Assembly (NCBI GenBank): GCA_041663185.1
Contig: JBAZQY010000001.1
Span: 233,087 to 297,086 of the forward strand
DNA: 64,000 nucleotides
Direction: 5' to 3'
Source of the DNA: Minisyncoccota bacterium
GTDB taxonomy: Bacteria > Patescibacteriota > Minisyncoccia > Phycocordibacterales > UBA9973
In this document: in pieces, positions 1-64,000 of the stretch
How the letters are laid out: each line of letters opens with the position of its first letter
Position numbering within the stretch: the first letter of the stretch is position 1
The notes under the pieces: model-generated
What the model was told of the DNA's origin: nothing
The model's database searches: none
What the model saw: the letters and a program-made list of their open reading frames with translations, nothing else
Made by a program: the position numbers and the translations under genes

Positions 1-11
1 TTGTATTCATT

Positions 12-914
12 ATGCTTCTCTTAATGCAAGCCAAAAAGATCGCTTCAAATATGTCCGGCGAAATTGGCCAGTCAATTACAAAAGGCATCGCCGCAGTCGG
101 AGGAATAGCCCTAGGTGGCGCAGCATTAGGTGCAGCAGCTCTTGGAAGGGGAACGGTTGGAGGATTTTTAAAAGGTTCTGCTACTGGAGATACTGCAGCC
201 CAGAGATATGCTAGGGGTGAATCAAAAAATAGATGGGATAGTATTAAGGGAAGAATTGGAAGTAGTTTGGGTGGAGTTCAAATACAACAAGGAGTTGGGC
301 GTATTTTAAATAGAGGAACAAATAGAATGGAAGAGTCAGCACATGGTAGACATCGTTTAGATGAAGTTTCTGGACAAATATATCGTGGAAGAAAGTGGTT
401 AGATTTAAATGGAACAGAAAGAGATGCTGTACGAGAAAGAATTAATCAAAATGAAGCAATACGTTTAATGGGACCACGATTTGGAACTAGAACATGGGCA
501 CAGCTTAGCGCAGCTGAAAGGGGTGATGTAAATGATTACATAACAGATCACGGAGTAAATGAAGCTCAAAATTTAGTTAGAAACGCACAAAGAAAAGATA
601 ATCCTGTTAATAAAGTACTACAGTCTTCGGCATTTGGTAGTTATGATATAAGAAATCTTGCTGAACTTATTGCGAATGAACATGATAGTGGTTTGAGTAA
701 GTTTGGTGTTGGTTTAATTTCAACAATAAGCAAAGGAATGCGTGGTGGGCTACAACAAGCAGGAATAAATTTTGGTAAAGGACAAGGAGAATTTATGAAA
801 GATCTTGGACATACTATCACGGAAGCACTCAAAGAAACTTCTGTTAAAGTTGATCTAACAAATCTAGGAAAAGAAGAAAAGGGCGAAGCTAAAAAAGGAA
901 GTGGCCATCATTAA
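12..914 (+). CDS. hypothetical protein with Gly/Ala-rich N-terminal segment; open to the window edge, so possibly N-terminally truncated
   Basis: 300-aa ORF with no upstream in-frame stop before position 1; first gene of the T4SS-like cluster on the + strand. Confidence 0.4.
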   Translation: MLLLMQAKKIASNMSGEIGQSITKGIAAVGGIALGGAALGAAALGRGTVGGFLKGSATGDTAAQRYARGESKNRWDSIKGRIGSSLGGVQIQQGVGRILNRGTNRMEESAHGRHRLDEVSGQIYRGRKWLDLNGTERDAVRERINQNEAIRLMGPRFGTRTWAQLSAAERGDVNDYITDHGVNEAQNLVRNAQRKDNPVNKVLQSSAFGSYDIRNLAELIANEHDSGLSKFGVGLISTISKGMRGGLQQAGINFGKGQGEFMKDLGHTITEALKETSVKVDLTNLGKEEKGEAKKGSGHH

Positions 915-932
915 ATAAGTAATAAATAAAAA

Positions 933-1886
933 ATGGATCAATTACAATTACAGCAAAAAATAGCAGAATATTTTGAAAAACTTCCTAAAGAGGTTCAGGG
1001 GATTTTTTCATCTATGACCTGGATGGAAACATTAAAAAATATTAGTACTAAATATAACCTAAATGAAAAACAGGTAGAAATTATCGGAACCGAAACAACA
1101 TTGGTTTTATTAGGTATAATTCACCTGGAGGAATATGTGAATATCTTGCATAAAGAATTAAGTTTAAATGAAGAAGTTTTTAACACAATGATTGATGAAA
1201 TTGATAATAATATTTTTAAAACAATCAAAAATCAACTTGTTGATACATATGAGGCAAATGTTTCATCTTTAGATAAAGAAAATGATAATGAAGAAAAATT
1301 AGATGAACGTTTTATAGGTTTACCTGAAGAAGTTAGGGAGGCAATAATTAAATCTAACTGGAAGAAAAAACTTTATGAAATTGCGTCAAAATATAAGCTC
1401 AATATCGAACAAATGGGGATTTTAGAAGATATGACAGTGAAAGTAATGACAAACGCAATCCACCCTGATAAATACGAAGGGGAATTAACTTCAAAAATAA
1501 CAATTTCCAAAGAAGACATTTCGAATCTTATAAAAGATGTAAACGAGAACATTTTAAGAAAGATCAGAAACATAATGGAAATAAAAACTGAAACAAAAAT
1601 TCCAGAAGTAAAAGATGAGGTTCCTCTGCCACCATATGCAATAAGTAGTAAGCAGGAAGTAGCAAGGAAGAAGGAAGAAGGGGATTCAATTCCTGTTACT
1701 CCAAAAATTGAGGCTCCAGTTGATAATTCTAAAAATATAATGAGTATTGTTGAGGAAAAATTAAAAAGTGCCACAATGAGTGATCATACAATTTCTGATT
1801 ATTCAGCTCCTAAAGTAAATAATACTCCTTCAAATAACCCAAACCCTTCAATTAAATCATCAGACCCTTATAGGGAAGCGTTTTAG
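933..1886 (+). CDS. hypothetical protein
   Basis: 317-aa ORF, charged and coiled-coil-like; no recognisable motif. Confidence 0.45.
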   Translation: MDQLQLQQKIAEYFEKLPKEVQGIFSSMTWMETLKNISTKYNLNEKQVEIIGTETTLVLLGIIHLEEYVNILHKELSLNEEVFNTMIDEIDNNIFKTIKNQLVDTYEANVSSLDKENDNEEKLDERFIGLPEEVREAIIKSNWKKKLYEIASKYKLNIEQMGILEDMTVKVMTNAIHPDKYEGELTSKITISKEDISNLIKDVNENILRKIRNIMEIKTETKIPEVKDEVPLPPYAISSKQEVARKKEEGDSIPVTPKIEAPVDNSKNIMSIVEEKLKSATMSDHTISDYSAPKVNNTPSNNPNPSIKSSDPYREAF

Positions 1887-2378
1887 ATTAGTAGAAAGTA
1901 GTATGTAGTAAGTAGTAAGGAAAATAAGTAACAGGTAGAAAGTAGTAAGTAGTATGGAAGAAAATAAAACTAAAATTAGTTCTTTTACTTCCCTGTTGGC
2001 ATGGCAGGAAGCGCACAAACTTACTCTTTTAATATATAAAAGATTACCAGAGTTTCCTGTTTATGAAAGATTTGGATTATGTGACCAATTACGTAGAGCT
2101 GTATCTTCAATATCCGCTAATATTGCCGAAGGTTTCGGAAGACACACATTAAAAGACAAGGTTCATTTTTATTATATTGCAAATGGTTCTCTTACTGAAA
2201 CGCAGAATCATCTTTTAGTTGCAAGAGATTTAAAATATTTAAATGATGAAAATTTTAAAAAAATAGCTGAACAAACGATTATCACTAGTAAACTTATCAA
2301 TGGTTTGATAAAATCAATTAATAGCAAGACGTAATTTTTCGTCCCTTACTACTTGCTACCTACTACCTACTACATTTA
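1887..2378 (+). repeat. palindromic hairpin element (GTAGTA-rich left arm, CTACTA-rich right arm) enclosing the four-helix-bundle ORF
   Basis: left arm gtagtatgtagtaagtagtaagg at about 1897-1919 is complementary to right arm cccttactacttgctacctactacctactac at about 2344-2375. Confidence 0.55.
1954..2334 (+). CDS. four-helix-bundle protein of the 23S rRNA intervening-sequence (IVS) protein / Avd-like family
   Basis: 126 aa; motifs LLAWQEAHKL, ANIAEGFGR and NHLLVARDLKYL typical of TIGR02436-type IVS proteins; sits in the loop of a long inverted repeat. Confidence 0.75.
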   Translation: MEENKTKISSFTSLLAWQEAHKLTLLIYKRLPEFPVYERFGLCDQLRRAVSSISANIAEGFGRHTLKDKVHFYYIANGSLTETQNHLLVARDLKYLNDENFKKIAEQTIITSKLINGLIKSINSKT

Positions 2379-2379
2379 C

Positions 2380-2799
2380 ATGCAATTCAAAGTCCCACAA
2401 TTTATTGATATCCAAGATAAACTATTTGGCCCTTTCACTTTTCATCAATTCGCATATCTTGTCGGCGGAGCTGGGATAATCTTCGTCATTTATAAACTAC
2501 TCCCATTGTGGATTGGTATTTTTTTAATGATTCCAATTGCTATTTTGTCCGCTTTACTTGTCTTTTATAAAATAAATGGCAAACCATTTATTTTCTACCT
2601 CCAAGCGGGTATTAGCTACCTTATTTCTAGTAAATTATATATTTGGAAACAAAGATTAGTAAAACCGGGCGATAAAACTAAAGAAGAAGAGGCTCCTACT
2701 CCTTCTTTGGTTTCGGTTCTTCCAATGACCTCCGAGAATAAGCTCAAAGACCTCGCTTGGAGCTTGGATGTACAAGATAAAGATGAAAGTAGCAAGTAG
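2380..2799 (+). CDS. PrgI-family membrane protein (conjugation/T4SS-associated)
   Basis: MQFKVPQFIDIQDKLFGPFTFHQFAYL followed by two TM helices; start moved to the internal Met because the annotated N-terminus is a translated repeat arm; immediately upstream of VirB4. Confidence 0.6.
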   Translation: MQFKVPQFIDIQDKLFGPFTFHQFAYLVGGAGIIFVIYKLLPLWIGIFLMIPIAILSALLVFYKINGKPFIFYLQAGISYLISSKLYIWKQRLVKPGDKTKEEEAPTPSLVSVLPMTSENKLKDLAWSLDVQDKDESSK

Positions 2800-2945
2800 A
2801 ATGTAGTAAGCAAAAAGAGGAAATAAAAAAATATGTTAATAGAATAAAAAATGGTAAAATATAACAAGTAGTAAACAGAAAGTGGTAAGCAAAAAGTATA
2901 AAATTAAATTCCCTTACTACCTACTACCTACTACATACTACACAT
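2800..2945 (+). repeat. second copy of the GTAGTA/CTACTA palindromic element (no ORF)
   Basis: gtagcaagtagaatgtagtaagcaaaaagagg ... cccttactacctactacctactacatactac. Confidence 0.55.
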
Positions 2946-3599
2946 ATGGCAATTAGTGCAAAAAGTTCTCAAGAATTTGTCCCAATTAAAGAAGTTCGAA
3001 ATGGAATCATTATTCTTAAAGATGGTGGTCTTCGGGCGATACTACTTGCTTCATCATTAAACCTTTCTCTTAAATCGGCCGACGAACAAACTGCCATAAT
3101 AAATGAATTTCAAAATTTTTTAAATGGTTTAGATTTTCCTATTCAAATTGCTATGCAATCTCGCCGACTAGATATCCGACCATATCTTTTGTCTCTAGAA
3201 GCCAGATTAAAAGACCAAGTTGAACCACTTCTTAAAATACAAACCAGAGAATACATAGACTTCATCCGATCATTCACCGAAGAAGTAAATATTATGACTA
3301 AGACTTTTTTTATTGTCGTTCCTTATAGTCCAACTGTTATAAAATCGGGAAATAAGATAGTCGAAGGTCTGCTTGGAGGAGGCACTCCTAAAAAGCAAGT
3401 GGAGGATACAAAGAAAGCCATTGACCTCGCCTCATTTGAAGAAAAGAGAACTCAACTTGATCAACGTGTCGGGGTTATTGCCGGAGGATTGGGGAGAATT
3501 GGTATTCGAACATCTGAACTTAAAACAGATCAGGTAGTTGAACTTTTTTATAAAACATTCAATCCAGGAGATATTAGTCAGGGAATTAAATTACAATAA
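2946..3599 (+). CDS. VirB4/TraC-family N-terminal domain protein (split VirB4, part 1)
   Basis: KEVRNGIIILKDGGLRAILLASSLNLSLKSADEQ resembles the N-terminal domain of Gram-positive-type VirB4 (PrgJ/TcpF-like); stop is 1 nt before the ATPase ORF. Confidence 0.6.
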   Translation: MAISAKSSQEFVPIKEVRNGIIILKDGGLRAILLASSLNLSLKSADEQTAIINEFQNFLNGLDFPIQIAMQSRRLDIRPYLLSLEARLKDQVEPLLKIQTREYIDFIRSFTEEVNIMTKTFFIVVPYSPTVIKSGNKIVEGLLGGGTPKKQVEDTKKAIDLASFEEKRTQLDQRVGVIAGGLGRIGIRTSELKTDQVVELFYKTFNPGDISQGIKLQ

Positions 3600-3600
3600 T

Positions 3601-5436
3601 ATGGGAATATTTTCATCACTATTTGGAAAAAAGGGAGATAGCGCTAAAAATAAAAGCGTCGTTATGCCGATTTTACCAAGTGAAATATATAAGGCGGCAA
3701 CACTTGAACTTCAAGATATTATCGCTCCTTCTGCTCTCCAAATAACTCCTAAGTCATTAAATTTGGGTGATAAAATTGCTAGAACATTCTTCGTTATTTC
3801 ATATCCAAGGTACCTCAGTGATAATTGGTTCTCACCAATCATCAACTTGGATAAGGTTTTTGATGTCTCTATTTTTGTTCATCCAATCGAGACTGCTGAA
3901 ATACTCCGAACTTTTCAGAAAAAAGTTGCAGAAGTTCAGAGTCAGATTTCTATTCGTGAATCAAAAGGCCTTGTTCGTGATCCAATGCTAGACACCGCCT
4001 ACAAAGATTTGGAAGATTTACGAGATAATTTGATGCAAGCTCAAGACAAAATGTTTGACGTTGGTATTTATATTACTGTCTATGCTGATAATGAAAATGA
4101 TTTATTTAAAATTGAAAATGAAATCAAATCTCTTCTTGATTCAAAATTAGTTTACTTAAAACCAGCCTTATTCCAACAAAATGAAGGATTCAAAAGTGTT
4201 ATTCCACTTGGTACGGACATTCTTGGTATTCATCAAAAGCTCAATACAGAGCCAATTTCAAGCGTCTTTCCATTCGTTTCTTTTGATTTGACGGAAGATA
4301 AGGGAATACTCTATGGAGTTAATCGTCATAATTCTAGTTTAATTCTTTTTGATAGATTTTCTTTACCAAATTATAATTCGATTACATTCGCAACTGCTGG
4401 AGCTGGTAAATCATATGCGACAAAACTTGAAATTATTCGTACTTTGATGTTTGATACTGAAGTTATCGTCATCGATCCTGAACGTGAATACGAATACTTG
4501 GCTGAAGCTATTGGTGGACGATATTTTAATATTGCTCTTTCCTCAGAGCACCATATTAATCCTTTCGATCTGCCGATTCCAACCGGCGAAGAGACAGGAG
4601 CGGATGTCCTACGAGCTAATACTATAAACCTAGTCGGATTATTCCGCATAATGCTTGGAGGTTTAACCCCAGAAGAAGATTCAATTATCGATAGTGCTAT
4701 TACTGAAACATACGCTCTAAAAGATATCACCGCCAATTCAAATTTTATGAATATCGAGCCACCAATGTTATCTGATTTTGAAGTGGTTTTGTCGGGCATG
4801 CAGGGGAGTGAATCACTAATGCAACGTTTGATTAAATATACCCATGGATCTTGGGCTTCATTCTTAAATCAACCATCAAATGTAGATATTAATCGCAAGT
4901 TTATTGTCTTTTCTGTTCGAGATATGGAAGATGAACTCAAACCAGTCGCAATGTATATTGTTACTCACTATATCTGGAATGCTGTTCGAAAAAATATAAA
5001 GAAAAGATTACTAGTAGTAGATGAGGCCTGGTGGATGATGAAATCAGAAGATACCGCTTCTTTCCTCTACTCAATTGCCAAGCGTGGAAGAAAATATTGG
5101 TTGGGACTTGCCACTATTACTCAAGATGTGGGAGATTTCATGAAAAGTGCTTATGGCATCCCAATCGTGACTAACTCGTCTATCCAATTACTTCTTAAAC
5201 AATCTCCAGCAACCATAGATGTTTTACAGAAAACATTCAACCTAACAGATGAGGAGAAATACTTATTACTCGAAGCCAATGTTGGAGAGGGAATATTCTT
5301 TGCCGGTTTAAAACACGTAGCCATCAAAACAATTGCTTCATATACAGAGGATCAAATTATTACTTCCGACCCTTCACAAATCTTAGCCATCAAAAAAGCC
5401 AAGGAAGAGTTATTATCTTCAAATAGCAGTAATTAG
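3601..5436 (+). CDS. VirB4-like T4SS ATPase (split VirB4, part 2)
   Basis: Walker A FATAGAGKSYA, Walker B LLVVDEAWWMM; ORF is open upstream to 3538 in another frame relative to part 1. Confidence 0.85.
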   Translation: MGIFSSLFGKKGDSAKNKSVVMPILPSEIYKAATLELQDIIAPSALQITPKSLNLGDKIARTFFVISYPRYLSDNWFSPIINLDKVFDVSIFVHPIETAEILRTFQKKVAEVQSQISIRESKGLVRDPMLDTAYKDLEDLRDNLMQAQDKMFDVGIYITVYADNENDLFKIENEIKSLLDSKLVYLKPALFQQNEGFKSVIPLGTDILGIHQKLNTEPISSVFPFVSFDLTEDKGILYGVNRHNSSLILFDRFSLPNYNSITFATAGAGKSYATKLEIIRTLMFDTEVIVIDPEREYEYLAEAIGGRYFNIALSSEHHINPFDLPIPTGEETGADVLRANTINLVGLFRIMLGGLTPEEDSIIDSAITETYALKDITANSNFMNIEPPMLSDFEVVLSGMQGSESLMQRLIKYTHGSWASFLNQPSNVDINRKFIVFSVRDMEDELKPVAMYIVTHYIWNAVRKNIKKRLLVVDEAWWMMKSEDTASFLYSIAKRGRKYWLGLATITQDVGDFMKSAYGIPIVTNSSIQLLLKQSPATIDVLQKTFNLTDEEKYLLLEANVGEGIFFAGLKHVAIKTIASYTEDQIITSDPSQILAIKKAKEELLSSNSSN

Positions 5437-5480
5437 GGGGCACTTATGAGCGGTTGTTGGGTGAGTAAAGTTATTATATA

Positions 5481-6485
5481 ATGTATAGAGTGAAATTAAT
5501 GAAAATAAAAATCTTCCTCGTTGGACTTTTTATCTTAGGAATAGTCAATATTCCATCTATTTCTTTTGCTGAAACACAAATTGAAATTCAGGAAGGAGAA
5601 GTGAACGTCGAAATAATTCCAAATAACCCAGAACCATATCAAGATATTAAAATCAACATCTCAAGTTATGCTACTGATTTAAACAAGGCCATTATCACTT
5701 GGGAAACATCAAAAGGGGTAGTTCTTTCTGGTATTGGTAAAACAAGTTATTCTTTTAAAACAGGAGGGATTGGATCATCTACTGTTTTTGATATTAATAT
5801 CACTCCTGTGGGTTCTATGAGTACAATTAATAAAATAATTGTAATTACTCCGTCTGAAGTTGAGATTATGTGGGAATCTGCTGATGGTTATACTCCTCCA
5901 TTTTATAAAGGAAAGTCCTTACCAATTAGTGGTAGTACTGTCCGAGCTGTCGCCATTCCAAATACAAATACTATAAAATCGGGTAGCGGGAGTATAACTT
6001 ATACTTGGAAGAGTGGAGATGAAACACAGTTAGGAGCTTCGGGTTATAATAAAAATTATTATGAATTTAAAAATAGTATGTTTGAAGATGTTAGTGAAGT
6101 AACAGTTATGGCTTCATCAGTCAGTGGAAATTATGGAGCCGAAAAGACTATTTCTATTCCTATGTATAAACCTAAAATAGTTTTTTATAAAAAATCCCCA
6201 ACCGAAGGAATTCTTTATAGTAAAGCTCTTGATAAAGAAATAGTAATGCCAGAAGACGAAATGACAATTGTCGCTGAACCATATTTCGTCTCTTTAAAAG
6301 GCAATGAGAATGATTTCTCTTACAGATGGCAAATAAATGGACAGGGAATAGAAACCCCTTCTCGTAAAACAGAACTAACTATTCGGCCAACTTCACGTGG
6401 TGGATATGCAACAATAAATATGATAATTGAAAATGCCAATGAATTATTCCAACAAGTTAGTAATTCATTAAAACTAATTTTATAA
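5481..6485 (+). CDS. secreted hypothetical protein (signal peptide)
   Basis: N-terminal hydrophobic signal ending in ISFAET; follows VirB4. Confidence 0.5.
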   Translation: MYRVKLMKIKIFLVGLFILGIVNIPSISFAETQIEIQEGEVNVEIIPNNPEPYQDIKINISSYATDLNKAIITWETSKGVVLSGIGKTSYSFKTGGIGSSTVFDINITPVGSMSTINKIIVITPSEVEIMWESADGYTPPFYKGKSLPISGSTVRAVAIPNTNTIKSGSGSITYTWKSGDETQLGASGYNKNYYEFKNSMFEDVSEVTVMASSVSGNYGAEKTISIPMYKPKIVFYKKSPTEGILYSKALDKEIVMPEDEMTIVAEPYFVSLKGNENDFSYRWQINGQGIETPSRKTELTIRPTSRGGYATINMIIENANELFQQVSNSLKLIL

Positions 6486-6486
6486 T

Positions 6487-8118
6487 ATGAAAAAATTCTC
6501 ATTATACACATTAATATCCGTAATAATTATTAACTTTTTCTTACCGTTTGGTATTAGTTTGAGTAATAATTTAGTCGAGAGAAAAATAGCAGAAGCGGCA
6601 AATGATTGTGTAATTTCTTCAGCTTTTTGGGACCCATCGGGGGAGCAAGCTGATAAATTCTATAGAGAAGGAGCGACAACAGCAAATATCAAAGTAAAAT
6701 CAAAAAATTGTGTCGGGGTAACAGGAATAAATTTAACTATTTACGAATCCGATGGTTGGGGTACCTTTAAGGATGATGTTTGGGATGATTCTGGATTGGA
6801 TGATAGAGAAATATCTATTCCATCTGATAATTTCGCAGTAAGATTATTATTGGGTGAAGAGGATTGCGAAACTAAGCTTACGGGTGGTTTTAAGTTTGAT
6901 TGCGATTTGTATTTTAAATTTAAAAGTGGAACGGATGTTATTTATAGTTCTGTTAATATTGGTTCAAATGGTGATACTGCAGGTAGTAGCGACCCGGGTT
7001 GGCTTTGGTATGGTTGTGATTACACAACCGGAGAACTTTGTGACCAAGATGGGCAATTTTTAGAAGTAATTGCCCTGGGAAACAATGATGACTCAGTAAA
7101 TTTTGATGCATTAGATCCCATTAATTTAGATAATTCATATAATTTATTGGCCCCTATTGGTGATTTTACAAAAGCACCTGATAATATGGGGGATTATTTC
7201 CAATTAATATTTGAACTAGCGATTGCTCTCTGTGCAGTTCTTGCTGTTGTAATGATTGTTATTGGTGGAATTCAATATATGGGGAATGAGTCCATTTTTG
7301 GAAAGACTGAAGCTAAAAGTAAAATAAAATATGCTATTGGTGGTCTATTAATTGCTCTTGGGGCTTATGCATTACTAAACACAATTAATCCAGATTTACT
7401 CGGTGGTAAGGGTGTAACAATAGATCAGGTTAGTGCTGAAATAGTTCGTGATCGTGCTTCAGATCCTGCTTTTATGCAAAATATTGATAGTTTTGACACT
7501 TCTAATATAACAATAACTCCTTCAGATTATAGTGATCCAACCTTTCTTGGATATATGGGGCACCAACAGGGTAGCGCAGGAGCTTCAGCAATCCTTTGGT
7601 CAGCTCATAAAGGATATACAAGTGTTCCAGCTGATAATCCATTCACAAAAAGTGATATCAATAGAAATATGAAAGGAAACTTTAATACAACAAGTGCTCA
7701 AAAAACAATAGGTACATCAGTACTTACCCCCGACAACTTTTTGAAATATTGGGCAACTAAAGTTGCGGCAGTTAAAAATGAAACTACCCCAGTAATTCCA
7801 TCAATGATAGAAAGCGAACTCGGAAAAGTCGCTAGTGAAACTGGAGTTGATATAGCAACACTAAAAACAATCTGCCGAATTGAATCAGCCGGAGGATGCA
7901 CCAATGATTCATCTATTACTACAGTTAATAACCTAGGATATGCTGGATTATTCCAATTAAGTAATAAGGTTTATCAAAAAAACACTGGTGTCTGGGAAGC
8001 ATACAAAAAAAGTGATGGGGTTCTCCTTGATGCTTACCACAATGCTTTTGTTGCGGCCAAATATTTCAGCGTAAACTTAAGTGGAATAAAGAAGAATTGG
8101 TCAAAAATAAATAATTAA
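6487..8118 (+). CDS. membrane protein with two central TM helices and a C-terminal lytic transglycosylase (SLT/VirB1-like) domain
   Basis: signal peptide; TM pair around LAIALCAVLAVVMIVIGG and IGGLLIALGAYALL; SLT motifs RIESAGG, GYAGLFQL and AYHNAFVAAKYF. Confidence 0.55.
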   Translation: MKKFSLYTLISVIIINFFLPFGISLSNNLVERKIAEAANDCVISSAFWDPSGEQADKFYREGATTANIKVKSKNCVGVTGINLTIYESDGWGTFKDDVWDDSGLDDREISIPSDNFAVRLLLGEEDCETKLTGGFKFDCDLYFKFKSGTDVIYSSVNIGSNGDTAGSSDPGWLWYGCDYTTGELCDQDGQFLEVIALGNNDDSVNFDALDPINLDNSYNLLAPIGDFTKAPDNMGDYFQLIFELAIALCAVLAVVMIVIGGIQYMGNESIFGKTEAKSKIKYAIGGLLIALGAYALLNTINPDLLGGKGVTIDQVSAEIVRDRASDPAFMQNIDSFDTSNITITPSDYSDPTFLGYMGHQQGSAGASAILWSAHKGYTSVPADNPFTKSDINRNMKGNFNTTSAQKTIGTSVLTPDNFLKYWATKVAAVKNETTPVIPSMIESELGKVASETGVDIATLKTICRIESAGGCTNDSSITTVNNLGYAGLFQLSNKVYQKNTGVWEAYKKSDGVLLDAYHNAFVAAKYFSVNLSGIKKNWSKINN

Positions 8119-8122
8119 AATC

Positions 8123-9613
8123 ATGCCTAAAAAAACAATTATCATTTTCATAACAGTATTTGTAATCATCGGATTAATCGTCTTGGGAATTTATTTATTT
8201 TCAAAAAAAGACAAGGATGGCACTGATAATGGAACAACTCCTTGGTATCAAAATTTTAATCCTTTCGGAACAGGGACCGAAATACCAAGTGGTAATGAAA
8301 ATAATGGAATAGGAAATAATAATCAGGGTCAAACAGGAAGCCTGACAGACACAGGTTCTTCTAGATTTTACCAAGTAACCGATTTTGCAGTTGCTGGAGC
8401 TACTTTCTTAGAAGATACAAGGCCAGTAATAGTTCCCGAGGGGCAAGAGAATCAGCCAAAAGAAATCAAGACCTTAATTTCAGTCGATACGAAAGAGGGG
8501 CGAAAAGAAATTCAAAATATTTTAAATGAAACATTATTACCCAAAACTCCACTTGTTGCCGATGGAAACTTTGGGAAATTAACAACCAAAGCCATTGAAG
8601 ATTTTCAAAAATTAAAAAATTTACCAATCACCGGTAAAATTGACGCGGAAACAGCTCCATATTTTACAAAGACAATAACTGATTTAACGAATGCTCCAAA
8701 ATACGAACAGGCTCCATCTTTAAGATATGTAGAAAGAAAGAACGGACACATGTATAAAATGTTTCTCGATACTAAAGAGAAAACCAAAATTTCTAATTCA
8801 ACAATCCCTGGTATTTATGAAGCATTTTTTGACACAACAGCCCAAACAGTTATTTATCGATATTTATCTGAAGATAAAAAGATTAATAGTTTCATGGCAA
8901 CCCTAGGTGCACCAAAAGGGGAATTTTTGCCTCAGAATATTTCTGATTTGAGTGTTTCGCACGATAAAACAAAATTTTTCTATCTCGTAGAAAATGGTGG
9001 AGGAGTTACTGGAACGACTGGATTGTTTGGTAATACAAAAAGGGAAGTAGCATTCAATTCTCCTTTTACAGAATGGCTAAGTCAATGGACTTCTGGGCAA
9101 AAAGTATTTTTGACAACAAAAGCCTCATATGGAGTTAGTGGTAGTATTTTTATGCTAGATACTACAAAAAAAACACTCTCAAAAGTATTTGGCGGGGTTA
9201 TGGGTCTTACTACACTAGTAAACCCTAACGGGTCTCTTATTTTGTACAGTTATTTTTCAAAAACAGGTCCACAACTAGGAATTTTTGATATCGCTCAACA
9301 CTCCACCAGAAATTTGGATATTTATAGTTTGCCTGAAAAATGTGTCTGGGCTAATGATAATGTAAGTATTTATTGTGCTGTGCCTAATGTTATTGTCGGG
9401 AATCAATATCCAGATTATTGGTATCAAGGATTAATTTCTTTTGATGATTATTTTATAAAAATAAATACCGAGACCGGAAATAAAACAACAATTGCAAACT
9501 CCATAAATGAAACAGCTATAGATGGAACGCATTTGTTCTTGGATCGCACAGAAGAAAATTTGTTTTTAATAAACAAAAAAGATTCAACCTTGTGGAGCCT
9601 AAATATTAAATAA
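8123..9613 (+). CDS. membrane-anchored protein with a peptidoglycan-binding domain
   Basis: N-terminal TM; PG_binding_1-like LVADGNFGKLTTKAIEDFQKLKNLPITGKIDAETAPYF. Confidence 0.55.
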   Translation: MPKKTIIIFITVFVIIGLIVLGIYLFSKKDKDGTDNGTTPWYQNFNPFGTGTEIPSGNENNGIGNNNQGQTGSLTDTGSSRFYQVTDFAVAGATFLEDTRPVIVPEGQENQPKEIKTLISVDTKEGRKEIQNILNETLLPKTPLVADGNFGKLTTKAIEDFQKLKNLPITGKIDAETAPYFTKTITDLTNAPKYEQAPSLRYVERKNGHMYKMFLDTKEKTKISNSTIPGIYEAFFDTTAQTVIYRYLSEDKKINSFMATLGAPKGEFLPQNISDLSVSHDKTKFFYLVENGGGVTGTTGLFGNTKREVAFNSPFTEWLSQWTSGQKVFLTTKASYGVSGSIFMLDTTKKTLSKVFGGVMGLTTLVNPNGSLILYSYFSKTGPQLGIFDIAQHSTRNLDIYSLPEKCVWANDNVSIYCAVPNVIVGNQYPDYWYQGLISFDDYFIKINTETGNKTTIANSINETAIDGTHLFLDRTEENLFLINKKDSTLWSLNIK

Positions 9614-9618
9614 GAATA

Positions 9619-9650
9619 AAAAAATCCAGGTCTAGCCTGGATTTTTTTAT
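9619..9650. terminator. bidirectional rho-independent terminator
   Basis: aaaaaatccaggtctagcctggattttttt hairpin between convergent genes. Confidence 0.6.
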
Positions 9651-9651
9651 T

Positions 9652-10119
9652 CTATATAGAATTATCAACATATTTTATAACAACCCGACGATTCGGACCA
9701 TAACCCTCTGATTCCGTTTTTATATCTTTTGCTCCTTCCAAGAACATATGGATGATTCTTCTTTCGTAGGCAGGCATTGGATCAACTTCAATGTTGCTTT
9801 TAAAATATCTAGCCCGTTCGGCCATCATATGGGCGATATTTTTTAAATTCTCAAAACGCTTTTTTTGATAACCATTAACATCAATAAATATATTGGGGCC
9901 TTTTTCTTCTTCTTTTAATCCTTTTTCTATAATTTTTTGAACAAGATGATTCAAAGAGCGAAGAGTCTCGCCATCTCTTCCAATAATAAACCCCGAATCC
10001 GGAGTTTCGATCATACACCAAGTCATACCTCCCTCATCGGAGAATTCACACCGAGAAATAGCACATGAGGTGTGTTTAAAAATCTGTTCTATTGTCTCTT
10101 TTATCTTATCTTTATACAT
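9652..10119 (-). CDS. jag: Jag/KhpB RNA-binding protein (KH + R3H domains)
   Basis: R3H signature ERRIIHMFL and GYGPNRRVVIKY; lies downstream of yidC as in the canonical oriC locus. Confidence 0.75.
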   Translation of the reverse strand: MYKDKIKETIEQIFKHTSCAISRCEFSDEGGMTWCMIETPDSGFIIGRDGETLRSLNHLVQKIIEKGLKEEEKGPNIFIDVNGYQKKRFENLKNIAHMMAERARYFKSNIEVDPMPAYERRIIHMFLEGAKDIKTESEGYGPNRRVVIKYVDNSI

Positions 10120-10124
10120 AAAAA

Positions 10125-10886
10125 TTAATTTGGGGTGTGTGTCAATTTACGACGGATATACCATTCTTGAACGATAGTAAATATATTACTCACAATCCAA
10201 TATAATGCAACTGCGGCTGATATTTTCCAAGCAATAAAAGCAATAAAAACCGGTAAAATATATTTAACATTCATTTGCATGCTTTCAGAGAGTTGTTCTT
10301 GAAACGTCTTTGGGGCTGGGACTTCTGTTGTTCCTTTTACAATTTCAACCTTTGGTTTAACTGGTGATGATAAATAACCTTGAATAAACTGAGTCACCCC
10401 AGCAAAAATACCGAGGAAAAGGCTCTTACTTCCCATTTCTATTAAACCAAGGAAATTGGTGTGCAAACTATCTGGTGTTTGGATAAATGAGTATATCAGA
10501 CTTGGATCAACCGCAAATGGTTTATAAAAAACATAATACAACGCAAAAATAACCGGGAGTTGAAGAATAACGACCAAACAACCAGAAAATGGATTTGTCC
10601 CATATTTTTTATATAATTCAAAGGTTTTTTTAGCTTGTTCTTCTTTATTGGGGAAATCTTTTTTAATCTGCTTAAGCTCGGGTTCCATTTTTTTCATTAA
10701 TATTTGGCTTTTAATGGACTTGCGGGTAAGGGGAGCAAGTATTAATTTTACGATTATTGTCACTAAAATAATAGCAAAACCAACATCACCAAAAGTGATA
10801 TTGTCTATTATAAATATAAGAATATTGTATATGGGTTGGTAAAAGACACTATTCCACAGAGCTTGCATTTCCCTATTGTAGCACAA
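10125..10886 (-). CDS. yidC: membrane protein insertase YidC (short form)
   Basis: multi-TM with PFSGCLVVILQLPVIFALYYVF; position in the rnpA-yidD-yidC-jag order. Confidence 0.85.
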   Translation of the reverse strand: MCYNREMQALWNSVFYQPIYNILIFIIDNITFGDVGFAIILVTIIVKLILAPLTRKSIKSQILMKKMEPELKQIKKDFPNKEEQAKKTFELYKKYGTNPFSGCLVVILQLPVIFALYYVFYKPFAVDPSLIYSFIQTPDSLHTNFLGLIEMGSKSLFLGIFAGVTQFIQGYLSSPVKPKVEIVKGTTEVPAPKTFQEQLSESMQMNVKYILPVFIAFIAWKISAAVALYWIVSNIFTIVQEWYIRRKLTHTPN

Positions 10887-10984
10887 GGAAGCAAAAAGTA
10901 GAAAGTAGTATGTAGAAAGATTGGTTTGAAATATTTTATATTATGTTTTTGTTTTTTCCCTTACTACCTACTACTTACTACCTA
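10887..10984 (+). repeat. third copy of the GTAGTA/CTACTA palindromic element
   Basis: aagcaaaaagtagaaagtagtatgtagaaag ... cccttactacctactacttactacctattac between yidC and yidD. Confidence 0.55.
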
Positions 10985-11191
10985 TTACTTAATTGGGTCG
11001 TAATGATTTTTTTGCCAAGGATGACAACGAGAGATCCGAACAACACCCCGCCAAAGGCCAGTCCAGACTCCATATTTTAAAATGGCTTGTTTAGTATATT
11101 CTGAGCAGGTTGGCAAAAAGACACAAGATGAGTGAGATCGAAGTGGTATTTTTTGATAAATATTTATTAACCAAAGTAATATTTTTTTCAC
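10985..11191 (-). CDS. yidD: membrane protein insertion efficiency factor YidD
   Basis: FLPTCSEYT ... RCHPW signature. Confidence 0.8.
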   Translation of the reverse strand: MKKILLWLINIYQKIPLRSHSSCVFLPTCSEYTKQAILKYGVWTGLWRGVVRISRCHPWQKNHYDPIK

Positions 11192-11208
11192 TTAATTATA
11201 AAAATTTA

Positions 11209-11532
11209 TTATTTAATAAAGTGAGTTTTTTCTAAAATAAAAACTATATCTTCTTTAATTTCTTTAGCGCCAACAAAAAGAGCTTGTTTTTTATAAAAAA
11301 ATATTCCACTTCCACCTAAAATAGGAATGGAGCGTAAGACATTGTAACCAATTCTTCTGAATTTATTTCTCTTAACAGCGTTTTTAAAAATACCCTTAGG
11401 GGTCACAAAAGCAAAACTCGGTCCACCGCTGTTTTTAAAAGAAAAAGAAAAAAGGCTAGTTGAAAAAGTTTTTCCCTCTTTTAATAATAGTTGGAAATCT
11501 TTTTTTGTCAGCCTCTTTTTTTTTGAAAGCAT
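11209..11532 (-). CDS. rnpA: RNase P protein component
   Basis: KNAVKRNKFRR motif; located between rpmH and yidD. Confidence 0.8.
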   Translation of the reverse strand: MLSKKKRLTKKDFQLLLKEGKTFSTSLFSFSFKNSGGPSFAFVTPKGIFKNAVKRNKFRRIGYNVLRSIPILGGSGIFFYKKQALFVGAKEIKEDIVFILEKTHFIK

Positions 11533-11534
11533 AT

Positions 11535-11675
11535 TTATTTTTTTATTGACACATTGACTCTACCTTTTCGGCGACGAGCAGTATTTACCCTTCTACCATT
11601 TTGTGTTTTGTTGCGAACAAGAAAGCCGTGAGTCTTGGCTCTTTTTCTTCTATTTGGTTGATATGTTTGAGACAT
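11535..11675 (-). CDS. rpmH: 50S ribosomal protein L34
   Basis: minus-strand translation [46 protein letters not shown]; below the ORF-track size cutoff. Confidence 0.85.
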
Positions 11676-11801
11676 AAGGGCAATATATACTATTTAAGCT
11701 AATATTGCAATCTCTATCATAAAACATATCCACACGATATCAACATATTAATTAAGGTATTTTATTGTTGGAGAATTAAAAAACAATGTATAATACGCAC
11801 T

Positions 11802-13169
11802 ATGAATAACACAAGAGAGCTTTGGAACCGATGTTTAGGAGAAATTGAACTAAGTATTTCAAAGGCTAATTTTACTACTTGGTTTAAAAATACTTCAATC
11901 ATTAAAGAAGATGCTGGGGTAATATATGTCGGTGTCCCAAATGAATTCGTTAAAGATTGGCTGTATAACAAATTTCATAAACTTATCCTCAAAACCCTGA
12001 TTAGTAATGAGGAAAACATCAGAAATGTTGAATATATAATACACAAACAGGAACAAAAATATGAACAAGCTATTAAAAACAGTGACATTGTTAATATAAA
12101 ATCTCCAATAAGCAATAACAAAGAACTTCCGTTGAATGATTTATATATTAATAAAGAAGACAACTTAAATCCAAAATATAATTTTAATTCTTTTATTGTT
12201 GGTCCTTTTAATGAGTTGGCTTACGCTGTAGCACAAGCCATAATTGCAAACCCTGGACAAAACTACAACCCATTTTTTGTTTATGGTGGAACTGGTTTGG
12301 GTAAAACCCATATGATTGAAGCAATAGGGAACACAATAAAAATCAAACATCCAGGTAAAAAAGTTTATTATGTTAGTTTGGAAAAATTTGCAATTGATTA
12401 TATTAATTCAATTCAAAACAAAAACCCAAACTCCTTTAAAGAAAAGTATCGTAAATATGATGTTATTATTATGGATGATATTCAATTTATTTCCGGTAAA
12501 GACAAAACCCAAGAAGAATTATTCCATCTTTTTAATACCTTATATGAAAACAATAAACAAATAATCTTCTCTTCTGATAAGCACCCAAACTTTATCCAGG
12601 GATTAGAAGAAAGACTCCAGTCGCGCTTTGCTTCTGGAATGACTGTTCAGATAGTTGAACCAGATTATGAATCTCGTGTCGCAATTATAAAAGCAAAATT
12701 CGAATCGAGTAGTTGTATTATGGAACCAGAAGCTATTTCCTATTTAGCTGAAGCTTTAAATGGAAATATCCGTGAGCTAGAAGGAAGTTTAAATACCATC
12801 ATCTGTCAATCACAACTAAAAAATAAGTCTTTAACCCTACTAGAAATCAAAACCCTTATTAAAAACAATATCCGACCCAAAAAGACTGTGGCGATTAAAG
12901 ACATTGTCCAAATTGTCGCTGATCAATATGGAATTCCCGAGGAGGTCATCTATGAGAAAACAAGAAGAAAAGAAATTGTCCGAGCTCGTCAGGTTGCAAT
13001 GTATTTATTACGAGAAGATTTTAATGTTTCCTATCCACTTATAGGTAAAAAGTTGGGGGACAGAGATCATACAACTGTTATTCACTCACACCTAAAAATA
13101 AAAAGTGATTTAAAAACTGACCCATCATTATTACAAGAGATTGAAAAAATAAGAATTATGTTTAAGTAG
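11802..13169 (+). CDS. dnaA: chromosomal replication initiator DnaA
   Basis: Walker A GGTGLGKTH; domain IV ARQVAMYLLRE ... DHTTVIHS. Confidence 0.95.
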   Translation: MNNTRELWNRCLGEIELSISKANFTTWFKNTSIIKEDAGVIYVGVPNEFVKDWLYNKFHKLILKTLISNEENIRNVEYIIHKQEQKYEQAIKNSDIVNIKSPISNNKELPLNDLYINKEDNLNPKYNFNSFIVGPFNELAYAVAQAIIANPGQNYNPFFVYGGTGLGKTHMIEAIGNTIKIKHPGKKVYYVSLEKFAIDYINSIQNKNPNSFKEKYRKYDVIIMDDIQFISGKDKTQEELFHLFNTLYENNKQIIFSSDKHPNFIQGLEERLQSRFASGMTVQIVEPDYESRVAIIKAKFESSSCIMEPEAISYLAEALNGNIRELEGSLNTIICQSQLKNKSLTLLEIKTLIKNNIRPKKTVAIKDIVQIVADQYGIPEEVIYEKTRRKEIVRARQVAMYLLREDFNVSYPLIGKKLGDRDHTTVIHSHLKIKSDLKTDPSLLQEIEKIRIMFK

Positions 13170-13382
13170 TGGTAATAAGTCTGTTGAAAACTTGGGTTTA
13201 TAAAAAAATAATTTGTGGAAAAAAAATCATTTATAAAAAAATAAAAAGTAATTAACAAATTAAATTAAAAACAAAAAAAATAAAACAAAAAATATCTTTA
13301 TATTAAAAGACAAAAAAGAAATCCACATATTAACACCCATAATAATAGTAGTAAGTATTAATAAGATAATTTATAACATATT
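13170..13382. promoter_or_regulatory. candidate oriC: AT-rich dnaA-dnaN spacer with DnaA-box-like 9-mers
   Basis: tttgtggaaaa (revcomp TTTTCCACA) and aaatccaca; long A/T tracts; a further tatccaca lies upstream of dnaA near 11727. Confidence 0.5.
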
Positions 13383-14480
13383 ATGAAAATAGAATGCTCC
13401 ATAGATAAAATAAAAAATGCCCTAATCTCTGTTGAAAGAATAACCGGAAAAAACTTAACCCTCCCGGTTCTTGGATCAGTACTTTGGGTCGCAACCAACA
13501 AAACACTAAAACTTCGAGCCACGAACCTAAATATTGGAATAGAAGTTGAAATCCCAGCCCGGGTTGAAAAAGAGGGTGTTGTTGCGGTTCGAGGAGATGT
13601 TCTTTCTTCTTTATTTTCTATTTTACAGGGTGATTTAATTGTTAAATTTGAATTAATAAATGGTAATTTACTTGTTAAAACAAAAACTAGTACAATTTTA
13701 CTAAAAAGTATTTCACATGAAGATTTTCCCACAATTCCAATTGTTGAAGGGGAGAAACTTTTGGTTCCGAGTAAAAAGTTTATTGAAGGAATAAAATCTG
13801 TTTATTATAGTGCCTCTGTTTCCGAAGTAAAACCAGAAATTGGAAGCGTCTATATTTATCCAGAGGAGGACATGCTGGTCTTTGTTTCCACAGACTCGTT
13901 TCGTTTGGCAGAGAAAAAAATAAAAATAAAACAAAAATTATCTTTTGGTGGAATATTAATTCCATTTAAAAATGTTGTCGAAATTATTAAGGTTTTTGAT
14001 GGAATGAATGATGACATAACTATAACTCTTCAGAAAAATCAAATTTCTTTTAAAACAGAAAATATATATTTAACCTCACGCGTTGTTGATGGAAGCTTTC
14101 CTGATTATAAACAAATCATTCCCAAAAACCCCACCACCAAATCAGTTGTTTTAAAACAAGATTTTATTTCCTCACTTAAAATTTCTAATATTTTTTCCGA
14201 TAAATTCAATCAAATTGTTTTAACCATTAGACCAGAAGAAAAAATTTTTGAAGTTGAATCTAAAAATACTGATATTGGAGAAAACACCACCCTTCTGGCT
14301 GGAGCTCTATCTGGAGAAGATGTATCGGCCAATTTTAATTATAAATATGTCCTAGATTGTTTTCAATCAATTGCTGGAGATAGTTTAAGTATTGAATTGA
14401 GTGGTAATAGTAAACCAATGATTATTAGAGGTGTCGGCGACCCATCATTTATGTATTTGGTCATGCCGATGAATCGATAA
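13383..14480 (+). CDS. dnaN: DNA polymerase III beta sliding clamp
   Basis: 365 aa; position after dnaA; three-domain clamp length and an N-terminal region typical of DnaN. Confidence 0.9.
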   Translation: MKIECSIDKIKNALISVERITGKNLTLPVLGSVLWVATNKTLKLRATNLNIGIEVEIPARVEKEGVVAVRGDVLSSLFSILQGDLIVKFELINGNLLVKTKTSTILLKSISHEDFPTIPIVEGEKLLVPSKKFIEGIKSVYYSASVSEVKPEIGSVYIYPEEDMLVFVSTDSFRLAEKKIKIKQKLSFGGILIPFKNVVEIIKVFDGMNDDITITLQKNQISFKTENIYLTSRVVDGSFPDYKQIIPKNPTTKSVVLKQDFISSLKISNIFSDKFNQIVLTIRPEEKIFEVESKNTDIGENTTLLAGALSGEDVSANFNYKYVLDCFQSIAGDSLSIELSGNSKPMIIRGVGDPSFMYLVMPMNR

Positions 14481-14486
14481 AATACT

Positions 14487-14750
14487 ATGGACTACAACCA
14501 CATAACAAGTTTTTTAGATAAGTTTAAAAAACTACTTTTTCAAAAAGAGGAAATTAAAAAAATTGTAACCCAAACAATAAGAGAAGAAATTAATCATCAA
14601 GTAGATGATAATTTAATAAAAATAAAAGATGGTTACATTTTTATACAAGTATCCCCGGTTCTTCGTAGTGAAATTATGATTCATAAACAAAGAATTTTAA
14701 TAAAACTAAAATCACTCGTGCCTGACATCAACTTTTTAGATATTAAATAG
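14487..14750 (+). CDS. small DUF721/DciA-like protein
   Basis: 87 aa immediately after dnaN; IKIKDGYIFIQVSPVLRSEIMIHKQRIL pattern. Confidence 0.45.
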   Translation: MDYNHITSFLDKFKKLLFQKEEIKKIVTQTIREEINHQVDDNLIKIKDGYIFIQVSPVLRSEIMIHKQRILIKLKSLVPDINFLDIK

Positions 14751-14775
14751 TTGATAATATTTTCAATAAATAAGA

Positions 14776-17274
14776 TTACATATTTACCCCAAAAGATAGA
14801 GTCTTTTCTCCAACATTCCCCATATTATCGACACCAACAATTCGGAGGGTATTGATGCTTGAGATGTTTGCTATATTGTTCGGAGTAAATGATGTTATAA
14901 ATGGATATGTTTTTAGTGAGGTTAGATAAGTATTATTAACAAAAACATCAATTTTTTTCATCGGATATTTACTAATTGCATTAATTGAAACAACCACGTT
15001 TTCGTCTTTTAAATATGTTTTATTTTCAATTCCTAAAATATTAAGAATTGGTCTGGATTCGAGGGTGTGGACAGTATCATAAGTTGTTGGCCGGTTTGAT
15101 TCTGTCACTATTTTATATTTATATTTATTTGCTTGCCACCAATTTTGCACCCCATATTCCCAGTTTTGATATTGAGAATCATTTTGTTGTCCAGATGTTT
15201 TTGTAAGTGGATTCTTTTTATCCATCCAATATAAAATTGAATGAACATTAGTAATTGATATTTCTTTTCTTGTTTCTATTGGAGTATATTCTGTAGCTAA
15301 ATTACCAGAAACAGAATCTATAATAAAAGTATCTCCCCCTTGCCAAAAACCACGAAGAATAGGAGGAATTGATTGATCAATCTCATTTGGTTTTTTAAAG
15401 AATTCTTCCGGTGTAGTTTTTAAGGCTTCAGTCATCACAGCATTCCAGATTGGTCCAGCTAAGGCCGCCCCTCCTTTTTTCATTGGTTTATTGTCGTTAT
15501 TACCCACCCAGACACCAACAGCGACCGAAGGGGTATATCCAATGGTCCAGGCGTCTTTATTGTCGTTTGTCGTACCAGTTTTTACTGCAACCTCTCTTCC
15601 GGGTATTTTTAAAACAGAGTTTGCTCCAAAAGTAGGAGCTCTGGCTACGTCATCTGAGAGAATATTTGAAAGAGTGTATGTTGTATTTGGTTTAATTATT
15701 TCTTGTGGTTTACTCTCATATTCCTCTAAGATAGTTCCACTACTATCGGACACAGAAAGAATTCCCACTGCTTTATTTCTAATTCCTTCATTAGCAAAAA
15801 CACTATAAACTGAAGTCATATCAAGAAGAGTAGTTTCACCACCTCCAATAACAAGAGATAGTCCATATATGTTTGGGTCATTTTTTAGGGTGGTAATGCC
15901 TAGATCATGAGCTATCTTGATTGAGTCAGACACACCAACAAGATATAAAAGCTTAACAGCGATAAGGTTGATAGATTGAGCCAGCCCATCACGAAGAGTC
16001 ATTGGTCCACGGAATCCACCATCATAATTTTCTGGAGTATAACAATTTATTGAAGTTTCTAATCCATTAGGATTACAAGAAGAATTAAATTCTGTTCTGA
16101 CATCAAATAAAGTTGTTTTTTCGGTGTAGCCTTTTTCAAAAGCCAAAGCATAGACAATTGGTTTAAAAGAAGACCCCGGCTGTCTAGCGGCGGTTGCAAC
16201 ATTGAAATTACCATCAATATTTTTATCAAAATAATCACGAGAACCAACCATCGCCAGGATTTGTCCGGTTTTTGGATCAATCACTACAATTGCTGTATTG
16301 TTTCCATTCCAATTCTTTTCATTTTCTTTGGCTTTAGCTATAGCCACTTCTTCTGCTTTTTTTTGTAAATTATAATCAAGGGTTGTTATTATTTTTAAAC
16401 CTCCAACATTCAGTGTATTTGACCCATATCTTTTCTCTAAATAATCTTTAATAAAAAATACAAAGTGTGGAGCTGCAATGTGTGTGGGTTGTTCTGGTAA
16501 AAAGGTTACAACTTCGGCTTTGGCTTTATTGTAATCTTCATCAGAAATAAATTTCAAATCAAACATTCTTTTTAATACAAGATTTTTGCGATCATCAAGT
16601 TTGTTTTTATTTTTACCATATGGTGAATAATAAGAAGGACCATTAGGTAGTGCCGCCAGATAGGCTGCCTCGGCCAAAGTTAAGTCCCTGGGCTGTTTAC
16701 CAAAGAATAATTTAGTCGCTTCTTCAATACCATAAACATTTCCTCCATAAGGGGCTTCGTTTAGGTACAGAGCTAAAATATCATCTTTACTCAAAACTCT
16801 TTCTATTTTGACAGACAGAATCCATTCTTTTATCTTACGAGAAATTGTCACTTCTGGAGTTAAAAGAGTGTTTTTAATTAATTGTTGGGTTATTGTTGAT
16901 CCTCCTTGAATTTTTCGGCCTGTTAATTTAGCCCAAACGGTAGCTCGAAAAATAGACGAGAGACGAATTCCATGGTGTTGATAAAACAGAGAATCTTCAA
17001 TCGCGACAGTAGCATTTAAAATATTAGTCCCCATATCTTCATAGGGGATTATCGTTCTTTTTATCCCTTGATTTACATCATAAAGTAGAATTGTGCCGGT
17101 TCGGTCATATATTTTAGTTGAACTTTGGATTTTTCGCTCAGTAAATGTCTTAAAATCTGGGAGTTTTAGGGTACTTACCCAAATTGTTAAAAAACCAGCA
17201 ATTAATAATCCAATTCCGACAATAATAAAGGCCCAATTTTTAAAAGAATGTTTTTTGGTTCTATTTTTATGCAT
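14776..17274 (-). CDS. class A penicillin-binding protein (PBP1A-type transglycosylase/transpeptidase)
   Basis: N-terminal TM; GT51 motif near ALYLNEAPYGGNVYGIEEA; transpeptidase motifs SSFKP and KTGTT. Confidence 0.9.
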   Translation of the reverse strand: MHKNRTKKHSFKNWAFIIVGIGLLIAGFLTIWVSTLKLPDFKTFTERKIQSSTKIYDRTGTILLYDVNQGIKRTIIPYEDMGTNILNATVAIEDSLFYQHHGIRLSSIFRATVWAKLTGRKIQGGSTITQQLIKNTLLTPEVTISRKIKEWILSVKIERVLSKDDILALYLNEAPYGGNVYGIEEATKLFFGKQPRDLTLAEAAYLAALPNGPSYYSPYGKNKNKLDDRKNLVLKRMFDLKFISDEDYNKAKAEVVTFLPEQPTHIAAPHFVFFIKDYLEKRYGSNTLNVGGLKIITTLDYNLQKKAEEVAIAKAKENEKNWNGNNTAIVVIDPKTGQILAMVGSRDYFDKNIDGNFNVATAARQPGSSFKPIVYALAFEKGYTEKTTLFDVRTEFNSSCNPNGLETSINCYTPENYDGGFRGPMTLRDGLAQSINLIAVKLLYLVGVSDSIKIAHDLGITTLKNDPNIYGLSLVIGGGETTLLDMTSVYSVFANEGIRNKAVGILSVSDSSGTILEEYESKPQEIIKPNTTYTLSNILSDDVARAPTFGANSVLKIPGREVAVKTGTTNDNKDAWTIGYTPSVAVGVWVGNNDNKPMKKGGAALAGPIWNAVMTEALKTTPEEFFKKPNEIDQSIPPILRGFWQGGDTFIIDSVSGNLATEYTPIETRKEISITNVHSILYWMDKKNPLTKTSGQQNDSQYQNWEYGVQNWWQANKYKYKIVTESNRPTTYDTVHTLESRPILNILGIENKTYLKDENVVVSINAISKYPMKKIDVFVNNTYLTSLKTYPFITSFTPNNIANISSINTLRIVGVDNMGNVGEKTLSFGVNM

Positions 17275-17374
17275 TTATCTATCATAACACCCTAAAGTAA
17301 ATTTTCCCACAAGAAAATTACTATGGGGCGGGTACTATATTCTATAAATACTACAAATATGTTAAAGTATAAAT

Positions 17375-18556
17375 ATGAAGATAATCACTGATGAGAAAAA
17401 AATCGACGAGATATTAACCCGCGGGGTTGAAGATATCTTTATAAAAGAAGACTTAAAACAAAAACTTCGTTCAGGTAAACAACTAAGAATTAAGTTAGGG
17501 TTTGATCCAACCGGGTCAAAAATTCATATTGGTAGAGCAATTATTTTACGAAAATTGAGGGCTTTTCAAGAATTAGGCCACCAGATTATTTTTATTGTTG
17601 GAGATTTCACCGCTCAGGTAGGGGATCCCTCTGATAAGCTAGAAAAAAGACCAATGTTGCAAAAAGAGACAATTAAGCAAAATCTAAAAACTTATAAAAA
17701 ACAAGTTGGTAAAATTATTGATTTATCTAAAGCAAAATTTTATTACAACAGCACCTGGCTTAAAAAATTAGGCTTTCAAGAAATTTCAGAGTTAGCTGAA
17801 AGTTTTTCCATTCAACAAATGTCTGCCCGAAGAAATTTCAAAGATAGATTTGAAAAAGGGGAGGAGGTTTCTCTTCGAGAGTTTATGTATCCTCTGATGC
17901 AAGGTTATGATTCAGTAAAAGTTAAAGCCGATGTTGAAATTGGTGGTTTTGATCAACTTTTTAATTTGAAAGCTGGCCGAATTATTCAAAAACATTATGG
18001 ATTACCAGAACAAAATATTTTAACTTGTCAGATGCTTGAAGGGACCGACGGACGAAAAATGTCCACCTCCTGGGGAAACATCATTACTATTGTCGATGAA
18101 CCAAACGATATGTTTGGAAAAATAATGTCCTTAAAAGATGAACTCATCACTAAATATTTTTTATTAACAACCAACATGGATATTGGCGAGATAGAAAAAA
18201 TGAAAAACTCTTTGAAAAACAACGAAAACCCAATGGTTTTTAAGAAAATGCTCGGAAAAGAAATTGTCACCCTATATCATGGAAAAGAAAAAGCAGAAAA
18301 AGCGCAAGTAAATTGGGAAAATGTTTTTTCTAAAAAAGAAATACCTGAAGACGTTTTAGAAGTGGAGAAGGGAGATAAATTTGTAAATGTTTTTTTAAAC
18401 AATAAAATTATTTCTTCTAAAACAGAGTTTCGCCGACTGGTTGATGAAGGGGCGATAACAAATTTAGAAACAGAGGAAAAAATAAAAGATTATGATTCTA
18501 ATGCCACATCTGGAACTTATCGCATTGGTAAAAAAAGATTTATAAGAATTAAATAA
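17375..18556 (+). CDS. tyrS: tyrosine--tRNA ligase
   Basis: HIGH-like HIGR, GDPSDK, GGFDQ, KMSTS motifs. Confidence 0.75.
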   Translation: MKIITDEKKIDEILTRGVEDIFIKEDLKQKLRSGKQLRIKLGFDPTGSKIHIGRAIILRKLRAFQELGHQIIFIVGDFTAQVGDPSDKLEKRPMLQKETIKQNLKTYKKQVGKIIDLSKAKFYYNSTWLKKLGFQEISELAESFSIQQMSARRNFKDRFEKGEEVSLREFMYPLMQGYDSVKVKADVEIGGFDQLFNLKAGRIIQKHYGLPEQNILTCQMLEGTDGRKMSTSWGNIITIVDEPNDMFGKIMSLKDELITKYFLLTTNMDIGEIEKMKNSLKNNENPMVFKKMLGKEIVTLYHGKEKAEKAQVNWENVFSKKEIPEDVLEVEKGDKFVNVFLNNKIISSKTEFRRLVDEGAITNLETEEKIKDYDSNATSGTYRIGKKRFIRIK

Positions 18557-18560
18557 TATA

Positions 18561-18594
18561 AAAACCCCTGGGGTCTTGCCTCAGGGGTTTTTAT
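18561..18594. terminator. bidirectional terminator
   Basis: aaaacccctggggtcttgcctcaggggttttt. Confidence 0.7.
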
Positions 18595-18596
18595 AT

Positions 18597-18755
18597 TTAG
18601 TATTCAGCAGATCCATCTAGCCCAGCAAATTCATCATCAAGTAAATCATCATCTGCTAGGACATCGTCGTCTATTGGCTCACCTAAATCGTCGTCAAGAT
18701 CTGTGTCTTCTTCTAGATCTCCAATTTTTATTTCCTCATCATCATTGTAACTCAT
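18597..18755 (-). CDS. highly acidic 52-aa protein (hypothetical)
   Basis: MSYNDDEEIKIGDLEEDTDLDDDLGEPIDDDVLADDDLLDDEFAGLDGSAEY; last ORF of the ruvB-SDR-ruvC minus-strand string; below the ORF-track cutoff. Confidence 0.3.
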   Translation of the reverse strand: MSYNDDEEIKIGDLEEDTDLDDDLGEPIDDDVLADDDLLDDEFAGLDGSAEY

Positions 18756-18800
18756 ATTAAATAATCTGAATTATTATAATGCATTATTTGTATCAAAATC

Positions 18801-19307
18801 TTATTTCCTTTGCAAGACCTTCCTGGCTGTGGAAAACTTCTCACAAGCCAGACAAGTAAGGCCCACAGCAATAGCGTCTAATTCATCATCAGAATTTATT
18901 TTAACCTTGATATCTATGAGTTTGGGCACCATCGACATTACCATTTCCTTACTGGCTTTACCATACCCAGTTACCGCTACTTTTATCTGGGGAGGAGTAT
19001 ATTCATAAATTTCCAAGTTATTTTTAGAAGCAATATAGATAATAGTTCCACGGGCTTCAGAAACCCCCATAACTGTTTTTTGGTTGGTTGTGAAATACAA
19101 TTTTTCAATTGCTAAAATTACCGGCCTATATTTTTTTATAATTTTTTCTACTTCCGCCCCGATATTTTTTAATCGTTCAGGAAAAGGTATTTTGGCTGAT
19201 GTCTTGAAACATTCTGAATAAATTAAAATGTCTTTCTGAAGATAAGTTTTTTCAATTATCGCAATTCCAACTCTTTCAAACCCAGGATCAATTGATAATA
19301 TTTTCAT
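18801..19307 (-). CDS. ruvC: Holliday junction resolvase RuvC
   Basis: MKILSIDPGFERVGIAII N-terminus. Confidence 0.85.
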   Translation of the reverse strand: MKILSIDPGFERVGIAIIEKTYLQKDILIYSECFKTSAKIPFPERLKNIGAEVEKIIKKYRPVILAIEKLYFTTNQKTVMGVSEARGTIIYIASKNNLEIYEYTPPQIKVAVTGYGKASKEMVMSMVPKLIDIKVKINSDDELDAIAVGLTCLACEKFSTARKVLQRK

Positions 19308-19311
19308 AATC

Positions 19312-20091
19312 TTATTTATTTTTTATTTTTTTATAAATTATTTTAAACAAAAATGGAAAATATTTTTGAATAAAAACAACCAATTTTCCATAACTCGTTA
19401 TGACAACCTCAAATTTTTTATTTTTTATCGCTGACAAGATTAATCGAGCTGCTTTTTCGGGTTTCATTTTTGACAGTCCTAATTTTTTTATAAGATCGTT
19501 GGTGTGATTAAAATTAGTATCCATCGGACCGGGCATAATGTGAGTAACAGAGATGTTATATTTAGAAAGTTCTAACCATAGTGGTCTGGCAAGTCCGCGT
19601 ATAGCAAATTTACTCATTACATAAGCTGATGACCCAGGGGCAAACGAAACATATCCTCCAACGCTACCAATAATACAAATTGAACCTTTTGTTTTTTTAA
19701 TTTCAGGAAGCCCAGCATAAATTGTTCGCAAAACCCCAAAGACATTTGTTTCGAATTGTTTTTTATAATCTTCTAATTTTAAATTTTCAAAATCTCCCGG
19801 TACTCCGAATCCTGCATTAGCTACAATAATATCTATTTTCCCGAAATTTTTAACCCCCTCTAAAACAGCATTCTCTAAGTCTCCATCTTTTGTGACATCT
19901 CCCGAAATAGCCAGACACTTATTGAAATTTTTTGTTAGTTCATTCGCTATTTGAGAACTTAATTCGAATTCTTTATCAAATAAAATAACATTTGCTCCAT
20001 TTCGAGCAAATTCATAAGCTAGTGCTTTTCCAAGACCTGAAGATGTTCCAGTAATCAAAATAACCTCATCTTTGAATAATTTAGACTTCAT
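19312..20091 (-). CDS. short-chain dehydrogenase/reductase (SDR)
   Basis: TGTSSGLGKALA Rossmann motif. Confidence 0.8.
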   Translation of the reverse strand: MKSKLFKDEVILITGTSSGLGKALAYEFARNGANVILFDKEFELSSQIANELTKNFNKCLAISGDVTKDGDLENAVLEGVKNFGKIDIIVANAGFGVPGDFENLKLEDYKKQFETNVFGVLRTIYAGLPEIKKTKGSICIIGSVGGYVSFAPGSSAYVMSKFAIRGLARPLWLELSKYNISVTHIMPGPMDTNFNHTNDLIKKLGLSKMKPEKAARLILSAIKNKKFEVVITSYGKLVVFIQKYFPFLFKIIYKKIKNK

Positions 20092-21101
20092 TATAAAAGA
20101 TTATTTTGTAAATTATCTGGTAAATCAAAACCTAGATGCTCATATCCTTTTTTTGTTACAACCCTTCCACGAGTTGTTCGGTCTAGTAGTCCCAGTTGAA
20201 TTAAGTATGGTTCAATGACTTCCTCAATTGTTGCTTCTTCTTCACTAGTAGCGGCAGCGATCGTTTTTAGGCCAACTGGTCCGCCATTAAATTTTGAAAT
20301 AATAATTTCTAAAATTCGTCGATCAGAAGCCGATAGTCCCAGTTCATCAATTTCAAGAAGGGCCAAGGCTTTTTTGACGGTTTCTTTCGAGAGTGGGGCT
20401 TTATGAACTTGAGCATAATCGCGACAACGTTTGAGGAAATAATTTGCGGTCCGAGGTGTGAAGCGAGCTCGCTTTGAGATTTCGTCCAAGGCTTCATCAC
20501 TTAACTCTACCCCAAGAATCTTTGCCGAGCGAGAAATTATTTTTTTAATTTCATCATGAGTATAAAATTCGAGACGAAAGACTCCACCCGAGAATCTTGA
20601 TCGAAGAGGGGATGAAAGTAGGGCGATGCGTGTAGTTGCTGCTATTAGAGTAAAAGGTGGAAGTTCAAGTTGAATTGTGCGAGCAGATGGACCCTTACCG
20701 ATAATAATATCAAGCACTCCAGATTCCATTGCCGGATAGAGAATCTCCTCAACCATTTTATTTAGTCGGTGAATTTCATCAATGAAGACAATATCTCCGG
20801 GAGAAAGGTTCGTTAGGATTGAAGCCAGATCTCCAACTTTCTCAATCGCCGGGCCTGAAGTTATTTTTATTTGTCTGCGAGTCTCTTTAGCAATCAAATG
20901 TGCCAAGGTTGTTTTACCAAGACCAGGTGGCCCATAAAAAAGTATGTGTTCGGCTGGGTGAGAACGCTCTTCGGCGGCCGTTAATAGTATTTTTAGGTTA
21001 GCTTTTATGTTTTCTTGGCCAATGTATTCTGCCCAGGTGTCAGGACGTAATGTTTGATCCAAAAAGACCTCGTCTTTATTTGTTTTATTTATGCTTGACA
21101 T
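20091..21101 (-). CDS. ruvB: Holliday junction helicase RuvB
   Basis: LFYGPPGLGKTTLA AAA+ motif; typical RuvB length. Confidence 0.95.
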   Translation of the reverse strand: MSSINKTNKDEVFLDQTLRPDTWAEYIGQENIKANLKILLTAAEERSHPAEHILFYGPPGLGKTTLAHLIAKETRRQIKITSGPAIEKVGDLASILTNLSPGDIVFIDEIHRLNKMVEEILYPAMESGVLDIIIGKGPSARTIQLELPPFTLIAATTRIALLSSPLRSRFSGGVFRLEFYTHDEIKKIISRSAKILGVELSDEALDEISKRARFTPRTANYFLKRCRDYAQVHKAPLSKETVKKALALLEIDELGLSASDRRILEIIISKFNGGPVGLKTIAAATSEEEATIEEVIEPYLIQLGLLDRTTRGRVVTKKGYEHLGFDLPDNLQNNLL

Positions 21102-21340
21102 TTTATTTTATATATGATATACTCCCCCTAGTAATAAAGGTTCATCTGATATATAATATTGTTATTATAGCATTTTAATTAAGAGGATATAAATCTCTAA
21201 GCAATCGGCCACGTGCTCTATGTATGTGCGTAGGACGGCTTGGTTATTTTTTAATTTTCTGGGCCCATCCTGTAATCATATATTACTTTGTAAGTGTATG
21301 CTTAGAAAGGATTGTTTAGAGATTTATGTTTTCTTAATAC

Positions 21341-21377
21341 AAAAACCCCAAGACCTTAGGTCTTGGGGTTTTTGTTT
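21341..21377. terminator. terminator after pilB
   Basis: aaaaaccccaagaccttaggtcttggggttttt. Confidence 0.7.
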
Positions 21378-21388
21378 TGATTTGCAAT

Positions 21389-23089
21389 TTATTCTTCTAA
21401 CAGATCAACAGCACTACCGACTTCTTCGAGCGAGGTGATACCTTTTAAGACTTTGACGATACCATCTTCTTTCATATTCAATGTTCCCTGATTGGCTGCA
21501 ATTTTTTTGATTTCGCGTTCGCTAGGATTTTGAGGGATGATTGCTTCAATTTCTGCATCATTATAAATCGCTTCAAATATTCCCATTTGCCCATGGTAAC
21601 CTGTTTTATTACATTTATCACAACCAACTGCTTCGTATAATTTGATTGGAGCATTTACATCAATTCCGTAAGTAGAAAAGTTTTTATTATTTTTCTGACC
21701 CTCAGCTAATATATTTTTTATTATATTTATTTCTTTCTCGATATTAGTTTTTTCTTTTTTACAATCATTACACAATTTCCTGATCAGACGTTGAGCAATA
21801 GAAAGAGAAAGAGCTGAAACTAAAGTTTTTGGATTTACTTCAAGGTCGATCAAACGTGGAATAACTCCGGCCGCATTATTGGTGTGTAAAGTAGAGAAGA
21901 CCAAATGCCCAGTCAGAGCTGACTCGACGGCTGTTTTGGCTGTCTCGGCATCACGTATTTCTCCAACCATGATTACATCTGGGTCTTGGCGGAGAGCGGA
22001 CCGCAATCCTTCCAAGAATGTATAACCCTTTTCATCATCAGTTTGTGTTTGAGATATTCCAGGTAAATGATATTCGATTGGGTCTTCAATTGTAATAATT
22101 TTTATTTCCTCTGAGTAGATTCTTTGTAGGAAAGAGTAAAGAGTTGTCGTCTTACCACTTCCAGTTGGTCCTGTTAGGAGAATAAGTCCGTTTGGTTTTT
22201 TAATTTCATTCATAAAAATCTCAAACAATTTTGGCTCAATACCCATGTCTTCTAGTTTAACCCGGATTGATTTAGGGTTTAAGATTCTCATGACGATTGA
22301 TTCGCCGTAAGCTCCGGGCATAATAGAGACACGAAGGCTGATTTCATTTTGGTCTAAGAAAATACTAAAGCGACCATCTTGAGCAATCGCTGAAGTGGTA
22401 ATTTTTAAGCCAGAAATTAATTTAATTCTAGAATTTATAAATTTGTGAACAAAAGGGGGAAGTTCCATTACTTCATGTAAGACTCCATCAAGACGCAATC
22501 TTAAGCGGACAGTTTTTTCTTCTGGCTCAAAGTGAACATCAGAAGCATTTATAGCGATGGCTCCAGCCAGAACAATTTCAAGAATGTGAGAAGTAGTGTG
22601 AGTGTTATCTTTTTCTGCACCGGCGATAGCATTCTTGATGTCATCCATGTTTTTAATATCTACCATTATATTTTTCAAAGATTCACCAGAAATAGTAACA
22701 ACCCCGAGCTTTGATTCAGAAGCATAAGATATTTCTTTATATCTCTCCCAAGCTTTTTGTAAACTCGCTAGAGAGGCCATATAAAAATGTGGCGTATATC
22801 CATGATCAGTAAAGAAAGTATTTAAACTTTCTAGTTTGTCTGGTTGGGGAGAGCGCACAGCTACGTGAATATTTCGGCCGACTAATTTAAAGGGAGCAAT
22901 TTCCAAAGAGATTGCATCTTTTTCGGGGATAGAACGGAGGGCATTATTATCAATTATGACCCCAGCCAGGTTGACCGAGGGTATTCCATATTTAGATTCT
23001 GCTAAGGCTTGCACCAATTCTTCCTCTTCCTGTCTTCTTAGGTCAGCTAGATTTTTTTTCTGCTTATCATCATCAAATGTAATAGTCAT
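21389..23089 (-). CDS. pilB: type IV pilus/type II secretion assembly ATPase (PilB/GspE family)
   Basis: Walker A LLTGPTGSGKTTT; C-terminal tetracysteine CDKCNKTGYHG. Confidence 0.9.
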   Translation of the reverse strand: MTITFDDDKQKKNLADLRRQEEEELVQALAESKYGIPSVNLAGVIIDNNALRSIPEKDAISLEIAPFKLVGRNIHVAVRSPQPDKLESLNTFFTDHGYTPHFYMASLASLQKAWERYKEISYASESKLGVVTISGESLKNIMVDIKNMDDIKNAIAGAEKDNTHTTSHILEIVLAGAIAINASDVHFEPEEKTVRLRLRLDGVLHEVMELPPFVHKFINSRIKLISGLKITTSAIAQDGRFSIFLDQNEISLRVSIMPGAYGESIVMRILNPKSIRVKLEDMGIEPKLFEIFMNEIKKPNGLILLTGPTGSGKTTTLYSFLQRIYSEEIKIITIEDPIEYHLPGISQTQTDDEKGYTFLEGLRSALRQDPDVIMVGEIRDAETAKTAVESALTGHLVFSTLHTNNAAGVIPRLIDLEVNPKTLVSALSLSIAQRLIRKLCNDCKKEKTNIEKEINIIKNILAEGQKNNKNFSTYGIDVNAPIKLYEAVGCDKCNKTGYHGQMGIFEAIYNDAEIEAIIPQNPSEREIKKIAANQGTLNMKEDGIVKVLKGITSLEEVGSAVDLLEE

Positions 23090-23253
23090 ATTGCCTTATT
23101 ATATCGTATTAAGAGGGCAAAGTAGATACTTGACATTTATTGCCCAACGTGATACCATGCAGTTAAATGTCCGATTTCTAGTATTGTTATATTTTTCCCT
23201 CATTATTGAGAGATTTTTAGGGGACGAATATAACAATACTAAAAATCTATGAA

Positions 23254-25233
23254 ATGAAAACAAAAATGATTATTTGGTCTGTGATCTTATTATTAGGATT
23301 GCAGGCGTTTCGTCCGCCTGAAACTGAAAGTTCCCAAAAGACTGAAAGTTATCAGAGGTGGGTGTATTTTTACAAAAATGATACAACCACCGAGTACCTG
23401 AGTTCATATGTTATGAGCTTACAAGAATTAGCCGATATTGTTAATTCACTCGAAAGTTTTGATGGATCAACTAAGTATCAGTTAAATTCCGGAATCTACT
23501 TCGTGATTCCTAATCCCAAGTTATACTATACTTATCTTCGCTTATGCATTATTAAAGCTGATCCCTCTGTCTCAACGACAGATGATATGGTCAATGCTAT
23601 TTTGGGGGGAGAGAAAGTACGATGGGGGAATGATATTCCATATAAGGTTAAGAACTATTGGTTCTCGACTTCAAAGAATGAGGTAACTTTCTATGGGAAT
23701 TTTTCAGGAGCAGAGAAGGGTATTTGGATACTCCTAATCAATGGATTTCCCACCGTCAAATTAGATTGCGGGAACCCACTTGAAGTATATGGAGATGGTT
23801 ATGTCCCAACCTATACTGACGCCGTTAAATTCCCAGACTCGGTAATTACCACCACTGTCAATGGGGAAACAACAACTAAGACCATATTTGTAGTAATATG
23901 TCTTGAAAAAGGTGAATGTATTCCACCCCAGCAAGTGGTTTACTGCGAAAGGCTGTGCTATAACTGCCCTCCGACGTATTCATATGATTGGTGTTTCAAT
24001 CCGATTCCTTTTTTGCTGCCGTTTTTTATTCCAATGGGTGGATACGGCAATAATACCCGCTTTTGTAATAGCGGTGGGAATGTTATTGATAATAGTAATT
24101 ATACTTACATTGACAATAGTTATACTGACAATAGTTATTATAATTATGAAGATAATGATGTAGTCATCAATAATCCTCCAGTAAAACCCCCTGATCCTCC
24201 TGATGATGGATCAGGGATTGATCCACAGGATGGTGCAGGAATTGATCCACAAGGAGATGAAGGAAAAAAGGCAGGAGTAGGAGGCCAAAGTAAAAGCTTG
24301 AATGAAAATCAAGCAACAGCCAAGACAACAACTCAACCGAAACAACCCACAAATGAAGTTACCACAAAAAAGATGGCTCCACAAACAACTACAGGAGGAG
24401 ACCTTGCTAGGGTGGACCAAACAGCAAAAACTAAAACTGTCGTTCCCTCGACGAAATCAAATTCAAACGGAGGAAGCCTTGCAAGAGTGGAAGAGACAGT
24501 AAAGACCAAAACTGTTGTCCCCTCAGCAAAGTCAAATTCGAATGGAGGAAGTTCTACTAAAGTACCGGAAACGAAAACAAACGGATCTGCTACACGCCAG
24601 GAAATAGTACCCTCACAAAAACAAGTTAAGCCTGGCAGTGAGCTTACTAGGGTAGAATCAGCAACAGGTGGATCTGCTCGTAAAGGTGAAACTACGGTAT
24701 CACCTACTACACGGCAAGTTCCTGTGACGAAACCAATCGTAAAAAATCCATCTTCCAAGGTGGCCGAATCGGTTGCAAGCGCAAGGCCGACGAGTGAAGG
24801 AGGTAGTGCAACACGTAAAGTTTATACACAACCATCACCAAATCCATCGACCCAGGCAAGTCAGCGGAGTAGTAATCAAAATTATTCTCAGCCGTCTAAT
24901 AGTAGGGAGAGTTATTCTTCCCCAAACAGGAAGCCCTCTCAGAGTTACACTGGTGGTAGCGCAAATCATTCGGGTAGTACAAGTTATTCTGCCCCCAGTA
25001 AGAAGCCCTCTCAGAGTTACACTGGCGGAAAACAGACAAATCCATCAACCAGTCCAAGCAGGAGTTACTCTAAGCCCCCAAGCCGAAGTTATACTTCAGG
25101 ATCATCTGGTGGTGGAAAATCTCGCTATAATAGCGGAACCCCTAATGGTGGGTACTCTGGAGGTGGAGCACAGCGCTCAGGCGGAGCTCCGTCTATGAGT
25201 GGAAGAAGTTCTGGTGGATCAAGACCCCATTAA
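23254..25233 (+). CDS. secreted protein with Cys-rich folded N-terminal part and long Ser/Thr/Pro/Gly-rich disordered tail
   Basis: signal peptide; internal repeats KTKTVVPS.KSNSNGGS and PS.KPSQSYTGG. Confidence 0.6.
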   Translation: MKTKMIIWSVILLLGLQAFRPPETESSQKTESYQRWVYFYKNDTTTEYLSSYVMSLQELADIVNSLESFDGSTKYQLNSGIYFVIPNPKLYYTYLRLCIIKADPSVSTTDDMVNAILGGEKVRWGNDIPYKVKNYWFSTSKNEVTFYGNFSGAEKGIWILLINGFPTVKLDCGNPLEVYGDGYVPTYTDAVKFPDSVITTTVNGETTTKTIFVVICLEKGECIPPQQVVYCERLCYNCPPTYSYDWCFNPIPFLLPFFIPMGGYGNNTRFCNSGGNVIDNSNYTYIDNSYTDNSYYNYEDNDVVINNPPVKPPDPPDDGSGIDPQDGAGIDPQGDEGKKAGVGGQSKSLNENQATAKTTTQPKQPTNEVTTKKMAPQTTTGGDLARVDQTAKTKTVVPSTKSNSNGGSLARVEETVKTKTVVPSAKSNSNGGSSTKVPETKTNGSATRQEIVPSQKQVKPGSELTRVESATGGSARKGETTVSPTTRQVPVTKPIVKNPSSKVAESVASARPTSEGGSATRKVYTQPSPNPSTQASQRSSNQNYSQPSNSRESYSSPNRKPSQSYTGGSANHSGSTSYSAPSKKPSQSYTGGKQTNPSTSPSRSYSKPPSRSYTSGSSGGGKSRYNSGTPNGGYSGGGAQRSGGAPSMSGRSSGGSRPH

Positions 25234-25391
25234 AGCTAAAAATTGTTCTTTATAAACTCAAGGAGGGATGAAAAACTATCATAAAGATAGCCATCCCTTA
25301 CTTTCTTAAGTCTTTAACATAAAAATGTTGAAGGTTTAAGATTGTAAATTTAATATTTTTTAAGTCGAGTGCAATTATAATTTATCCGCCT

Positions 25392-28300
25392 TTGCAATTA
25401 GCTATGGCGAGACAAAGAATGAAAAATAATATGAAAAAATTAATAGTTGGTTTATTTGCTTTTGTTCTACTTTTAGTAGGTCAGAGTGTTTTTGCGGCAC
25501 CATTGTCGTATGTCACTTGGAATACGAGCCCTGATGATTGTCCAGATATAAATATAAAAAACGGTAATGTTGGTGGTGGCAATCCATGTTGGACGGGAGT
25601 AAATATAACTGCTGTTCCTGGGAATAATATTGATGTTAAGGTTTACTACCACAACACTGGAGACATGACAGCTACAAATACTCGCATTAAAGTTATTCCT
25701 TCTCCGAGCGTTGGTCAATCAGACACAGTCCACTCTTTCATTGGGAAAATACTTTCTAATCAAGCAAACCACACATCAAATGGTGATGTGACGGTTACAA
25801 TATCTTCATCACAGTCATTATCTTTTGTTTCAACAACTTGGTGGACAAAACCCGACCCAGATGAAAATTATCTTGAAGCAACTCCATTACTTTCTGGTCA
25901 AGATGGTTCTGAAGTTCTCGAATCAAATGGTTTATATATTGGTGATATCGCCCCAGGTTGGGGAACTCAAGGAGCCGTCACTGTTCGCTTTCATGTGAAC
26001 AATGTTGCACCACCAACTTGCGAGATAAATAATTTTGAAGCCAATCCTGATACTGTACCTCCCGGACAGCTTTCAGAGCTTTCTTGGAATACAACCAACT
26101 GTGCTTACTCGAAAATTTTTGTTAATGGAAATCAAATCGGAGGCACTCACTACGGCTCATCCGGTAGTTATAATGTTTGGCCAAATGATACAACCGAGTA
26201 CACTCTCAAGGCCTATAAATCAAATGGTACAGTTGGAGATACACAAACAACGACTGTCACTGTAAATGCTCCACCCGAGAATTGTTCAATTGATTATTTC
26301 AAAGCCAATCCAACTCATATAGTTCTTGGTGGATCTTCAACGTTGTCATGGGATACAACTAATTGTGAGACAACCAAACTTTCTGTGGGAACTGGACTCA
26401 AATCTCTCGGTGTTTATGGTTCATCTGGATCAAAAACAGTTTCCCCAATAATGACAACTACTTATACTCTCAAAGCTTATAGTGCCAACGGGACTCTCGG
26501 TGAGACTAAAACTGCAAAGGTTACAATCACTACAACTACACCTGAATGTTCAATCATAGATTTCGATGCAACCCCGAATCATATTGATGAAGGAGATTCT
26601 TCTACGCTCGACTGGACTGTCAGTAATTGTGCCTACACAAAATTATTTAAAAATAATTCCCCAATTGGCGGTCCTTATTATGGAACAACTGGTTCTAAGA
26701 GTGTCTCACCAGAGGATACGACAACCTACACACTAAAAGCATATAAACAAAACGGAACTGTTGGAGCTATGGCAACGGCGATTGTTAATGTGAATACTAC
26801 AATTACCCCAACTTGTTCTATTACTGACTTTACAGCTAGCCCGACAACAATTGATCCGGGTGAGTCTTCTATCCTTGAGTGGGATACAACGGGTTGTCAG
26901 ACAACCAAACTTTTCATCGGTTATACCCAGATTGGACAATATGGTGCATCTGGTTCGAAAACAGTTTCACCAGAACATCAAACTACGTACACACTCAAAG
27001 CTTATATCGGGCAAGTTGAAAAAGCGTCAAGTTCTGTGACGGTTAGTATCAGTACACAAGATTGTCAAATAGCATTTTTCTACGCTGTTCCAACAACTAT
27101 CACAAATGGAGAATCTTCGGTTTTAAATTGGAATACAAGTGATTGTTACAACACCAAACTTTTCATCGGCTATACCCAGATTGGAACTTTTGAACCATCT
27201 GACGCTTTGACTGTTTGGCCCGATCACTTAACTACATATACACTCAAAGCCTACAATTTAAATGGAACTGTGGGAGACACAGCCCAAGCAACTATTGAAG
27301 TAGAAGCTCTACCAGCTTGTTCTATAAGTAATTTTACAGCTAGTCCGACATCAATTGACGAAGGGGATTCCTCAATGCTTACGTGGAATACCAGTGGTTG
27401 TGAAAGTGTAGTCATATCAAATCTTGATTACGGTGTTCCTGTTTCAGGGTCACAAACTGTTTGGCCAGAAGACACGACAACGTATGTATTAACAGCGACC
27501 GGACAAGGTGGTGATGTCCACACTAGATCGGTAACTGTCTATGTTGATACCAATAATTCTAATTGTTCCATCTCGTCTTTCTACGCAGTTCCTTCATCTA
27601 TCGAAGAAGGAGAATCTTCAAAATTATATTGGACGACAAATGGTTGTACAAATGTAAACATTGAAGGAATTGGCCAAGTTTCAACAAATGGTTCCCGAAC
27701 TGTTTGGCCAACATATACTCGAACATATATTCTAAACGCTGAAGATAACAATGGTAATGGAGTTAGTGGCCAAACAACTATTTATGTAGATGAAGAAAAT
27801 AATAATAATTGTGAGATTAATAATTTTGACGCAAGTGATACAAGTATAGAAGATGGTGATGAGGTAACTCTCGAATGGAACACCAGTAATTGTGACTATG
27901 TAAAAATTACAGATCTTGGAAATGTTCCAGACGATGGAGAAGAAGATGTTTCTCCAGATGAAGATACTACTTATGTCTTAACCGCCTATGATTTTGACGG
28001 ATCACATCAGACCGAATCGATTAGAATTTATGTTGATGAAGATGGTAATAATAATGGAGATGAATGTACGGTTGATAGTTTCACTGCATCCGATACATAT
28101 ATAGATCGTGGGGATGAAGTAACTCTCAGATGGAGAACAACAGATTGTGATGATGTTAGTATTACTAATGTCGGAGATGTTTCTGATGATGGAAGTGAAG
28201 ATGTTTCTCCTTATCAAACCACAACTTATATTCTACGAGCTTATGGAGATGGAAGTGATTCTAAATCTATTCGGATTAATGTAAATAATTACAATGATGA

Positions 28301-29198
28301 TCAAAACTATAATACAAATGTAGTAACAACTGTTGCGACAAATATTTCTCAGACGGGAGCTCAATTAAATGGACTTATTACCGGTTCAAATTTTAGTGGG
28401 GGAAGTACATACTTCGAATATTGGACAAGTGTCAATATGGGAATGCGAACAATTTCTAGAGCAACAAACGGGAATAATACTTTTAGTGAGTATGTTACCA
28501 ATCTAAACTCTGGAACTGTTTATTATTTCCGTGCAGTTTCTGAAGGATCATACGGAATTTCTTATGGATCCATCGAAATATTCCAAACTCTTAGATACCA
28601 AAATAATAATACTCAAATCATAAGACAGGTAATTCAAGGACCAACAATTGCTGGCTCCGAATCTCCAATAATGCTTCAGATTGAGAATCGTTATCAGACG
28701 ATTAGTGTTGGAGATACGGTTGAATACACTGTTTTCTATAAAAATATTAGTAGCTCTCGATTAACTAATCCGATGGTTCAAGTCTTTTTCCCAGAAGGAA
28801 TTGAATTCGTAAGTTCTTCTCGTGGAACATATTCTAATGGAGATAAAACTCTGTCAGTACCGATTGAAGATTTGAGGCCCGATGATGAAGGAACCATCTA
28901 TATAGAAGCAGTTGTCGAATCCTTAGATCGTAATATGGCTCAGATTGTCACAACCGCTGTGTTGATCTACACCAATCCAAATGGGGCACAAGAAAATGCT
29001 ATGGCCTATGTTCTAAATAGTCCAAGGGGTAATGTTCTAGGTGCTTCTGCTTTCTTTGGAAAAATATTTGGAATGGGCTTGATTGGTTGGTTGTTACTCA
29101 TAATTATAATCTTGTTACTAGTTCTTATTGCAAGATCTTATTATGGGCGTCGCAACTTACTTGTCTCACCATTTCATGCTGAGAAAAATCATCTATAA
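25392..29198 (+). CDS. giant cell-surface protein with about 12 tandem roughly 85-aa repeat domains and a C-terminal TM anchor
   Basis: repeat consensus C.I..F.A.P..I..G.SS.L.W.T..C ... TTYTLKAY..NGT; C-terminal LIGWLLLIIIILLLVLIARSYYGRR. Confidence 0.8.
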   Translation: MQLAMARQRMKNNMKKLIVGLFAFVLLLVGQSVFAAPLSYVTWNTSPDDCPDINIKNGNVGGGNPCWTGVNITAVPGNNIDVKVYYHNTGDMTATNTRIKVIPSPSVGQSDTVHSFIGKILSNQANHTSNGDVTVTISSSQSLSFVSTTWWTKPDPDENYLEATPLLSGQDGSEVLESNGLYIGDIAPGWGTQGAVTVRFHVNNVAPPTCEINNFEANPDTVPPGQLSELSWNTTNCAYSKIFVNGNQIGGTHYGSSGSYNVWPNDTTEYTLKAYKSNGTVGDTQTTTVTVNAPPENCSIDYFKANPTHIVLGGSSTLSWDTTNCETTKLSVGTGLKSLGVYGSSGSKTVSPIMTTTYTLKAYSANGTLGETKTAKVTITTTTPECSIIDFDATPNHIDEGDSSTLDWTVSNCAYTKLFKNNSPIGGPYYGTTGSKSVSPEDTTTYTLKAYKQNGTVGAMATAIVNVNTTITPTCSITDFTASPTTIDPGESSILEWDTTGCQTTKLFIGYTQIGQYGASGSKTVSPEHQTTYTLKAYIGQVEKASSSVTVSISTQDCQIAFFYAVPTTITNGESSVLNWNTSDCYNTKLFIGYTQIGTFEPSDALTVWPDHLTTYTLKAYNLNGTVGDTAQATIEVEALPACSISNFTASPTSIDEGDSSMLTWNTSGCESVVISNLDYGVPVSGSQTVWPEDTTTYVLTATGQGGDVHTRSVTVYVDTNNSNCSISSFYAVPSSIEEGESSKLYWTTNGCTNVNIEGIGQVSTNGSRTVWPTYTRTYILNAEDNNGNGVSGQTTIYVDEENNNNCEINNFDASDTSIEDGDEVTLEWNTSNCDYVKITDLGNVPDDGEEDVSPDEDTTYVLTAYDFDGSHQTESIRIYVDEDGNNNGDECTVDSFTASDTYIDRGDEVTLRWRTTDCDDVSITNVGDVSDDGSEDVSPYQTTTYILRAYGDGSDSKSIRINVNNYNDDQNYNTNVVTTVATNISQTGAQLNGLITGSNFSGGSTYFEYWTSVNMGMRTISRATNGNNTFSEYVTNLNSGTVYYFRAVSEGSYGISYGSIEIFQTLRYQNNNTQIIRQVIQGPTIAGSESPIMLQIENRYQTISVGDTVEYTVFYKNISSSRLTNPMVQVFFPEGIEFVSSSRGTYSNGDKTLSVPIEDLRPDDEGTIYIEAVVESLDRNMAQIVTTAVLIYTNPNGAQENAMAYVLNSPRGNVLGASAFFGKIFGMGLIGWLLLIIIILLLVLIARSYYGRRNLLVSPFHAEKNHL

Positions 29199-29253
29199 TC
29201 TAAATTAATCTTACACATACCCCGACAAGTCGGGGTATGTTAGTATATAAGGG

Positions 29254-29703
29254 ATGAAAAAAACAAAATTTAAGAAAAACGAAATATCAAAAATCTCCAA
29301 AAAGTTAACCAGTAAAATTTTGAAAATGAAAAATAAAAAGGCTCGGGTTGTCGCTTTCTCTGGAGACCTTGGTGCTGGGAAAACAACTCTTACTCAAGAA
29401 CTTGCCAGGGAATTTGGGATTAAAGACACAGTTATTTCTCCGACTTTTGTGATTATGAAAGCATATGATATTCATCCGAGCTCTCTATACTACGAGCACT
29501 TTAAAAGATTGGTGCACATAGATGCTTATCGTCTCGATTCGCATTTAGAGTTATTCAAAATCGGTTGGACTGAAATTCAAAATGATAAAGATAATCTAAT
29601 TATCATCGAGTGGCCGGAGAAAGTGAAGAAATGTCTAGAAAATGATGCCCTGTGGGTCAAACTAGACCATATAGACGATGAAACTAGGGGGCTGAAATAT
29701 TAA
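29254..29703 (+). CDS. tsaE: tRNA threonylcarbamoyladenosine biosynthesis protein TsaE
   Basis: GDLGAGKTTL ... SPTF ... IDAYRL. Confidence 0.75.
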   Translation: MKKTKFKKNEISKISKKLTSKILKMKNKKARVVAFSGDLGAGKTTLTQELAREFGIKDTVISPTFVIMKAYDIHPSSLYYEHFKRLVHIDAYRLDSHLELFKIGWTEIQNDKDNLIIIEWPEKVKKCLENDALWVKLDHIDDETRGLKY

Positions 29704-29731
29704 AATAACCTTGCAAAACAAGGTTATTTTT
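29704..29731 (+). terminator. terminator
   Basis: aataaccttgcaaaacaaggttattttt. Confidence 0.65.
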
Positions 29732-29915
29732 CTAAAATAGGGCTAAAACACTTGACTTTTACCTCCTAATATGCTATACTATAAGAGTAAATGGTTCTTT
29801 GAAAATTTCATGGGTTTGATTGTTTAGATTTATTTTATTAACTTTTCTTTATACCTTGAAGGGTTTAGGGAAAAGTTAATAATCTAAATTAAGAAACATT
29901 TAAAAATCAACAATC

Positions 29916-30374
29916 ATGAAAAAAATTATGTTCATCATTGCCGTAGTTCTTCTGATTTCTTCAACAGCTTATACACAGATTAATCCTGACTTTAGAACCA
30001 TCCAATATGGTTTTATGGACCGAATTCTTGACAGTTTGGCAATTAATCCGGACTTCGCTGAATTCAAAATAACAACGGAACAAAAAGCAGATTCATCTAT
30101 TTATGGTGGTTACTTTTTTATCCGAGTTGAAGATCTGGATTCTGAGTTCGGGGTTCCAACAGGAGATCTAATTTGTTATGAGATTAATATTTCGTGGAAT
30201 GGTAACAACGTTCGCCACTTTTCTATTTCCAGGAATAATTCCTATGTCGCTTATTATCCGGAAGAAAAAAGGTTAGAAATAAGCGAGAATAGCGTTGAAA
30301 AAGAAATCATTCCTCGTAAATACATGGCAGTCCTCCAGGATGTTAGCCAAAATAAGTTTACTAAAGTATGGTAA
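29916..30374 (+). CDS. secreted hypothetical protein
   Basis: signal peptide MKKIMFIIAVVLLISSTAYTQ; sigma70-like promoter ttgact/tatact about 165 nt upstream. Confidence 0.5.
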   Translation: MKKIMFIIAVVLLISSTAYTQINPDFRTIQYGFMDRILDSLAINPDFAEFKITTEQKADSSIYGGYFFIRVEDLDSEFGVPTGDLICYEINISWNGNNVRHFSISRNNSYVAYYPEEKRLEISENSVEKEIIPRKYMAVLQDVSQNKFTKVW

Positions 30375-30487
30375 TTATATACCTACAAACACATGGGGCC
30401 GTCACGAATAATTCGTGGCGGTCTTTTTTATTTCCATCAATTTTTTTATTACAAATAATCTTCGGCGAATTCTGATATAATTAGAAA

Positions 30488-32971
30488 ATGGCTAAGAAAA
30501 AGGAGGGGAAACAAAAGATAGTTTTGCTTGATTCACATGCGATTATTCATCGGGCTTATCATGCTCTCCCTGAGTTCATGAATTCTCGTGGTGAGCCAAC
30601 TGGGGCTATATATGGGCTTGCTACGATGCTTTTCAAGATCATTACTGACCTAAAGCCGGATTATATTGTGGCTTGTTTTGATTTACCCAAGAAGACATTT
30701 CGTCACGAAGCTTATGATAATTACAAAGCTGGCCGAGCCAAGGCTGATGAGGCACTAGTTGCTCAACTTATTCGCGCTCGCGATTTTTTTAAAGCATTAT
30801 CTGTCCCAATGTATGAATGCGAAGGATTTGAAGCTGATGATTTACTCGGGACAATAACCGAACAATTAAAAAACAAAAAAGATAAAGTTGATATCATTAT
30901 TGCTTCGGGGGATATGGATACACTCCAAATTGTCGAAGGGGACTGGATTCAAGTTTACACTCTTAAAAAAGGAATTAATGACACAATTTTATATAACGAG
31001 AAAAAAGTTTTTGAACGTTTTGGATTTAAGCCGAAAAATTTACCGGATTATAAAGGATTGCGGGGTGACCCATCGGATAATATTATTGGTATAAAAGGAA
31101 TTGGGGAAAAAACTGCTACAACTCTTATTTCAGAGTACGGAACAATTGAAAATATTTATAAGGCGATAAAAAAGAGCGATAGTGAATTAAAGAAAATAGG
31201 TATAACCGACCGAATTCTCACCCTTCTCAAAGAAGGTGAAGAAGAAGCGCTGTTTTCGAAAACATTAGCCACGATCCGAATGGACGCGCCGATAAAATTT
31301 GAATTACCTAAAAAAATTTGGAAGGAAACAGTTGATAAAAATAATGTTGCAAGTTTTTTCAGAGAACTTGAATTCAAAAGTTTGCAAAATAGATTTTTGA
31401 ATGTTTTGGGGGAAGAAGGGGCCGAAATCCGAGAAAGCTCCTCTCAGCAAGGTCCTCGGACGAGGGAGGAGAGGGGCCAGACCATTGCCGATAGGACTTT
31501 CTCGGATTTCGGCCCAACAACTACTGATAATGAAAAATTCAAAAAAGCGCAAATTGCTTATTGGCTTTTGAATTCGGAGCGGACAGACCCAGATATTGAT
31601 GAAGTATCCCACTACAAAGGAAGTGAATCACTTGATGAAGCCACCAAACTTCTTGAAGCCGATATTAAAAAAGAAAATTTATCTTACGTTTATGAAAATA
31701 TTGAAATCCCAATTATACCTATAATTGACAAGATGGAAAAGCAGGGGATTTTAGTTGATATTGCTTATTTAAAAAAAATCTCAAAAGAGTATCACAAAGA
31801 TTTAGCAGAGATTGAGAAAAATATATGGAAGCAAGCGGGTGTAGAATTTAATATAAACTCTCCAAAGCAAATTAGTGACATTCTTTTTAATAAGTTAGGA
31901 CTTTCAATGAAAGGAATAAAAAAAAGTGCTGGTGGAGCTATCTCAACCCGGGAGAGCGAGCTCGAAAAACTTCGCGACCTACATCCAATAATTAACGAAA
32001 TCTTAAAACACCGCGAACTCCAGAAACTTCTTTCAACATATATTGATACTATCCCATCATCAGTCGGGGAAGATGGTCGGCTACACGCCAGTTTCATTCA
32101 AGCTGGGACGACAACAGGAAGATTTTCTTCTAATAATCCAAACTTACAAAATATTCCAATAAAAACTGAACGGGGGAAAAACATTCGGAATGCTTTCATC
32201 GCCCCCGAGGGTTATGTTTTAGCTTCATTTGACTACTCGCAAATTGAACTTCGGGTGGCAGCGCTCATGTCGCAGGATCCCTACTTTGTAAAAGTTTTTG
32301 AGGAAGGACGTGATATTCATAGTGCTGTGGCGATGAAAGTTTTCGGAGTAAAAGAAAATGAAGTAACTCATGAAATGCGTCGTCGGGCTAAAGTTATTAA
32401 TTTTGGAATTTTATATGGCATGGGTGTAAATGCACTTCGTCAAAACCTTGCTCGTACAGAAATGGGCTCTCTCAAAAAATCTGAAGATATCTCACGTGCC
32501 GACGCGCAAATATTTTATGATAATTATTTTGCTCAGTTTCCAACAATTGCTGGCTATCTTGAGAGTATCAAAAATTTTGCAAAGTGTAATGGATACACTG
32601 AAACCTTATTTGGTCGCAAAAGATATTTCCCTGGTATCAAGTCGCCGATTCCTTTTATCAGAGCAATGGCCGAGCGAATGGCAACAAATGCTCCGATTCA
32701 AGGAACTGCCACAGCCGACATTATAAAAATAGGAATGAAAAAGGCTGAAGATGCTTTGCAAAAAGCTGGTCTTTCGGAAGTCGTGCGACTGGTATTGCAA
32801 GTTCACGATGAATTGGTCTATGAGGTAAAAGAAGATAAGGTTAATGAGGCGAGTCAAATTATTGAAAAAGCCATGAAAGAAGTCATTCCGGAAGAGTTTT
32901 TGAAAGGCAAAGAGAAGGTTCCTTTACTGGTATCATTCTCGTATGGCCGAACTTGGGGTGATTTAAAATAG
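30488..32971 (+). CDS. polA: DNA polymerase I (5'-3' exonuclease + polymerase; no proofreading domain evident)
   Basis: DYSQIELR, RRRAKVINFGILYGMG, QVHDELVYE; carries a GC-rich in-frame insertion at about 31418-31515. Confidence 0.95.
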   Translation: MAKKKEGKQKIVLLDSHAIIHRAYHALPEFMNSRGEPTGAIYGLATMLFKIITDLKPDYIVACFDLPKKTFRHEAYDNYKAGRAKADEALVAQLIRARDFFKALSVPMYECEGFEADDLLGTITEQLKNKKDKVDIIIASGDMDTLQIVEGDWIQVYTLKKGINDTILYNEKKVFERFGFKPKNLPDYKGLRGDPSDNIIGIKGIGEKTATTLISEYGTIENIYKAIKKSDSELKKIGITDRILTLLKEGEEEALFSKTLATIRMDAPIKFELPKKIWKETVDKNNVASFFRELEFKSLQNRFLNVLGEEGAEIRESSSQQGPRTREERGQTIADRTFSDFGPTTTDNEKFKKAQIAYWLLNSERTDPDIDEVSHYKGSESLDEATKLLEADIKKENLSYVYENIEIPIIPIIDKMEKQGILVDIAYLKKISKEYHKDLAEIEKNIWKQAGVEFNINSPKQISDILFNKLGLSMKGIKKSAGGAISTRESELEKLRDLHPIINEILKHRELQKLLSTYIDTIPSSVGEDGRLHASFIQAGTTTGRFSSNNPNLQNIPIKTERGKNIRNAFIAPEGYVLASFDYSQIELRVAALMSQDPYFVKVFEEGRDIHSAVAMKVFGVKENEVTHEMRRRAKVINFGILYGMGVNALRQNLARTEMGSLKKSEDISRADAQIFYDNYFAQFPTIAGYLESIKNFAKCNGYTETLFGRKRYFPGIKSPIPFIRAMAERMATNAPIQGTATADIIKIGMKKAEDALQKAGLSEVVRLVLQVHDELVYEVKEDKVNEASQIIEKAMKEVIPEEFLKGKEKVPLLVSFSYGRTWGDLK
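31418..31515 (+). repeat. GC-rich element bounded by a perfect 19-bp inverted repeat, in frame inside polA
   Basis: gggccgaaatccgagaaag ... ctttctcggatttcggccc; core ggacgagggaggagaggggccagacc. Confidence 0.65.
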
Positions 32972-33120
32972 CTTTGCCCCGTACTAAATTTTTGATTAAT
33001 TTATATTAAAATTATAAAATAATAGTACAATTAAAAAATAATTATTCAGTTTTTATCAAACGTAAAATTTTAGTACTGGGGTGGCGTAAATTATTTTCAG
33101 GTGATAGGATTAATGTATAT

Positions 33121-33621
33121 ATGAATCCAGTAGAATATCAAACAAAAGAGTTTAAAGAATATCGCAAGGGCACAGTGCATTTTATCTTACTGCACTCATA
33201 CCTTATTTTCTTGTTTGCTGTAATTTTGGGAGTTATTTTTGATACCTATTTAAATCGGAAAATATTTTCAAATGATGTTTATCAAGTGATTGGTTTTTTG
33301 ATGTTGATAATTTCTTCAATCATTATATATTGGGCCCAAAGTTCGTCGGCTAATTATAAAAAGAAAGTTCACAAAAAAGAAGGTAGATCTCATTTTGAAT
33401 TTGGTCCATATCGATATTTGCGTAGCCCAACTCATTTCGGTCTTTTTATTTTGACTATTGGCTTCGCTCTTATCATAAACTCATTATTTAGTATTATTTT
33501 TACAATCATCGCTTACATAATTACAAAACTTTTCTTTCTCAAAAAAGAAGAGAAAATGTTGGAAGAAAAATATGGTCAAGTTTATCGTGACTACAAGAAG
33601 AAAGTTAAAAATTGGATATGA
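33121..33621 (+). CDS. membrane methyltransferase of the isoprenylcysteine carboxyl methyltransferase (ICMT/PEMT) family
   Basis: multi-TM; GPYRYLRSPTHFG and C-terminal EEKMLEEKYGQVYRDY. Confidence 0.55.
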   Translation: MNPVEYQTKEFKEYRKGTVHFILLHSYLIFLFAVILGVIFDTYLNRKIFSNDVYQVIGFLMLIISSIIIYWAQSSSANYKKKVHKKEGRSHFEFGPYRYLRSPTHFGLFILTIGFALIINSLFSIIFTIIAYIITKLFFLKKEEKMLEEKYGQVYRDYKKKVKNWI

Positions 33622-34253
33622 TATATATTCTTACGGGGAATGATACGAAAAAGAAAAATGCTTATCTAAAAAAGCTATCTAAAAAAGATCAGCTAGTTTT
33701 TATACCACGAGCAGATATAACAAAAGAAAATTTTTTTGAGTATGCGGGGAGCATTTCTTTGTTTGGGGATTCGCCAGTTGTTGTGGCTGACGACATATTA
33801 AATGATGAAGATATTAAGTTTTCTGCAAAAGAATTACTTGTTTTAAAAGATTCAAAAACAGTCTTTGTGTTTTTGGAGGAAAAATTACCAGCTTCACAAA
33901 TTAAGGAATATAAAAAATACGGCATAGTTGAAGATTTTAGCACACAGGCATTAGCCAAGAAGTTAAAAATGAATACTTTCAGCATTGCTGAAGCTTTCTC
34001 CCGTCGCGATAAAATTGGAACTTGGATTTTGTATCGAGAAGCAGTGTCGTTGGGTATTGCTCCAGAAGAAATTTCTGGAATTATTTTTTGGAAAATTAAA
34101 ATGATGTTGTTAAATGGAACAAAAGTTTTTTCGTCTGATGAATTGAAGAGTAGTTCTAGTAATCTCGTTGATATTTATCACAAAGCTCATAGAGGGGAAT
34201 GTGATTTTATTGTCGGGCTTGAACAGTTTATTCTTTCATCGCTAAATAAATAA
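33612..34253 (+). CDS. DNA polymerase III delta subunit-like protein (short form)
   Basis: IYILTGND N-terminus and length/position; weak assignment. Confidence 0.4.
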   Translation: MDMIYILTGNDTKKKNAYLKKLSKKDQLVFIPRADITKENFFEYAGSISLFGDSPVVVADDILNDEDIKFSAKELLVLKDSKTVFVFLEEKLPASQIKEYKKYGIVEDFSTQALAKKLKMNTFSIAEAFSRRDKIGTWILYREAVSLGIAPEEISGIIFWKIKMMLLNGTKVFSSDELKSSSSNLVDIYHKAHRGECDFIVGLEQFILSSLNK

Positions 34254-34264
34254 GAAACAAAAAA

Positions 34265-34313
34265 AGGCTTGGAAGTCGAACCTCAAATTTTGAGAACCGA
34301 CTTCCAAGCCTTT
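34265..34313. terminator. long perfect hairpin (bidirectional terminator)
   Basis: ggcttggaagtcgaacctcaaattttgagaaccgacttccaagcc + T run. Confidence 0.7.
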
Positions 34314-34439
34314 TGAGCTTTTAGAACAAAGAACAACTCACTAATAAAAGTGTGAGTATAAAGTACCAATAATGTATATATAAATCTTTTCTTAAATTTA
34401 AATACCTATTCGTAGGTTGAACGTGGAAAAGATTATTAC

Positions 34440-34600
34440 AAAGATATCTTGTATGTATTATATAACAGAAATAGAAGGCAAGCAAGTAAGCTGTGGATAA
34501 CATTTGTCCCCATGCCAGGCCTAGCCCGTGCTGATTGGCCTAGGGAGATTATTATAACTATCTTCTCTGACAGAGGTTATATGGAGGATTTGTATAACAA
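34440..34600. other. candidate structured non-coding RNA in a convergent intergenic region (identity unresolved)
   Basis: about 290-bp ORF-free gap with a locally GC-rich core gtccccatgccaggcctagcccgtgctgattggcctaggg and a gaaggcaagcaag motif. Confidence 0.25.
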
Positions 34601-34611
34601 GTTGTTATTTA

Positions 34612-35511
34612 TTAAGGTGTTGCAGAGTTAGATTTCTTGATAGAAAAATTATAAATTCCTATACCAAATAATGACAACACAACACCAATAATAAATAAAA
34701 TTGTTAATTTTTCTGACAGAAAAAGATAAGCTAGTAAAAAAGTTATAAATGGTTGCAAATATAAAATCATAGAATTCATTACGGGTGTTGTCTTTTTTAT
34801 TAAAACTTGATTTATTAAGTAGCAAATAGCTGTACCGAAAACTGCAATAAATACTATGTATAAATAAGAAGTGGTAGAGACATTTTTTATCCAATAAGAG
34901 TTTTTTATTAAATCGAAAAACAAGAACGGTATTAATAGTATTGTTGTTGTTGCAATAAAATAATTATTAATTTTTATTGATGAATATTCTTGTTTTATTT
35001 TTTTTGATAAAACCCAGTACAAAGAAATGGAAAGCATTGCAATAGTAATAATAAAATTACCAATTATTGTACCCCCACTATTATTTGAAATTAGTGGCAT
35101 TAATATTATTGTAATTGTTCCAATAAATCCAATAATGATTCCAATTATTTTATTAAAACCGAATTTCTCTTTTAATATATAAAAAGACAATATTGCAGAT
35201 ATGATGGGGACTGCACTATAAATCATTTGACTCATGTTTGCTGTGGTATGTTTTATACCAAATGAAAATAATATTACATTAAGAGAGGCAAGAAGTGATA
35301 ATAATATTATTTTCCAATCTTTCTTTTTAAATGTTGGTAGGTGTTTTAATGAAAATGGTATTAAAAATATTGAGGCAATAAAAAATCTTAAGAAGGTAAA
35401 ACTAAAAGATGGTATTTCCTCTAAAACTATTTTACCCAAAACACCAGTGGTTGCACCAAAAACAGCAGCCAAAAGAATCAAAAAAAGAATAGAATAATTA
35501 TTTTTTTGCAT
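34612..35511 (-). CDS. EamA/DMT-family transporter
   Basis: about 10 TM segments, duplicated EamA-like halves. Confidence 0.75.
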   Translation of the reverse strand: MQKNNYSILFLILLAAVFGATTGVLGKIVLEEIPSFSFTFLRFFIASIFLIPFSLKHLPTFKKKDWKIILLSLLASLNVILFSFGIKHTTANMSQMIYSAVPIISAILSFYILKEKFGFNKIIGIIIGFIGTITIILMPLISNNSGGTIIGNFIITIAMLSISLYWVLSKKIKQEYSSIKINNYFIATTTILLIPFLFFDLIKNSYWIKNVSTTSYLYIVFIAVFGTAICYLINQVLIKKTTPVMNSMILYLQPFITFLLAYLFLSEKLTILFIIGVVLSLFGIGIYNFSIKKSNSATP

Positions 35512-35760
35512 ATGCAGATTATATCAGAAATAAACAAAAGTTCGATTTCTGTCTGGGTTAAACTCGGTAGGACCATGAGTACATTTATCGACCTCGACTA
35601 AAACTTTTTCGTCAAAAAGTTTTGTCTGGTCACCAGCTCGTCTATTTTCAAAGCTTTGAAAATATGACTCTGCTGTTCGATTCCTACACGCAAGCAAAGA
35701 AGTTTGCTTGCTCTCGCGGACAATAATAAAAACCTTAATTTCTTAAGGTTTTTATTATTG

Positions 35761-35834
35761 TCCGCTCGGTAGGAATCGAACCTACGACCATCTCCTTAAA
35801 AGGGAGCTGCTCTACCAACTGAGCTACGAGCGGA
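35761..35834 (-). tRNA. tRNA-Lys (anticodon UUU)
   Basis: minus-strand fold: acceptor CCGCTCG/CGAGCGG, D-arm GCTCAGTTGGTAGAGC, anticodon loop CTTTTAA, T-arm GTAGGTTCGATTCCTAC. Confidence 0.9.
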
Positions 35835-36058
35835 TGGATGTTGATATTTATTAACTACACAGTAATACTTTTCGATTGACCCACTACAACTAACTGCGAG
35901 TGGGTATTTAACACGATTTATCAAAAGTACCATATTTACTCCTTAAAATCAACACCAGGATTATAAAACTTGACTTTTTAAGGCTAACATGATATACTTG
36001 AAGTCGAATACAATAATGTTGTTTAGACAATAATCAGAAACTTCTAAAATTACTTACT

Positions 36059-36313
36059 ATGGCTGAAAAAAATTTAACACACACGAGTCCTTTTTATGTT
36101 GGCGAGAATTGTGGTCGCCATAGGGGAGACGAATCTACAGGTAGTTCAGGGGAAGCATCTGTCCAACAATTATCTCAGAACAACGATGGGAAATATGTTC
36201 TCTGTGTTTCTGTTGGAGGTAAATGTAATATATGCGGAGGGTCTTTTGTGAATGGAGATAATATCTGCAATATCGGACGCCATGTGGTAGGTTCTACATA
36301 TCCACGTAAATAA
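36059..36313 (+). CDS. small Cys-rich hypothetical protein (84 aa)
   Basis: six Cys incl. CNICGGSFVNGDNIC; followed by the terminator at 36347-36381. Confidence 0.35.
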   Translation: MAEKNLTHTSPFYVGENCGRHRGDESTGSSGEASVQQLSQNNDGKYVLCVSVGGKCNICGGSFVNGDNICNIGRHVVGSTYPRK

Positions 36314-36346
36314 AAACACAACTCCCTTAAAAACACAACTGCTCTT

Positions 36347-36381
36347 AACCCCACTTCAGTAAAATGAAGTGGGGGTTTTTA
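36347..36381 (+). terminator. terminator
   Basis: aaccccacttcagtaaaatgaagtgggggttttt. Confidence 0.7.
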
Positions 36382-36429
36382 TTTCCAGGTTGTCTTGTTA
36401 AATGATAATTTATTATATAAACTCTATAT

Positions 36430-36915
36430 ATGTTTAAAAAAGATGAAATTAATTCAATATTAATTCTTCCAGATATTCGTTCGGCTATCAATATTGGGGC
36501 TATTTTTCGCACGGCTGATGCTGTTGGAATTTCAAAAATATATTTGACTGGCTATACCCCACGGCCGACAGACAAATTCGGCCGAATTCAGAAAGACATT
36601 GCAAAAAGCGCCCTTGGTGCAGAAACTTGGATTCCTTGGGAATACAAAAAAACATTAATTCCTCTTATAAATACTTTGAAGAAAAATGGTTATAAAATAA
36701 TCGCGATAGAACAAGACGAAAAATCCATTGATTATCGAAAACTCAAGATAAAAAGTAAGGTTGCCATAATTATGGGTAGAGAAGTAGAAGGGCTCCCTAA
36801 AAATATTTTAAACAAATGTGATGTTATCGCTGAAATCCCAATGCATGGTAAAAAAGAATCCTTGAATGTCTCTGTTGCTTGTGGAATTGCCTTGTTTAGA
36901 ATTTTAAGATCCTAA
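36430..36915 (+). CDS. SpoU/TrmH-family RNA 2'-O-methyltransferase
   Basis: SPOUT motifs IMGREVEGL and CGIALFRI. Confidence 0.8.
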   Translation: MFKKDEINSILILPDIRSAINIGAIFRTADAVGISKIYLTGYTPRPTDKFGRIQKDIAKSALGAETWIPWEYKKTLIPLINTLKKNGYKIIAIEQDEKSIDYRKLKIKSKVAIIMGREVEGLPKNILNKCDVIAEIPMHGKKESLNVSVACGIALFRILRS

Positions 36916-37118
36916 TTATCACTTGAACCATAAGATCCTGAGTTAGAAATTTGCCCAGGTTTTTGGATGAGGAACATACTTTCTTCTTTATCTTTATCTT
37001 TTTTGGCACCTCCCATTAATATCCAGATTATAAAAATAGCGACAACAAACAGAAGGACTTCAAGCCCAAAGGACATTCCACCTCCACTATGTTTTTTCTC
37101 TTTTGGTTTTTCTGCCAT
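36912..37118 (-). CDS. small single-TM hypothetical protein
   Basis: 68 aa with central hydrophobic helix. Confidence 0.3.
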   Translation of the reverse strand: MAEKPKEKKHSGGGMSFGLEVLLFVVAIFIIWILMGGAKKDKDKEESMFLIQKPGQISNSGSYGSSDN

Positions 37119-37244
37119 CCCATTAGAAGCAAATCGTGATTATATTTTGTAATAAACCCAATCTGCCATATTAACTTATAATAATTTAATTAATTTTTTG
37201 CCACTTATCCCAATAATCACGGCTTCTAACGGGACAAGTATATC

Positions 37245-38189
37245 CTAAACGAATAATTTTTGATGAACATTACAAAAATGTGTACTACGTCCATTTATAA
37301 CTTTTCTCATTATAACACCAGAACAAGCATGTTTACCACATTTTGTATTTTTCTTCTGATAAACGTTATGTTTATTTTGAAAATTACCTTTTTCTCCATG
37401 GATATTCCGATAATCAGACATCGAATCACCACCGAAATCTATTCCTTTAGTAAGGACCTTTTTCATTTCTTTATACAATTTTAATAATTTTTCCGGAGGT
37501 ATTTTTATTGAATTTGATTCTGGATGAATACTAGAAGACCAAAGCATTTCATCTGAATAAATGTTTCCGATTCCAGCAATAACTGTCTGGTCCATTAAGA
37601 TAGTTTTTATCTTTCCGCTTGTTTTTAAAAATAGACGATCTTTAAACTTTTCAAAAGTAAAAATTTTTTCTAATGGCTCGGGACCAATATTTTTCAAGTG
37701 CAAAGTATTTTCTAAATCATGAGTTGGTATAATGGTAACCTTCCCGAATTTACGAGAATCACAAAAAGCCAAATGTTTAACACCCGAGAAAGTAAAAACA
37801 ACATGAATAAATCGATTACATGGATCTGATAGAGATTTCCTTTCATTTTTATCTGGAACCCAGCTTACTACTTTCTGCTTACTACCTACTACTTGTTTGT
37901 ATTCGCCAAAAAGAAGATGCCCAGTCATTTTTAGATGAATGAGAATTGTATAACCACCAGAAATATGAATTAGAATATTTTTTGCTCGTCTTTCTACTCT
38001 TAGAACTTTTTTCCCGATAACTTTTTTCTTAAATTTTTTGAAAAATACATCATTTTTAATTGTGTCTTGAAATTGTTTAACTTTTTGATTTTTTTTCGAA
38101 AGATCAGTCCAGATATCAACAAAAACAAGCCCTGGTAGGACTTTTTGCAAACCATTTACTGTTGTGGTGACTTCTGGGAGTTCAGGCAT
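37245..38189 (-). CDS. mutM: formamidopyrimidine-DNA glycosylase (Fpg/MutM)
   Basis: MPELPEV N-terminus; C-terminal zinc finger CGKHACSGV ... HFCNVHQ; carries an in-frame repeat-like segment at about 37864-37895. Confidence 0.9.
   Translation of the reverse strand: MPELPEVTTTVNGLQKVLPGLVFVDIWTDLSKKNQKVKQFQDTIKNDVFFKKFKKKVIGKKVLRVERRAKNILIHISGGYTILIHLKMTGHLLFGEYKQVVGSKQKVVSWVPDKNERKSLSDPCNRFIHVVFTFSGVKHLAFCDSRKFGKVTIIPTHDLENTLHLKNIGPEPLEKIFTFEKFKDRLFLKTSGKIKTILMDQTVIAGIGNIYSDEMLWSSSIHPESNSIKIPPEKLLKLYKEMKKVLTKGIDFGGDSMSDYRNIHGEKGNFQNKHNVYQKKNTKCGKHACSGVIMRKVINGRSTHFCNVHQKLFV
37864..37895 (+). repeat. CTACTA-repeat segment (cttactactttctgcttactacctactacttg) embedded in frame in fpg
   Basis: exact cttactacctactac match to the right arm of the hairpin elements; encodes an extra roughly 20-aa loop compared with E. 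coli Fpg. Confidence 0.5.
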
Positions 38190-38247
38190 GAAAAAATAAT
38201 TAGGAATTAATAATTAAGAATTACGAATTGAGAAAATAAATATAAAA

Positions 38248-38826
38248 TTAACGCTTGCCGAGGATTTGCAAAGCTTCTTTTATTCGTGCATTAGTACCGA
38301 TTGTTGTAGAGGGGACTTGTTTGAGAGCATCTCTAGCTTCATTTTGAGAGTAACCGAGAGATTTAAGAGCTTCAATAATATCACTTTCATCGCGCAATAA
38401 TCCTGGAGTGTCATCATCATTTCTATATTCTTGTAATTTATCTCGAAGCTCAACAATTATTTTTTCAGCAGTTTTTTTGCCAATGCCGGAAACTTTATTT
38501 AAATAACTTGTATCACCGGTAGCGATAGCTTTTTTTAGTGTATCTATTGGGGCGACGGTCAAAATTGATAGAGCTGATCTTGGTCCAATACCCGAAACAT
38601 CAAGCAGAAGCTCAAAAAAAGACAACTCGTTAATTGTTTTGAATCCATATAAGTCGATAGAATTTTCTCGGACAGCGGTATGCACCCAAAAAGAAGAATG
38701 TTCTCCAAGAATAGATGATGCTAATGTTTCGGTTGTAATATATAACTTATATCCAACACCCGAAACATCAACCACCAAAAACTTGTTATCAATATGGGCG
38801 ATAATTCCTTCTATTTTTGCAATCAT
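38248..38826 (-). CDS. ruvA: Holliday junction branch-migration protein RuvA
   Basis: MIAKIEGII N-terminus; HhH region GIGPRSALSIL. Confidence 0.9.
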   Translation of the reverse strand: MIAKIEGIIAHIDNKFLVVDVSGVGYKLYITTETLASSILGEHSSFWVHTAVRENSIDLYGFKTINELSFFELLLDVSGIGPRSALSILTVAPIDTLKKAIATGDTSYLNKVSGIGKKTAEKIIVELRDKLQEYRNDDDTPGLLRDESDIIEALKSLGYSQNEARDALKQVPSTTIGTNARIKEALQILGKR

Positions 38827-38958
38827 GTATAAATAATAGCAAATATTGCTCTTTTGGGCTATTTCTGGTAATATTCTTGTATTAAGTTTTGCTGGTGTCT
38901 CGGCAGGATTTGAACCAAATTCTTAATTCGTAATTATTAATTCTTAATTAAATATAAT

Positions 38959-39213
38959 ATGCCAATAACAAAATCAGCAAAAAAAGCACTTCGAGGGTCA
39001 ATGGTCAAAAAAGCGGCCAATGATCGCAATAAGAAGAACATTAAAGAAGCCATAAAGAAAATTGAAAAATTTGTCAAAGAAAAGAAAAAAGATGAAGCCA
39101 AAAAGTTACTTCCAGGGGCCTATAGTGTCATCGACAAGGCAGCAAAGAGGGGAGTTATTAAAAAGAATAATGCTTCTCGTAAAAAATCTCGACTTTCAAA
39201 AATAACAAAATAA
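38959..39213 (+). CDS. rpsT: 30S ribosomal protein S20
   Basis: MPITKSAKKALR... basic 84-aa protein. Confidence 0.8.
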   Translation: MPITKSAKKALRGSMVKKAANDRNKKNIKEAIKKIEKFVKEKKKDEAKKLLPGAYSVIDKAAKRGVIKKNNASRKKSRLSKITK

Positions 39214-39222
39214 ACAAAATAA

Positions 39223-39277
39223 AAATAGCTAGGTCTTTCCTCAAGTGCTCCCGAGGTAAGTCCTAGCTATTTTTTTC
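39223..39277. terminator. bidirectional terminator
   Basis: aaaaatagctagg ... cctagctattttttt. Confidence 0.65.
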
Positions 39278-39279
39278 GC

Positions 39280-39573
39280 TTACTGAGTTACAGTTCCAGT
39301 AGAAGGTGCTGGGGTATTTGGTATTTCATCTCCCGTTAAAGGTTTAACGTTTTTATAATTCCAATTCATCATACCTCTCCCGAAACTATAATTCTTTGTA
39401 TATGATCTCATTTCTCCCCATTGTGTTCCCAAACAGAAAGCAACAATTAGAAGCACGATCACAATTAAGTATTTCATACCATGACACTTTTTCAAATGAC
39501 AACAACCGTGCATTGAAGAATTATCACAACAACCTTTTTCTTTATTCTCACAACAATTTTTATTTTCTTCCAT
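39280..39573 (-). CDS. Cys/His-rich N-terminal region + single TM: putative metal-binding membrane protein
   Basis: CCENKEKGCCDNSSMHGCCHLKKCHG followed by LIVIVLLIVAFCL. Confidence 0.4.
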   Translation of the reverse strand: MEENKNCCENKEKGCCDNSSMHGCCHLKKCHGMKYLIVIVLLIVAFCLGTQWGEMRSYTKNYSFGRGMMNWNYKNVKPLTGDEIPNTPAPSTGTVTQ

Positions 39574-39686
39574 ATATATTTTAATTAATTAAAAACTTCG
39601 ACTGAGAGATATTATAGCATAAAAATATAGAGTATAATCTACTTGCGATTGATTGCTAGATGGTGTAGATTTATAACGTAATAATA

Positions 39687-39758
39687 TTGGTCCCGTCGTT
39701 CAATGGATAGGACGTAACTTTGCGGAAGTTATGATGTAGGTTCGATTCCTACCGGGAT
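39687..39758 (+). tRNA. tRNA-Arg (anticodon GCG)
   Basis: acceptor GGTCCCG/CGGGATC (one G-U), D-arm GTTCAATGGATAGGAC, anticodon loop TTGCGGA, T-arm GTAGGTTCGATTCCTAC. Confidence 0.8.
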
Positions 39759-39828
39759 CACCCAGTAGTGCTAGTATGAAGAGCTTATAACTCTTTTAAA
39801 TAATTTTTATTAGCTATATAATACAACC

Positions 39829-40509
39829 ATGAAAAAAGTAATTATATTAGGAGCTAGTGATGGTCTTGGCAAGGCAATTGCTAAATTGTGTCAAAGTGAA
39901 AAAATAGAAGTAATTAATATAAGTAGAACAGCTTGCGATATAACAGGTGTCATTAATATTACTTGTGATTTATCAATAGAAAAAGACATTGATAATGCCG
40001 TTAATACTATAAAAGAAAAATATGGTGATTTTGATGCAATAATAAATTGTGCTGCTATTGTAGCAATGGAAAAGATAAATGAAATTACATATCCTAAATT
40101 CGAAAAAGCATTTAAGGTAAATACTATTGCACCTTTATATTTCTTATCTTCATTGTTTGATAACATTGTAAAAAATGAAGCAGACATATTAAATATAGGC
40201 ACAACAGCAGATTTAAAGGCTGGGTTTAATGATCAATTAGCATACACTTCGACTAAATATGGATTAAGAGGTGGTTCTTATAATATTGGTTTAGAATTAG
40301 CAAAAACAAAAAGTAGAATGATTTATGTTCATTGTGGTGGTATGAATACACAAATGCATGAAAAAGATTACGGAAAGAAAATAGAAGACCCAACAGAATG
40401 GATGGATCCAAAAGATGTAGCTAATATAGTTTTGTATTTATTAAAATTACCAAAGCAAGTAGAAATAACAGAAATTACTATCAGTCGTAAAAAAAGGAGA
40501 TTGGTGTAA
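39829..40509 (+). CDS. short-chain dehydrogenase/reductase (SDR)
   Basis: ILGASDGLGKAIA; no other conserved motif checked. Confidence 0.7.
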   Translation: MKKVIILGASDGLGKAIAKLCQSEKIEVINISRTACDITGVINITCDLSIEKDIDNAVNTIKEKYGDFDAIINCAAIVAMEKINEITYPKFEKAFKVNTIAPLYFLSSLFDNIVKNEADILNIGTTADLKAGFNDQLAYTSTKYGLRGGSYNIGLELAKTKSRMIYVHCGGMNTQMHEKDYGKKIEDPTEWMDPKDVANIVLYLLKLPKQVEITEITISRKKRRLV

Positions 40510-40526
40510 AAATATATTAAGACGAA

Positions 40527-41003
40527 TTAGAACCCTAATTTCTCCATGAAGACCATTGAGCGGGATTCGTCGATTTCGGAGCGAGTTGCAACTTTGAGGA
40601 GAGTGTCTTTAACTTCATCTGCCATATCTTTAGGAAGGGGGATAGTATAGATTGGAAGAAAATATTTGCTTGTTTCAATTAAAAGTTTCGCATAAACGTC
40701 GGCATCATTTTTCTTTATATTAAAACTCTTAATACTTTTCCAGGTATGTAAATCTTTTCCCATTGTTAACCCTTTTGTTTCAATAATATATTTCACATCT
40801 TCGGGATGCCTCAAGGTAAACATTATCAGACAACCACCAGAGATTAGAAGAAAAACAGCAAATACATAATTGTGTAACCAAATTGCGATTACACAAGCAA
40901 TTATTGTAATGAGTCCAATAGCCCAGAACCAGTCATTCCCGCGTTCTTTGTGAGAATATTCTGGAACTGACCACTCTATTGTATTTATTTTAATTTCATC
41001 CAT
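40527..41003 (-). CDS. hypothetical membrane protein (2 TM)
   Basis: 158-aa ORF with two hydrophobic helices. Confidence 0.45.
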   Translation of the reverse strand: MDEIKINTIEWSVPEYSHKERGNDWFWAIGLITIIACVIAIWLHNYVFAVFLLISGGCLIMFTLRHPEDVKYIIETKGLTMGKDLHTWKSIKSFNIKKNDADVYAKLLIETSKYFLPIYTIPLPKDMADEVKDTLLKVATRSEIDESRSMVFMEKLGF

Positions 41004-41032
41004 AAGTATATTATACCAATATTTGTTTAATA

Positions 41033-41401
41033 TTACTTCTTTTTACTATCCGCATCTTTTTTAATTATCTTCCAGTGTTTCTTTAAATCTTTAACAAGCG
41101 CCTCGAGTTCTTTTTTATCAACACTTTTTAGTTTAGCGTATCTTGTTTCTGCTTTATTTACAATATTATGATACATTGGTTCAGTCAAAACTTTTGCCTT
41201 TTCAAATTCTTCTATTATCTCACCCTTCATTTTTACTGCCCAACCATGAATAACTTTTCGGTTCTTTTTACCATTTGGTCCAAAAAGCACATAAGCTGCG
41301 GCACTGAGCACGGCAACCCCTGCCCCTATTCCTATTATTTTTTTTGCACTTACACCTTTTTTACTTACTGTTTTTTTCTTCATATATTTTTTGCTCGCCA
41401 T
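41033..41401 (-). CDS. hypothetical Lys-rich membrane-anchored protein
   Basis: 122-aa ORF with a single TM. Confidence 0.4.
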   Translation of the reverse strand: MASKKYMKKKTVSKKGVSAKKIIGIGAGVAVLSAAAYVLFGPNGKKNRKVIHGWAVKMKGEIIEEFEKAKVLTEPMYHNIVNKAETRYAKLKSVDKKELEALVKDLKKHWKIIKKDADSKKK

Positions 41402-41434
41402 TGGCGAAAACTGATTAATAATTTACACAACTTC

Positions 41435-41710
41435 TTAGATTGATTTAGTTGAACGTTTATTTTGATCCTTTTTTACTTTTTCTTTTCCAAAGATAAAAGT
41501 AAATAGGCGACTTTGTCTGATATGTTCTCCCATTTCCCTAAGCTCAGTATTTGTATCTTCTGCATAGTTTTTTAATATCGTGGATATTTTATAGAAATTT
41601 CTTAATATTTTTATAAAATAAAATCCAGTTACTAATAAAACTAAAGTGATAATCACTACTGAAACAGAAGAGATAAAGAAGAATATATCTGACTTTAAAA
41701 TTGATTCCAT
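41435..41710 (-). CDS. hypothetical small membrane protein
   Basis: 91-aa ORF with an N-terminal TM. Confidence 0.35.
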   Translation of the reverse strand: MESILKSDIFFFISSVSVVIITLVLLVTGFYFIKILRNFYKISTILKNYAEDTNTELREMGEHIRQSRLFTFIFGKEKVKKDQNKRSTKSI

Positions 41711-41758
41711 ATATTCTATTTTAGCACTAATTACAAAAAAAGTAGAATAGATAGGGTA

Positions 41759-41787
41759 TTGACATATACCCCCGGGGGGTATATACT
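41759..41787 (+). promoter_or_regulatory. promoter (ttgaca-17-tatact) with a CsoR-type operator palindrome in the spacer
   Basis: ttgacatatacccccggggggtatatact; pseudo-palindrome atataccccc/gggggtatat at 41764-41784. Confidence 0.7.
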
Positions 41788-41793
41788 AGAAAA

Positions 41794-42057
41794 ATGACAA
41801 ATAACAACCAAAAATTAATACATCGGCTTAAGATTATTGAAGGGCAGATTCGAGGTTTGCAAGAGATGATTAATGATAATAAATATTGCATTGATGTTAT
41901 CACTCAAACATCAGCCGTTAAACAAGCCCTTTCCGGGGTCGAGGATGCTTTAATGGAAAGCCACTTGGGAACTTGCTTGGTACATCAGATTCAAAAAGGA
42001 CAAACAGAAAAAGCCACCAAGGAAATATTAAAAGTTTATGGGCTCAAGAGAAAATAA
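41794..42057 (+). CDS. csoR: copper-sensing repressor CsoR
   Basis: 87 aa; Cys in YCIDVITQ and His/Cys in HLGTC (Cys-His-Cys ligands). Confidence 0.85.
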   Translation: MTNNNQKLIHRLKIIEGQIRGLQEMINDNKYCIDVITQTSAVKQALSGVEDALMESHLGTCLVHQIQKGQTEKATKEILKVYGLKRK

Positions 42058-42058
42058 A

Positions 42059-44377
42059 ATGATAAATAAAATTTACAAAATCAAAGGAATGCATTGTGCC
42101 TCATGCGCCAGTATCATCGAGAGAACTTTCAAAAAGACTGAAGGAGTAGATGTTGCCGAAGCCAATTACGGAAACGAATCAGTTAAGATAAGCTTTGATG
42201 ATACAAAAACAAATCCGCGAGATCTTTCAAAGAAAATTGAGCCTCTCGGGTATTCATTAATTATTCCTGAAACTGCCGGATCTATGGGAATGTCGGAAGG
42301 TGAACATATGGCACATAATGGTATTGGACAACCTGTCTCGCCAAGCCAAGGCGGATCAAAAGGGGAGAAACTTCTTGAACTTTCTGATATGAAAAAGAAA
42401 TTAATTGTGGCTATTCCACTGGCAATCATCAGTATTTTTATTATGGCTTGGGATATTTTATCTTTATATGAGATTGTTCCAATGATGAGTTACACCACCA
42501 AAGAATTTTTTCACCATCTTCTACCCCTTATGGCTACCTATACATTATTTGTTGTCGGCAAGCCATATCTTCTTGGTTTTTATCGTTTTCTTCGCTATGG
42601 CAAAGCCAATATGGATACACTTATTGGAATTGGTACAGTTACAGCATATTTATATAGTTTTATAATAACTGCTTTTGAGGATTTACTTAAACCATTCTTA
42701 AATGTTGAAAATACCTATTTTGATATAACGATTGTAGTAATTGTCTTTATTGCCCTTGGAAAATATTTAGAAGCAAGATCAAAAATAAAAACAGGAGATG
42801 CTATAGAAAAACTTTTAAATCTACAAGCCAAAACCGCTCTCGTCTTTCGGGCCGGAGAAGAAGTTGAAATCCCAATTGATCAAGTAATTCATGGGGATTT
42901 AATTATAATAAAACCAGGAGCAAAAATTCCCGTTGATGGAGTAATCACTGAAGGTTTTTCATACATTGATGAATCAATGGTCACAGGTGAGCCGATGCCA
43001 GAAAAAAAGAAGATTAATGATAATGTTGTCGCGGGGACAATAAATACAACCGGTTCATTTATTTTCAAAGCGACCAAGGTTGGCTCAGAAACACTACTTG
43101 CTCAAATCATAAAAATGGTAGAAGAAGCACAAGGAAGCCGTGCGCCGATTCAAGCTCTGGCTGATAAAATATCAGCGATTTTTGTTCCGATTGTGCTTGT
43201 AATTTCGTTTGTTTCGTTTGGAATGTGGTTGATATTTGGTGCTGGTCCCTTGGGTTTTTCTCAAGCACTTTCATACGGACTTATGTCATTTGTTGGAGTG
43301 CTTGTTATTGCTTGTCCTTGTGCTCTAGGACTGGCGACACCGACAGCGATTATCGTGGGAGTTGGAAAAGGAGCCAAAGAAGGAATATTAATCAAAGATG
43401 CAGCAACTCTTCAAAAACTTCACAAAGTGAACACTATTATTGTTGATAAAACAGGGACGATAACAGTTGGTAAACCAACCCTGACAGATATTCAAAATAT
43501 TTCTTCTCTGGAGGAGAAAGAACTTATCTCTATACTTGCGACACTTGAAAGTAAATCAGAACATCCGATTGCTCATGCGATTATGAATTATGCAAAAGAA
43601 AATAATGTTCCAACTTATTCTGTTTCTGATTTTAATAACATTGAAGGGAAGGGGGTAAGAGGTTTGGTGAATAATGTTGAATATTTTGTTGGTAATGTAA
43701 AATTAATCCAAGAGTTGAATTTAAATTTTGATCTATTGAGCATAGAAAAATATACAATGGAGGGGAAAACTCCCGTTGTCATTGCAACAGATAAAGAAGT
43801 GCTTGGTTTTGTGACAGTTGCTGATGAAGTAAAAATGGAATCCAAACAAGCTATCATTAATCTTCACAAATTAGGAATCAAGGTGGTTATGGTTACAGGG
43901 GACGATGAAAAAGCAGCAAATTATATTGCATCACTTGTTGGTATTGATGAAGTTGTGGCGCATGCCTTACCGAAGGATAAGTTAGAAAAAATAAAAGAAC
44001 TTCAATCACAAGGTAGAATTGTAGCAATGGCCGGCGATGGTGTAAATGATGCTCCAGCTTTAGCTCAAGCCGATGTCGGTATTGCCATGGGAACGGGGAC
44101 TGATGTGGCCATCGAATCAGCGGGGATTACATTACTACATGGTGATATTTCGAAACTTGTTAAAACTATTAAACTTTCGAAAATGACTATGCGTGGAATC
44201 AAACAAAATCTATTCTGGGCATTTTTCTACAATATTATTGGGATACCACTTGCCGGAGGATTATTCTATCCAATTTTTGGATGGTTACTCAATCCGGTTT
44301 TTGCTGGCTTTGCCATGGCTATGTCATCAGTGTCTGTAGTGTCGAACTCATTACGAATTAAAGTAAAAAAGATTTAA
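42059..44377 (+). CDS. copA: copper-translocating P1B-type ATPase
   Basis: HMA GMHCASCA, CPC motif, DKTGTIT, GDGVNDAPAL; start set at the Met after csoR's stop (ORF track begins at 42038). Confidence 0.95.
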   Translation: MINKIYKIKGMHCASCASIIERTFKKTEGVDVAEANYGNESVKISFDDTKTNPRDLSKKIEPLGYSLIIPETAGSMGMSEGEHMAHNGIGQPVSPSQGGSKGEKLLELSDMKKKLIVAIPLAIISIFIMAWDILSLYEIVPMMSYTTKEFFHHLLPLMATYTLFVVGKPYLLGFYRFLRYGKANMDTLIGIGTVTAYLYSFIITAFEDLLKPFLNVENTYFDITIVVIVFIALGKYLEARSKIKTGDAIEKLLNLQAKTALVFRAGEEVEIPIDQVIHGDLIIIKPGAKIPVDGVITEGFSYIDESMVTGEPMPEKKKINDNVVAGTINTTGSFIFKATKVGSETLLAQIIKMVEEAQGSRAPIQALADKISAIFVPIVLVISFVSFGMWLIFGAGPLGFSQALSYGLMSFVGVLVIACPCALGLATPTAIIVGVGKGAKEGILIKDAATLQKLHKVNTIIVDKTGTITVGKPTLTDIQNISSLEEKELISILATLESKSEHPIAHAIMNYAKENNVPTYSVSDFNNIEGKGVRGLVNNVEYFVGNVKLIQELNLNFDLLSIEKYTMEGKTPVVIATDKEVLGFVTVADEVKMESKQAIINLHKLGIKVVMVTGDDEKAANYIASLVGIDEVVAHALPKDKLEKIKELQSQGRIVAMAGDGVNDAPALAQADVGIAMGTGTDVAIESAGITLLHGDISKLVKTIKLSKMTMRGIKQNLFWAFFYNIIGIPLAGGLFYPIFGWLLNPVFAGFAMAMSSVSVVSNSLRIKVKKI

Positions 44378-44379
44378 TT

Positions 44380-45390
44380 ATGAAAACATATACATTCCAT
44401 GTTTCTGGTACGCATTGTGCCTCGTGCAAAATCTTGATTGAAGATGTTTTAGGTGAACATGATTTTGTAAAAAGCGTTACAGTTAATTTAAAAAAAGAAA
44501 CTCTTGAATTAGAGACAGATAGTGAGCAAAGTATAGAAGAGATTGCAGTAATGTTAACAAGTAAAATAAAACCAAATGGTTATACTCTTTCAGTTGAGAA
44601 AATAATTAAAGAGCAAGGAGATGGGAGTATTATTTGGAAAGCGATACCCATTGGTCTTCTATTTCTTGCTCTATTTTTCATTTTGCAAAAATCTGGAATT
44701 CTAAATTTTGGAATTGGCGGGGAGACTACTCCAGTAACAAGTTTTATTATTGGGTTAATTGCTTCGGTATCTAGTTGTTTGGCAATTGTTGGAGGTCTTG
44801 TCTTGTCACTTTCAGCGAAAATTACTAAAGACGATAACCAATCCACAAAAAAACCATTTATCCTTTTCCATGCCGGAAGATTGATTGGATTTGCTATCTT
44901 GGGTGGGGTTCTTGGTTTAATTGGGGAGGCGATTGGGATAAACTTTCTTTTTTCAGCAATCTTGGGATTAATTGCTTCAGCTGTTATGATTGCTCTAGGG
45001 CTTAATCTGCTCGGGATATTTAAGAAAAATAAAATAACTCTGCCGAGTGGAATCTTTTCTTTTTTTAGAAAAGTAGAACATGCGACTTGGGCACCGATTT
45101 TAGTTGGTCTGGGAACATTTTTTCTACCATGCGGGTTTACTCAATCAATGCAGATATCAGCACTCTCTAGTGGTTCATTTATGTCTGGATTTCTGATAAT
45201 GTTTGCCTTTGCCCTTGGAACCTTGCCGGTGCTCGCATTACTTTCTTTTAGTTCTGTTTCTTTTTCAAAATCAAAATATGCCCCACTATTTTTCAAATCA
45301 GCTGGAGTAGTCGTAGTCGGGCTTGGAGCATTTGCCCTTCTGTCAGGTCTTGCAGGAGTCGGTATTATTAATCCATTATTTAATCTTTAA
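44380..45390 (+). CDS. HMA-domain (CxxC) fused to polytopic membrane domain; putative metal transporter/chaperone
   Basis: N-terminal GTHCASCK; about 8 TM helices. Confidence 0.55.
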   Translation: MKTYTFHVSGTHCASCKILIEDVLGEHDFVKSVTVNLKKETLELETDSEQSIEEIAVMLTSKIKPNGYTLSVEKIIKEQGDGSIIWKAIPIGLLFLALFFILQKSGILNFGIGGETTPVTSFIIGLIASVSSCLAIVGGLVLSLSAKITKDDNQSTKKPFILFHAGRLIGFAILGGVLGLIGEAIGINFLFSAILGLIASAVMIALGLNLLGIFKKNKITLPSGIFSFFRKVEHATWAPILVGLGTFFLPCGFTQSMQISALSSGSFMSGFLIMFAFALGTLPVLALLSFSSVSFSKSKYAPLFFKSAGVVVVGLGAFALLSGLAGVGIINPLFNL

Positions 45391-45399
45391 AAAGGGTAA

Positions 45400-45484
45400 G
45401 AAGCAAAGCAAATTATATTCTAAAAAAACTGGACGAGGGAGGACGAGGGGCCAGACATTTTTTTATAAAATAATTTGCTTTGCT
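45400..45484 (+). repeat. hairpin element with a GC-rich core related to the polA insert
   Basis: 17-bp IR gaagcaaagcaaattat/ataatttgctttgcttc flanking ggacgagggaggacgaggggccagac. Confidence 0.55.
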
Positions 45485-45495
45485 TCTGAAATATT

Positions 45496-45906
45496 ATGAA
45501 ACAAAATAAAACAGCATTAATTATTATCATAGTTGGAATTGTTGTCAGCGTCGGCATTGTTTTTATGGGCGGATTAAAAACAAAAAATAATGCAGATAAT
45601 GTGCAAACCGAACAAGTGAACAATATTGAAATAAAAGATGGGATTCAATACATCACCATAAATGCCAAAGGTGGTTATTCGCCGAGAGTCTCAACAGCTA
45701 AAGCTGGAATTCCCACGAAACTAATTATGAAAACAAATGGTACATATGATTGCTCGGCATCTTTGGTTGTGAAGTCTGTTGGTTATCAAAAAATTCTACC
45801 GAAAACTGGAGAAGAAATTATTGATCTTGGCATACCCGAAACGGGAGTCCCCACAAGAGGAGTCTGCGGAATGGGGATGTATAGTTTCTTGATTAATTTT
45901 GAATAA
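45496..45906 (+). CDS. membrane-anchored hypothetical protein in the copper locus
   Basis: N-terminal TM; soluble domain with two Cys. Confidence 0.45.
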   Translation: MKQNKTALIIIIVGIVVSVGIVFMGGLKTKNNADNVQTEQVNNIEIKDGIQYITINAKGGYSPRVSTAKAGIPTKLIMKTNGTYDCSASLVVKSVGYQKILPKTGEEIIDLGIPETGVPTRGVCGMGMYSFLINFE

Positions 45907-45981
45907 GAAATAATCTATTTCTTTTGGATCAATGATTTGTTTAGAATTAAACACAACCGCAGTAAATTCTGCCTCATCTTA

Positions 45982-46920
45982 TTATTTGTCAAATATATCC
46001 ACCATAGCATTCAGAAATTCTTCGGCATATTCAAAATGAATATACGGGAAAGCAGTATGTGGATTTAATTCAAAAACCACGGGACCATTTTTTGTAATTC
46101 CAATGTCAACAGTGTAAATCTGTTCTTTAAACAAAGTCTCAACTCTCTCCTTAATTTTTTTATGAAAATCTAAAATATCTGCTGGAAGTTTTGAAATTGA
46201 TATCTCGGAGTATGGTGAATCAAAAGTACAAACTTCGCCAAGGTTATTTTCGGGTGTTCTTAAGTTCGCAAAAATATGATCACCGATTGTTATGAGTTTA
46301 ATGTCATGAATACCTGAAACAATTCCATCGATGGTTATGTTTGTATCAGCAAATTCTTGCAGTAAATATTTTTTATTTTTTAAAATCTCTGGGTCTAATT
46401 TTGGAGGGTGTGTTTTTTCAAAAACGGTGACATCTTCACCTTTTTGTCCATGATTTGGCTTGAGCACTGCTTTTTTAGTAGAAATTAATTTTAATCCTTC
46501 AATAAGATCATTTTCACTAGTAATCAAAAATGTTTTTGTCATAAATTCCCCAAGTAATTGGTATTGTTCCCACTTATCCCCACACCAGTTTCTGAATTCT
46601 GGAGAATTAATAATTTTTACTTTATAATCAAAATTTTCATCTGTCATTTTTTTAAATTGATAAATAACATCAGCTTTAAATTCTGGCTCAGCGGGAATAA
46701 TTCTTCCTTTTTCATAACGAGAAACATTTTTAAAAATACCATTACCAATATACGAATTAGTGTAATCAGCAAAACGAAATTCAAAAACCTCATTACATTT
46801 ATTAAAAAATGCATGATATTCAGGGTTCCGTGAAAAACCATCAATTACAGGGTCTCCAGCAGGTTTTTTCCAGAAAACAAAATTTTTTTTCATATCAACT
46901 CTATTATACATTAACCTCAA
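45982..46920 (-). CDS. ATP-grasp domain protein
   Basis: LKPNHGQKGEDV and VDIGITKNGPVVFELN ATP-grasp-like motifs. Confidence 0.65.
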   Translation of the reverse strand: MRLMYNRVDMKKNFVFWKKPAGDPVIDGFSRNPEYHAFFNKCNEVFEFRFADYTNSYIGNGIFKNVSRYEKGRIIPAEPEFKADVIYQFKKMTDENFDYKVKIINSPEFRNWCGDKWEQYQLLGEFMTKTFLITSENDLIEGLKLISTKKAVLKPNHGQKGEDVTVFEKTHPPKLDPEILKNKKYLLQEFADTNITIDGIVSGIHDIKLITIGDHIFANLRTPENNLGEVCTFDSPYSEISISKLPADILDFHKKIKERVETLFKEQIYTVDIGITKNGPVVFELNPHTAFPYIHFEYAEEFLNAMVDIFDK

Positions 46921-47012
46921 TAATTTAGGTATTCGAGTTACTTCGATATTTTATTTTTTGCGGAAGCGGTGAGATTCTTATAAAAATTATTAGTTACTAA
47001 GCGGAGGCGGTG

Positions 47013-47097
47013 AGATTCGAACTCACGGTGCCTTTCGACACTTCGGTTTTCAGGACCGATGCACTAAGCCTCTATGCGACGCCTCCGCTTAACAACC
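47013..47097 (-). tRNA. tRNA-Ser (anticodon UGA), type II with long variable arm
   Basis: minus-strand fold: acceptor GGAGGCG/CGCCTCC, 11-nt D-loop, anticodon stem TCGGT/ACCGA, variable stem GTGTC/GGCAC, T-arm GTGAGTTCGAATCTCAC; position 33 is C (atypical). Confidence 0.8.
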
Positions 47098-47214
47098 AAA
47101 ATCTAATTTATTTAAATATAGTTTTTACTTCACAACATTACCTTATTTTTACTCTTTTTTCAAGTTTTAGGGAAGCATCAAAAAAGACCCCCACAGGGTC
47201 TTTTTTGATGCCGA

Positions 47215-47445
47215 TTAGATTTTTGTTTTAAATAATCGAGTAATGTCTTTTGGATTTTTCTTGGCAATATAGAATATATAAATGATATCCAAGATTGCGA
47301 AAGTGTTTAATATAAGTAGAGCGATGAACCATCTCTTATTATTTAATCTTGAAGCGGTCCAAAGCGCATAACCTTTCCATGGAAGAACCCAAACAACCAT
47401 AATAATGAGTAACCAAATATTATTTTGGAAAAATGCGTTTGTCAT
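47215..47445 (-). CDS. small 2-TM membrane protein
   Basis: 76-aa ORF, two hydrophobic helices. Confidence 0.35.
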   Translation of the reverse strand: MTNAFFQNNIWLLIIMVVWVLPWKGYALWTASRLNNKRWFIALLILNTFAILDIIYIFYIAKKNPKDITRLFKTKI

Positions 47446-47602
47446 AATATATAAATAATAACAGAAATAACTTTTTTTGACAATTATGGTAAAATTAAAG
47501 TACTTGTCCCGTTAGAAATTTTTGATTAATCAAAACACACTAAAACAAAGGGCGAGAGAAAAAATAGGTCAATTATAATATAATGTTAAAATTTTTAATG
47601 GG

Positions 47603-48025
47603 ATGAGATATTTAGGGATAGATTATGGAACAAAAAGGGTAGGATTAGCACTTTCCGACGAAGATGGGAAAATGGCTTTTCCGTACAAAATAATCAAAAA
47701 TGACCTTGAATTAGTGGATACTATTCATAATATTTGTGGACAAGAAGAAATTTCGGCCATTGTCCTTGGTGAATCGACCGATTTATCGGGCAACCCAAAC
47801 AAAATTATGGGGAGTATTGAAGAATTTAAAAGAAATCTCGAGGGAGAACTTGATTTACCAATTTATTTTGAAAAAGAATTTATGACGACAATTGAGGCTC
47901 GAGGTAGAGCCGGTAAAGAAGTAAATAATGCTAAAAAAGTAGCCAAGGGGAAACAAGCGGCGGCGGACGCGTCCGCCGCCGCCCTAATCCTCGGGCGGTA
48001 TTTAGATAGAAAAAATAATAATTAA
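47603..48025 (+). CDS. ruvX: RuvX/YqgF Holliday junction resolvase-like nuclease
   Basis: MRYLGIDYGTKRVGLALSD; Ala-rich tail encoded by a 28-bp GC palindrome. Confidence 0.85.
   Translation: MRYLGIDYGTKRVGLALSDEDGKMAFPYKIIKNDLELVDTIHNICGQEEISAIVLGESTDLSGNPNKIMGSIEEFKRNLEGELDLPIYFEKEFMTTIEARGRAGKEVNNAKKVAKGKQAAADASAAALILGRYLDRKNNN
47957..47984. repeat. perfect 28-bp GC palindrome inside the ruvX coding sequence
   Basis: gcggcggcggacgcgtccgccgccgc. Confidence 0.9.
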
Positions 48026-48028
48026 TTT

Positions 48029-48382
48029 ATGGACTACATATCATACGAAGAATTTAAAAAGATGGATATCCGAGTTGGAACAATCAAGGAAGTTGAAATA
48101 ATTCCAGAGACCGACAAACTTTTACGTTGCCAGGTAGATTTTAATGAAATTAATGAAGAAGGAAATAAAAAGTTAAGACAAATTGTTTCAGGGATAAAAG
48201 AATATTATCCCGACCCACAGGTCTTAGTAGGGAAACAGGTACTATATATTGTAAATCTTGAACCAAGAAAAATTAAGGGATATGAAAGTAATGGAATGCT
48301 AATGGCGGTGGATGGAATCGATGGCAAGCCAGTTTTTCTTATTCCTGAAGTCGAAGTTAATCCCGGAAGTAGGGTGAGGTAA
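48029..48382 (+). CDS. tRNA-binding domain protein (CsaA/Trbp111-like)
   Basis: MDIRVGTIKEV ... IVSGI ... SNGMLMA OB-fold pattern. Confidence 0.7.
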   Translation: MDYISYEEFKKMDIRVGTIKEVEIIPETDKLLRCQVDFNEINEEGNKKLRQIVSGIKEYYPDPQVLVGKQVLYIVNLEPRKIKGYESNGMLMAVDGIDGKPVFLIPEVEVNPGSRVR

Positions 48383-48445
48383 TTAAGAATTAAAAATTAA
48401 GAATTAAAAAATGTCGAACCAATTAATTACTAGAACCTAATTCAA

Positions 48446-49042
48446 ATGCTTGACCCAATTGTAATTATTAAAGCGGTTGGAATAATTGGAATAATTCTGA
48501 TTGTTTTCGCGGAGACGGGATTATTTTTTGGCTTTTTCTTTCCTGGAGATTCGCTTTTATTCACGGCAGGAATATTTGCCTCGCAAGGATATTTGAGTAT
48601 TGAAATTCTTTTGATTGGTTGTATCGTTGCTGCAATTTTAGGGGATAGTGTCGGTTATTGGTCAGGGAAAAAATACGGACGACAACTTTTTGATCGAGAT
48701 GCTGGATTTTTCTTTAAGAAAAAGCGTTTATATGATGCTGAAATTTTTTATGAAAAACACGGAAAATCAACGATAATAATTGCGCGATTTGTGCCGATAA
48801 TTCGAACTTTTGCCCCGATTGTAGCCGGAATTGGTAGAATGAAATATCCTGTTTTTATTTCATATAATATCTTTGGTGGAGTCTTTTGGGTCTCTAGTAT
48901 GTTACTCTTGGGTTATTTTTTAGGTGGCATAATTCCTAATCCTGATGTTTATATTATTCCAATCGCTTTTGTTATCATTGTGCTTTCTTTTTTACCAATA
49001 GTTATAAAAATGATTCGTTTCAAGTTAAATAAATTACCTTAA
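48446..49042 (+). CDS. DedA-family membrane protein
   Basis: VFAETGLFFGFFFPGDSLLF motif. Confidence 0.8.
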   Translation: MLDPIVIIKAVGIIGIILIVFAETGLFFGFFFPGDSLLFTAGIFASQGYLSIEILLIGCIVAAILGDSVGYWSGKKYGRQLFDRDAGFFFKKKRLYDAEIFYEKHGKSTIIIARFVPIIRTFAPIVAGIGRMKYPVFISYNIFGGVFWVSSMLLLGYFLGGIIPNPDVYIIPIAFVIIVLSFLPIVIKMIRFKLNKLP

Positions 49043-49084
49043 GCCCTTTTATATACTCTCGGAGTATCGTATAATGATATTGTA

Positions 49085-50704
49085 ATGAAAAGATTGTATA
49101 ATCATTATTTCCCCACACCATCATACTTGGCTATGAATTCTTTTGCGATTGATATTTCTGATCGATCGATAAAATACGGAGAACTCGTGATGACTACTTC
49201 TGGGTTACGACTCGGTAAATATGGAAAAGCCCAAATTCCAGAAGGAACAGTTGTCTCTGGTAAAATTGAAAAAGAGAATGAACTAGTTGGGGTGTTAAAG
49301 CAAATTAAAGAGAAAGAAAAAATTCACTTCATTCGAGTGTCTTTATCTGAAGAGCAGATGTACCTATTCACCTTGTCTGTTCCAGCATCGAGTAATGAAA
49401 ATCTTCGCGATATGATACTTCTGCAAATAGAAGAGTACGTGCCACTGAAGGCTCCTGACGTGGTTTTTGATTTTGATATTATTAAAGAAGATGACAAGAA
49501 TACTTTAATAGAAGTAGTTGCGATTGCTAATACGACACTCGAAAGTTACTTGTCAGTTTTTGAAAAAGCCGGACTTGTCCCACTCTCTTTTGAAATTGAT
49601 GCGCAGGCGACAGCCAGAGCCATTATTCCAAATGGAGACGATAGTCCGATTATGATTGTTGATTTTGGAGATTTTCGAACCGGTATTTCTGTTTCAAGTG
49701 GGGGGAGAATATTTTTGACCACAACTCTTTCCCTCGGGGGGATAGATTTAACAAATATGATTGCTAAAAATTTCTCTTTATCATTTCCTGAAGCTGAAAA
49801 AATGAAACAAGAGTATGGATTGAATAAAGTCTCTAAGGCCGGAGATATTTTCCCTGCAATTTTAAATGGGATTTCAGTCCTGAAAGATGAAATAAATAAA
49901 CAGTATCAATATTGGGAAACACACTATAGTAACAATAAGGGGCACGAGCCGATCAAACGGATAATTCTTTGTGGGGGAGATGCGAATTTGGCTGGGTTGT
50001 CTGAATATTTGGAATTGAGCATGAAAATGAAAATAGAAAATGCGAATGTCTGGGTCAATATTTTGAATACAGAAAATTCAGTGCCGGAAATGTCTTTTGA
50101 AGAATCACTTGGTTATGCGACAGTTTTTGGATTAGCCCTAGGAGGTTTCTCAAACATTTCACAGCCAGTTATAAATATTTTGCCCGATAAAGAGAAAAAA
50201 TCTTTACGTAGAGAATATCGTACAAGATTTTCCACAATGATTTTGCACTTGATTGCTATCACCGGAGTAGTTTCAATTCTTTTGCTTTTCCCATCGTATT
50301 TCATCTCAAGATTTGAAGAGAATCTGGTTGAAAAAGAACTTGAAGCTTTCAATATAAAGAATCCCGATCTTTCAAATGGCAGTATGGATAAATTAATCGG
50401 GGATATTAATCTGAAATTAGAGTTGTTAAATAAAGCCGGAAGTTCTTATCAGGTTAACGACAAGGTTTTGGAAAATATTTTGGCTAGCCGTACTTCAGGG
50501 ATAACTTTTTCACAGATACTTTTTAATAAAAAGATTACCGATTCTATTTTAGTCATTCATGGAACAGCAACCAATCGAGATTCTTTACGCAACTTCAAAA
50601 CAATCCTAGATAGTAACCCAAATTTCTCAAAAGTCGATTTACCAGTTTCGAATTTTCTTGAAAAAAATAATTTACCATTTACTATTTCTATAACCATTAA
50701 GTAA
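49085..50704 (+). CDS. pilMN: type IV pilus assembly PilM (actin-like) fused to PilN-like TM/periplasmic region
   Basis: FAIDISDRSIKYGEL start of the actin-like fold; TM ILHLIAITGVVSILLLF at about residue 390 followed by a periplasmic segment. Confidence 0.6.
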   Translation: MKRLYNHYFPTPSYLAMNSFAIDISDRSIKYGELVMTTSGLRLGKYGKAQIPEGTVVSGKIEKENELVGVLKQIKEKEKIHFIRVSLSEEQMYLFTLSVPASSNENLRDMILLQIEEYVPLKAPDVVFDFDIIKEDDKNTLIEVVAIANTTLESYLSVFEKAGLVPLSFEIDAQATARAIIPNGDDSPIMIVDFGDFRTGISVSSGGRIFLTTTLSLGGIDLTNMIAKNFSLSFPEAEKMKQEYGLNKVSKAGDIFPAILNGISVLKDEINKQYQYWETHYSNNKGHEPIKRIILCGGDANLAGLSEYLELSMKMKIENANVWVNILNTENSVPEMSFEESLGYATVFGLALGGFSNISQPVINILPDKEKKSLRREYRTRFSTMILHLIAITGVVSILLLFPSYFISRFEENLVEKELEAFNIKNPDLSNGSMDKLIGDINLKLELLNKAGSSYQVNDKVLENILASRTSGITFSQILFNKKITDSILVIHGTATNRDSLRNFKTILDSNPNFSKVDLPVSNFLEKNNLPFTISITIK

Positions 50705-50706
50705 AT

Positions 50707-51264
50707 ATGAAAAAGAGAAATTCCATTTTAATACTGATTCTTTCTTTAATCACAACCCTATTGGTTCTGGGGGCCCTTGGTTTTTTCTTGAGAATTATTA
50801 AAAATAAAAATCAACATATATCTGTTTCCATTGCAACACTCGAAAAAAAATTGAAAGATAAGGAAGAAATAGTAACATTTGCTGAAAAGTTATCAGAAAT
50901 CGAATCGATCCGAGATACTATTAGTAGTCGTTTTATTGATCCGAATAAGATAGATACATTTGTAAATTATTTAGAAGATCTTGATTCGGATATTGGCTCA
51001 GATATTGCAGTGAAGAATATTGAAATATCACCCAAGGTTAAAAATTCAATTGCCTTTAAGATTTTAATTACTGGAACTTTCCAAGAGGTTATGGAGACAA
51101 TCTCACTACTAGAGAATATTCCTTATGAAGTCGATGTTACTCAGGTTTATTTAAATAAAGATCTAGCCCAAGTAATTGATACTCAAGATGAGAAACAGAC
51201 TCCTGTAATTAAAGTTTCAACTTGGCAAGCGGATATCGCTTTTAATATTTTGAGCTCCAATTAA
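50707..51264 (+). CDS. PilO-like pilus assembly protein
   Basis: N-terminal TM + coiled-coil; position after pilMN. Confidence 0.4.
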   Translation: MKKRNSILILILSLITTLLVLGALGFFLRIIKNKNQHISVSIATLEKKLKDKEEIVTFAEKLSEIESIRDTISSRFIDPNKIDTFVNYLEDLDSDIGSDIAVKNIEISPKVKNSIAFKILITGTFQEVMETISLLENIPYEVDVTQVYLNKDLAQVIDTQDEKQTPVIKVSTWQADIAFNILSSN

Positions 51265-51269
51265 TTTTT

Positions 51270-51590
51270 ATGAAAATATCTTTTAAAAAAACTGAAAATC
51301 AAATAAAAAAATTATTCTCTCCTAAAAAATCAAACCCGCATACTGATTGGCGGATTCTGCTTGATATATTCTTTCTTGTTGTCGTAGTTTTGATTTTATT
51401 TAGTTTCTATTTACTATACACCATTAAAAATCAACAAGTATTTCAGATTGAACCTAAATCAGACGAAACACCAACGATGATTAATGAAAAACTTTTAGAA
51501 AAAATAAACAATTCATTTGAACAGAAATCAATCAAAGCCAGAGAAATAAAAGATGGATCAAAATCATATAAAGATCCAAGTATAAATTAA
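51270..51590 (+). CDS. small single-TM protein (possible pilus assembly accessory)
   Basis: 106-aa ORF with a TM helix; operon position. Confidence 0.3.
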   Translation: MKISFKKTENQIKKLFSPKKSNPHTDWRILLDIFFLVVVVLILFSFYLLYTIKNQQVFQIEPKSDETPTMINEKLLEKINNSFEQKSIKAREIKDGSKSYKDPSIN

Positions 51591-51637
51591 ATCTTGAAAT
51601 TAACTTTAAATATGGTAGTATAAACGACAGGTTAATT

Positions 51638-51710
51638 GCGCGATTAGCTCAGTTGGTAGAGCAACCCGTTTACACCGGGAAGGTCGGGGGTTCGAGTCCC
51701 TCATCGCGCA
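51638..51710 (+). tRNA. tRNA-Val (anticodon UAC)
   Basis: acceptor GCGCGAT/ATCGCGC, D-arm GCTCAGTTGGTAGAGC, anticodon loop TTTACAC, T-arm GGGGGTTCGAGTCCCTC. Confidence 0.85.
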
Positions 51711-51817
51711 CAGCGATAAATACAAAGCAAATTTATTTGCTTTGTATGAGGGCGAGAAAGCCGGAGCGCGTCGGCGTGAGGCAGGGTCGTGCGAATTTTC
51801 AGTAGAAAATTACGCCT

Positions 51818-51840
51818 GACCGAGTCCCTCATCGCGCACA
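51818..51840 (+). repeat. 21-bp direct repeat of the tRNA-Val 3' end
   Basis: cgagtccctcatcgcgcacag identical to 51690-51713. Confidence 0.8.
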
Positions 51841-51848
51841 GTTATTTT

Positions 51849-51920
51849 GCCCTCGTAGTTAAATGGATATAACTGCGGACTTCTAAGCCGCTATTGTAGG
51901 TTCGATTCCTGCCGAGGGCA
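51849..51920 (+). tRNA. tRNA-Arg (anticodon UCU)
   Basis: acceptor GCCCTCG/CGAGGGC, D-arm GTTAAATGGATATAAC, anticodon loop CTTCTAA, T-arm GTAGGTTCGATTCCTGC. Confidence 0.8.
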
Positions 51921-52067
51921 CAAAAGAGTGAATTTAAAAAATAATAACTGCTTATTATTTTTTCTCTTTTGTGAGACAGAGCGATGTTTTGCTAGTAGGC
52001 AAAACCGCGAGTCGGGGTCGCGACCGAGATGAGTGGCGACGAGCCGAGAGTTGTGGCCAATTAATTT

Positions 52068-52856
52068 ATGAAAATAAAAATTTTATACGAAGATAAAAAT
52101 ATTTTAGTTATCGATAAACCAGCGGGTATTTCAGTGCATGGAGATGGTAAAACCAAAGAAGAAACAATTTCTGATTGGGTGCTTTCAAATTACCCATCAA
52201 TAAAAAATGTCGGAGAGCCAATTAAATTAAAAATTAAGAATGAGGAATTAAGAATTAATCGGCCGGGAATTGTCCACCGCTTAGATAAAGAAACTTCGGG
52301 AATTTTGATTATTGCTAAAAATCAAAAAACTTTTCTTTTTTTGAAGGAGCAATTTATGAACCATAAAGTTAAAAAAGTTTACCGAGCATTTGTTTATGGT
52401 TATGTTTCTGATCCCAAGGCTTCACTTCTTACCGGTGGAAGGGGAGTAATAAATGTTCCAATAGGTCGCTCATCAAAAGATATCAGGGCATATACTGCTG
52501 GGCGTGGAGCGAGAGCCCCACTTCGTGAGGCTGTGACAGAATATATTATTTTAAATAAGTTTACTGATTCGAGCGATGAAAATGAAAAGAAAAAAATTGA
52601 ACATCAGTATTCTTATATTGAAGCATATCCAAAAACTGGGCGAACTCATCAGATTAGAGTTCATATGCGTTATATTAATCACCCAGTAGTTTCTGACCCG
52701 ATTTATCGTGGAATAAAAGAGAAATCTTTAGGCATGAAGCGCCTCGCGCTTCATGCCTATTCGGCAACTTTTACTCTTCCAAATGGAAAAGTGAAAACTG
52801 TAGAATCTCCACTTCCGGCTGATTTCAAAAAGGTGTTAAAAACATTTTTGAATTAG
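52068..52856 (+). CDS. RluA-family pseudouridine synthase
   Basis: catalytic HRLDKETSGILIIAKN. Confidence 0.85.
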   Translation: MKIKILYEDKNILVIDKPAGISVHGDGKTKEETISDWVLSNYPSIKNVGEPIKLKIKNEELRINRPGIVHRLDKETSGILIIAKNQKTFLFLKEQFMNHKVKKVYRAFVYGYVSDPKASLLTGGRGVINVPIGRSSKDIRAYTAGRGARAPLREAVTEYIILNKFTDSSDENEKKKIEHQYSYIEAYPKTGRTHQIRVHMRYINHPVVSDPIYRGIKEKSLGMKRLALHAYSATFTLPNGKVKTVESPLPADFKKVLKTFLN

Positions 52857-52927
52857 GTTCTAGTGGCTAGTTTCTAGGTTCTAGCAAAATGCTAATGAAT
52901 TCATATACAGGAACAATTTTTTTCATA

Positions 52928-52957
52928 TTGACAAAATAGGGTTGTTTGTGATATAAT
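52928..52957 (+). promoter_or_regulatory. sigma70-like promoter of the DGR target gene
   Basis: ttgaca - 18 nt - tataat. Confidence 0.5.
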
Positions 52958-53026
52958 ACAAGAAGGTAAAGAGTCTGCCTTAAAAATGGCTCAAATATTT
53001 AATTTTGTACTTTTAAAAAATTTAAA

Positions 53027-53665
53027 ATGAGAACAAAAACTCTCGAGCAGAACACGGCGCAAGATTTCGCTGGACTGCAAATCGACCAGTTGAGCAAATT
53101 GCGCAACGGTAACATCACCTTTGAACAGGTGAAATGGTTTAACAACCTTACATTCGAGCAACGCGAAGCGTTGATGGGCAAGCAACCCGAAATGGTGCTT
53201 TTCCTGAAACTGCTTTCCGGAGCTGAAACGCTGATGCTTGATGCCCTCGATGGCACAGAGACATTGGCAACCGCTAAGGAAGTTTTTCCATCGGGTATTG
53301 ATGGCGACTTCAAAAACTGGGGCACCAACAAGTCCAGTATCGCTACCAAAGAACAGGCGGTAGAGGTACACGAACTAGTAAAGGATGGAACCTTTGCACA
53401 GATGTTTGGTTCTCTCGGGACCGATCTGGATAAGTGGTGTTTAACACAAGCCCAGATAAAGAACTTTTGTAAAAAATATCCCAACTGGTTACGCAAAGAC
53501 GGATATGTGACTTTCTTCCTATTTAAGGTTGAAGATCACTTCTTCGTTGCTCGCGTGCGCGTGCGCTCTGGTGGCTTGGGCGTCGACGTCGGCGGGTTCG
53601 GGGGCGGCGTCGTGTGGGGTTCTGACGTCCTTCCTCGTGTGGTAGTCCCGCAACAGGTTGCTTAG
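53027..53665 (+). CDS. DGR variable (target) protein; VR encoded at the C-terminus
   Basis: 212 aa; about 50% GC against about 33% in the flanks; last 39 codons form the VR. Confidence 0.8.
   Translation: MRTKTLEQNTAQDFAGLQIDQLSKLRNGNITFEQVKWFNNLTFEQREALMGKQPEMVLFLKLLSGAETLMLDALDGTETLATAKEVFPSGIDGDFKNWGTNKSSIATKEQAVEVHELVKDGTFAQMFGSLGTDLDKWCLTQAQIKNFCKKYPNWLRKDGYVTFFLFKVEDHFFVARVRVRSGGLGVDVGGFGGGVVWGSDVLPRVVVPQQVA
53536..53654 (+). repeat. DGR variable repeat (VR)
   Basis: 119 bp aligned to TR; 21 mismatches, all at TR adenines. Confidence 0.85.
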
Positions 53666-53687
53666 ACACTTAAATAATTTGATTCTT

Positions 53688-53721
53688 AATCCCTTTGATA
53701 CTTTGTCAGAGGGATTTTTTT
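53688..53721 (+). terminator. hairpin + T-run after the target gene
   Basis: aatccctttgatactttgtcagagggattttttt. Confidence 0.5.
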
Positions 53722-53963
53722 ATGTATAATTAAAATACAAGCGTGCGATACTTCATGGTTACGGCTACGAAGTCACTTTTGTGGAAAACCATTATTGAGA
53801 ATTTTGTTGGTTACGGCTTACAAAAGAGTGGTAATGTTTTTTCAAATTAAAAAATAATTTAGTTGGTGTAGTTTGCTTGTGAATTTTGATATTCCAAATG
53901 ATATACAGCACGATTCCTAATGGAAACATGTTTGAATCGGCAGTGAAATAGATGGCACACTAC

Positions 53964-54082
53964 ACAATTCTTCGTTGCTAACGTGAACGTGAACTCTGAT
54001 GGCTTGAACGTCAACGTCAACAGGTTCGAGAACGACAACGTGTGGAATTCTGACGTCCTTCCTCGTGTGGTAGTCCCGCAAC
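53964..54082 (+). repeat. DGR template repeat (TR), non-coding, rich in AAC triplets
   Basis: aacgtgaacgtgaac ... gagaacgacaac; identical 3' 40 nt (IMH-like) with the VR. Confidence 0.85.
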
Positions 54083-54100
54083 TAAATATTTCTCCCCTGA

Positions 54101-54442
54101 TTAATTCTTGGGAGTTTTTATTTCAAGTCCCTTTTTCCAACCACCTAACATTCGCCCAATTTCATCAAGTTGTGTTGACAGTGTAATGTATTTTTCGGTT
54201 GGTAAACATTTATTTTCCCAAGAAATCTGAAGGAAAAATTTTACTCCATCTAATTTTGAAATTGAGATAGTTAATCGATTGATTTTATTTTCTCCTGAAA
54301 GATATTGAGAAACAAAAATATTTTCCAAAAGTTCTAAAAAATATCCTTCAATTTTTTCTCCAATAGTGCGACGATACATCTTAGGGAAGTCAATAAAAAT
54401 CTTAAACCAGATAGAATAAGCACCTTTTGCTTTTATGAGCAC
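54101..54442 (-). CDS. avd: Avd-like accessory variability determinant (four-helix-bundle)
   Basis: 113 aa from a GTG start; C-terminal LDEIGRMLGGWKK matches the Avd/IVS family; lies between TR and RT on the opposite strand. Confidence 0.65.
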   Translation of the reverse strand: MLIKAKGAYSIWFKIFIDFPKMYRRTIGEKIEGYFLELLENIFVSQYLSGENKINRLTISISKLDGVKFFLQISWENKCLPTEKYITLSTQLDEIGRMLGGWKKGLEIKTPKN

Positions 54443-54453
54443 CTGAGGTGCTC

Positions 54454-54463
54454 GGGGGGGGGG
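54454..54463. repeat. G10 homopolymer tract (C10 on the avd strand) next to the 17-bp hairpin gagcacctgaggtgctc
   Basis: ten consecutive G at 54454-54463 in the avd/RT divergent spacer. Confidence 0.9.
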
Positions 54464-54493
54464 TAATTAATGAATTCATATAATTAAAATAAA

Positions 54494-55513
54494 ATGAAAA
54501 AATTTGATAATAAATATAATGATATCATATCTATAGAAAACTTACTTTTAGCTTGGCAGGAATTTCTAAAAGGCAAAAGAAAAAAGAAAGATGTTTGTGA
54601 ATTTCAATTAAAACTTATGGACAATATTTTTGACTTACATAATGATTTAAAAAACAAAACATACAAACACGGTGAATATATTGCTTTTAAAATTAATGAC
54701 CCCAAACCAAGAGATATTCATAAAGCAAGTGTCAGAGATAGATTACTTCATCATGCTATATACAGAATACTTTATCCATATTTTGATCAAAAATTCATTT
54801 ATGACTCGTATTCTTGTAGATTGGGTAAGGGGACTCATAAAGCCATAAACAGATTCAGAGATTTTTCTCGAATTGTCTCAAAAAACAGTACAAGGTCTTG
54901 CCTTGTACTAAAATGCGACATCAGAAAGTTCTTTGCTAGTATTAATCACCAAGTATTGAAAAACATTTTAGTAAAATACATGGATGATAAAGATACTCTT
55001 TGGCTTATTAACCAAATTGTAGACAGTTTTCAAACCACTTACAACTTTACCAAACTAACGCTATCGCGTTCCTTTGGTAAAGGACTTCCTTTGGGCAACT
55101 TAACTAGTCAACTGCTTGTGAATATTTATATGAATGAATTTGACCAATTTGTAAAAAACAAACTAAAGATAAAATACTATATCCGCTACGCGGATGATTT
55201 TGTCATTTTGCAAAATGACAAAATGAAACTTCTTGATAATTTAGATCGAATGAAAGAATTTTTAAGTAATGAATTAAAATTAAATATGCATCCAGATAAA
55301 ATATTTATTAAAACACTTTATTCTGGTATTGATTTCTTGGGATGGGTAAGTTTCCCAAACCATAGAGTTTTAAGAACATCAACCAAAAAGAGGATGTTTA
55401 GAAATTTGGAGAAGTGTAATTATAAAAAAGAAAGTGTAAATTCTTATTTGGGGATGTTGTCGCATGGAGATGGGTATAAGCTAGAAAATTTGATAAAAAT
55501 TTGCTTAAAATAG
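54494..55513 (+). CDS. DGR-type reverse transcriptase
   Basis: RT motifs [30 protein letters not shown] (DGR-style LGxxxSQ), RYADDFVIL (YADD). Confidence 0.9.
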
Positions 55514-55536
55514 CTATATATGATAAAGTAAAACCC

Positions 55537-55935
55537 ATGGAAATAACGAAAAAACAATTTACTCCAGTAGCTCAAGAGGATCGTAAAAAGCTTAATTTTA
55601 AGGCTGGGGATACGGTGCGTGTTTGGAGTAAGATTTTAGAAAAAGGAAAAACTCGTTTACAGGCTTTCGAAGGGCTTGTTCTTTCTCGTAAACATGGGAC
55701 AGAGTCAGGAGCAACATTTACAATTAGAAAAGTGGCCTCAGGTGTGGGGGTTGAGCGTATTTTCCCATTATATTCTCCCAACATTGATAAAATTGAAGTT
55801 ATTAGAAAATCAAAAACTCGCCGAAGTAAGCTCTATTACATCAGAACAAAAGCAGTTAAGGAAGTTAAAAAGAGATTAAAGAGTGTGACTCTTTCAAAAG
55901 AAGAACAAGAGGGAGTTGTAAAAACAGAAGAATAA
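55537..55935 (+). CDS. rplS: 50S ribosomal protein L19
   Basis: [10 protein letters not shown] ... [21 protein letters not shown]; start placed at the Met after the RT stop. Confidence 0.85.
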
Positions 55936-55945
55936 GAAATTATAA

Positions 55946-55989
55946 TAAAAAATCCACCCAAAAGAATAGACTCAGGGTGGATTTTTTTA
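55946..55989 (+). terminator. terminator
   Basis: aaaaaatccaccc ... gggtggattttttt. Confidence 0.75.
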
Positions 55990-55997
55990 TATTAATC

Positions 55998-56025
55998 AAT
56001 TGGTAGACGCTACATCCTTGAGGTG
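55998..56025 (+). pseudogene. truncated tRNA-Leu-like fragment (D-loop to anticodon loop)
   Basis: aattggtagacgctacatccttgaggtg aligns to tRNA-Leu positions about 14-41. Confidence 0.45.
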
Positions 56026-56038
56026 ATATAATATAGAC

Positions 56039-56722
56039 ATGAGCAAGAGGGGACCACAACCAAAAAGGATTATAAATGAAAAATGGAATGCAAACTTAGC
56101 TTATGCAATTGGTCTACTCGCTACTGATGGTTGTCTGGCTAATGATGGGCTGTTAATTGATTTAACCTCAAAAGATAAAGAACAGCTATTAAATTTTTCT
56201 AAATGTGTTGGTGTAAATTTTAAGATAGGTAATAAGTGGAACTTAAAAGGAGATGAATGCCTAAGAATTCAATTTAAAAATAGAATTTTCTACGATTTTC
56301 TTTTGTCGATTGGGCTAACTTCTAAAAAATCATTAACTATGGGGAAATTAAAAGTGCCAGATAAATATTTTTTTGATTTTTTACGAGGGTGTTTTGATGG
56401 AGATGGTTGTTTTTATTCTTATTGGGATCCTAGATGGCGTTCGAGCCATATGTTTTATATTGAATTTGTTTCTGCCAGCAAAGAGCATATTGATTGGTTG
56501 CAACAAGAATTAAAAAATAACATTAAAGTAAATGGACATATCACTGTCGCTTTTAAAAAGAATAAATATTATCAACTAAAATATGCAAAAAAGGAAGCGA
56601 TGGAAATAATAAAGAAAATGTATTATAATCCCAATGTTGTTTGTTTATCTAGAAAAAAGATTAAAATCCAAAAAGCCCTAGAGATAGAGAAGAGACAACA
56701 GAAAAAATATTTAACAAAATAA
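56039..56722 (+). CDS. LAGLIDADG homing endonuclease (two-motif, monomeric type)
   Basis: AYAIGLLATDGCL and FLRGCFDGDGCF. Confidence 0.85.
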   Translation: MSKRGPQPKRIINEKWNANLAYAIGLLATDGCLANDGLLIDLTSKDKEQLLNFSKCVGVNFKIGNKWNLKGDECLRIQFKNRIFYDFLLSIGLTSKKSLTMGKLKVPDKYFFDFLRGCFDGDGCFYSYWDPRWRSSHMFYIEFVSASKEHIDWLQQELKNNIKVNGHITVAFKKNKYYQLKYAKKEAMEIIKKMYYNPNVVCLSRKKIKIQKALEIEKRQQKKYLTK

Positions 56723-56723
56723 T

Positions 56724-56809
56724 GCGCGGGTGGCGAAATCTGGTCAGACGCACTACCTTGAGGTGGTAGCGGGAGCAATCCTATGGAGGTTCGAATCCTC
56801 TCTCGCGCA
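56724..56809 (+). tRNA. tRNA-Leu (anticodon GAG), type II
   Basis: acceptor GCGCGGG/CTCGCGC, anticodon stem CTACC/GGTAG with loop TTGAGGT, long variable arm, T-arm GGAGGTTCGAATCCTCT; starts 2 nt after the HE stop. Confidence 0.8.
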
Positions 56810-56965
56810 CAAATAAAGTTTGCAATTTGTATAATTAGTGGTAATGTGAAGAAAATACCTCACATATAGTCATAGTCAAAAGTCATTAATTATTTGATGT
56901 TTTTTGACTATGACTGCTGTGGTGGTGGTCCTCTAGTACATTTAAATAATTAAATATTTAAAATT

Positions 56966-57655
56966 ATGACAGATGTAAACCGCTTGTTGTTCTGCGATGC
57001 TCGTGGACCAATGAACCAGATCAACGATGTTTTAGCTGGAAAAAATGGAAAACTCTGGTTAAAAGGAATTAACTCTTATTTGAGGCAGGGAGCAATAAAA
57101 GCTTTTGGTTGGGAAACCTATGGAGCTTTTGATTTAAGGTTCTTTGAATCACCCGATGTTTTAATGGCCGCTATTAAATTTAAATTAAAGCCGCGGGATG
57201 TTTTTTGGGGTAATGAGCATGACATTGAAGTGCTCATAAACCAAATTAACTATCCAGTTCTACAAGAATCGGGGGTAGAATTTGTTTCTTTAAAGATAGA
57301 GGAGTTGGGCTTTGAAAAAGGAGCTCGCCTATCTGAGATTGAAGATTGTCTTCCAGGACTAGGATTAGAAATATGCCGACAATCTGATGCTCCTGGTTTA
57401 TTCCTAACCGATAAAGATTCCCTTGATAAAATTAGAAAAATAGAAAGAGGGGTATTTATTAGTAAACCATTTTTTCTACATTTAAGAGGAAAAAATGATC
57501 CCGAGAGGCCAATTTTGTTTGAATTGACTTTTAGTAATGTTGTAGAGGTTGGGCTCCATAGTTTTTGGAGTGAAGCCACCGAAGGAGTTGAAGAAAAATA
57601 TCCATCAGATATATTTTTTACTTCATCGCAAAAGATTGTATTACGTATTAAATAG
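56966..57655 (+). CDS. hypothetical protein
   Basis: 229-aa ORF; preceded by a 15-bp IR hairpin tagtcatagtcaaaa/ttttgactatgacta. Confidence 0.45.
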   Translation: MTDVNRLLFCDARGPMNQINDVLAGKNGKLWLKGINSYLRQGAIKAFGWETYGAFDLRFFESPDVLMAAIKFKLKPRDVFWGNEHDIEVLINQINYPVLQESGVEFVSLKIEELGFEKGARLSEIEDCLPGLGLEICRQSDAPGLFLTDKDSLDKIRKIERGVFISKPFFLHLRGKNDPERPILFELTFSNVVEVGLHSFWSEATEGVEEKYPSDIFFTSSQKIVLRIK

Positions 57656-57752
57656 TGGAAAATAAGGGAGGGTTGTTTAAAAAACATCACTCCCTTTTTT
57701 AATTCTTTTTAAATTTCTAAAATAATAATGATTTTTATAGTATAATCATATT

Positions 57753-58325
57753 ATGCTTAATATTTTACTTTATGTGCTTGAGGTTTTTTTGATAGTTGTC
57801 TTTTTGGGGATTGTTGTTTTATTTGTATTTTGGTCAATTGGGAATTTTAGAAATAAAGTTCCATTCGTCACAGCGTCAAATGCTGTTTTGAAAGATATTG
57901 CAAAAGCACTTATGATTACAGATGACAGTGTAGTATATGATTTAGGGTGTGGAGATGGAAGAGTTTTGGTTTATCTTTCTCGTTTGAATCCAAAAGCAAA
58001 ATATATTGGAATTGAAAACAATATTTTACCACTTTTATTATCTAGGATTGAGTCATTTTGGTCTAATAAAAAAACGGGGAATAAAATTGAAATCATTAAT
58101 GGTGATTTTTTTAAGCAAGATTTATCCAAAGCCACTCATATTTTTACCTATCTATATCCAAATATAATGGATGAATTGCTTTCAAAATTTGAAAAGGAAC
58201 TCAAGCCCGGAACCAAATTAGTCTCACTGTCTTTTAAATTTTCAGGCAAAAATTATAGTAATGAGGTTGACCTTATGAGAAGTAAATATAAACTTGGGCG
58301 TAAGTTGTATGTTTATCAATTTTAA
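57753..58325 (+). CDS. class I SAM-dependent methyltransferase with N-terminal TM
   Basis: motif I VYDLGCGDGRVL. Confidence 0.65.
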   Translation: MLNILLYVLEVFLIVVFLGIVVLFVFWSIGNFRNKVPFVTASNAVLKDIAKALMITDDSVVYDLGCGDGRVLVYLSRLNPKAKYIGIENNILPLLLSRIESFWSNKKTGNKIEIINGDFFKQDLSKATHIFTYLYPNIMDELLSKFEKELKPGTKLVSLSFKFSGKNYSNEVDLMRSKYKLGRKLYVYQF

Positions 58326-58349
58326 AATGAAATGGTATAATTAAACTAT

Positions 58350-60314
58350 ATGACAACTTCTGAATTAATTTCTTATATTAAAAAGCAAATCGCCAATCAT
58401 ATATCTAAAGATGTTATTATTGCTAAGCTTTTAGATGCCGGCTGGTACATGAATGATATTAATGAAGGTTTTTTGAAAGTTGAATCAGAACTCCATCCGA
58501 TAGATATACCAAAACCAGAAGTAAAAGTTGAACAACCCCAAAGAGAAGCACCGCGAGTCTGGGTTCCTCATAATTTACCCATACTAGAAAAGTCGCAGAC
58601 GATGGTTGTGGAAGAACAAGAATTGGAATTGCCAGCCAAAAAAGAAGAGAAGAAAGAAGAAAAAAGGGAAGAGCTTATTCCTACCCTAATGCCAAAAGTG
58701 ACGATTAATTCTTTTGGTTCAGTCAATAGAGAAAATTTTGGTAAAAAAGAAGAACCAATTGTTCCTATTGAGCCAACCAAAAATTATTCAATCAAAGATT
58801 TACCAAAAGTTGCTATGCTCTCTTCCTATAAGCAAGATTTATTGTCTGTAAATCAGATAAAAGAAGAAAGCCCCAAAAAAGTAAATAGTAAAATGATCAA
58901 ATGGCTTGTAATTGCTCTAATTGTGATAGGAGTTCTTGGAGGGGCGGTTTGGGCTTTTGAAAAAGGATACATTAATATTAAAGATTTTAATTTTTCTCTT
59001 ATTAAAAAAGATCCCAAGGTTTTAATCTTGAATAATTCAAAAGTTTTGTCTTCTTTAACTTCATATAAAACAGAAACCAACATCGAAATATCTTTTCCAT
59101 CTGTCGTCGACATTAGTGCGGGTTTAATTAGTGGCGAGGCAGTTCCTCAAACTGATAATGATTCTATTTCTGTTAATACACTTGGTATTATCGATCAGAG
59201 TGACGGCAATTTTTTGTCCGATAATTTCATTACAGTCAAGAGTTCGCTTTTGCAAAATTATATAACGACTGGTGTAAAAAGTAATGGATCTGATTTATTT
59301 ATTTCAGTTCCTGATCTTAGCCAAATTATTGGTGAAGATGCACCTAAATCTTCAATTGTTAAAATAGATGAACAGCAATTTAATTTAATCCCTCCTCTTT
59401 TTTCACAAGACGTTGAATTACAACTGAAGAAGCTGAATCTTTATAAAATTTTATCGACAGGAGTACCATCTTATATTAATGATAAAACTCTTAGCTCTTA
59501 CGATGAATTGATAAAGAATGTAGAAATCATAGAAAAAGGACAAGAAAAAATAAAAGACATTGATACGTATCATTATTCCATAAATACTGATAAGGATTCA
59601 GCCCGCAATCTTTTAATTGAGATTGCTGATAATTTTACTTCTAATCTTTCAGAGGAAGATAAAAATAAATTAACTCAAATTTTTGGATCGGTGATGATTA
59701 ATTCATTTGATGTTTGGATTGGCAAAGGCGACAATAATGTCTATCAATATCATATAATTCTCGAAGTTCCTCTATCAAAGATTCTTGGTTTTGATGATGA
59801 AAGTATTGGTGATAACAAAGTTGCTCTTGATTGGCAGACGACATATTATGATTTCAATATCCCGAATAATATATTTATGCCCGAGGATTCTATTCCAATA
59901 GTCGATTTTGTAAATACTGTAAATAAAAATAAACTCAAAAATGATGTTTTGTCTTTCTCTGGATTTGCAAGGAGTCTATTTAATGCGGAAGGTTCATATG
60001 GTAAAAAAGCAAACACAAAGGGTAGTTGTATGAGCCCAGTTTCGGGTTCACTTTTTTCACCGACTGGTCACCCTAAAGGAGCGGTTAGCTCGGTCAGTTC
60101 TCTTTCGGAGTTATTGAATCAAATATTATCTATCACAGAAGGAGTAGGAACCTGTTATTCTACAACTAAAGCTTGGTCATTTACTATTCCAATTTCTGAT
60201 AATTATGATATTACTTCTATTCCGACCCCAACTTATGAATCTTTCTTTTGTGTAGATAGTACTGGGGCAACAAAAGATCTTGTCACTCCTCCAACTGGAG
60301 TCATTTGTGAGTAA
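58350..60314 (+). CDS. hypothetical membrane-anchored protein (654 aa)
   Basis: single TM near residue 185 (LVIALIVIGVLGGAVWAF); no recognisable motif. Confidence 0.5.
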   Translation: MTTSELISYIKKQIANHISKDVIIAKLLDAGWYMNDINEGFLKVESELHPIDIPKPEVKVEQPQREAPRVWVPHNLPILEKSQTMVVEEQELELPAKKEEKKEEKREELIPTLMPKVTINSFGSVNRENFGKKEEPIVPIEPTKNYSIKDLPKVAMLSSYKQDLLSVNQIKEESPKKVNSKMIKWLVIALIVIGVLGGAVWAFEKGYINIKDFNFSLIKKDPKVLILNNSKVLSSLTSYKTETNIEISFPSVVDISAGLISGEAVPQTDNDSISVNTLGIIDQSDGNFLSDNFITVKSSLLQNYITTGVKSNGSDLFISVPDLSQIIGEDAPKSSIVKIDEQQFNLIPPLFSQDVELQLKKLNLYKILSTGVPSYINDKTLSSYDELIKNVEIIEKGQEKIKDIDTYHYSINTDKDSARNLLIEIADNFTSNLSEEDKNKLTQIFGSVMINSFDVWIGKGDNNVYQYHIILEVPLSKILGFDDESIGDNKVALDWQTTYYDFNIPNNIFMPEDSIPIVDFVNTVNKNKLKNDVLSFSGFARSLFNAEGSYGKKANTKGSCMSPVSGSLFSPTGHPKGAVSSVSSLSELLNQILSITEGVGTCYSTTKAWSFTIPISDNYDITSIPTPTYESFFCVDSTGATKDLVTPPTGVICE

Positions 60315-60399
60315 AATTAATTTTTTACGAAGCCCTAGATTTATAGGTATTTTTTTGGTATAAAGATGTAGTCACTCTAAATTTCAATAGAGTAATTAT

Positions 60400-60453
60400 G
60401 GTGCCTATAGTGTAATGGTTAGCACTAGAGTTTGTGGAACTCTTCAGAAGGCG
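60400..60453 (+). pseudogene. truncated tRNA-His-like 5' fragment (G-1, acceptor, D-arm, anticodon arm GUG; no T-arm or 3' acceptor)
   Basis: gGGTGCCTATAGTGTAATGGTTAGCACTAGAGTTTGTGGAACTCT then no complementary T-stem/acceptor 3' strand. Confidence 0.5.
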
Positions 60454-60493
60454 TACATTTTACATATAGCAAATTATTTGATAAAATGACAAT

Positions 60494-60988
60494 ATGCCAA
60501 TTGTTTCGTGTAAAATATGTTCAAAGAAGTTTTACGGAAAACCTTTTTTCTTAGAAAGAGGGCATGCAAAATATTGTTCGCAAGAATGTATGAGAATTGG
60601 AAGTCGAACTGGTAAAATAGTAAAATGTCATTTGTGTGATAAAGAAGTGTATAAAACAAAGAAAGCTTTACGTGTTTCAAAAAGTAAAACTTATTTTTGT
60701 ACAAAATCTTGTCAGACAAAATGGCGCAATTCTATTTTTATTGGGTCCAAACACTCAAATTATAAGAACGGTTTATATTCTTATAGAAGTGTACTCTCTA
60801 GGCATAAAATTCCAAAGGTTTGTAAACTATGTAAAACCAATGATGTAAGATTGTTAGCTGTACATCACATTGACCATGTTAGAAATAATAATTCTGTTTC
60901 CAATTTAGCGTGGTTGTGTCACAATTGTCATTTTCTCGTTCATCACGATAAGGATGTAGAGAAAAAATTTATGGAGGTATTAGTGTAG
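60494..60988 (+). CDS. HNH homing endonuclease
   Basis: HHIDHVRNNNSVSNLAWLCHNCHFLVHH plus N-terminal Cys-rich zinc-binding region; 3' end overlaps the tRNA-His by 16 nt. Confidence 0.85.
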   Translation: MPIVSCKICSKKFYGKPFFLERGHAKYCSQECMRIGSRTGKIVKCHLCDKEVYKTKKALRVSKSKTYFCTKSCQTKWRNSIFIGSKHSNYKNGLYSYRSVLSRHKIPKVCKLCKTNDVRLLAVHHIDHVRNNNSVSNLAWLCHNCHFLVHHDKDVEKKFMEVLV

Positions 60989-61044
60989 TAGTAACACAGC
61001 TCTCTGTGGAAGAGCTATCATGAGTGCAAATCTCATATACCTCC
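60973..61044 (+). tRNA. tRNA-His (anticodon GUG) with G-1:C73
   Basis: G-1, acceptor GAGGTAT/ATACCTC, D-arm GTGTAGTAGTAACAC, anticodon stem GCTCT/AGAGC loop CTGTGGA, T-arm ATGAGTGCAAATCTCAT, discriminator C. Confidence 0.8.
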
Positions 61045-61100
61045 CAAGATTACCCAAAAAACAAATAAGGATTAAAAAGCGTACTCGCCTTGTAAATATA

Positions 61101-61139
61101 AAACTAAAAAGACACACCTTGGTGTGTCTTTTTAGTTTT
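61101..61139. terminator. bidirectional terminator
   Basis: aaactaaaaagacacaccttggtgtgtctttttagtttt. Confidence 0.75.
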
Positions 61140-61143
61140 ATAT

Positions 61144-61368
61144 TTAGTTTCTCCTACCTTCTGATAATTCTTTCTTAGTATCTTCATCTGGTGTTTCTTT
61201 CATTATTCCACCACCATATTCAACAAATTCTGGTGTTTTTGCGTTAGCAACAGATAGGGCCTCATCTCTTATTTCTTTCCACTCTTTTTTTGTTAAACCG
61301 TGGTTGTTTCTATTATATAGATATTCTTCTTCTTGGGTGAGTGTGGGTTCGCTGTTTAATTTTTCCAT
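61144..61368 (-). CDS. small hypothetical protein
   Basis: 74-aa ORF with the terminator downstream. Confidence 0.4.
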   Translation of the reverse strand: MEKLNSEPTLTQEEEYLYNRNNHGLTKKEWKEIRDEALSVANAKTPEFVEYGGGIMKETPDEDTKKELSEGRRN

Positions 61369-61436
61369 TTTTGATATTTGACTTATTACTTATAATGATG
61401 TATTATATACCAGGATGTTATAAAAGTCAATAGATA

Positions 61437-61907
61437 ATGGAAACACAGAACTTTTTCTTTATTGATAGAGATATCGATGAAGGTTTGTTTAATGATTTCA
61501 GCGCGTTTTTAATAAAAGCTGAAAATAATTATTCTGTAGTGCATCTTTTATTTAATTCTACAGGAGGTAAAATGCTTTTTGCTGCCAAAATCATAAAATT
61601 AATGATTAAAAGCGGTATTGAGTTTCAGGGAATAGCCATTGGAAAAGTTAGTTCGGCCACAATCCCGATATTTTTAGCTACTAGTAATAGGCGTGGTGTT
61701 GTTCAATCCTCTGCCTTGATTCATAGAGCTTCAAAAGAAAATGAGGATTTCTCGATTGAAGAAATAGCAATTATGGAGAGGCAATTTCTCGAATATATTG
61801 CTCAGAAGCTTGAATTGCTCATAGATGAGGTCTATGAAATGGCAGATGCAAAAACTGTCATTACAATAGATCATCCACTTGGGAAAAAATTCTTTACAGG
61901 AAATTAA
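61437..61907 (+). CDS. ClpP/crotonase-fold protease-like protein
   Basis: NSTGGKMLFAAKIIKLM ... GKVSSATIPIF resembles ClpP INSPGG ... G.AAS.G. Confidence 0.45.
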   Translation: METQNFFFIDRDIDEGLFNDFSAFLIKAENNYSVVHLLFNSTGGKMLFAAKIIKLMIKSGIEFQGIAIGKVSSATIPIFLATSNRRGVVQSSALIHRASKENEDFSIEEIAIMERQFLEYIAQKLELLIDEVYEMADAKTVITIDHPLGKKFFTGN

Positions 61908-62016
61908 TGGCCTTTATATCTTTATATGAAGGCCATTTTGCATTTCTGTTCTAGTGACCTATAAACTGGTATAATAAAAGTATTGATTATTTAATTATTT
62001 ATAATTTATAATATAT

Positions 62017-62418
62017 ATGTTAAAAGGCTTTAAACAATTTATTTTACGTGGAAATGTTGTCGATTTGGCAGTTGGTGTTGTCATTGGGGCCTCTTTTGGA
62101 ACAGTGGTTTCTTCACTGGTTAAAGATATTCTCACTCCTTTTATAAGTGTGATTTTTAAGTCACCCGACTTTTCAGGATTAGCTTTTACGATAAAAGAAA
62201 CAAATTTCATGTATGGGAATTTTTTGAATGCGCTTATCGCTTTTCTTATAGTTTCAGTAGCGGTTTATTTTTTTGTCGTCACTCCGATTAATACTTTAAT
62301 AGCTAAATCTCGTAAAGAAAAACCTCTAGATGAAACAACAAAAAAATGCACCGAATGTCTAAGTGAAATACCAATTGAAGCCAAACGATGCGCACACTGC
62401 ACTTCTGTTTTAAAATAG
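62017..62418 (+). CDS. mscL: large-conductance mechanosensitive channel MscL with C-terminal CxxC...CxxC extension
   Basis: FILRGNVVDLAVGVVIGASFG; C-terminus CTECLSEIPIEAKRCAHC. Confidence 0.85.
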   Translation: MLKGFKQFILRGNVVDLAVGVVIGASFGTVVSSLVKDILTPFISVIFKSPDFSGLAFTIKETNFMYGNFLNALIAFLIVSVAVYFFVVTPINTLIAKSRKEKPLDETTKKCTECLSEIPIEAKRCAHCTSVLK

Positions 62419-62434
62419 TTTTTTAATATAATTT

Positions 62435-62944
62435 ATGAAAAAGAAAAAAGAAATAAGACCAAAATCTAAAATCCCAAAAGTAGTTATGGTAAGCGGGGGT
62501 TTTGACCCGATTCATATCGGACATATTCGTTACATACAAGAAGCTAAAAAACTTGGAGACAAATTAATTGTTGTTTTAAATAATGACAATTGGCTTCAAG
62601 CAAAAAAGGGAAAAGAATTTATGCCGGAAGAAGAAAGGAAGGAAATCGTAGAAGCGATCGTCGGAGTGGATGAAGTAATAATTTCTAGTCATCCTAAAAA
62701 TCCAAAAGATATGAGTGTTGCCAAAGAACTCGCTAGAATTCGGCCTCATATATTTGCAAATGGTGGAGATAGAAATGAAAAAGATTCCAAAAATCCAAAA
62801 TCTTCTTTATATAAAGAAAGAAAAATACATAAAAAATATGGTATTAAAATGGCTTATAACGTTGGTCGTGGAGGAAAAATTCGAAGCTCGTCTGATTTAT
62901 TAGAATCTTATGTAAAAAATCTTCGAAAAAAGAAACATGGATAA
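62435..62944 (+). CDS. cytidylyltransferase-like nucleotidyltransferase (HxGH family)
   Basis: GGFDPIHIGHIRYI. Confidence 0.65.
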   Translation: MKKKKEIRPKSKIPKVVMVSGGFDPIHIGHIRYIQEAKKLGDKLIVVLNNDNWLQAKKGKEFMPEEERKEIVEAIVGVDEVIISSHPKNPKDMSVAKELARIRPHIFANGGDRNEKDSKNPKSSLYKERKIHKKYGIKMAYNVGRGGKIRSSSDLLESYVKNLRKKKHG

Positions 62945-63587
62945 ATATAAATTTACTATTCCTAAATCTATTGTTATTTTAATAATTTTAGTCACGGTGT
63001 TGAGTATATTACGCATTGTTCTTTTTAATAAATTTTCTCAGGTTTATCTTTTTTGGAATATATTTTTGGCAATCATTCCTTTTTGTATCAGCTCTATTCT
63101 TCTATGGTGGGCCCGGAATCATAAATTAAAAAAATATTTGTTTTTCATTGGCGGTATTCTTTGGTTGCTTTTCATCCCCAATGCTCCATATATAATAACT
63201 GACCTAATTCATATTGGCGAAGTTCGAGCTGTTCCGGCACTCTATGATTCTTTTTTGATTTTTAATTCTGCTTGGGTTGGTCTTCTTTTTGGGTTACATT
63301 CAATTTATCACATGGAACAAATTCTTCGAGAGAAATATTCAGCGAGAGTTACTTTTGCTATTCTCACCATTACGATGCTTTTTATTAGCTTTGGAATTTA
63401 TTTGGGACGATTTTTGCGATTTAATAGTTGGGATATTTTTGAAAAACCATTATCTTTTATTAATGGAATTGGGGAAATTTTTTCAAATAAAACTGATTCT
63501 ATTGAAGCATTTCTATATACAGGGCTGTTTCTCTTTTTTATCATAATGTCTTATAATTCATGGAGAGCGACACAAATCAAATTATGA
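62937..63587 (+). CDS. polytopic membrane protein (hypothetical)
   Basis: 6-7 TM helices. Confidence 0.5.
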   Translation: MDKYKFTIPKSIVILIILVTVLSILRIVLFNKFSQVYLFWNIFLAIIPFCISSILLWWARNHKLKKYLFFIGGILWLLFIPNAPYIITDLIHIGEVRAVPALYDSFLIFNSAWVGLLFGLHSIYHMEQILREKYSARVTFAILTITMLFISFGIYLGRFLRFNSWDIFEKPLSFINGIGEIFSNKTDSIEAFLYTGLFLFFIIMSYNSWRATQIKL

Positions 63588-64000
63588 ATTTAACTAAAAA
63601 AATTGTAGTTTTTGATCTTGATGGAACATTGGCTGAGAGTAAGCGTCCAATCACCGAAGAGATAGCTCATCTTGTTGAGGAACTTATTAAAGAAAAATTA
63701 GTGGTTATTATTAGTGGGGGAAGTTTTGATCAATTTGGTAAGCAATTTCTTCCCGCTTTTCATAAAGAGGATCTAAAATCTCCGTTTATTAAAAATTTAA
63801 TCTTGTTGCCTACAAGTGGTAGTCAAAGATATGAATATGATGGAGAGACAAAAGAATGGAAATTAACAGACCTGGAAATATTTTCAGAGGATGTAAAAGC
63901 AAAAGCTAAAAAAATTTTAACGGAAATGATTAATTCAGGATTATATGATATACCCAAAAATCCAATCGGTGAATATGTTGAAGATCGTATAACCCAACTT
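63585..64000 (+). CDS. HAD-superfamily hydrolase (3' partial, runs off the window)
   Basis: VVFDLDGTLAES motif I; no stop before position 64000. Confidence 0.6.

Follow-up and report, generated by a model that had tools for sequence, protein, structure and literature searches.

A probable host-contact type IV secretion system encoded beside dnaA in a member of the Patescibacteria

A large part of bacterial diversity belongs to the Patescibacteria (CPR bacteria), which live in attachment to other microbes. Their type IV secretion system (T4SS) was the first to prove essential for survival of its own carrier bacterium. In the stretch of Minisyncoccota DNA analyzed here, called the window (64 kb), a co-directional string of genes close to dnaA had been predicted to encode such a system. 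This raises the question of which machine these genes encode and whether it serves conjugation, DNA uptake, the cell's own envelope, or contact with a host. In this study, the genes of the cluster were compared with curated families, known structures and 80 loci of relatives, kept from at least 594 VirB4 matches in GTDB species genomes. The cluster is probably a chromosomal, non-conjugative Patescibacteria (CPR) T4SS, a host-contact machine in the Paceibacteria layout. For Patescibacteria, system type, origin proximity and lack of a relaxase had already been described in 2023 and 2025; the locus is real, not new except in a few details, and provides a compact Paceibacteria example in which every gene is assigned or delimited.

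Gene content of the cluster

Nine ORFs, not six or seven as originally counted, were found on the same strand, separated by spacers of 1–146 nt (Table 1).

Table 1. Coordinates of the cluster, its genes and further features in the window.
Feature	Position	Strand	Description
Cluster	1..9613	+	nine ORFs
virB6-like gene, 3′ end	1..914 (ORF 12..914)	+	part of gene for 924-aa polytopic membrane protein, predicted 'extended VirB6-like'
DPYRE protein gene	933..1886	+	317 aa, predicted cytoplasmic
Insert	1885..2377	+	carries the IVP ORF inside inverted repeats
IVP ORF	1954..2334	+	23S_rRNA_IVP
prgI	2380..2799 (alternative start 2353)	+	PrgI-family (VirB3-like) two-TM membrane protein, 139 aa from ATG 2380
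trsD	2946..3599	+	TrsD/TraD-like protein, 217 aa, equivalent to detached N-terminal VirB4 domain
virB4	3601..5436	+	VirB4 ATPase, 611 aa, motor of the system
334-aa protein gene	5481..6485	+	N-terminally anchored or exported, conserved accessory component
Fusion protein gene	6487..8118	+	543 aa, signal peptide first
496-aa protein gene	8123..9613	+	bitopic membrane protein: N-terminal TM 5–23, low-complexity linker, PG_binding_1
Hairpin	9613..9653		41 nt, bidirectional, intrinsic-terminator-like
dnaA	start 11802
PilB gene	21389..23089		type IV pilus
PilM gene	49085..50704		type IV pilus

A VirB4-family ATPase is the sole universal marker of a T4SS. The 611-aa protein matched NF045971 (CD1110 family) with 371.6 bits at a cut-off of 325, TIGR00929 (VirB4_CagE; E 1e-28) and the TraG P-loop family PF19044 (E 1e-23), and both its Walker motifs, A (ATAGAGKS, residue 264) and B (LLVVDE, residue 470), are intact. 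Thereby, it classifies as VirB4 and not as FtsK or HerA, a distinction set in advance for the original prediction. CD1110, its best curated family, is a prototype of the MPF_FATA class, and this VirB4 probably belongs to the monophyletic Patescibacteria clade nested in this monoderm class.

The original prediction had distributed VirB4 over two ORFs. The assignment to VirB4 stood, while the first of the two ORFs encodes a TrsD-like protein (NF041427, E 4.4e-6), which covers positions 102–233 of the VirB4_plasma profile and 2–118 of the CD1110 profile, the next gene matching the complementary part. Its stop codon (TAA, 3597–3599) immediately precedes the virB4 start codon (ATG, 3601). A frameshift was rejected as the cause because the split is found in 80/80 loci, where trsD is a separate ORF adjoining virB4 with variable gaps of about 1 to 497 nt, and because a further gene is sometimes inserted between the two (L067 and L080). 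Judged from these comparisons, TrsD and VirB4 are a conserved natural gene pair.

Partners of the VirB4 motor in the translocon, VirB3 and VirB6, are encoded alongside. The predicted PrgI-family protein was recovered with PF12666 (E 1.4e-9); it has TM segments at 28–46 and 52–70 (in the 148-aa reading), its orthologues comprise 130–147 aa, and its gene is present in 76 of the 80 loci. Translation likely starts at ATG 2380, the alternative TTG 2353 falling within an inverted-repeat arm. The Gly-rich first gene exists as an ORF, but encodes only the tail (residues 625–924) of a 924-aa protein, the gene for which begins 1.86 kb upstream, outside the window; the sequence of L001 matches window positions 1..2312 with 0 mismatches. 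About residues 622–924, a Gly-rich cytoplasmic helical tail, lie in the window, while the upstream portion carries a signal peptide, two beta-sandwich ectodomains and 5–6 TM helices. Fold comparison assigned a VirB6 fold to this protein and was the sole approach that worked: Pfam was negative for VirB6 with the 924-aa protein, its 46 orthologues and homologues with a precomputed PF19590 flag, and a profile search against PDB sequences was negative as well. On this structural basis, the first ORF is predicted to be the tail of a VirB6-like protein, contrary to the earlier statement that no VirB6 was evident.

Encoded between these genes, the 317-aa protein comprises two helical repeats of ~90 aa each, a disordered linker and, at its C-terminus, an invariant DPYRE motif, of which D311, P312 and Y313 do not vary among 31 aligned positional orthologues. 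Neither a TM segment nor a signal peptide was predicted, and searches in Pfam (all family members), NCBIfam and by profile in the PDB gave no credible match. Its gene occupies the same position in 52 of the 80 loci. The following small ORF, absent from the earlier list, encodes a four-helix-bundle 23S_rRNA_IVP protein (PF05635, E 3.7e-34; TIGR02436, E 2.3e-33). It is flanked by inverted repeats of ~30–37 nt (1891–1964 and 2337–2375; 87% complementary, 423 nt apart), and the flanks of the insert pair into a ~32-bp stem (RNA fold, z −3.1). Only 13 of the 80 loci contain the IVP gene, which occupies three different positions between genes, and six other copies also have flanking inverted repeats, each of different sequence. 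This region is a foreign, rRNA-intervening-sequence-like insert outside the T4SS proper.

Chromosomal setting and inheritance

The cluster ends 2.19 kb before the dnaA start, in agreement with the predicted distance of about 2 kb, and rnpA, yidD, yidC and jag, all on the minus strand, lie in between. It converges on jag at a hairpin with an 18-bp stem and a 5-nt loop, with an A-run 5′ of the stem and a T-run 3′. Promoter-like and terminator-like sites were otherwise at chance level, this hairpin alone being notable. The predicted adjacency to the chromosomal origin agrees with the synteny around dnaA and found no further indication: 27 DnaA boxes against 21.8 expected are at chance level without enrichment near dnaA, and no GC-skew minimum or switch was found at dnaA. 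An origin at dnaA is thus suggested by synteny only.

The cluster block is syntenic in about 50–80 Paceibacteria species, and VirB4 is 75–94% identical across the 80 Paceibacteria/Nomurabacteria MAG loci. Gene order, including jag-yidC-yidD-rnpA and dnaA-dnaN, is kept wherever contigs allow (80 species-level genomes). Neighbors on the dnaA side were seen in 49–59 of the 80 loci, the remainder being mostly limited by contig ends; L015, L043, L050 and L056 showed no dnaA neighborhood. Median identity was 78.5% for VirB4 compared to 65.1% for DnaA, with VirB4 higher in 51/51 loci, and VirB4 is under very strong purifying selection. From synteny and the stronger conservation of VirB4 than DnaA, we infer a vertically inherited core system and not a mobile element.

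Genes for conjugation were searched in several regions. Pfam revealed no T4CP (VirD4/TcpA) among the eight ORFs of at least 500 aa outside the cluster in the window, which reaches 54 kb downstream; two of these without assignment were low-complexity or non-ATPase according to inspection for Walker motifs, lacking a proper P-loop ATPase. In relatives, the upstream region (about 10 kb) contained no T4CP either, but only uvrD, ksgA and genes for secreted or anchored proteins. No relaxase was seen in the cluster genes, in ten window ORFs scanned outside the cluster or in the relatives' upstream genes, and no integrase among the scanned window genes or the relatives' upstream genes. Signs of a mobile element were also lacking in composition, with a G+C content of 0.34–0.35 in the cluster and the same in the flanks, and in distribution, which is syntenic rather than patchy.

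These data bear on the possibility that an integrated conjugative element (ICE or plasmid) once landed near the origin by chance and left the cluster as a remnant. Such a descent would fit the closest curated family, the CTn2/CD1110-type conjugative VirB4, as well as TrsD and PrgI, which are known from Gram-positive conjugative plasmids. Yet order and flanks including dnaA are conserved in at least 50 species, DnaA diverges faster than VirB4, the scanned genes include no integrase, relaxase or T4CP, base composition equals that of the flanks, and published trees indicate descent within the class that is largely vertical (PMC12102498). We regard this explanation as largely refuted and very improbable. 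A Gram-positive-type T4SS without relaxase or coupling protein, as originally predicted, agrees with the literature: the same system occurs in 2,407 Patescibacteria assemblies with rare relaxases and seldom a T4CP nearby, just 103 of 3,035 Patescibacteria genomes carry relaxases, and dnaA, dnaN, rnpA and ksgA neighbor the T4SS in Paceibacteria (PMC12102498; see also PMC10633639).

Exported proteins and the pilin–hydrolase fusion

Three genes for exported or wall-associated proteins follow virB4. The 334-aa protein has one hydrophobic segment, at its N-terminus (11–29), and its gene is found in 76 of the 80 loci with a constant length of about 328 aa. A PDB profile search gave no sequence match and no credible family was found; weak Pfam hits in the family to Ig_3 (8/48 members), BiPBP_C (7/48) and PKD (4/48) suggest that it probably consists of three Ig-like beta-sandwich domains. 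A VirB8-like identity was dropped for this protein, since Ig-like hints alone appeared. The 496-aa protein, predicted as a PG-binding membrane protein, indeed carries PG_binding_1 (PF01471, E 3.7e-10) behind its TM segment. Its C-terminal part is a probable TolB-like beta-propeller, as the family profile retrieved only TolB chains from the PDB, albeit weakly (best 7mx5, E 1.3e-3); 66 of the 80 loci have the gene. With these two bitopic candidates, judged from sequence as Ig-like and as PG_binding_1 plus TolB-like, no VirB8-like component, such as TcpC, PrgL or TraM with their NTF2-like ectodomain, was recognized in the cluster.

The 543-aa protein in between is a fusion. Its signal peptide is followed by a beta-sandwich ectodomain (~40–215), a VirB2/T4SS_pilin-like TM hairpin (~216–305), a helical domain and a C-terminal SLT/GH23 lytic transglycosylase (~449–540; catalytic E466-S467). 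The latter, first called from a motif, passed structural confirmation of its fold, and the Glu-Ser catalytic motif is present. The hairpin matched PF18895 with E 7e-4 and 20.0 bits, which is under the Pfam gathering score of 26.6; in 57 of 63 positional orthologues a PF18895/PF04956-type pilin domain was found (best E 9e-10), and the NCBI name of the protein is 'pilin'. It is the sole pilin-domain gene of the window. As the hairpin carries extra domains of ~215 aa and ~240 aa, VirB2-like polymerization may fail.

In the relatives, the pilin hairpin is always fused to a peptidoglycan enzyme, but the enzyme class differs among close relatives, even between genomes with VirB4 85–94% identical. 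SLT, NlpC/P60, VanY/M15, YkuD, amidase and CHAP domains occur after the hairpin, sometimes together with a GDSL esterase, and a fixed junction with the motif '...LNTINPxLL' precedes the enzyme domain. This pilin–enzyme fusion with changing class appears to be unreported. One possible, though rather doubtful, reading is that the sole VirB2-like subunit of the essential T4SS in Paceibacteria is a modular 'armed pilin', a fast-evolving determinant matched to the wall chemistry of host or prey, with the T4SS drilling the host wall and not the wall of its own cell. In such a pilin, the signal peptide, a sugar-binding-like ectodomain and the hairpin would be conserved and carry an exchangeable peptidoglycan-attacking domain. 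If the enzyme-switch pattern reflects host-wall specificity, it would offer a means of reading the host range of uncultured CPR bacteria from sequence and a testable model of a T4SS breaching the host envelope.

Alternatively, the cluster could be an envelope or adhesion device only, in which the hairpin anchors a wall enzyme for surface attachment or turnover of the own wall and no substrate is moved. Most cluster products are extracytoplasmic and wall-associated, no substrate or coupling protein was found, and conserved secreted proteins are also encoded upstream. However, an intact VirB4 under stronger constraint than DnaA, together with VirB3 and VirB6, points to an active machine, either a translocon or one for pilus assembly, and the frequent change of hydrolase class is hard to square with the own conserved wall as target. 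This makes the device-only explanation improbable.

Proposed function and comparison with known systems

The further T4SS parts expected near VirB4 are represented by the VirB6-like protein, VirB3/PrgI, TrsD, the VirB2-like hairpin and the VirB1-like SLT domain. The Paceibacteria layout reads: extended VirB6, unknown cytoplasmic protein, PrgI/VirB3, TrsD, VirB4, Ig-like exported protein, fusion of pilin hairpin and cell-wall hydrolase, and PG-binding/beta-propeller protein. In the proposed mechanism, VirB6, VirB3, TrsD and a VirB4 hexamer would form the membrane translocon and its motor. VirB4 would pull the VirB2-like hairpin protein from the membrane into a short pilus-like or channel structure, the fused lytic transglycosylase and beta-sandwich domain outside the cell would open peptidoglycan, and the Ig-like and PG-binding/propeller proteins would give the structure support in the wall. 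Such a machine would serve contact with a host cell, by protein export or uptake of host material, and not conjugation. This functional part is drawn by analogy from Saccharibacteria, a different class, in which Southlakia requires the homologous cluster, but not comEC, for its epibiotic growth (PMC10633639, PMC12857230). Tubular structures at the parasite–host interface were proposed to be T4SS pili (preprint 10.64898/2026.06.21.733656). The core of the original prediction, a probably non-conjugative role in a CPR bacterium, holds and matches published work (PMC12102498, PMC10633639).

A DNA-uptake machine similar to ComB or Ced, taking up environmental or host DNA for nucleotides or genes, was also considered. 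The component set seen here, with VirB2-like, VirB3, VirB4 and VirB6 proteins and a hydrolase and without T4CP or relaxase, resembles ComB. In addition, the ATPase has a weak CedB match (NCBIfam; E 6e-7, 28 bits), CPR bacteria lack nucleotide synthesis (PMC10633639), and in the class ABY1 comF, recG and radA lie together with the T4SS genes (PMC12102498). On the other hand, competence of Southlakia needs type IV pili and ComEC, and deletion of comEC abolishes competence but not viability, while the T4SS is essential; separate PilB and PilM genes are present in the window; and the best family is the conjugative VirB4 (372 bits compared to 28 bits for CedB). DNA uptake is unlikely, and the host-contact T4SS remains the preferred reading.

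The closest known systems are those of the Patescibacteria clade (Quinonero-Coronel et al. 2025, PMC12102498), including Southlakia epibionticum SEML1_0004-0019 (Wang et al. 2023, PMC10633639). In both, a TrsD-like gene adjoins virB4, an Ig-like exported protein is encoded 3′ of virB4, and PrgI/VirB3, a large VirB6-like protein, a lysozyme-like hydrolase and PF18895 pilin domains are present; neither cluster has a relaxase or T4CP, and both adjoin the dnaA/dnaN (recF) region. In Southlakia, the pilins are encoded by six small genes of their own and the three-domain lysozyme protein is separate from them, whereas here one pilin-domain gene is fused with ectodomain and hydrolase. The interval between VirB6 and PrgI encodes the 317-aa DPYRE protein here, but an NTF2-like and a 998-aa protein in Southlakia. 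Compared to R388 TrwI and Agrobacterium VirB6, including the 'extended VirB6' proteins, sequence similarity of the 924-aa protein is undetectable (9% identity, no TrbL Pfam match), and this protein differs further by an ectodomain of two beta-sandwich domains at its N-terminus and a helical cytoplasmic tail of ~270 aa.

With the MPF_FATA systems (pGO1/pSK41 Trs, pCF10 Prg, CTn2, pIP501), the locus shares the CD1110/CTn2-type VirB4, TrsD (pGO1 subclass) and PrgI. These systems also possess a membrane-anchored SLT-type hydrolase (PrgK, TraG, TrsG) and no outer-membrane core, as in the locus here. They have a T4CP and relaxase, VirB8-like proteins and a location on mobile elements, and no VirB2-like pilins, which is the opposite of what was found here within the scanned genes. 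Helicobacter ComB and archaeal Ced are likewise T4SS-derived machines without coupling protein or relaxase, but ComB has VirB7-10 outer-membrane parts and Ced uses CedA/CedB; the evidence from Southlakia sets essentiality of the T4SS apart from DNA uptake. Finally, the fusion protein follows the logic of polymorphic effectors (evolved VgrG/PAAR of T6SS, Rhs/CdiA-type toxins), with a conserved N-terminal module for delivery or anchoring, a fixed junction and interchangeable C-terminal enzyme domains. This likeness concerns the logic only: here all variable domains act on peptidoglycan, the next gene is conserved with no variable immunity gene, and the carrier is a T4SS pilin-like hairpin.

Components of the T4SS gene cluster

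Nine ORFs on the + strand, separated by spacers of 1-146 nt, occupy window positions 1..9613 (see table), more than the six or seven genes of the original prediction. For comparison, at least 594 VirB4 relatives were found among GTDB species genomes, and the best 80, all from Paceibacteria-type MAGs and 75-94% identical, were kept (contigs of related genomes are numbered L001 and L003-L082).

Features of the T4SS cluster and its surroundings (window positions)
Feature	Position	Strand	Characteristics
VirB6-like protein, partial	12..914	+	residues ~622-924 of 924 aa
317-aa protein	933..1886	+	no TM segment; two helical repeats, disordered linker, invariant C-terminal DPYRE motif
23S rRNA intervening-sequence protein	1954..2334	+	four-helix bundle; E 3.7e-34
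PrgI/VirB3	2353/2380..2799	+	PrgI family, two TM segments; likely start ATG 2380
TrsD/TraD-like	2946..3599	+	TrsD/TraD match, E 4e-6
VirB4 ATPase	3601..5436	+	NCBIfam NF045971 (VirB4-like conjugal transfer ATPase, CD1110 family), 371.6 bits, cut-off 325
334-aa protein	5481..6485	+	N-terminal anchor; weak Ig-like signals, none other
Hairpin (pilin-hydrolase) protein	6487..8118	+	signal peptide, beta-sandwich ectodomain, T4SS_pilin/VirB2-type hairpin, C-terminal enzyme domain
496-aa protein	8123..9613	+	TM segment, PG_binding_1, probable TolB-like propeller
Terminator-like hairpin	9613..9653	bidirectional	41 nt; near-perfect 18-bp palindrome stem, A and T runs at flanks
dnaA	11802..13169
PilB-type T2SSE ATPase	21389..23089	-	type IV pilus
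Large secreted protein	23254..25233		659 aa; long Ser/Thr/Pro/Gly-rich low-complexity tail
Large secreted protein	25392..29198		1268 aa; DUF11 domain
PilM fusion	49085..50704	+	type IV pilus

The VirB4 product also matched the remaining VirB4/TraC models as well as Pfam's TraG P-loop domain. Both its Walker A motif (ATAGAGKS, residue 264) and its Walker B motif (LLVVDE, residue 470) are intact. Family score and intact motifs together confirm the assignment as VirB4 and rule out FtsK/HerA. The TrsD-like product, equivalent to a detached N-terminal VirB4 domain, aligns to positions 100-230 at the N-terminal end of VirB4 profiles, and the ATPase covers the rest; the trsD stop codon is located at 3597-3599 and the virB4 ATG at 3601. 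VirB4 had been predicted as two ORFs, and both are present. Since trsD and virB4 are separate in 80/80 related loci, with gaps of ~1 to 497 nt and an extra gene in between in L067 and L080, a frameshift was rejected as their cause in favor of a conserved natural split, as is familiar in pGO1-type systems and has been reported for 2,272 Patescibacteria TrsD homologues (PMC12102498).

ORF 12..914 had been described as encoding a Gly-rich protein, and no VirB6 had been recognized. Contig L001, identical to window 1..2312 (0 mismatches), carries the full gene, so that the ORF in the window is incomplete. The complete protein consists of a signal peptide, two beta-sandwich domains (41-290), 5-6 bundled hydrophobic helices (319-650) and a helical Gly-rich cytoplasmic tail, and by fold and context (position, conservation) only it is read as an "extended VirB6". 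A VirB6-like gene was found in 64/80 loci.

The PrgI-family gene and the PG-binding membrane protein were recovered as predicted. In L027 (8861-9926) and L057 (8770-9186) the PrgI gene is opposite in strand to virB4, as is trsD in L027, due to either a local inversion or mis-assembly. For the 317-aa protein, predicted to be cytoplasmic and kept between VirB6 and PrgI, a search for family or structure matches found none; its DPYRE end may act as a signal for docking or for export.

The intervening-sequence-protein gene, not mentioned in the original prediction, lies between long inverted repeats (1891-1964 and 2337-2375, 87% complementary), which pair into a ~32-bp closing stem (RNA fold, z -3.1). 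This insert (1885..2377), resembling an rRNA intervening sequence (IVS), is foreign to the operon and no part of the T4SS. Such a gene occurs in 13/80 loci at three different intergenic positions, and six further copies have flanking inverted repeats (L067:9542-9989, L073:5720-6265, L034:6291-6727, L039:6460-6913, L037:8360-8760, and L080:9577-9966). Repeat sequences are unrelated between loci and the architecture is constant; the insert looks like a mobile module which, on cleavage of the stem, could split the T4SS operon transcript.

Fusion of pilin hairpin and peptidoglycan-active enzyme

The predicted combination of TM hairpin and SLT domain in one protein was corroborated. The hairpin was assigned by PF18895 in 57/63 orthologues and by TrbC/VirB2 in 19/63. 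Pfam SLT was sub-threshold in the window protein (E 0.14) and above cut-off in homologues 42-52% identical over the C-terminal domain; E466-S467 and G-L-F-Q are conserved among family members. In Foldseek the ectodomain was matched weakly with the carbohydrate-binding domains of Wzt (probability 0.97, E 0.09). Also, signal peptide and first ectodomain (6487..6920) are homologous to those of the VirB6-like protein (L001:1882-2310; 29%, 144 aa, E 8e-6, cysteines in common), and thus the same surface domain is displayed by two different T4SS subunits.

One hairpin gene is present in the window and in 67/71 loci of relatives, two in 4/71. With a median length of 432 aa in relatives, the hairpin gene is never a stand-alone pilin of ~100 aa; in the window and its positional orthologues (L003-L082), the sole pilin-hairpin gene is in every case fused to an enzyme active on peptidoglycan. 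Only signal peptide and hairpin are conserved, up to a "...LNTINPxLL" motif directly after which the junction to the enzyme domain is fixed. C-terminal Pfam domains among the 63 orthologues were NlpC/P60 (13), VanY (9), YkuD (5), Amidase_5 (4), Peptidase_M15_4 and SLT_2 (3 each), SLT and CHAP (2 each), and SLT_3, SLT_4 and Amidase_2 (1 each), with a GDSL esterase additionally present in some database homologues. VanY, YkuD or NlpC/P60 replaces SLT in proteins sharing the window-type N-terminal domain (40-48% identity), and the class changes between genomes with VirB4 85-94% identical. At least five enzyme classes occur among the 12 kept loci closest to the window in VirB4 (87-94% identity), and the closest relative kept (VirB4 94%, DnaA 88%) has VanY where the window genome has SLT. 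In the literature searched, where pilin and VirB1-like hydrolase are treated separately, no description of their fusion was found; a pilin-hydrolase fusion with exchanging enzyme class seems to be undescribed.

Conservation and genomic setting

Wherever contigs allow, the order VirB6-like, 317-aa protein, PrgI, TrsD, VirB4, 334-aa protein, hairpin protein, PG-binding protein recurs in the 80 loci, continuing with jag/yidC/yidD/rnpA, dnaA, dnaN and PBP. Median amino acid identities to the window were 78.5% for VirB4, 65.1% for DnaA, 59.5% for DnaN, 59.4% for TrsD and 48.5% for PrgI. VirB4 identity exceeded that of DnaA in 51/51 loci, a difference somewhat inflated because loci were selected by VirB4 similarity. 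Judged from these VirB4-selected sequences, constraint on VirB4 appears unusually tight for a secretion ATPase.

Upstream, relatives carry uvrD and ksgA, then genes for an anchored protein of ~300 aa, a secreted protein of ~750 aa and a variable secreted protein that has a CARDB-like domain and repeats rich in Cys and Asp; the VirB6-like gene follows. The three genes after ksgA are co-directional and without Pfam families (L003:715-5042, L011:1334-5327, L081:233-4728, L001:2-1786), and their products may be members of the same surface apparatus. No type IV coupling protein (T4CP, VirD4) was found upstream in relatives or among window ORFs of at least 500 aa, and no relaxase or integrase among the scanned genes, which cover window ORFs below 500 aa in part; the original prediction had likewise noted no evident relaxase or VirD4 in the window. 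The G+C content of the cluster (0.34-0.35) equals that of its flanks. The T4SS belongs to the chromosomal core and is inherited vertically. NCBI lists identical proteins under "Candidatus Paceibacterota bacterium", which places the window genome in the class Paceibacteria of the CPR/Patescibacteria.

The palindrome that separates the PG-binding gene from jag, where the two converge, is likely a bidirectional terminator. Beyond it follow jag, yidC, yidD and rnpA (all on the - strand), dnaA and dnaN; the distance to dnaA, predicted as ~2 kb, measures 2.19 kb. Neither a DnaA-box cluster nor a GC-skew minimum was found around dnaA (window 1..14500), and we infer an origin at dnaA from synteny only. 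With the origin there, transcription of the T4SS operon would run toward it, head-on to the leftward fork.

The PilB-type and PilM genes indicate a type IV pilus system separate from the T4SS, as in Saccharibacteria. The two large secreted proteins are possible surface or adhesion proteins.

Proposed mechanism and published systems

A model can be proposed beyond what is shown, namely the parts list, topology predictions, intact motor, conservation and lack of conjugation genes among those scanned nearby. VirB6, VirB3, TrsD and VirB4 would form a membrane machine, in which VirB4 may dislocate the hairpin protein and so build a channel or short pilus, leaving the termini and the fused domains on the outside. 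The termini of VirB2/TraA are outside, which serves as model for this topology. The fused enzyme would open peptidoglycan, the Ig-like and PG-binding/propeller proteins would brace the structure within the wall, and the machine would act at host contact. More speculatively, rapid turnover of enzyme class without an accompanying immunity gene hints at the host wall, rather than the cell's own, as target.

All features of the cluster fit the published T4SS of Patescibacteria, so the system type is already known. Their VirB4 clade is nested in MPF_FATA, the conjugative T4SS class of monoderms, with TrsD, PrgI, VirB6, VirB1 and VirB2-like components close to virB4, rare relaxases and a T4CP seldom nearby; in Paceibacteria the T4SS is close to dnaA, dnaN, rnpA and ksgA (PMC12102498). 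Reviewers have proposed a conduit of T4SS and pilus that would serve exchange with the host or uptake from it, and a 2026 preprint describes tubular structures at the parasite-host interface (10.64898/2026.06.21.733656). The window layout parallels the cluster SEML1_0004-0019 of the saccharibacterium Southlakia epibionticum, which is essential to its growth as an epibiont, whereas comEC is dispensable (PMC10633639, PMC12857230).

Follow-up and report, generated by a model that had tools for sequence, protein, structure and literature searches.

We found that the spacer between two genes of a T4SS-like operon, in the 64,000-nucleotide stretch of DNA analysed here (the window), probably holds a mobile gene cassette of the intervening-sequence (IVS) type. 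In this cassette a gene of the 23S_rRNA_IVP family (PF05635; IVP gene) lies between inverted arrays of tandem heptamers, and the arms would form an RNase III-type stem in the transcript. Comparisons showed that close relatives have gained, lost or swapped the cassette precisely between the flanking stop and start codons. Comparisons across phyla showed that the layout is a family-wide property of PF05635 genes, common to the ORF-bearing 23S rRNA IVSs.

The host is best explained as a Paceibacteria/Nomurabacteria (CPR) genome, and the operon as chromosomal and T4SS-like. The upstream gene (933–1886, plus strand; from the ORF list) encodes a 317-aa protein ending in DPYREAF. Its stop codon at 1884–1886 adjoins the 5' arm, and the C-terminal DPYR motif and the stop are conserved beside the cassettes of relatives. 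The downstream gene is prgI (VirB3-like; 2380–2799, plus strand; PF12666, E 1.2e-9), and ATGCAATTCAAAGT is conserved in all loci. The placement between two protein genes of such a cluster, given by the initial annotation, was correct, and the cassette occupies the whole spacer exactly, from the stop codon to the prgI ATG at 2380. The same annotation had taken the N-terminus LPTTYY of the downstream ORF, which starts at TTG 2353, to be the translated right arm. We agree, because homologs in four loci are called from the ATG corresponding to 2380, which is the true start of prgI.

The 5' arm is a tandem array at 1890–1954 (plus strand) of ∼9 AGTAGTA/GTAGTAA units (TRF period 7, 9.0 copies; inverted repeats I1/I3), which begins 4 nt past the upstream stop and extends into the IVP ATG. 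Its first part (1891–1920) is the stretch that pairs with the 3' arm; further units of this kind make up a second block at 1935–1952. The 3' arm at 2344–2373 (plus strand; CCTTACTAC TTGCTAC CTACTAC CTACTAC; inverted repeat I3; TRF period 7 and 3.9 copies over 2347–2373) is the reverse complement of the 5' arm. Its sequence has only one G, lacks start triplets and stops 6 nt short of the prgI ATG. Arms that are reverse complements of each other had been claimed from the letters alone, and 26 of the 30 nucleotides (87%) were indeed complementary; that the arms are built of tandem heptamers, (GTAGTAA)n and (TTACTAC)n, had gone unnoticed. The arms also paired on folding, in both the MFE and the centroid structure of 1880–2385 (z = −3.4).

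Could simple-sequence arrays have become inverted around a small ORF by chance or slippage? In favour of this, the genome is AT-rich and has several heptamer arrays. However, the shuffle and control statistics exclude this explanation, and we assign it a negligible probability. The window contains 13 GTAGTAAG matches against 1.05 expected; none of 100 shuffles reached 13, and none of 100 was as stable as the fold. When the pairing of the two flanks was scored by local alignment, the window IVP gene scored 40, whereas 289 control ORFs taken from neighbouring genes had a 99th percentile of 30. The layout is also kept in orthologs, and it is found again in other phyla with other heptamers.

Rfam searches of the window and 43 other loci placed no RNA family at any arm. 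Among type-A stems only 1 compensatory pair in 25 was observed; these arms are too similar, and the evidence for covariation therefore comes from whole-arm replacement between types. Mismatches in the arms showed no G-U bias (45 sense-strand G-U against 40 A-C, p = 0.66), so RNA-level selection is not demonstrated. The earlier suggestion of an RNA-level insertion was not supported, as neither these mismatches nor any other feature gave a sign of RNA-mediated movement.

The cargo gene (1954–2334, plus strand) encodes a 126-aa protein with an R-x3-S-x3-N-x2-E motif. The product matched PF05635 (E 3.7e-34, 117.6 bits against a cutoff of 33.8) and TIGR02436 (E 2.3e-33, 114.6 bits against a cutoff of 24), in agreement with its initial assignment to the 23S rRNA IVS proteins. 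AlphaFold predicts a four-helix bundle (pLDDT 95), for which the best PDB match was 2GSC, XCC0516 (TM 0.87–0.96, rmsd 0.6 Å; sequence match E 6e-16), followed by 2RLD (BT_0352) and then by the Avd structure 4DWL. The dN/dS values among seven type-A orthologs were 0.05–0.21, and the gene is therefore under purifying selection.

The protein had also been described as a paralogue of the Avd of a DGR elsewhere in the window. The DGR is present ∼52 kb away, with VR at 53537–53654, TR at 53965–54082, an Avd-like gene at 54101–54442 (minus strand) and an RT at 54494–55513. Kinship with its Avd exists only at the level of superfamily and fold. Avd (bAvd, PDB 4DWL/8UBE), a pentameric scaffold that binds nucleic acid and RT, has the same four-helix-bundle fold (TM 0.75–0.9), but its sequence identity to the IVP protein is 9–11%. 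BLASTP between the IVP protein and the window's own Avd detected no similarity (E = 23), and the IVP protein scored 19.5 bits on the Avd model NF033474, against a cutoff of 80. The earlier claim was right about the presence of the DGR; paralogy was not supported.

Next, we compared about 80 syntenic loci from Paceibacteria/Nomurabacteria species. The site upstream of prgI is usually empty, and most relatives have a TGnTAnAAT motif 6–8 nt before the prgI ATG in this state. IVP genes (PF05635 E 1e-28 to 1e-38) were found there in no loci other than those of type A and L085, L094, L133, L155, L157, L159, L160 and L163. Four unrelated IVP types, each with its own heptamer, sporadically fill this site; identity between the types is 18–41%, against 78–93% for the VirB4 of the hosts. 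The nearest relatives of the window display both loss and replacement: in L086 the IVP gene is absent and a GTAGGAAGTAGGAAGT remnant is left, while L085 has a type B IVP gene, and both loci are nested beside the window in the VirB4 tree. In L170, attributed to a Doudnabacteria MAG, a 66%-identical IVP gene with GTAGCAA/GTAGTAA arms sits at a different site. Gene and heptamer arms therefore behave as a single unit, and the mobility that the initial annotation had proposed is supported by presence and absence, loss and replacement among close relatives. Homologous recombination through the conserved flanking genes would be the simplest route by which the cassette reached this site in other species. 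Of the marks of a transposon or MITE, the inverted arms are present; we found no target-site duplication at the stop-codon and ATG junctions, no recombinase, and no transposase in the cassette, and an enzyme acting in trans may be involved.

This distribution bears directly on the proposal that the IVP protein serves the T4SS as a dedicated subunit, accessory or regulatory, or the distant DGR as a second Avd. The gene is co-oriented with the operon, tightly packed in it and under purifying selection in the type-A clade, and an Avd-like fold and a DGR do occur in the same window. But the gene is missing from about 85% of the syntenic operons, the same site is filled by unrelated IVP types and once by a GIY-YIG gene, and IVP cassettes are also found in operons of other kinds. 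Adjacent to the DGR lies an Avd of its own (NF033474, E 1e-14), to which the IVP protein shows no detectable similarity, and the IVP gene has no adjacent RT, TR or VR, the nearest RT being 52 kb off. The distribution has already largely refuted this proposal, which we consider very improbable; we rejected the T4SS subunit on the distribution among syntenic loci, and the second Avd on the presence of the DGR's own Avd and the BLASTP result.

The layout extends well beyond this operon. The median flank-pairing score was 29 in 72 unrelated metagenomic IVP loci and 14 in the 289 control ORFs; 67% of these IVP loci exceeded the 95th percentile of the controls, against 5% of the controls themselves (Mann-Whitney p = 1e-18). 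Paired flanks were observed in 46–67% of IVP genes and in 1–5% of other genes. Among strongly periodic flanks of IVP genes, period 7 was found in 36 of 39 on the 5' side and 25 of 33 on the 3' side; 3 of 149 control windows were periodic. Heptamer-flanked IVP genes are also present in Nostoc, Calothrix and Riemerella, and a Picosynechococcus cassette sits between cmr2 and cmr3. One cultured example, cas6-IVP-cas4 of Pseudanabaena, is an exception in that its arrays are direct and not inverted. The arms are inherited together with the gene (Mantel r = 0.27, with none of 999 permutations as high), and the heptamer sequence follows the IVP subtype and not the host or the insertion site.

ORF-bearing IVSs of 23S rRNA (Coxiella burnetii, Leptospira, Azospirillum lipoferum) are the closest known systems. 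They share with the window cassette the PF05635 cargo, terminal inverted repeats with a stem of ∼28–30 bp, arms of tandem heptamers with the G-rich arm 5' of the ORF, and a copy number that varies between strains and species. RNase III cleavage has been demonstrated for the Leptospira IVS. In A. lipoferum, we found the IVP homolog within the 23S rRNA, with heptamer arms CAGAGGA/CGGATGA. The Coxiella IVS has a 28-bp stem that is cut by RNase III and tandem GACAGAT heptamers before its S23p ORF, which is decaying and probably untranslated (PMC4990558). The window cassette likewise combines an extended arm stem with an IVP ORF in the loop and heptamers upstream of it, and the resemblance noted in the initial annotation is closer than was known to it. 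Unlike the rRNA IVSs, the window cassette is hosted by an mRNA operon spacer and not by helix 25 or 45 of 23S rRNA; its ORF is intact and under purifying selection, unlike that of Coxiella; and RNase III excision, shown for the rRNA IVSs, would apply to the window cassette by analogy.

The suggestion that the element had escaped from an rRNA context was not supported. Rfam found only tRNAs in the window, the neighbours of the cassette are protein genes, and rRNA was detected in the window and 43 other loci solely in the Azospirillum control. None of 40 sampled metagenomic IVP loci was located in rRNA. IVP cassettes occur in cas, T4SS and tRNA clusters as well as in rRNA, and the rRNA IVS is thus a minority case; among the many host transcripts, rRNA is just one. 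Within cas, T4SS and other operons, IVP genes are probably hitch-hiking cassettes and not functional partners of their neighbours, which matters for guilt-by-association annotation.

The polarity of the hairpin is fixed: a G-rich, stop-rich arm comes first and a C-rich, start-free arm second. G exceeded C in the 5' arm of 36 of 37 non-redundant loci (p = 5.5e-10). Every frame contained a stop in 21 of 39 5' arms and in 7 of 39 3' arms, and start triplets were absent from 32 of 39 3' arms. If the element is an IVS-type cassette, as we favour, the arms would pair in the operon transcript into a stem of ∼30 bp, which host RNase III may cut as it does in the Coxiella and Leptospira IVSs. Such cleavage would free the IVP mRNA and separate the flanking cistrons. 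The 5' arm would block read-through translation in all frames and could provide a purine-rich SD-like sequence for the cargo gene, and the 3' arm would give prgI a short, start-free and SD-less leader, resembling the near-leaderless prgI of relatives that lack the insert. Scanning the six frames of the 64-kb window for E[RKTS]LE[FWY][LVIM]GD, a signature of RNase III, gave no match, a result that says nothing on the genome as a whole. RNase III hairpins between cistrons of the phage T7 early region are similar in having a long stem in a polycistronic transcript with no T-run terminator, but they have no gene in the loop and no tandem heptamers.

The same polarity could suggest that the hairpins primarily punctuate the operon at the level of transcription or translation, as an insulator whose loop holds a promoter, and that the IVP gene is an incidental passenger in one such loop. 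Several features are consistent with this. The motif TGnTAnAAT is conserved in the loop of a second hairpin downstream of prgI (hairpin B, below) in the window, L001, L002 and L003. In L094, TATGGTATAAT follows the IVP stop codon, ahead of the 3' arm, and the loop of one gene-less hairpin in L085 encloses a terminator-like stem. TAACTGA heptamers directly precede start codons in Beggiatoa and cyanobacteria (PMC4679880). However, most relatives have no hairpin at these spacers, IVP genes are the cargo far above chance, and arms and gene move jointly to new sites, as in L170. A sigma-70 promoter scan of 1700–3100 showed no enrichment, and an intrinsic terminator scan found none at the arms; the 3' arm is followed by ATTTACATG. 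We therefore consider punctuation with a passenger gene unlikely.

Copies of the arm heptamers that enclose no gene, overlooked by the initial annotation, were found at two places in the window. Hairpin B (2785–2941, plus strand; repeats D2/D4/I2/I12 and TRF) lies in the spacer between prgI and a traC-like gene, with arms at about 2789–2810 and 2913–2941 and an inner array at 2866–2902. Its loop holds the extended −10-like motif TGGTAAAAT, which is kept in relatives, and its fold is weak (z = −1.1). Hairpin C (10895–10991, minus strand; sequence and TRF) lies between the minus-strand genes rnpA (11209–11532) and yidC (10125–10886), both identified by Pfam matches, immediately before the yidC start. 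Its fold is more stable in RNA from the minus strand (−25.9 kcal/mol, z = −4.8) than in RNA from the plus strand (−21.3 kcal/mol, z = −2.0).

These copies raise the possibility of a two-component repeat system like REPIN-RAYT, in which the heptamer hairpins would be a repeat family dispersed through the genome. The IVP protein, which presumably binds nucleic acid as a pentamer and whose gene is nested in a hairpin of its own heptamers, would be a putative dedicated trans-acting partner that binds, processes or propagates cognate heptamer hairpins. Away from the cassette, the same contig has arrays of the own type at ∼12-fold enrichment (0.108 against 0.0093 per kb), although this enrichment could merely reflect genome-specific repeat families unrelated to the IVP gene. 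L085 and L159 have additional gene-less hairpins that match their own IVP type, the type of heptamer goes with that of the IVP gene in different hosts, and the homolog Avd binds RNA in the DGR RNP (PDB 8UBE-type matches). On the other hand, a second heptamer family of the window, AATTAAG, has no matching IVP gene within 64 kb; hairpin B is conserved in position in L001–L003, but in L001 its heptamer differs from the arms of the L001 IVP gene. The IVP protein has no recognisable nuclease or recombinase fold, and we know of no catalytic activity in its family. On balance, we hold this system to be possible but doubtful. It would share with REP/REPIN-RAYT a protein gene between inverted cognate repeats, dispersed gene-less hairpins and a repeat type that tracks the protein subtype. 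The layout is analogous only, since RAYT is an HUH Y1 transposase and the IVP protein a PF05635 four-helix bundle, and REPs are single palindromes and not tandem heptamer arrays. Nor is the element an integron gene cassette, as repeats lie on both sides of the ORF and the operon has no integrase.

Dispersed heptamer repeats are known from other bacteria: GGGAATC in Xanthomonas, STRR-like GGGGA(C/T)T in Anabaena/Nostoc and TAACTGA in Beggiatoa and cyanobacteria (PMC4692102, PMC4679880). They resemble the window arrays in being tandem 7-nt units in operon spacers, often as convergent pairs with loops of 20–70 nt, in often ending just upstream of SD-less start codons, and in varying by taxon. The genome-wide GGGAATC family of Xanthomonas campestris comprises 186 arrays, with 70 convergent pairs in operon spacers such as groES-groEL and atpA-atpG (PMC4692102). 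These papers treat the repeats as orphans (G-quadruplexes, post-transcriptional signals) with no link to IVP genes (PMC4692102, PMC4679880), whereas the window-type arrays lie on both sides of an IVP gene and differ with its subtype. A GGGAATC array also adjoins the start codon of XCC0516, the crystallised X. campestris IVP protein (PMC4692102 and its supplement), a further point in favour of a two-component system. Our literature search, with subscription-only papers outside its reach, found no report that connects IVP/S23p genes to inverted heptamer repeats beyond rRNA.

The origin of ORF-bearing rRNA IVSs has been debated since about 1990–93, and the PF05635/TIGR02436 family is very large. 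One phenomenon could unite this origin, the function of the family and the intergenic heptamer repeats of cyanobacteria, Xanthomonas, Beggiatoa and CPR bacteria. We tentatively suggest that IVP (S23p) proteins may be the missing trans-acting partners of the STRR-type GGGGA(C/T)T, GGGAATC, TAACTGA, GTAGTAA and AATTAAG families, with each IVP gene nested in a hairpin of its cognate heptamers, gene-less hairpins colonising operon spacers and rRNA IVSs being copies that landed in rRNA. If true, bacteria would widely possess a two-component repeat system that parallels REPIN-RAYT but uses an Avd-like, non-enzymatic scaffold. The housekeeping gene ruvA is also bracketed by heptamer arrays, and such arrays are therefore not exclusive to IVP genes.

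The ORF at 1954-2334 (plus strand) encodes a 126-aa protein of the 23S_rRNA_IVP family (IVP), as the initial annotation had proposed, scoring 117.6 bits against PF05635 (cutoff 33.8) and 114.6 bits against TIGR02436. It is flanked by two inverted arms of 30 nt each (1891-1920 and 2344-2373; 87% complementary), and these arms were paired in the MFE fold of 1880-2385 as well as in its centroid fold (z = -3.4; 0/100 shuffles folded equally well). The arms are not arbitrary palindromes, but tandem heptamers. Tandem Repeats Finder reported period-7 arrays at 1890-1954 (9 units, AGTAGTA) and at 2347-2373 (3.9 units, TACTACC). The cassette takes up the whole spacer between the upstream stop codon (1884-1886) and the ATG at 2380 of prgI, which encodes a PrgI/VirB3-like protein. 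The LPTTYY N-terminus, earlier read as the translated right arm, indeed is that of an ORF with a TTG start at 2353, and the gene calls of homologs in four loci begin at the ATG matching 2380. The basic observation is confirmed. The element is a cassette of the IVS type, here within an mRNA operon, and the window is AT-rich (34% GC).

We compared 72 metagenomic IVP loci (36-56% identical to the query, GC 30-64%) with 289 neighbouring ORFs as controls, scoring the best local pairing of the 100 nt upstream with the 100 nt downstream of each gene. The median score was 29 for the IVP genes and 14 for the controls; of the IVP genes, 67% lay above the 95th and 46% above the 99th percentile of the controls (Mann-Whitney p = 1e-18). 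Period 7 was found in 36/39 strongly periodic upstream flanks and 25/33 downstream ones, the remainder being mostly of period 8, while only 3 of 149 control windows were periodic. The heptamer varies between loci, and the k-mer similarity of the arms follows the identity of the IVPs (Mantel r = 0.27, a value that none of 999 permutations reached). Further examples, from cultured organisms, are Nostoc punctiforme plasmid pNPUN01 (CAGGAGT), Calothrix (GGGTGTA, after an integrase gene), Riemerella (AAGGTTC, after an Fe-S cluster accessory gene) and Picosynechococcus (GGAGATA, between cmr2 and cmr3). An exception to the inverted layout is Pseudanabaena galeata plasmid pPg_01 (1390-1970), where the IVP gene between cas6 and cas4 has long direct arrays, (AAAGCTA) about 15x upstream and (AAAGCCA) about 10x downstream. 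Bracketing by heptamers characterises the IVP family as a whole. IVP genes within cas operons have been interpreted as CRISPR-associated (PMC3936711; PMC10910872). In the openly accessible literature searched, we found no paper on heptamer-bracketed IVP cassettes outside rRNA, or on a link of IVPs to heptamer repeat families.

The likeness to rRNA intervening sequences (IVSs) noted initially was right, and it extends to the heptamers. The sole match without an annotated gene, in Azospirillum lipoferum AZO_p2, sits within a 23S rRNA gene (2529 bits with the LSU model) and has heptamer arms CAGAGGACGGATGACAGAGGACGG / CCGTCCTCTGTCTTCTGTCATCCGTC. For the Coxiella IVS a stem of 28 bp is described, with GACAGAT heptamers in tandem ahead of the S23p ORF; RNase III cleaves inside this stem (PMC4990558). 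The proposed escape from rRNA, however, has to be reversed. None of 40 metagenomic IVP loci scanned with Rfam was located in rRNA, and the rRNA IVSs are the minority location of a general cassette. Some CPR rRNA insertions contain IVP ORFs (PMC11270868), and an origin of IVSs from mobile elements has long been suspected (discussed in PMC4990558). In one locus (L005, 3577-4491) the IVP gene has a tRNA gene on either side, and in another (L036, 4004-4497) it is immediately upstream of one; both are stable-RNA operons other than rRNA.

The close IVP homologs (73-94% identical) were all found at one site with arms of the window type, in the order upstream gene, arm, IVP, arm, prgI, hairpin B, traC-like, virB4. 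A VirB4-alignment scan with one genome per species gave 80 Paceibacteria/Nomurabacteria loci of the same synteny (VirB4 77-93% identical). Most of these have a spacer of 1-25 nt ahead of prgI, with an extended -10-like TGnTAnAAT 6-8 nt from the prgI ATG (for example tttgTGaTAcAATataaatATG), which reads as a near-leaderless arrangement. Only eight carry an IVP upstream of prgI (L085, L094, L133, L155, L157, L159, L160 and L163; PF05635 E 1e-28 to 1e-38). The IVPs form four types, each with its own arm heptamer: A (GTAGTAA; window, L001-L003, L165, L167, L173), B (AATTACG / GTAATTA; L085, L094, L155, L159), C (TAGGCAC / TAGCTNA; L133, L157, L160) and D (AAAGTTA(T); L163, and L137 at a different site). 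Identity between the types is just 18-41%, with host VirB4 proteins at 78-93%, and type B is present in both host clades. The closest neighbours of the window in the VirB4 tree, L086 and L085, have no IVP (a 44-nt spacer with a GTAGGAAGTAGGAAGT remnant) and a type-B cassette, respectively, and indicate one loss and one replacement within the type-A clade. The swap junctions are exact, with the conserved ...DPYRE(A/E)F stop codon on one side and ATGCAATTCAAAGT on the other. L170, the protein of which is assigned to a Doudnabacteria MAG, has an IVP of 66% identity with arms GTAGCAA/GTAGTAA; this cassette follows a lexA-like gene, at an unrelated site. From this presence and absence, loss, replacement and relocation we concluded that the gene and its arms act as one mobile unit; the evidence for a mobile, family-wide cassette is strong. 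In L126 a small GIY-YIG endonuclease gene (5539-5793, 84 aa) occupies the prgI spacer in place of the IVP, and the spacer seems to be an entry site for small selfish genes in general.

Several side observations concern this operon. A second GIY-YIG gene (5099-5350) lies near the L170 cassette. In most relatives (L088, L090, L095, L096, L098, L102 and many more loci), the extended -10 motif TGnTAnAAT ends 6-8 nt before the ATG of both prgI and the traC-like gene and there is no Shine-Dalgarno sequence, which suggests that this CPR lineage expresses the two genes from mRNAs that are leaderless or nearly so. GC-rich palindromic inserts of ~100-150 nt (CCTCCTCCCCT...AGGGGAGGAGG; L104 IG1, L147 IG1, L122 IG2, L095 IG2) sit in the same spacers of otherwise AT-rich genomes and are probably a separate, MITE-like hairpin family. 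The conjugation-like cluster itself (window 1-10000 and L085-L164) is chromosomal, with TrbL-like, prgI, traC-like, virB4 and PG-binding/lytic-transglycosylase genes and, in one relative, a pilin-like match; it appears to be core machinery of the lineage, not a mobile conjugative element.

Among seven type-A IVPs dN/dS was 0.05-0.21 (dS up to about 2). Judged from its sequence the type-A gene is functional, in contrast to the S23p ORF of Coxiella, which is decaying (PMC4990558). Pairing of the arms has clearly been maintained, since whole arms have been exchanged for different, still complementary sequence. Only one compensatory pair was found within type A, and the arm mismatches showed no sense-strand G-U bias (G-U 45 versus A-C 40); maintained pairing is compatible with selection on RNA or on DNA alike. 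By analogy with the experimentally characterised rRNA IVSs, we infer that RNase III would process the cassette, and any role of the protein is likewise putative. No rnc signature was detected within the 64-kb window, a result that does not extend to the remainder of the genome.

The arms have a polarity. The upstream arm is G-rich in 36/37 non-redundant loci (p = 5.5e-10); stop triplets occur in all three frames in 21/39 upstream but 7/39 downstream arms, and ATG/GTG/TTG are absent from 32/39 downstream arms. With a 7-nt period, three units suffice for any given triplet to appear in every frame. As an inverted repeat reads alike on both strands, the polarity is the same for transcription in either direction. 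It would fit an element built to sit between cistrons: the upstream arm would halt incoming translation and supply a purine-rich, SD-like sequence to the cargo, and the downstream arm would leave the next gene a start-free leader.

The window also contains gene-less hairpins of inverted GTAGTAA/TTACTAC arrays, without an ORF, and 13 copies of GTAGTAAG against 1.05 expected. Hairpin B (2785-2941; loop ~100 nt), in the spacer from prgI to the traC-like gene, folds weakly (z = -1.1) and has in its loop a TGnTAnAAT motif kept in relatives. Hairpin C (10895-10991; loop ~40 nt) lies between rnpA and yidC, both on the minus strand, and its minus-strand RNA folds clearly better (z = -4.8) than the plus-strand RNA (z = -2.0). 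Own-type heptamer arrays are ~12x enriched elsewhere on the contig of an IVP (0.108 versus 0.0093 per kb on unrelated contigs); L085 has two further gene-less type-B hairpins and L159 further arrays of its type-B heptamer. Xanthomonas campestris has 186 tabulated GGGAATC arrays, one overlapping the XCC0516 start codon (this gene, beside bccP, encodes the IVP protein that has been crystallised), and convergent pairs in the gltD-gltB, groES-groEL, atpA-atpG, atpD-atpC and holC-pepA spacers (PMC4692102 supplement). These data suggest that IVPs may be the proteins that partner the dispersed heptamer hairpins, a layout like REPIN-RAYT; neither the GGGAATC paper (PMC4692102) nor the TAACTGA paper (PMC4679880) mentions IVP, S23 or 23S. 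Against such a partnership, hairpin B of L001 retains the inverted repeat with an entirely different heptamer (AATTACT / AGTAATT) from the IVP arms of that locus, so that structure and not sequence is conserved there. Likewise, for a second family in the window (AATTAAG/AATTACG, reverse complement AATTCTT; 38195-38234, 38918-38949, 48381-48410, 52225-52258), the 64 kb contain no IVP with corresponding arms; two inverted arrays of this family enclose ruvA, a housekeeping gene on the minus strand (38248-38826). Relatives do have IVPs with these heptamers, the type-B ones of L085, L094, L155 and L159.

A gene-less type-B hairpin of L085 (12765-12935) holds in its loop a stem that resembles a classical terminator, with a T-run after it (aaaaaataccatgacactgtcatggtattttttat). 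At 37864-37892 an array of the GTAGTAA type (plus-strand sequence CTTACTAC...) falls inside an fpg/mutM-like coding region (37245-38189, minus strand), whose Pfam N-terminal domain match covers 151 residues for a 117-position model and suggests an in-frame insertion.

The DGR reported 50 kb from the cassette is real and complete: the VR (53537-53654) lies within the target gene 53027-53665, the TR (53965-54082) is 81% identical to it, and a divergent Avd-like gene (54101-54442, minus strand; NF033474 E 1e-14) and the RT (54494-55513, plus strand, overlapping the rplS start) follow. The supposed paralogy of the IVP with this Avd holds only at the level of superfamily or fold, and not of pairwise similarity (BLASTP E = 23), and the IVP reaches just 19.5 bits with the Avd model NF033474 (cutoff 80). 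For the IVP, AlphaFold with 51 homologs as input confidently predicted a four-helix bundle (pLDDT 95). By sequence its nearest solved structure is XCC0516 (PDB 2GSC; E 6e-16), which also ranked first by structure (TM 0.87-0.96), ahead of BT_0352 (2RLD) and then Avd (4DWL and 8UBE; TM about 0.75-0.9, identity 9-11%). Immediately after the stop codon of a pseudouridine synthase gene is a TAGGTTC heptamer array (region 52854-52960). The DGR target gene is preceded by a near-consensus promoter (TTGACA, 17 nt, TGTGATATAAT), which lies 3' of this array.

Follow-up and report, generated by a model that had tools for sequence, protein, structure and literature searches.

Palindromic repeats (REP, STRR, MITE, IVS) have been known in bacteria for decades, and PF05635 is a very large protein family. 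STRRs are short tandem arrays of a 7-nt unit, scattered over many loci that are mostly intergenic, and one genome can contain several types of unit. They have been described in heterocyst-forming cyanobacteria with other units (e.g. CCCCAGT), where they also extend a helix of RNase P RNA. A MITE has terminal inverted repeats of defined sequence, a body that is conserved between copies, target-site duplications and a parent IS. Among IVSs there are shorter members that carry no ORF. To our knowledge, STRRs have not been described as obligate inverted pairs with fixed polarity, as linked to PF05635 or in Patescibacteria. The heptanucleotide STRRs of cyanobacteria reportedly go back to work by Mazel and colleagues in 1990 and by Vioque in 1997. 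In a REP, a stem-loop of 20-40 bp, one GTAG tag stays unpaired (Di Nocera et al. 2013, PMC3733652), and RAYT transposases are the partners of GTAG-REPs and REPINs (same work; Bertels & Rainey 2011, PMC3116915). In the 23S rRNA IVSs of Coxiella and Leptospira, a PF05635/S23p ORF lies in a hairpin that is cut by RNase III (PMC4990558).

The stretch of DNA analysed here (the window, 64 kb in full) carries three copies of one palindromic repeat: copy A (span 1889-2376), whose loop is occupied by a PF05635 gene, and the ORF-less copies B and C, in the prgI-traC and yidD-yidC spacers. Copies B and C belong to a known broad class of bacterial palindromic repeats and are not freshly jumping mini-transposons. 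With a probability of about one half, copies B and C are STRR/REP-like stem-loops made of heptamer arrays, which are transcribed in operons and act as hairpin RNAs, at sites that are stable while their occupants turn over. The parts of the three copies are as follows:

1889-1953, + strand: the two GTAG-type 5' arrays of copy A, directly 5' of the PF05635 start codon
1954-2334, + strand: PF05635/TIGR02436 four-helix-bundle (23S rRNA-intervening-sequence) gene, E 3.7e-34
2344-2376, + strand: CTAC-type 3' arm of copy A, ending 6 nt ahead of the prgI ATG (2380)
2785-2810, + strand: outer 5' arm of copy B, GAAAGTAGCAAGTAGAATGTAGTAAG = GAAAGTA GCAAGTA GAATGTA GTAAG, GTAGNNN units
2811-2864, + strand: A-rich loop segment of copy B, with an extended -10-like TGGTAAAAT at 2852-2860
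2865-2896, + strand: inner 5' arm of copy B, CAAGTAGTAAACAGAAAGTGGTAAG at 2865-2889 and then a second GCAAAAAG
2911-2941, + strand: 3' arm of copy B, CCCTTACTAC CTACTAC CTACTAC ATACTAC
10869-10897, - strand: region 3' of copy C on the transcribed strand, a U-tract CUUUUUGCUU (complement of 10889-10898) and then an extended -10
10898-10919, + strand: GTAG-type arm of copy C, GTAGAAA GTAGTAT GTAGAAA G
10920-10957, no strand assigned: AT-rich loop of copy C, about 40 nt
10958-10991, + strand: CTAC-type arm of copy C, CCCTTACTAC CTACTAC TTACTAC CTATTAC TTA

Three to four tandem GTAGWAN units on the 5' side face three to four YTACTAC units on the 3' side, and a single arm has no internal palindrome, its GTAG recurring every 7 nt and pairing with the CTAC of the other arm. 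Both ORF-less segments that an earlier sequence-only reading had singled out exist as it described them, and are confirmed in the letters of the window as inverted heptamer arrays at 2785-2941 (copy B, + strand) and 10891-10991 (copy C); they are indeed palindromic, with AAGCAAAAAG on the left and TCCCTTACTAC on the right in the same + strand orientation. Apart from the arms, these two motifs are all that copies A, B and C have in common; their lengths are about 488, 157 and 101 nt and their loops are unrelated. The claim that the three copies and a fragment in fpg form one repeat family is upheld by 16 matches in the window to CTTACTACCTACTAC at no more than two mismatches (0.10 expected; 0 of 100 shuffles reach 16), and GTAGNNNGTAGNNNGTAG at no more than one mismatch finds 17 (0.04 expected). 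All motif matches are confined to five loci (1645-1662, which is coding, 1889-2376, 2785-2941, 10891-10991, and 37860-37895 in fpg), and Tandem Repeats Finder reports a period of 7 with 3.6-9 copies at 1890, 2347, 2785, 2915, 10895 and 10962. A second unit type, AATTARG, occurs at 38198, 38918, 48381 and 52225. Arrays of both unit types are also read in frame inside genes, namely fpg, an RluA-family gene and a gene for a 317-aa protein. The arrays within genes and the second family are represented by:

1638-1681, + strand: in-frame GTAG-type array in the 317-aa gene, AAGTAGT AAGCAGG AAGTAGC AAGGAAG ...
37860-37895, - strand: in-frame GTAG-type array in fpg, GTAGTAG GTAGTAA GCAGAAA GTAGTAA, encoding QVVGSKQKVVS
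38197-38234, + strand: AATTARG family, left arm of an inverted pair enclosing ruvA, ending 7 nt from the fpg start codon
38918-38950, + strand: AATTARG family, right arm (CYTAATT units) around ruvA, 33 nt, 91% complementary to 38197-38229

In the fpg array, CAG AAA stands in the one unit where TAG TAA would have been in frame, and the array position of the 317-aa gene is taken by an AATTAAG-type array in the L122 and L124 orthologues. The window has many other long hairpins that carry A and T tracts.

Copy B contains the prgI stop codon (TAG, 2797-2799) within its outer 5' arm, and 4 nt separate the end of its 3' arm from the ATG (2946) of a TraC-like ORF of 217 aa, which itself precedes VirB4; the earlier placement between prgI and virB4 passed over this immediate downstream neighbour. 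GCAAAAAG is present twice (2810-2817 and 2889-2896), and TATAAAAT follows at 2897-2904, just after the inner 5' arm with its second GCAAAAAG. The inverted-repeat finder pairs 2789-2810 with 2913-2934 (22 nt, 82% complementary). The sense-strand RNA folds at -21.4 kcal/mol (z -1.1), no better than shuffles, whereas the antisense fold (-30.9, z -3.1) is better than shuffles. Of the whole explanation, an RNA role for copy B is the weakest point, because the sense fold is weak and the sense strand of this copy has no U-tract. In copy A, which begins just after the stop of the preceding gene (1886), the finder pairs 1891-1920 with 2344-2373 (30 nt, 87% complementary).

Copy C lies between yidC and yidD, as had been read earlier, although the yidC start is at 10868 and not at 10886. 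It has AAGCAAAAAG (10889-10898) on its left on the + strand, and its inverted repeat joins 10884-10919 to 10960-10995 (36 nt, 78% complementary by the same finder). In the yidD-yidC transcript, the GTAG-type arm (10898-10919) is the 3' arm, and the yidD stop codon (10985-10987, minus strand) is inside the CTAC-type arm; the loop holds no ORF and is unlike those of copies A and B in sequence. The best fold is that of the sense (minus) strand (-27.6, z -3.95), which reads as a stem, then UUUUUG, then a -10 box for yidC (extended -10 TGcTACAAT at 10883-10875, minus strand, 6 nt ahead of the ATG). A stable stem with a U-tract at the end of a transcription unit, as in an intrinsic terminator, is found in copy C only and not in copy B. 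A simple terminator scanner called neither copy, because their loops are longer than 8 nt. Rfam gave no match at gathering score over the window and none at E<=1 for 1850-2980, while 10820-11050 returned sub-threshold, generic miRNA-precursor hairpin models only.

Tandem heptamer units in short arrays at dispersed loci of the window recall STRRs, but here the host is a Candidatus Paceibacterota MAG and the units are GTAGTAA and AATTAAG; GTAG-type unit arrays are also present in contigs of Calothrix, Pleurocapsa and Waterburya. GTAG-REPs and REPINs are likewise species-specific extragenic palindromes 3' of ORFs, between unidirectional or convergent genes, whose inverted dimers fold into long hairpins with GTAG...CTAC polarity, some copies lying inside repair and pseudouridine-synthase genes, and termination and mRNA stability have been proposed for both. 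Copies B and C stand where REPINs do: each is a pair of inverted arms that follows a stop codon directly and separates unidirectional genes. However, GTAG here recurs every 7 nt and is base-paired, a single arm is not palindromic, no RAYT/Y1 transposase was found in the 64-kb window and the AATTARG family contains no GTAG at all. The 23S rRNA IVSs are approached by copy A, with its PF05635 gene in the loop of a terminal-inverted-repeat stem of about 28-30 bp, and by copies B and C, which as stems without an ORF parallel the ORF-less IVSs; a sporadic distribution, which suggests lateral transfer, is a further likeness. IVSs differ in their location, helices 25 and 45 of 23S rRNA, from which RNase III excises them, whereas the stems here are heptamer arrays between protein-coding genes; the window contains no rRNA, and its 64 kb showed no RNase III signature motif. 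Copy C resembles an intrinsic terminator in its long stem and UUUUUG at the end of a transcription unit, but the stems here are AT-rich, 20-30 bp long and regularly mismatched with loops of 40-100 nt, and copy B has no U-tract and contains a putative promoter. Small, ORF-less, dispersed, gene-adjacent and co-transcribed hairpins are also typical of MITEs (Nezha, RUP, NEMIS/Correia, ERIC) and of the Rickettsia palindromic element (RPE), the latter with the added likeness that arrays are read in frame inside genes.

Evidence on the history of the sites comes from nine syntenic relatives, retrieved through VirB4 (88-97% aa identity) and about 73-84% identical at the nucleotide level. A long palindrome is found at one or more of the three intergenic sites in 9/9 relatives, and at all three in most. 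The arms are of GTAG/CTAC type in the window, L157 and L158 and of AATTARG/CYTAATT type in L122, L124, L125, L127 and L173, while unique or GC-rich palindromes occur in L122, L124, L171 and L172; both arms switch type together between relatives, and unit number differs between copies and between relatives. In L172, one GC-rich palindrome of 110 nt is present at both ORF-less sites, B and C, 88% identical and on the same strand. Site A has a PF05635 cassette in some relatives, one of another type in others, and elsewhere none. What is kept across these genomes is structure and site, and not sequence. The copy B spacer aligns over its full length with that of L157, where the 2811-2864 stretch is conserved, at 75% nt identity, compared with 73% for the flanking prgI and 78% for traC. 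Copy B is about as diverged from its L157 counterpart as the flanking genes are, and is therefore old and not recently inserted. Flanking genes group the window with L124 and the elements group it with L157, but the idea that copies A and B of the window were laterally replaced not long ago was not retained, given that vertical descent with replacement in the L122/L124 lineage fits equally.

This comparison bears directly on the earlier proposal of a dispersed element, MITE-like or RNA-structured, that is active or recently active in this genome. The orthology of copy B with the L157 spacer speaks against recent activity. Among the nine relatives no empty site B was found, other palindromes standing there instead, and no target-site duplication flanks copy B or copy C: the flanks of copy B (...GATGAAA on one side, ACACATATG on the other) share no direct repeat, nor do those of copy C (...GCAAAAA and TTAATTGGG). 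Neither a conserved internal sequence nor a uniform length is found among copies A, B and C, and the arms, although 78-87% complementary inverted repeats, consist of tandem 7-mers in varying number, with ends that differ from copy to copy. No Y1 or other transposase was found in the 64-kb window, the ORF of copy A being PF05635; of the marks of a MITE, target-site duplications and a conserved body were not found here, nor was a parent IS within these 64 kb. On these sequence comparisons, copies B and C do not represent newly inserted members of an active miniature transposon family, and of the two natures proposed the RNA-structure one fares better, the MITE-like one being only partly supported.

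It is rather unlikely that the copies are non-autonomous mobile palindromes of MITE or REPIN type, mobilised in trans, preferring intergenic hairpins and still active. Several observations do point that way: the 64 kb contain more than one copy of the family, related genomes use these sites for families of their own (in L172 one palindrome at both B and C), copies A, B and C keep the same + strand orientation despite opposite transcription, the PF05635 cassette at site A varies in presence and type among relatives, a 23-nt direct repeat flanks one unrelated Saccharibacteria hairpin, and RAYT-mobilised GTAG-REPs have the same GTAG...CTAC polarity and also lie inside repair and pseudouridine-synthase genes (PMC3733652). 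Against mobility stand the variable-number tandem arms, the missing duplications, core and constant length, the failure to find a transposase in the 64-kb window, the occupied site B in every relative and the gene-like divergence of copy B. Moreover, a compact genome offers few permissive spacers, and repeated use of these sites would be expected anyway.

The opposite view, in which the copies are functionless and immobile heptanucleotide microsatellites, prone to slippage and neutral in tolerant spacers, is improbable. Tandem heptamers as such are common. A scan of genome contigs for (YTACTAC)3 gave at least 120 loci, none of those listed being the window, and a metagenome scan for TCCCTTACTACCTACTAC gave 27 contigs unrelated to it. 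In a viral collection, (YTACTAC)3 was found in 63 stretches, (TCAACTY)3 in 105, (CTATCAY)3 in 8 and (AATTARG)3 in at least 120, so that unrelated heptamers are equally common there, and the idea of GTAGTAR as a uniquely widespread unit is ruled out by these controls (permuted unit 105 vs 63). The varying unit number, and the arrays in frame in variable protein linkers, also suit neutral slippage. However, slippage makes no complementary array across a loop. Among the matches listed, GTAG-type arrays with an inverted partner occur in many phyla, and the G-containing arm comes first in 22 and second in 1 (21 vs 2 for the control unit), a polarity that slippage does not give. The joint switching of both arms between relatives, a B spacer as conserved between the window and L157 as its coding flanks, and sense strands that fold better than antisense also speak against neutrality. 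The last of these holds in 10/12 site-B and site-C hairpins, which are orthologous and not mutually independent, and this bias suggests the G-U signature of a stem that works at the RNA level.

Very improbable is a third alternative, an analogue of the RAYT-REP relation in which the arrays are cognate sites of the PF05635 protein, which binds, protects or propagates its own heptamer, with the ORF-less copies as satellites. Inverted heptamer arrays flank 6/7 PF05635 genes retrieved regardless of repeats (L125, L127, L157, L160, L163 and L173; weakly in L158), the heptamer type at site B is the cassette-flanking type in six cassette-bearing relatives (3 GTAG, 3 AATTAAG) and the same family lies inside the RNase III-cut hairpin of Coxiella and Leptospira (PMC4990558), but sites A and B are only 420 bp apart, which means that linkage could account for the co-variation, the six genomes are not mutually independent, and L122 and L124 have heptamer hairpins with no cassette here. 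Among the matches listed, 4/120 array-selected loci directly adjoin a PF05635 gene and 116/120 do not; a single-protein PF05635 search of viral contigs gave one locus. That the PF05635 sequence dictates the heptamer type is not supported, as GTAG-type arms flank proteins 26-86% identical to that of the window, and a 56%-identical one (L163) has AATGAAT arms. A wider version of this idea is quite doubtful: PF05635 genes and heptamer hairpins would form a widespread gene-plus-repeat system, REPtron-like without the transposase, with the gene housed in the loop of a heptamer stem, ORF-less satellites at gene boundaries and in protein linkers and a unit type rewritten genome-wide with the cassette type, the hairpins looping out or excising the insert at the RNA level and so keeping leaderless operons without Shine-Dalgarno motifs working. 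Two further functions were discarded. An oriT or replication origin is unlikely, because the same hairpins recur at unrelated sites and no relaxase is present, and a stop-codon 'insulator' rule is not followed, since GTAGTAA and AATTAAG arrays stop all three frames and GCAGTGT arrays contain no stops.

In the account preferred here, that of operon-borne heptamer hairpins, each stem-loop fills its whole spacer, from the stop codon of one gene to the start of the next, and the variable seventh position leaves one mismatch or wobble pair per unit. Slippage of the 7-nt unit would lengthen, shorten and homogenise the arms, while selection or repair may keep the two arms complementary. It is a weakness of this account that slippage by itself leaves unexplained why one unit type is common to several sites in a genome and why the G-containing arm is always the 5' arm. 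The sites are long-lived and their occupants are replaced between lineages, as the comparison of relatives shows. Transcribed within operon mRNAs, the hairpins would act as RNA hairpins. Copy C may be the intrinsic terminator of the rpmH-rnpA-yidD unit, with its stem followed by UUUUUG, and the extended -10 right after it, only 6 nt ahead of the yidC ATG, implies a leaderless yidC mRNA; TACAAT is kept at this distance in all relatives. Shine-Dalgarno motifs are nearly absent from the window (4/46 ORFs) and TATAAT lies 6-10 nt ahead of the ATG in many of its genes, suggesting that junctions of a terminator and a leaderless promoter are the local norm. Copy B may enclose an internal promoter of the traC-virB4 genes, an extended -10 being conserved in or beside each B spacer (TGGTAAAAT in both the window and L157, TGATATAAT or TGTTATAAT in others), and its stem would bring the stop of prgI and the start of traC together at its base. 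In the site B hairpins of L122, L124, L125, L127 and L157, the 3' arm ends 4-10 nt ahead of the ATG. The stop and start codons at copies A and B are likewise at the stem base or a few nt off, though this could follow trivially from how short the spacers of a compact genome are. In contigs of Saccharibacteria and others (L090, L141), heptamer arms enclose or extend ordinary terminator hairpins.

Our search of the literature for PF05635 together with heptamers returned nothing usable, and as far as found neither the link of such hairpins to a gene of the PF05635 four-helix-bundle family nor their turnover from one related genome to another has been described. One compact genome joins both threads here, as the same heptamer stems occur with and without the PF05635 gene. 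The occupants of gene boundaries can be compared across many syntenic relatives, arm polarity is strict and in-frame arrays are tolerated in conserved enzymes. The locus yields testable predictions, namely termination or processing at the stems, binding of the protein to the heptamers and polymorphism of array length. If the ordinary reading is true, its value would lie in annotation: the arrays would mark operon boundaries in Patescibacteria and break assemblies, and ought not to be annotated as mobile elements.

The two intergenic segments that the sequence-only reading had described as ORF-less palindromes are both present as described. One (copy B) has prgI on one side and a gene for a TraC-like protein on the other; the other (copy C) occupies the yidD-yidC spacer, where the two genes are on the minus strand. 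The window lies in the dnaA / rpmH-rnpA-yidD-yidC origin region, and the genes around these copies and the ORF-containing hairpin at 1889-2376 (copy A) encode PrgI, a TraC-like protein, VirB4, Jag/KhpB, YidC, YidD and RnpA. The arms are GTAG-type, with tandem GTAGWAN units facing YTACTAC units.

Features of copies B and C (window coordinates)
2785-2810: copy B, outer 5' arm (GTAGCAA GTAGAAT GTAGTAA G), which includes the prgI stop codon (2797-2799)
2852-2860: copy B, TGGTAAAAT, in the A-rich stretch after the outer 5' arm
2865-2889: copy B, second (inner) GTAG-type arm
2911-2941: copy B, 3' arm (CCCTTACTAC CTACTAC CTACTAC ATACTAC), 4 nt short of the ATG at 2946
10898-10919: copy C, GTAG-type arm (GTAGAAA GTAGTAT GTAGAAA G), followed by a 40-nt loop
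10958-10991: copy C, other arm (CCCTTACTAC CTACTAC TTACTAC CTATTAC), with the yidD stop codon within it

Tandem Repeats Finder returned a period of 7 in every arm of the three copies, and an inverted-repeat finder paired the arms over 22 nt in copy B (82%), 36 nt in copy C (78%) and 30 nt in copy A (1891-1920 / 2344-2373; 87%), whose ORF (1954-2334) encodes a PF05635 / TIGR02436 four-helix-bundle protein ('23S rRNA intervening-sequence protein'). The repeat motif has 16 matches in the window against 0.1 expected and GTAGNNNGTAGNNNGTAG has 17 against 0.04, and an Rfam search of the elements matched no family. The dnaA-dnaN interval (13197-13292) holds an AT-rich tandem-repeat tract (TTTATAAAAAAATAA plus poly-A), which is likely the origin-unwinding region.

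Nine syntenic relatives (VirB4 88-97% identical in amino acids) were compared at three sites: A, between a 317-aa gene and prgI; B, between prgI and traC; and C, between yidD and yidC.

Occupants of the three sites in the window and its relatives (L numbers)
Window: A, PF05635 (126 aa) with GTAG arms; B, GTAG hairpin; C, GTAG hairpin
L157: A, PF05635 (126 aa) with GTAG arms; B, GTAG hairpin; C, outside coverage
L158: A, PF05635 (130 aa) with weak arms; B, GTAG hairpin; C, outside coverage
L125, L127: A, a different PF05635 (116 aa) with AATTAAG arms; B, AATTAAG hairpin; C, AATTAAG hairpin
L173: A, 116-aa PF05635 with AATTAAG arms; B, AATTAAG hairpin; C, unique palindromes mixed with AATTAAT-type units
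L122, L124: A, no cassette, other palindromes; B, AATTAAG hairpin; C, unique palindrome (GGAAGTCGGACTTCC)
L171: A, GC-rich palindromes; B, GC-rich palindrome; C, GTAG-like hairpin
L172: A, none (19-nt spacer); B, 110-nt GC-rich palindrome; C, 110-nt palindrome as at B

Across the window and these relatives, therefore, a long palindrome stands at nearly all sites, its two arms always change jointly, and the family that supplies it is genome-specific. In L172 the same compound palindrome of about 110 nt occurs at 7188-7300 (prgI|traC) and at 14585-14700 (upstream of yidC), the copies being about 88% identical and on the same strand; related GC-rich palindromes are also seen in L171, L122 and L124. 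The PF05635 proteins of L157 and L158 are 86% and 77% identical to that of the window, and the 116-aa proteins of L125, L127 and L173 21-30%. L125 also carries a GIY-YIG ORF inserted at the traC | virB4 boundary.

The sequence-only reading had gone on to propose a dispersed MITE-like or RNA-structure element that is active or recently active. The copies themselves stand, but an active MITE finds only partial support: none of copies A, B and C has a target-site duplication, and they share neither a conserved core nor a constant length; a Y1 transposase was not detected within the 64-kb window; and copy B is old. Its spacer aligns end to end with that of L157, AATATGNTAATANANTAAAAAATGGTAAAATATA included, at 75% nucleotide identity, against 73% for prgI, 78% for traC, 81% for virB4 and 84% for the PF05635 gene, so that copy B, though non-coding, is conserved to the same degree as its coding neighbours. 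Against L124, which is without the cassette, the spacer is 52% identical (prgI 81%, traC 83%, virB4 84%). Two histories are possible, ancestral GTAG-type elements that gave way to others in the L122/L124 lineage, or lateral exchange of these elements; windowed identities across prgI and traC showed no L157-like tract. Under either history, copy B is no recent insertion. On a Saccharibacteria contig (L036, 2031-2165), a heptamer hairpin (GTAGGTG... / CTACTAC...) lies between 23-nt direct repeats TGTTCAGATCCCGGCTTCGAACAT, each itself a small palindrome, which could represent a target duplication; there is no tRNA gene.

An exact scan for (YTACTAC)3, with one genome per species, returned at least 120 stretches; the matches listed are spread over Bacteroidota, Cyanobacteria, Patescibacteria, Elusimicrobiota, Omnitrophota and further phyla. 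Control scans rule out this spread as a sign of a single homologous family: in the viral collection the query unit gave 63 stretches, two permuted units 105 and 8, and AATTARG at least 120, and since tandem heptamers are generally common, the broad occurrence of GTAGTAR is no evidence for common descent. Among the matches listed, a complementary partner within 800 nt lies on the 5' side in 22 of 84 testable arrays and on the 3' side in one, so that the G-containing arm comes first whichever strand is read. An unrelated control unit (RAGTTGA...TCAACTY) in viral contigs shows a like polarity (21 against 2; loci L001-L120 and L238-L342 underlie the polarity counts), and that of AATTARG is weaker (16 against 8). 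At some loci (L090, L141) what the arrays enclose is an ordinary terminator hairpin. Four homologous metagenome contigs of about 38-40% GC (L135, L143, L146, L156), which may be phage genomes, carry TCCCTTACTACCTACTAC-type C-rich tracts just 5' of a gene start with a GAGG ribosome-binding site, and no G-type partner of these tracts was seen in the four.

Shine-Dalgarno motifs are nearly absent from this genome, accompanying 4 of the 46 window ORFs of at least 150 aa, and TATAAT lies 6-10 nt 5' of the ATG in many window genes, including dnaA (e.g. 11787-11801, 30473-30487, 56024-56038). So short a distance implies leaderless mRNAs, which the sequence suggests are the norm in this genome. Long hairpins that have A and T tracts also occur often in the window. 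On its transcribed strand, copy C presents the yidD stop codon (in the 5' arm), the stem (-27.6 kcal/mol, z -3.95), CUUUUUGCUU, TGcTACAAT, 6 nt and the yidC ATG, and TACAAT keeps the same distance from this ATG in all relatives; copy C would be an intrinsic terminator directly adjoining a leaderless yidC promoter. At site B an extended -10 box is kept in every genome (TGGTAAAAT, TGATATAAT or TGTTATAAT), within the loop in most and past the hairpin in L158 and L171, and the 3' arm, where next to the gene, ends 4-10 nt short of the traC ATG. Sense RNA is more stable than antisense in 10 of 12 site-B and site-C hairpins, which are not mutually independent, and this bias fits RNA-level stems tolerating G-U pairs; the window's copy B is an exception (sense -21.4, antisense -30.9 kcal/mol). 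A stem whose base carries the stop and start codons could permit looping-out, translational coupling or processing by RNase III, the last as shown for the Coxiella IVS that contains PF05635 (PMC4990558); the codon positions could equally be a trivial outcome of tiny spacers.

Inverted heptamer arrays flank 6 of 7 PF05635 genes picked via synteny or protein similarity, and each of the six relatives with a cassette has, at site B, units of the type that flanks its cassette. Unit type does not, however, track protein similarity, GTAG arms accompanying proteins whose identity to that of the window spans 26-86% and AATGAAT arms one that is 56% identical, and a PF05635 gene adjoins the array in only 4 of 120 array-selected loci (L005, L079, L094, L106; among the matches listed), the majority of arrays having no such neighbour. 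These sequence comparisons make a functional protein-repeat pairing possible at most. Literature searches found no published description of PF05635 genes flanked by heptamer arrays.

Beside the GTAG type, the window has another heptamer family, AATTARG / CYTAATT. The whole of ruvA lies between the arms of one inverted pair (38197-38234 / 38918-38950; 33 nt, 91% complementary), and there are additional arrays at 48379-48412 and 52225-52258. One array of this family sits after a tRNA-binding-domain gene, and one is in frame within an RluA-family pseudouridine synthase (IKLKIKNEELRIN), its TAA-bearing unit altered to GAG. Both families have in-frame arrays within genes. The GTAG-type array in fpg (37860-37895) encodes QVVGSKQKVVS, and the sole unit able to give an in-frame TAG TAA has CAG AAA instead. 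In Fpg orthologues (P0122-P0180) one loop is VVSSKQKVV-like, VIKNEKLRIKN-like or short, varying by relative; as these peptides are in-frame products of GTAG-type and AATTAAG-type arrays respectively, we infer that such arrays encode the inserts. Such a switch of unit type is confirmed at the DNA level in the 317-aa gene that precedes copy A, which has, after the PPYA motif, AAGTAGT-type units in the window and AATTAAG / AATGAAG units in L122 and L124. In one register (TAAGTAG vs TAAGAAT) the two unit types differ at 2 of 7 positions.

Two other features of the window are a LAGLIDADG-like homing-endonuclease ORF (56039-56722), directly 5' of tRNA-Leu (56724-56810), and a diversity-generating retroelement (53027-55513), in which short CGCGTG / AACGTG repeats (53552, 53980, 54007) may mark variable and template regions.

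Genes of the retroelement
53027-53665: candidate target gene, with a GC-rich 3' end
54101-54442, minus strand: bAvd-like gene
54494-55513: reverse transcriptase

In how they work the elements resemble REP/REPIN, STRR and IVS stems, but they are by definition none of these. Unlike REP/REPIN, they lack a self-palindromic unit bearing an unpaired GTAG tag, and no RAYT was found with them in the 64-kb window; unlike IVS, they are not located in rRNA; and unlike STRR, they are not cyanobacterial. They also have neither target-site duplications nor defined terminal inverted repeats. We file them as a variant within an already known class, the palindromic or tandem extragenic repeats of bacteria, of moderate interest chiefly because they are associated with PF05635, keep a strict arm polarity, change family while their sites stay fixed and include arrays read in frame.
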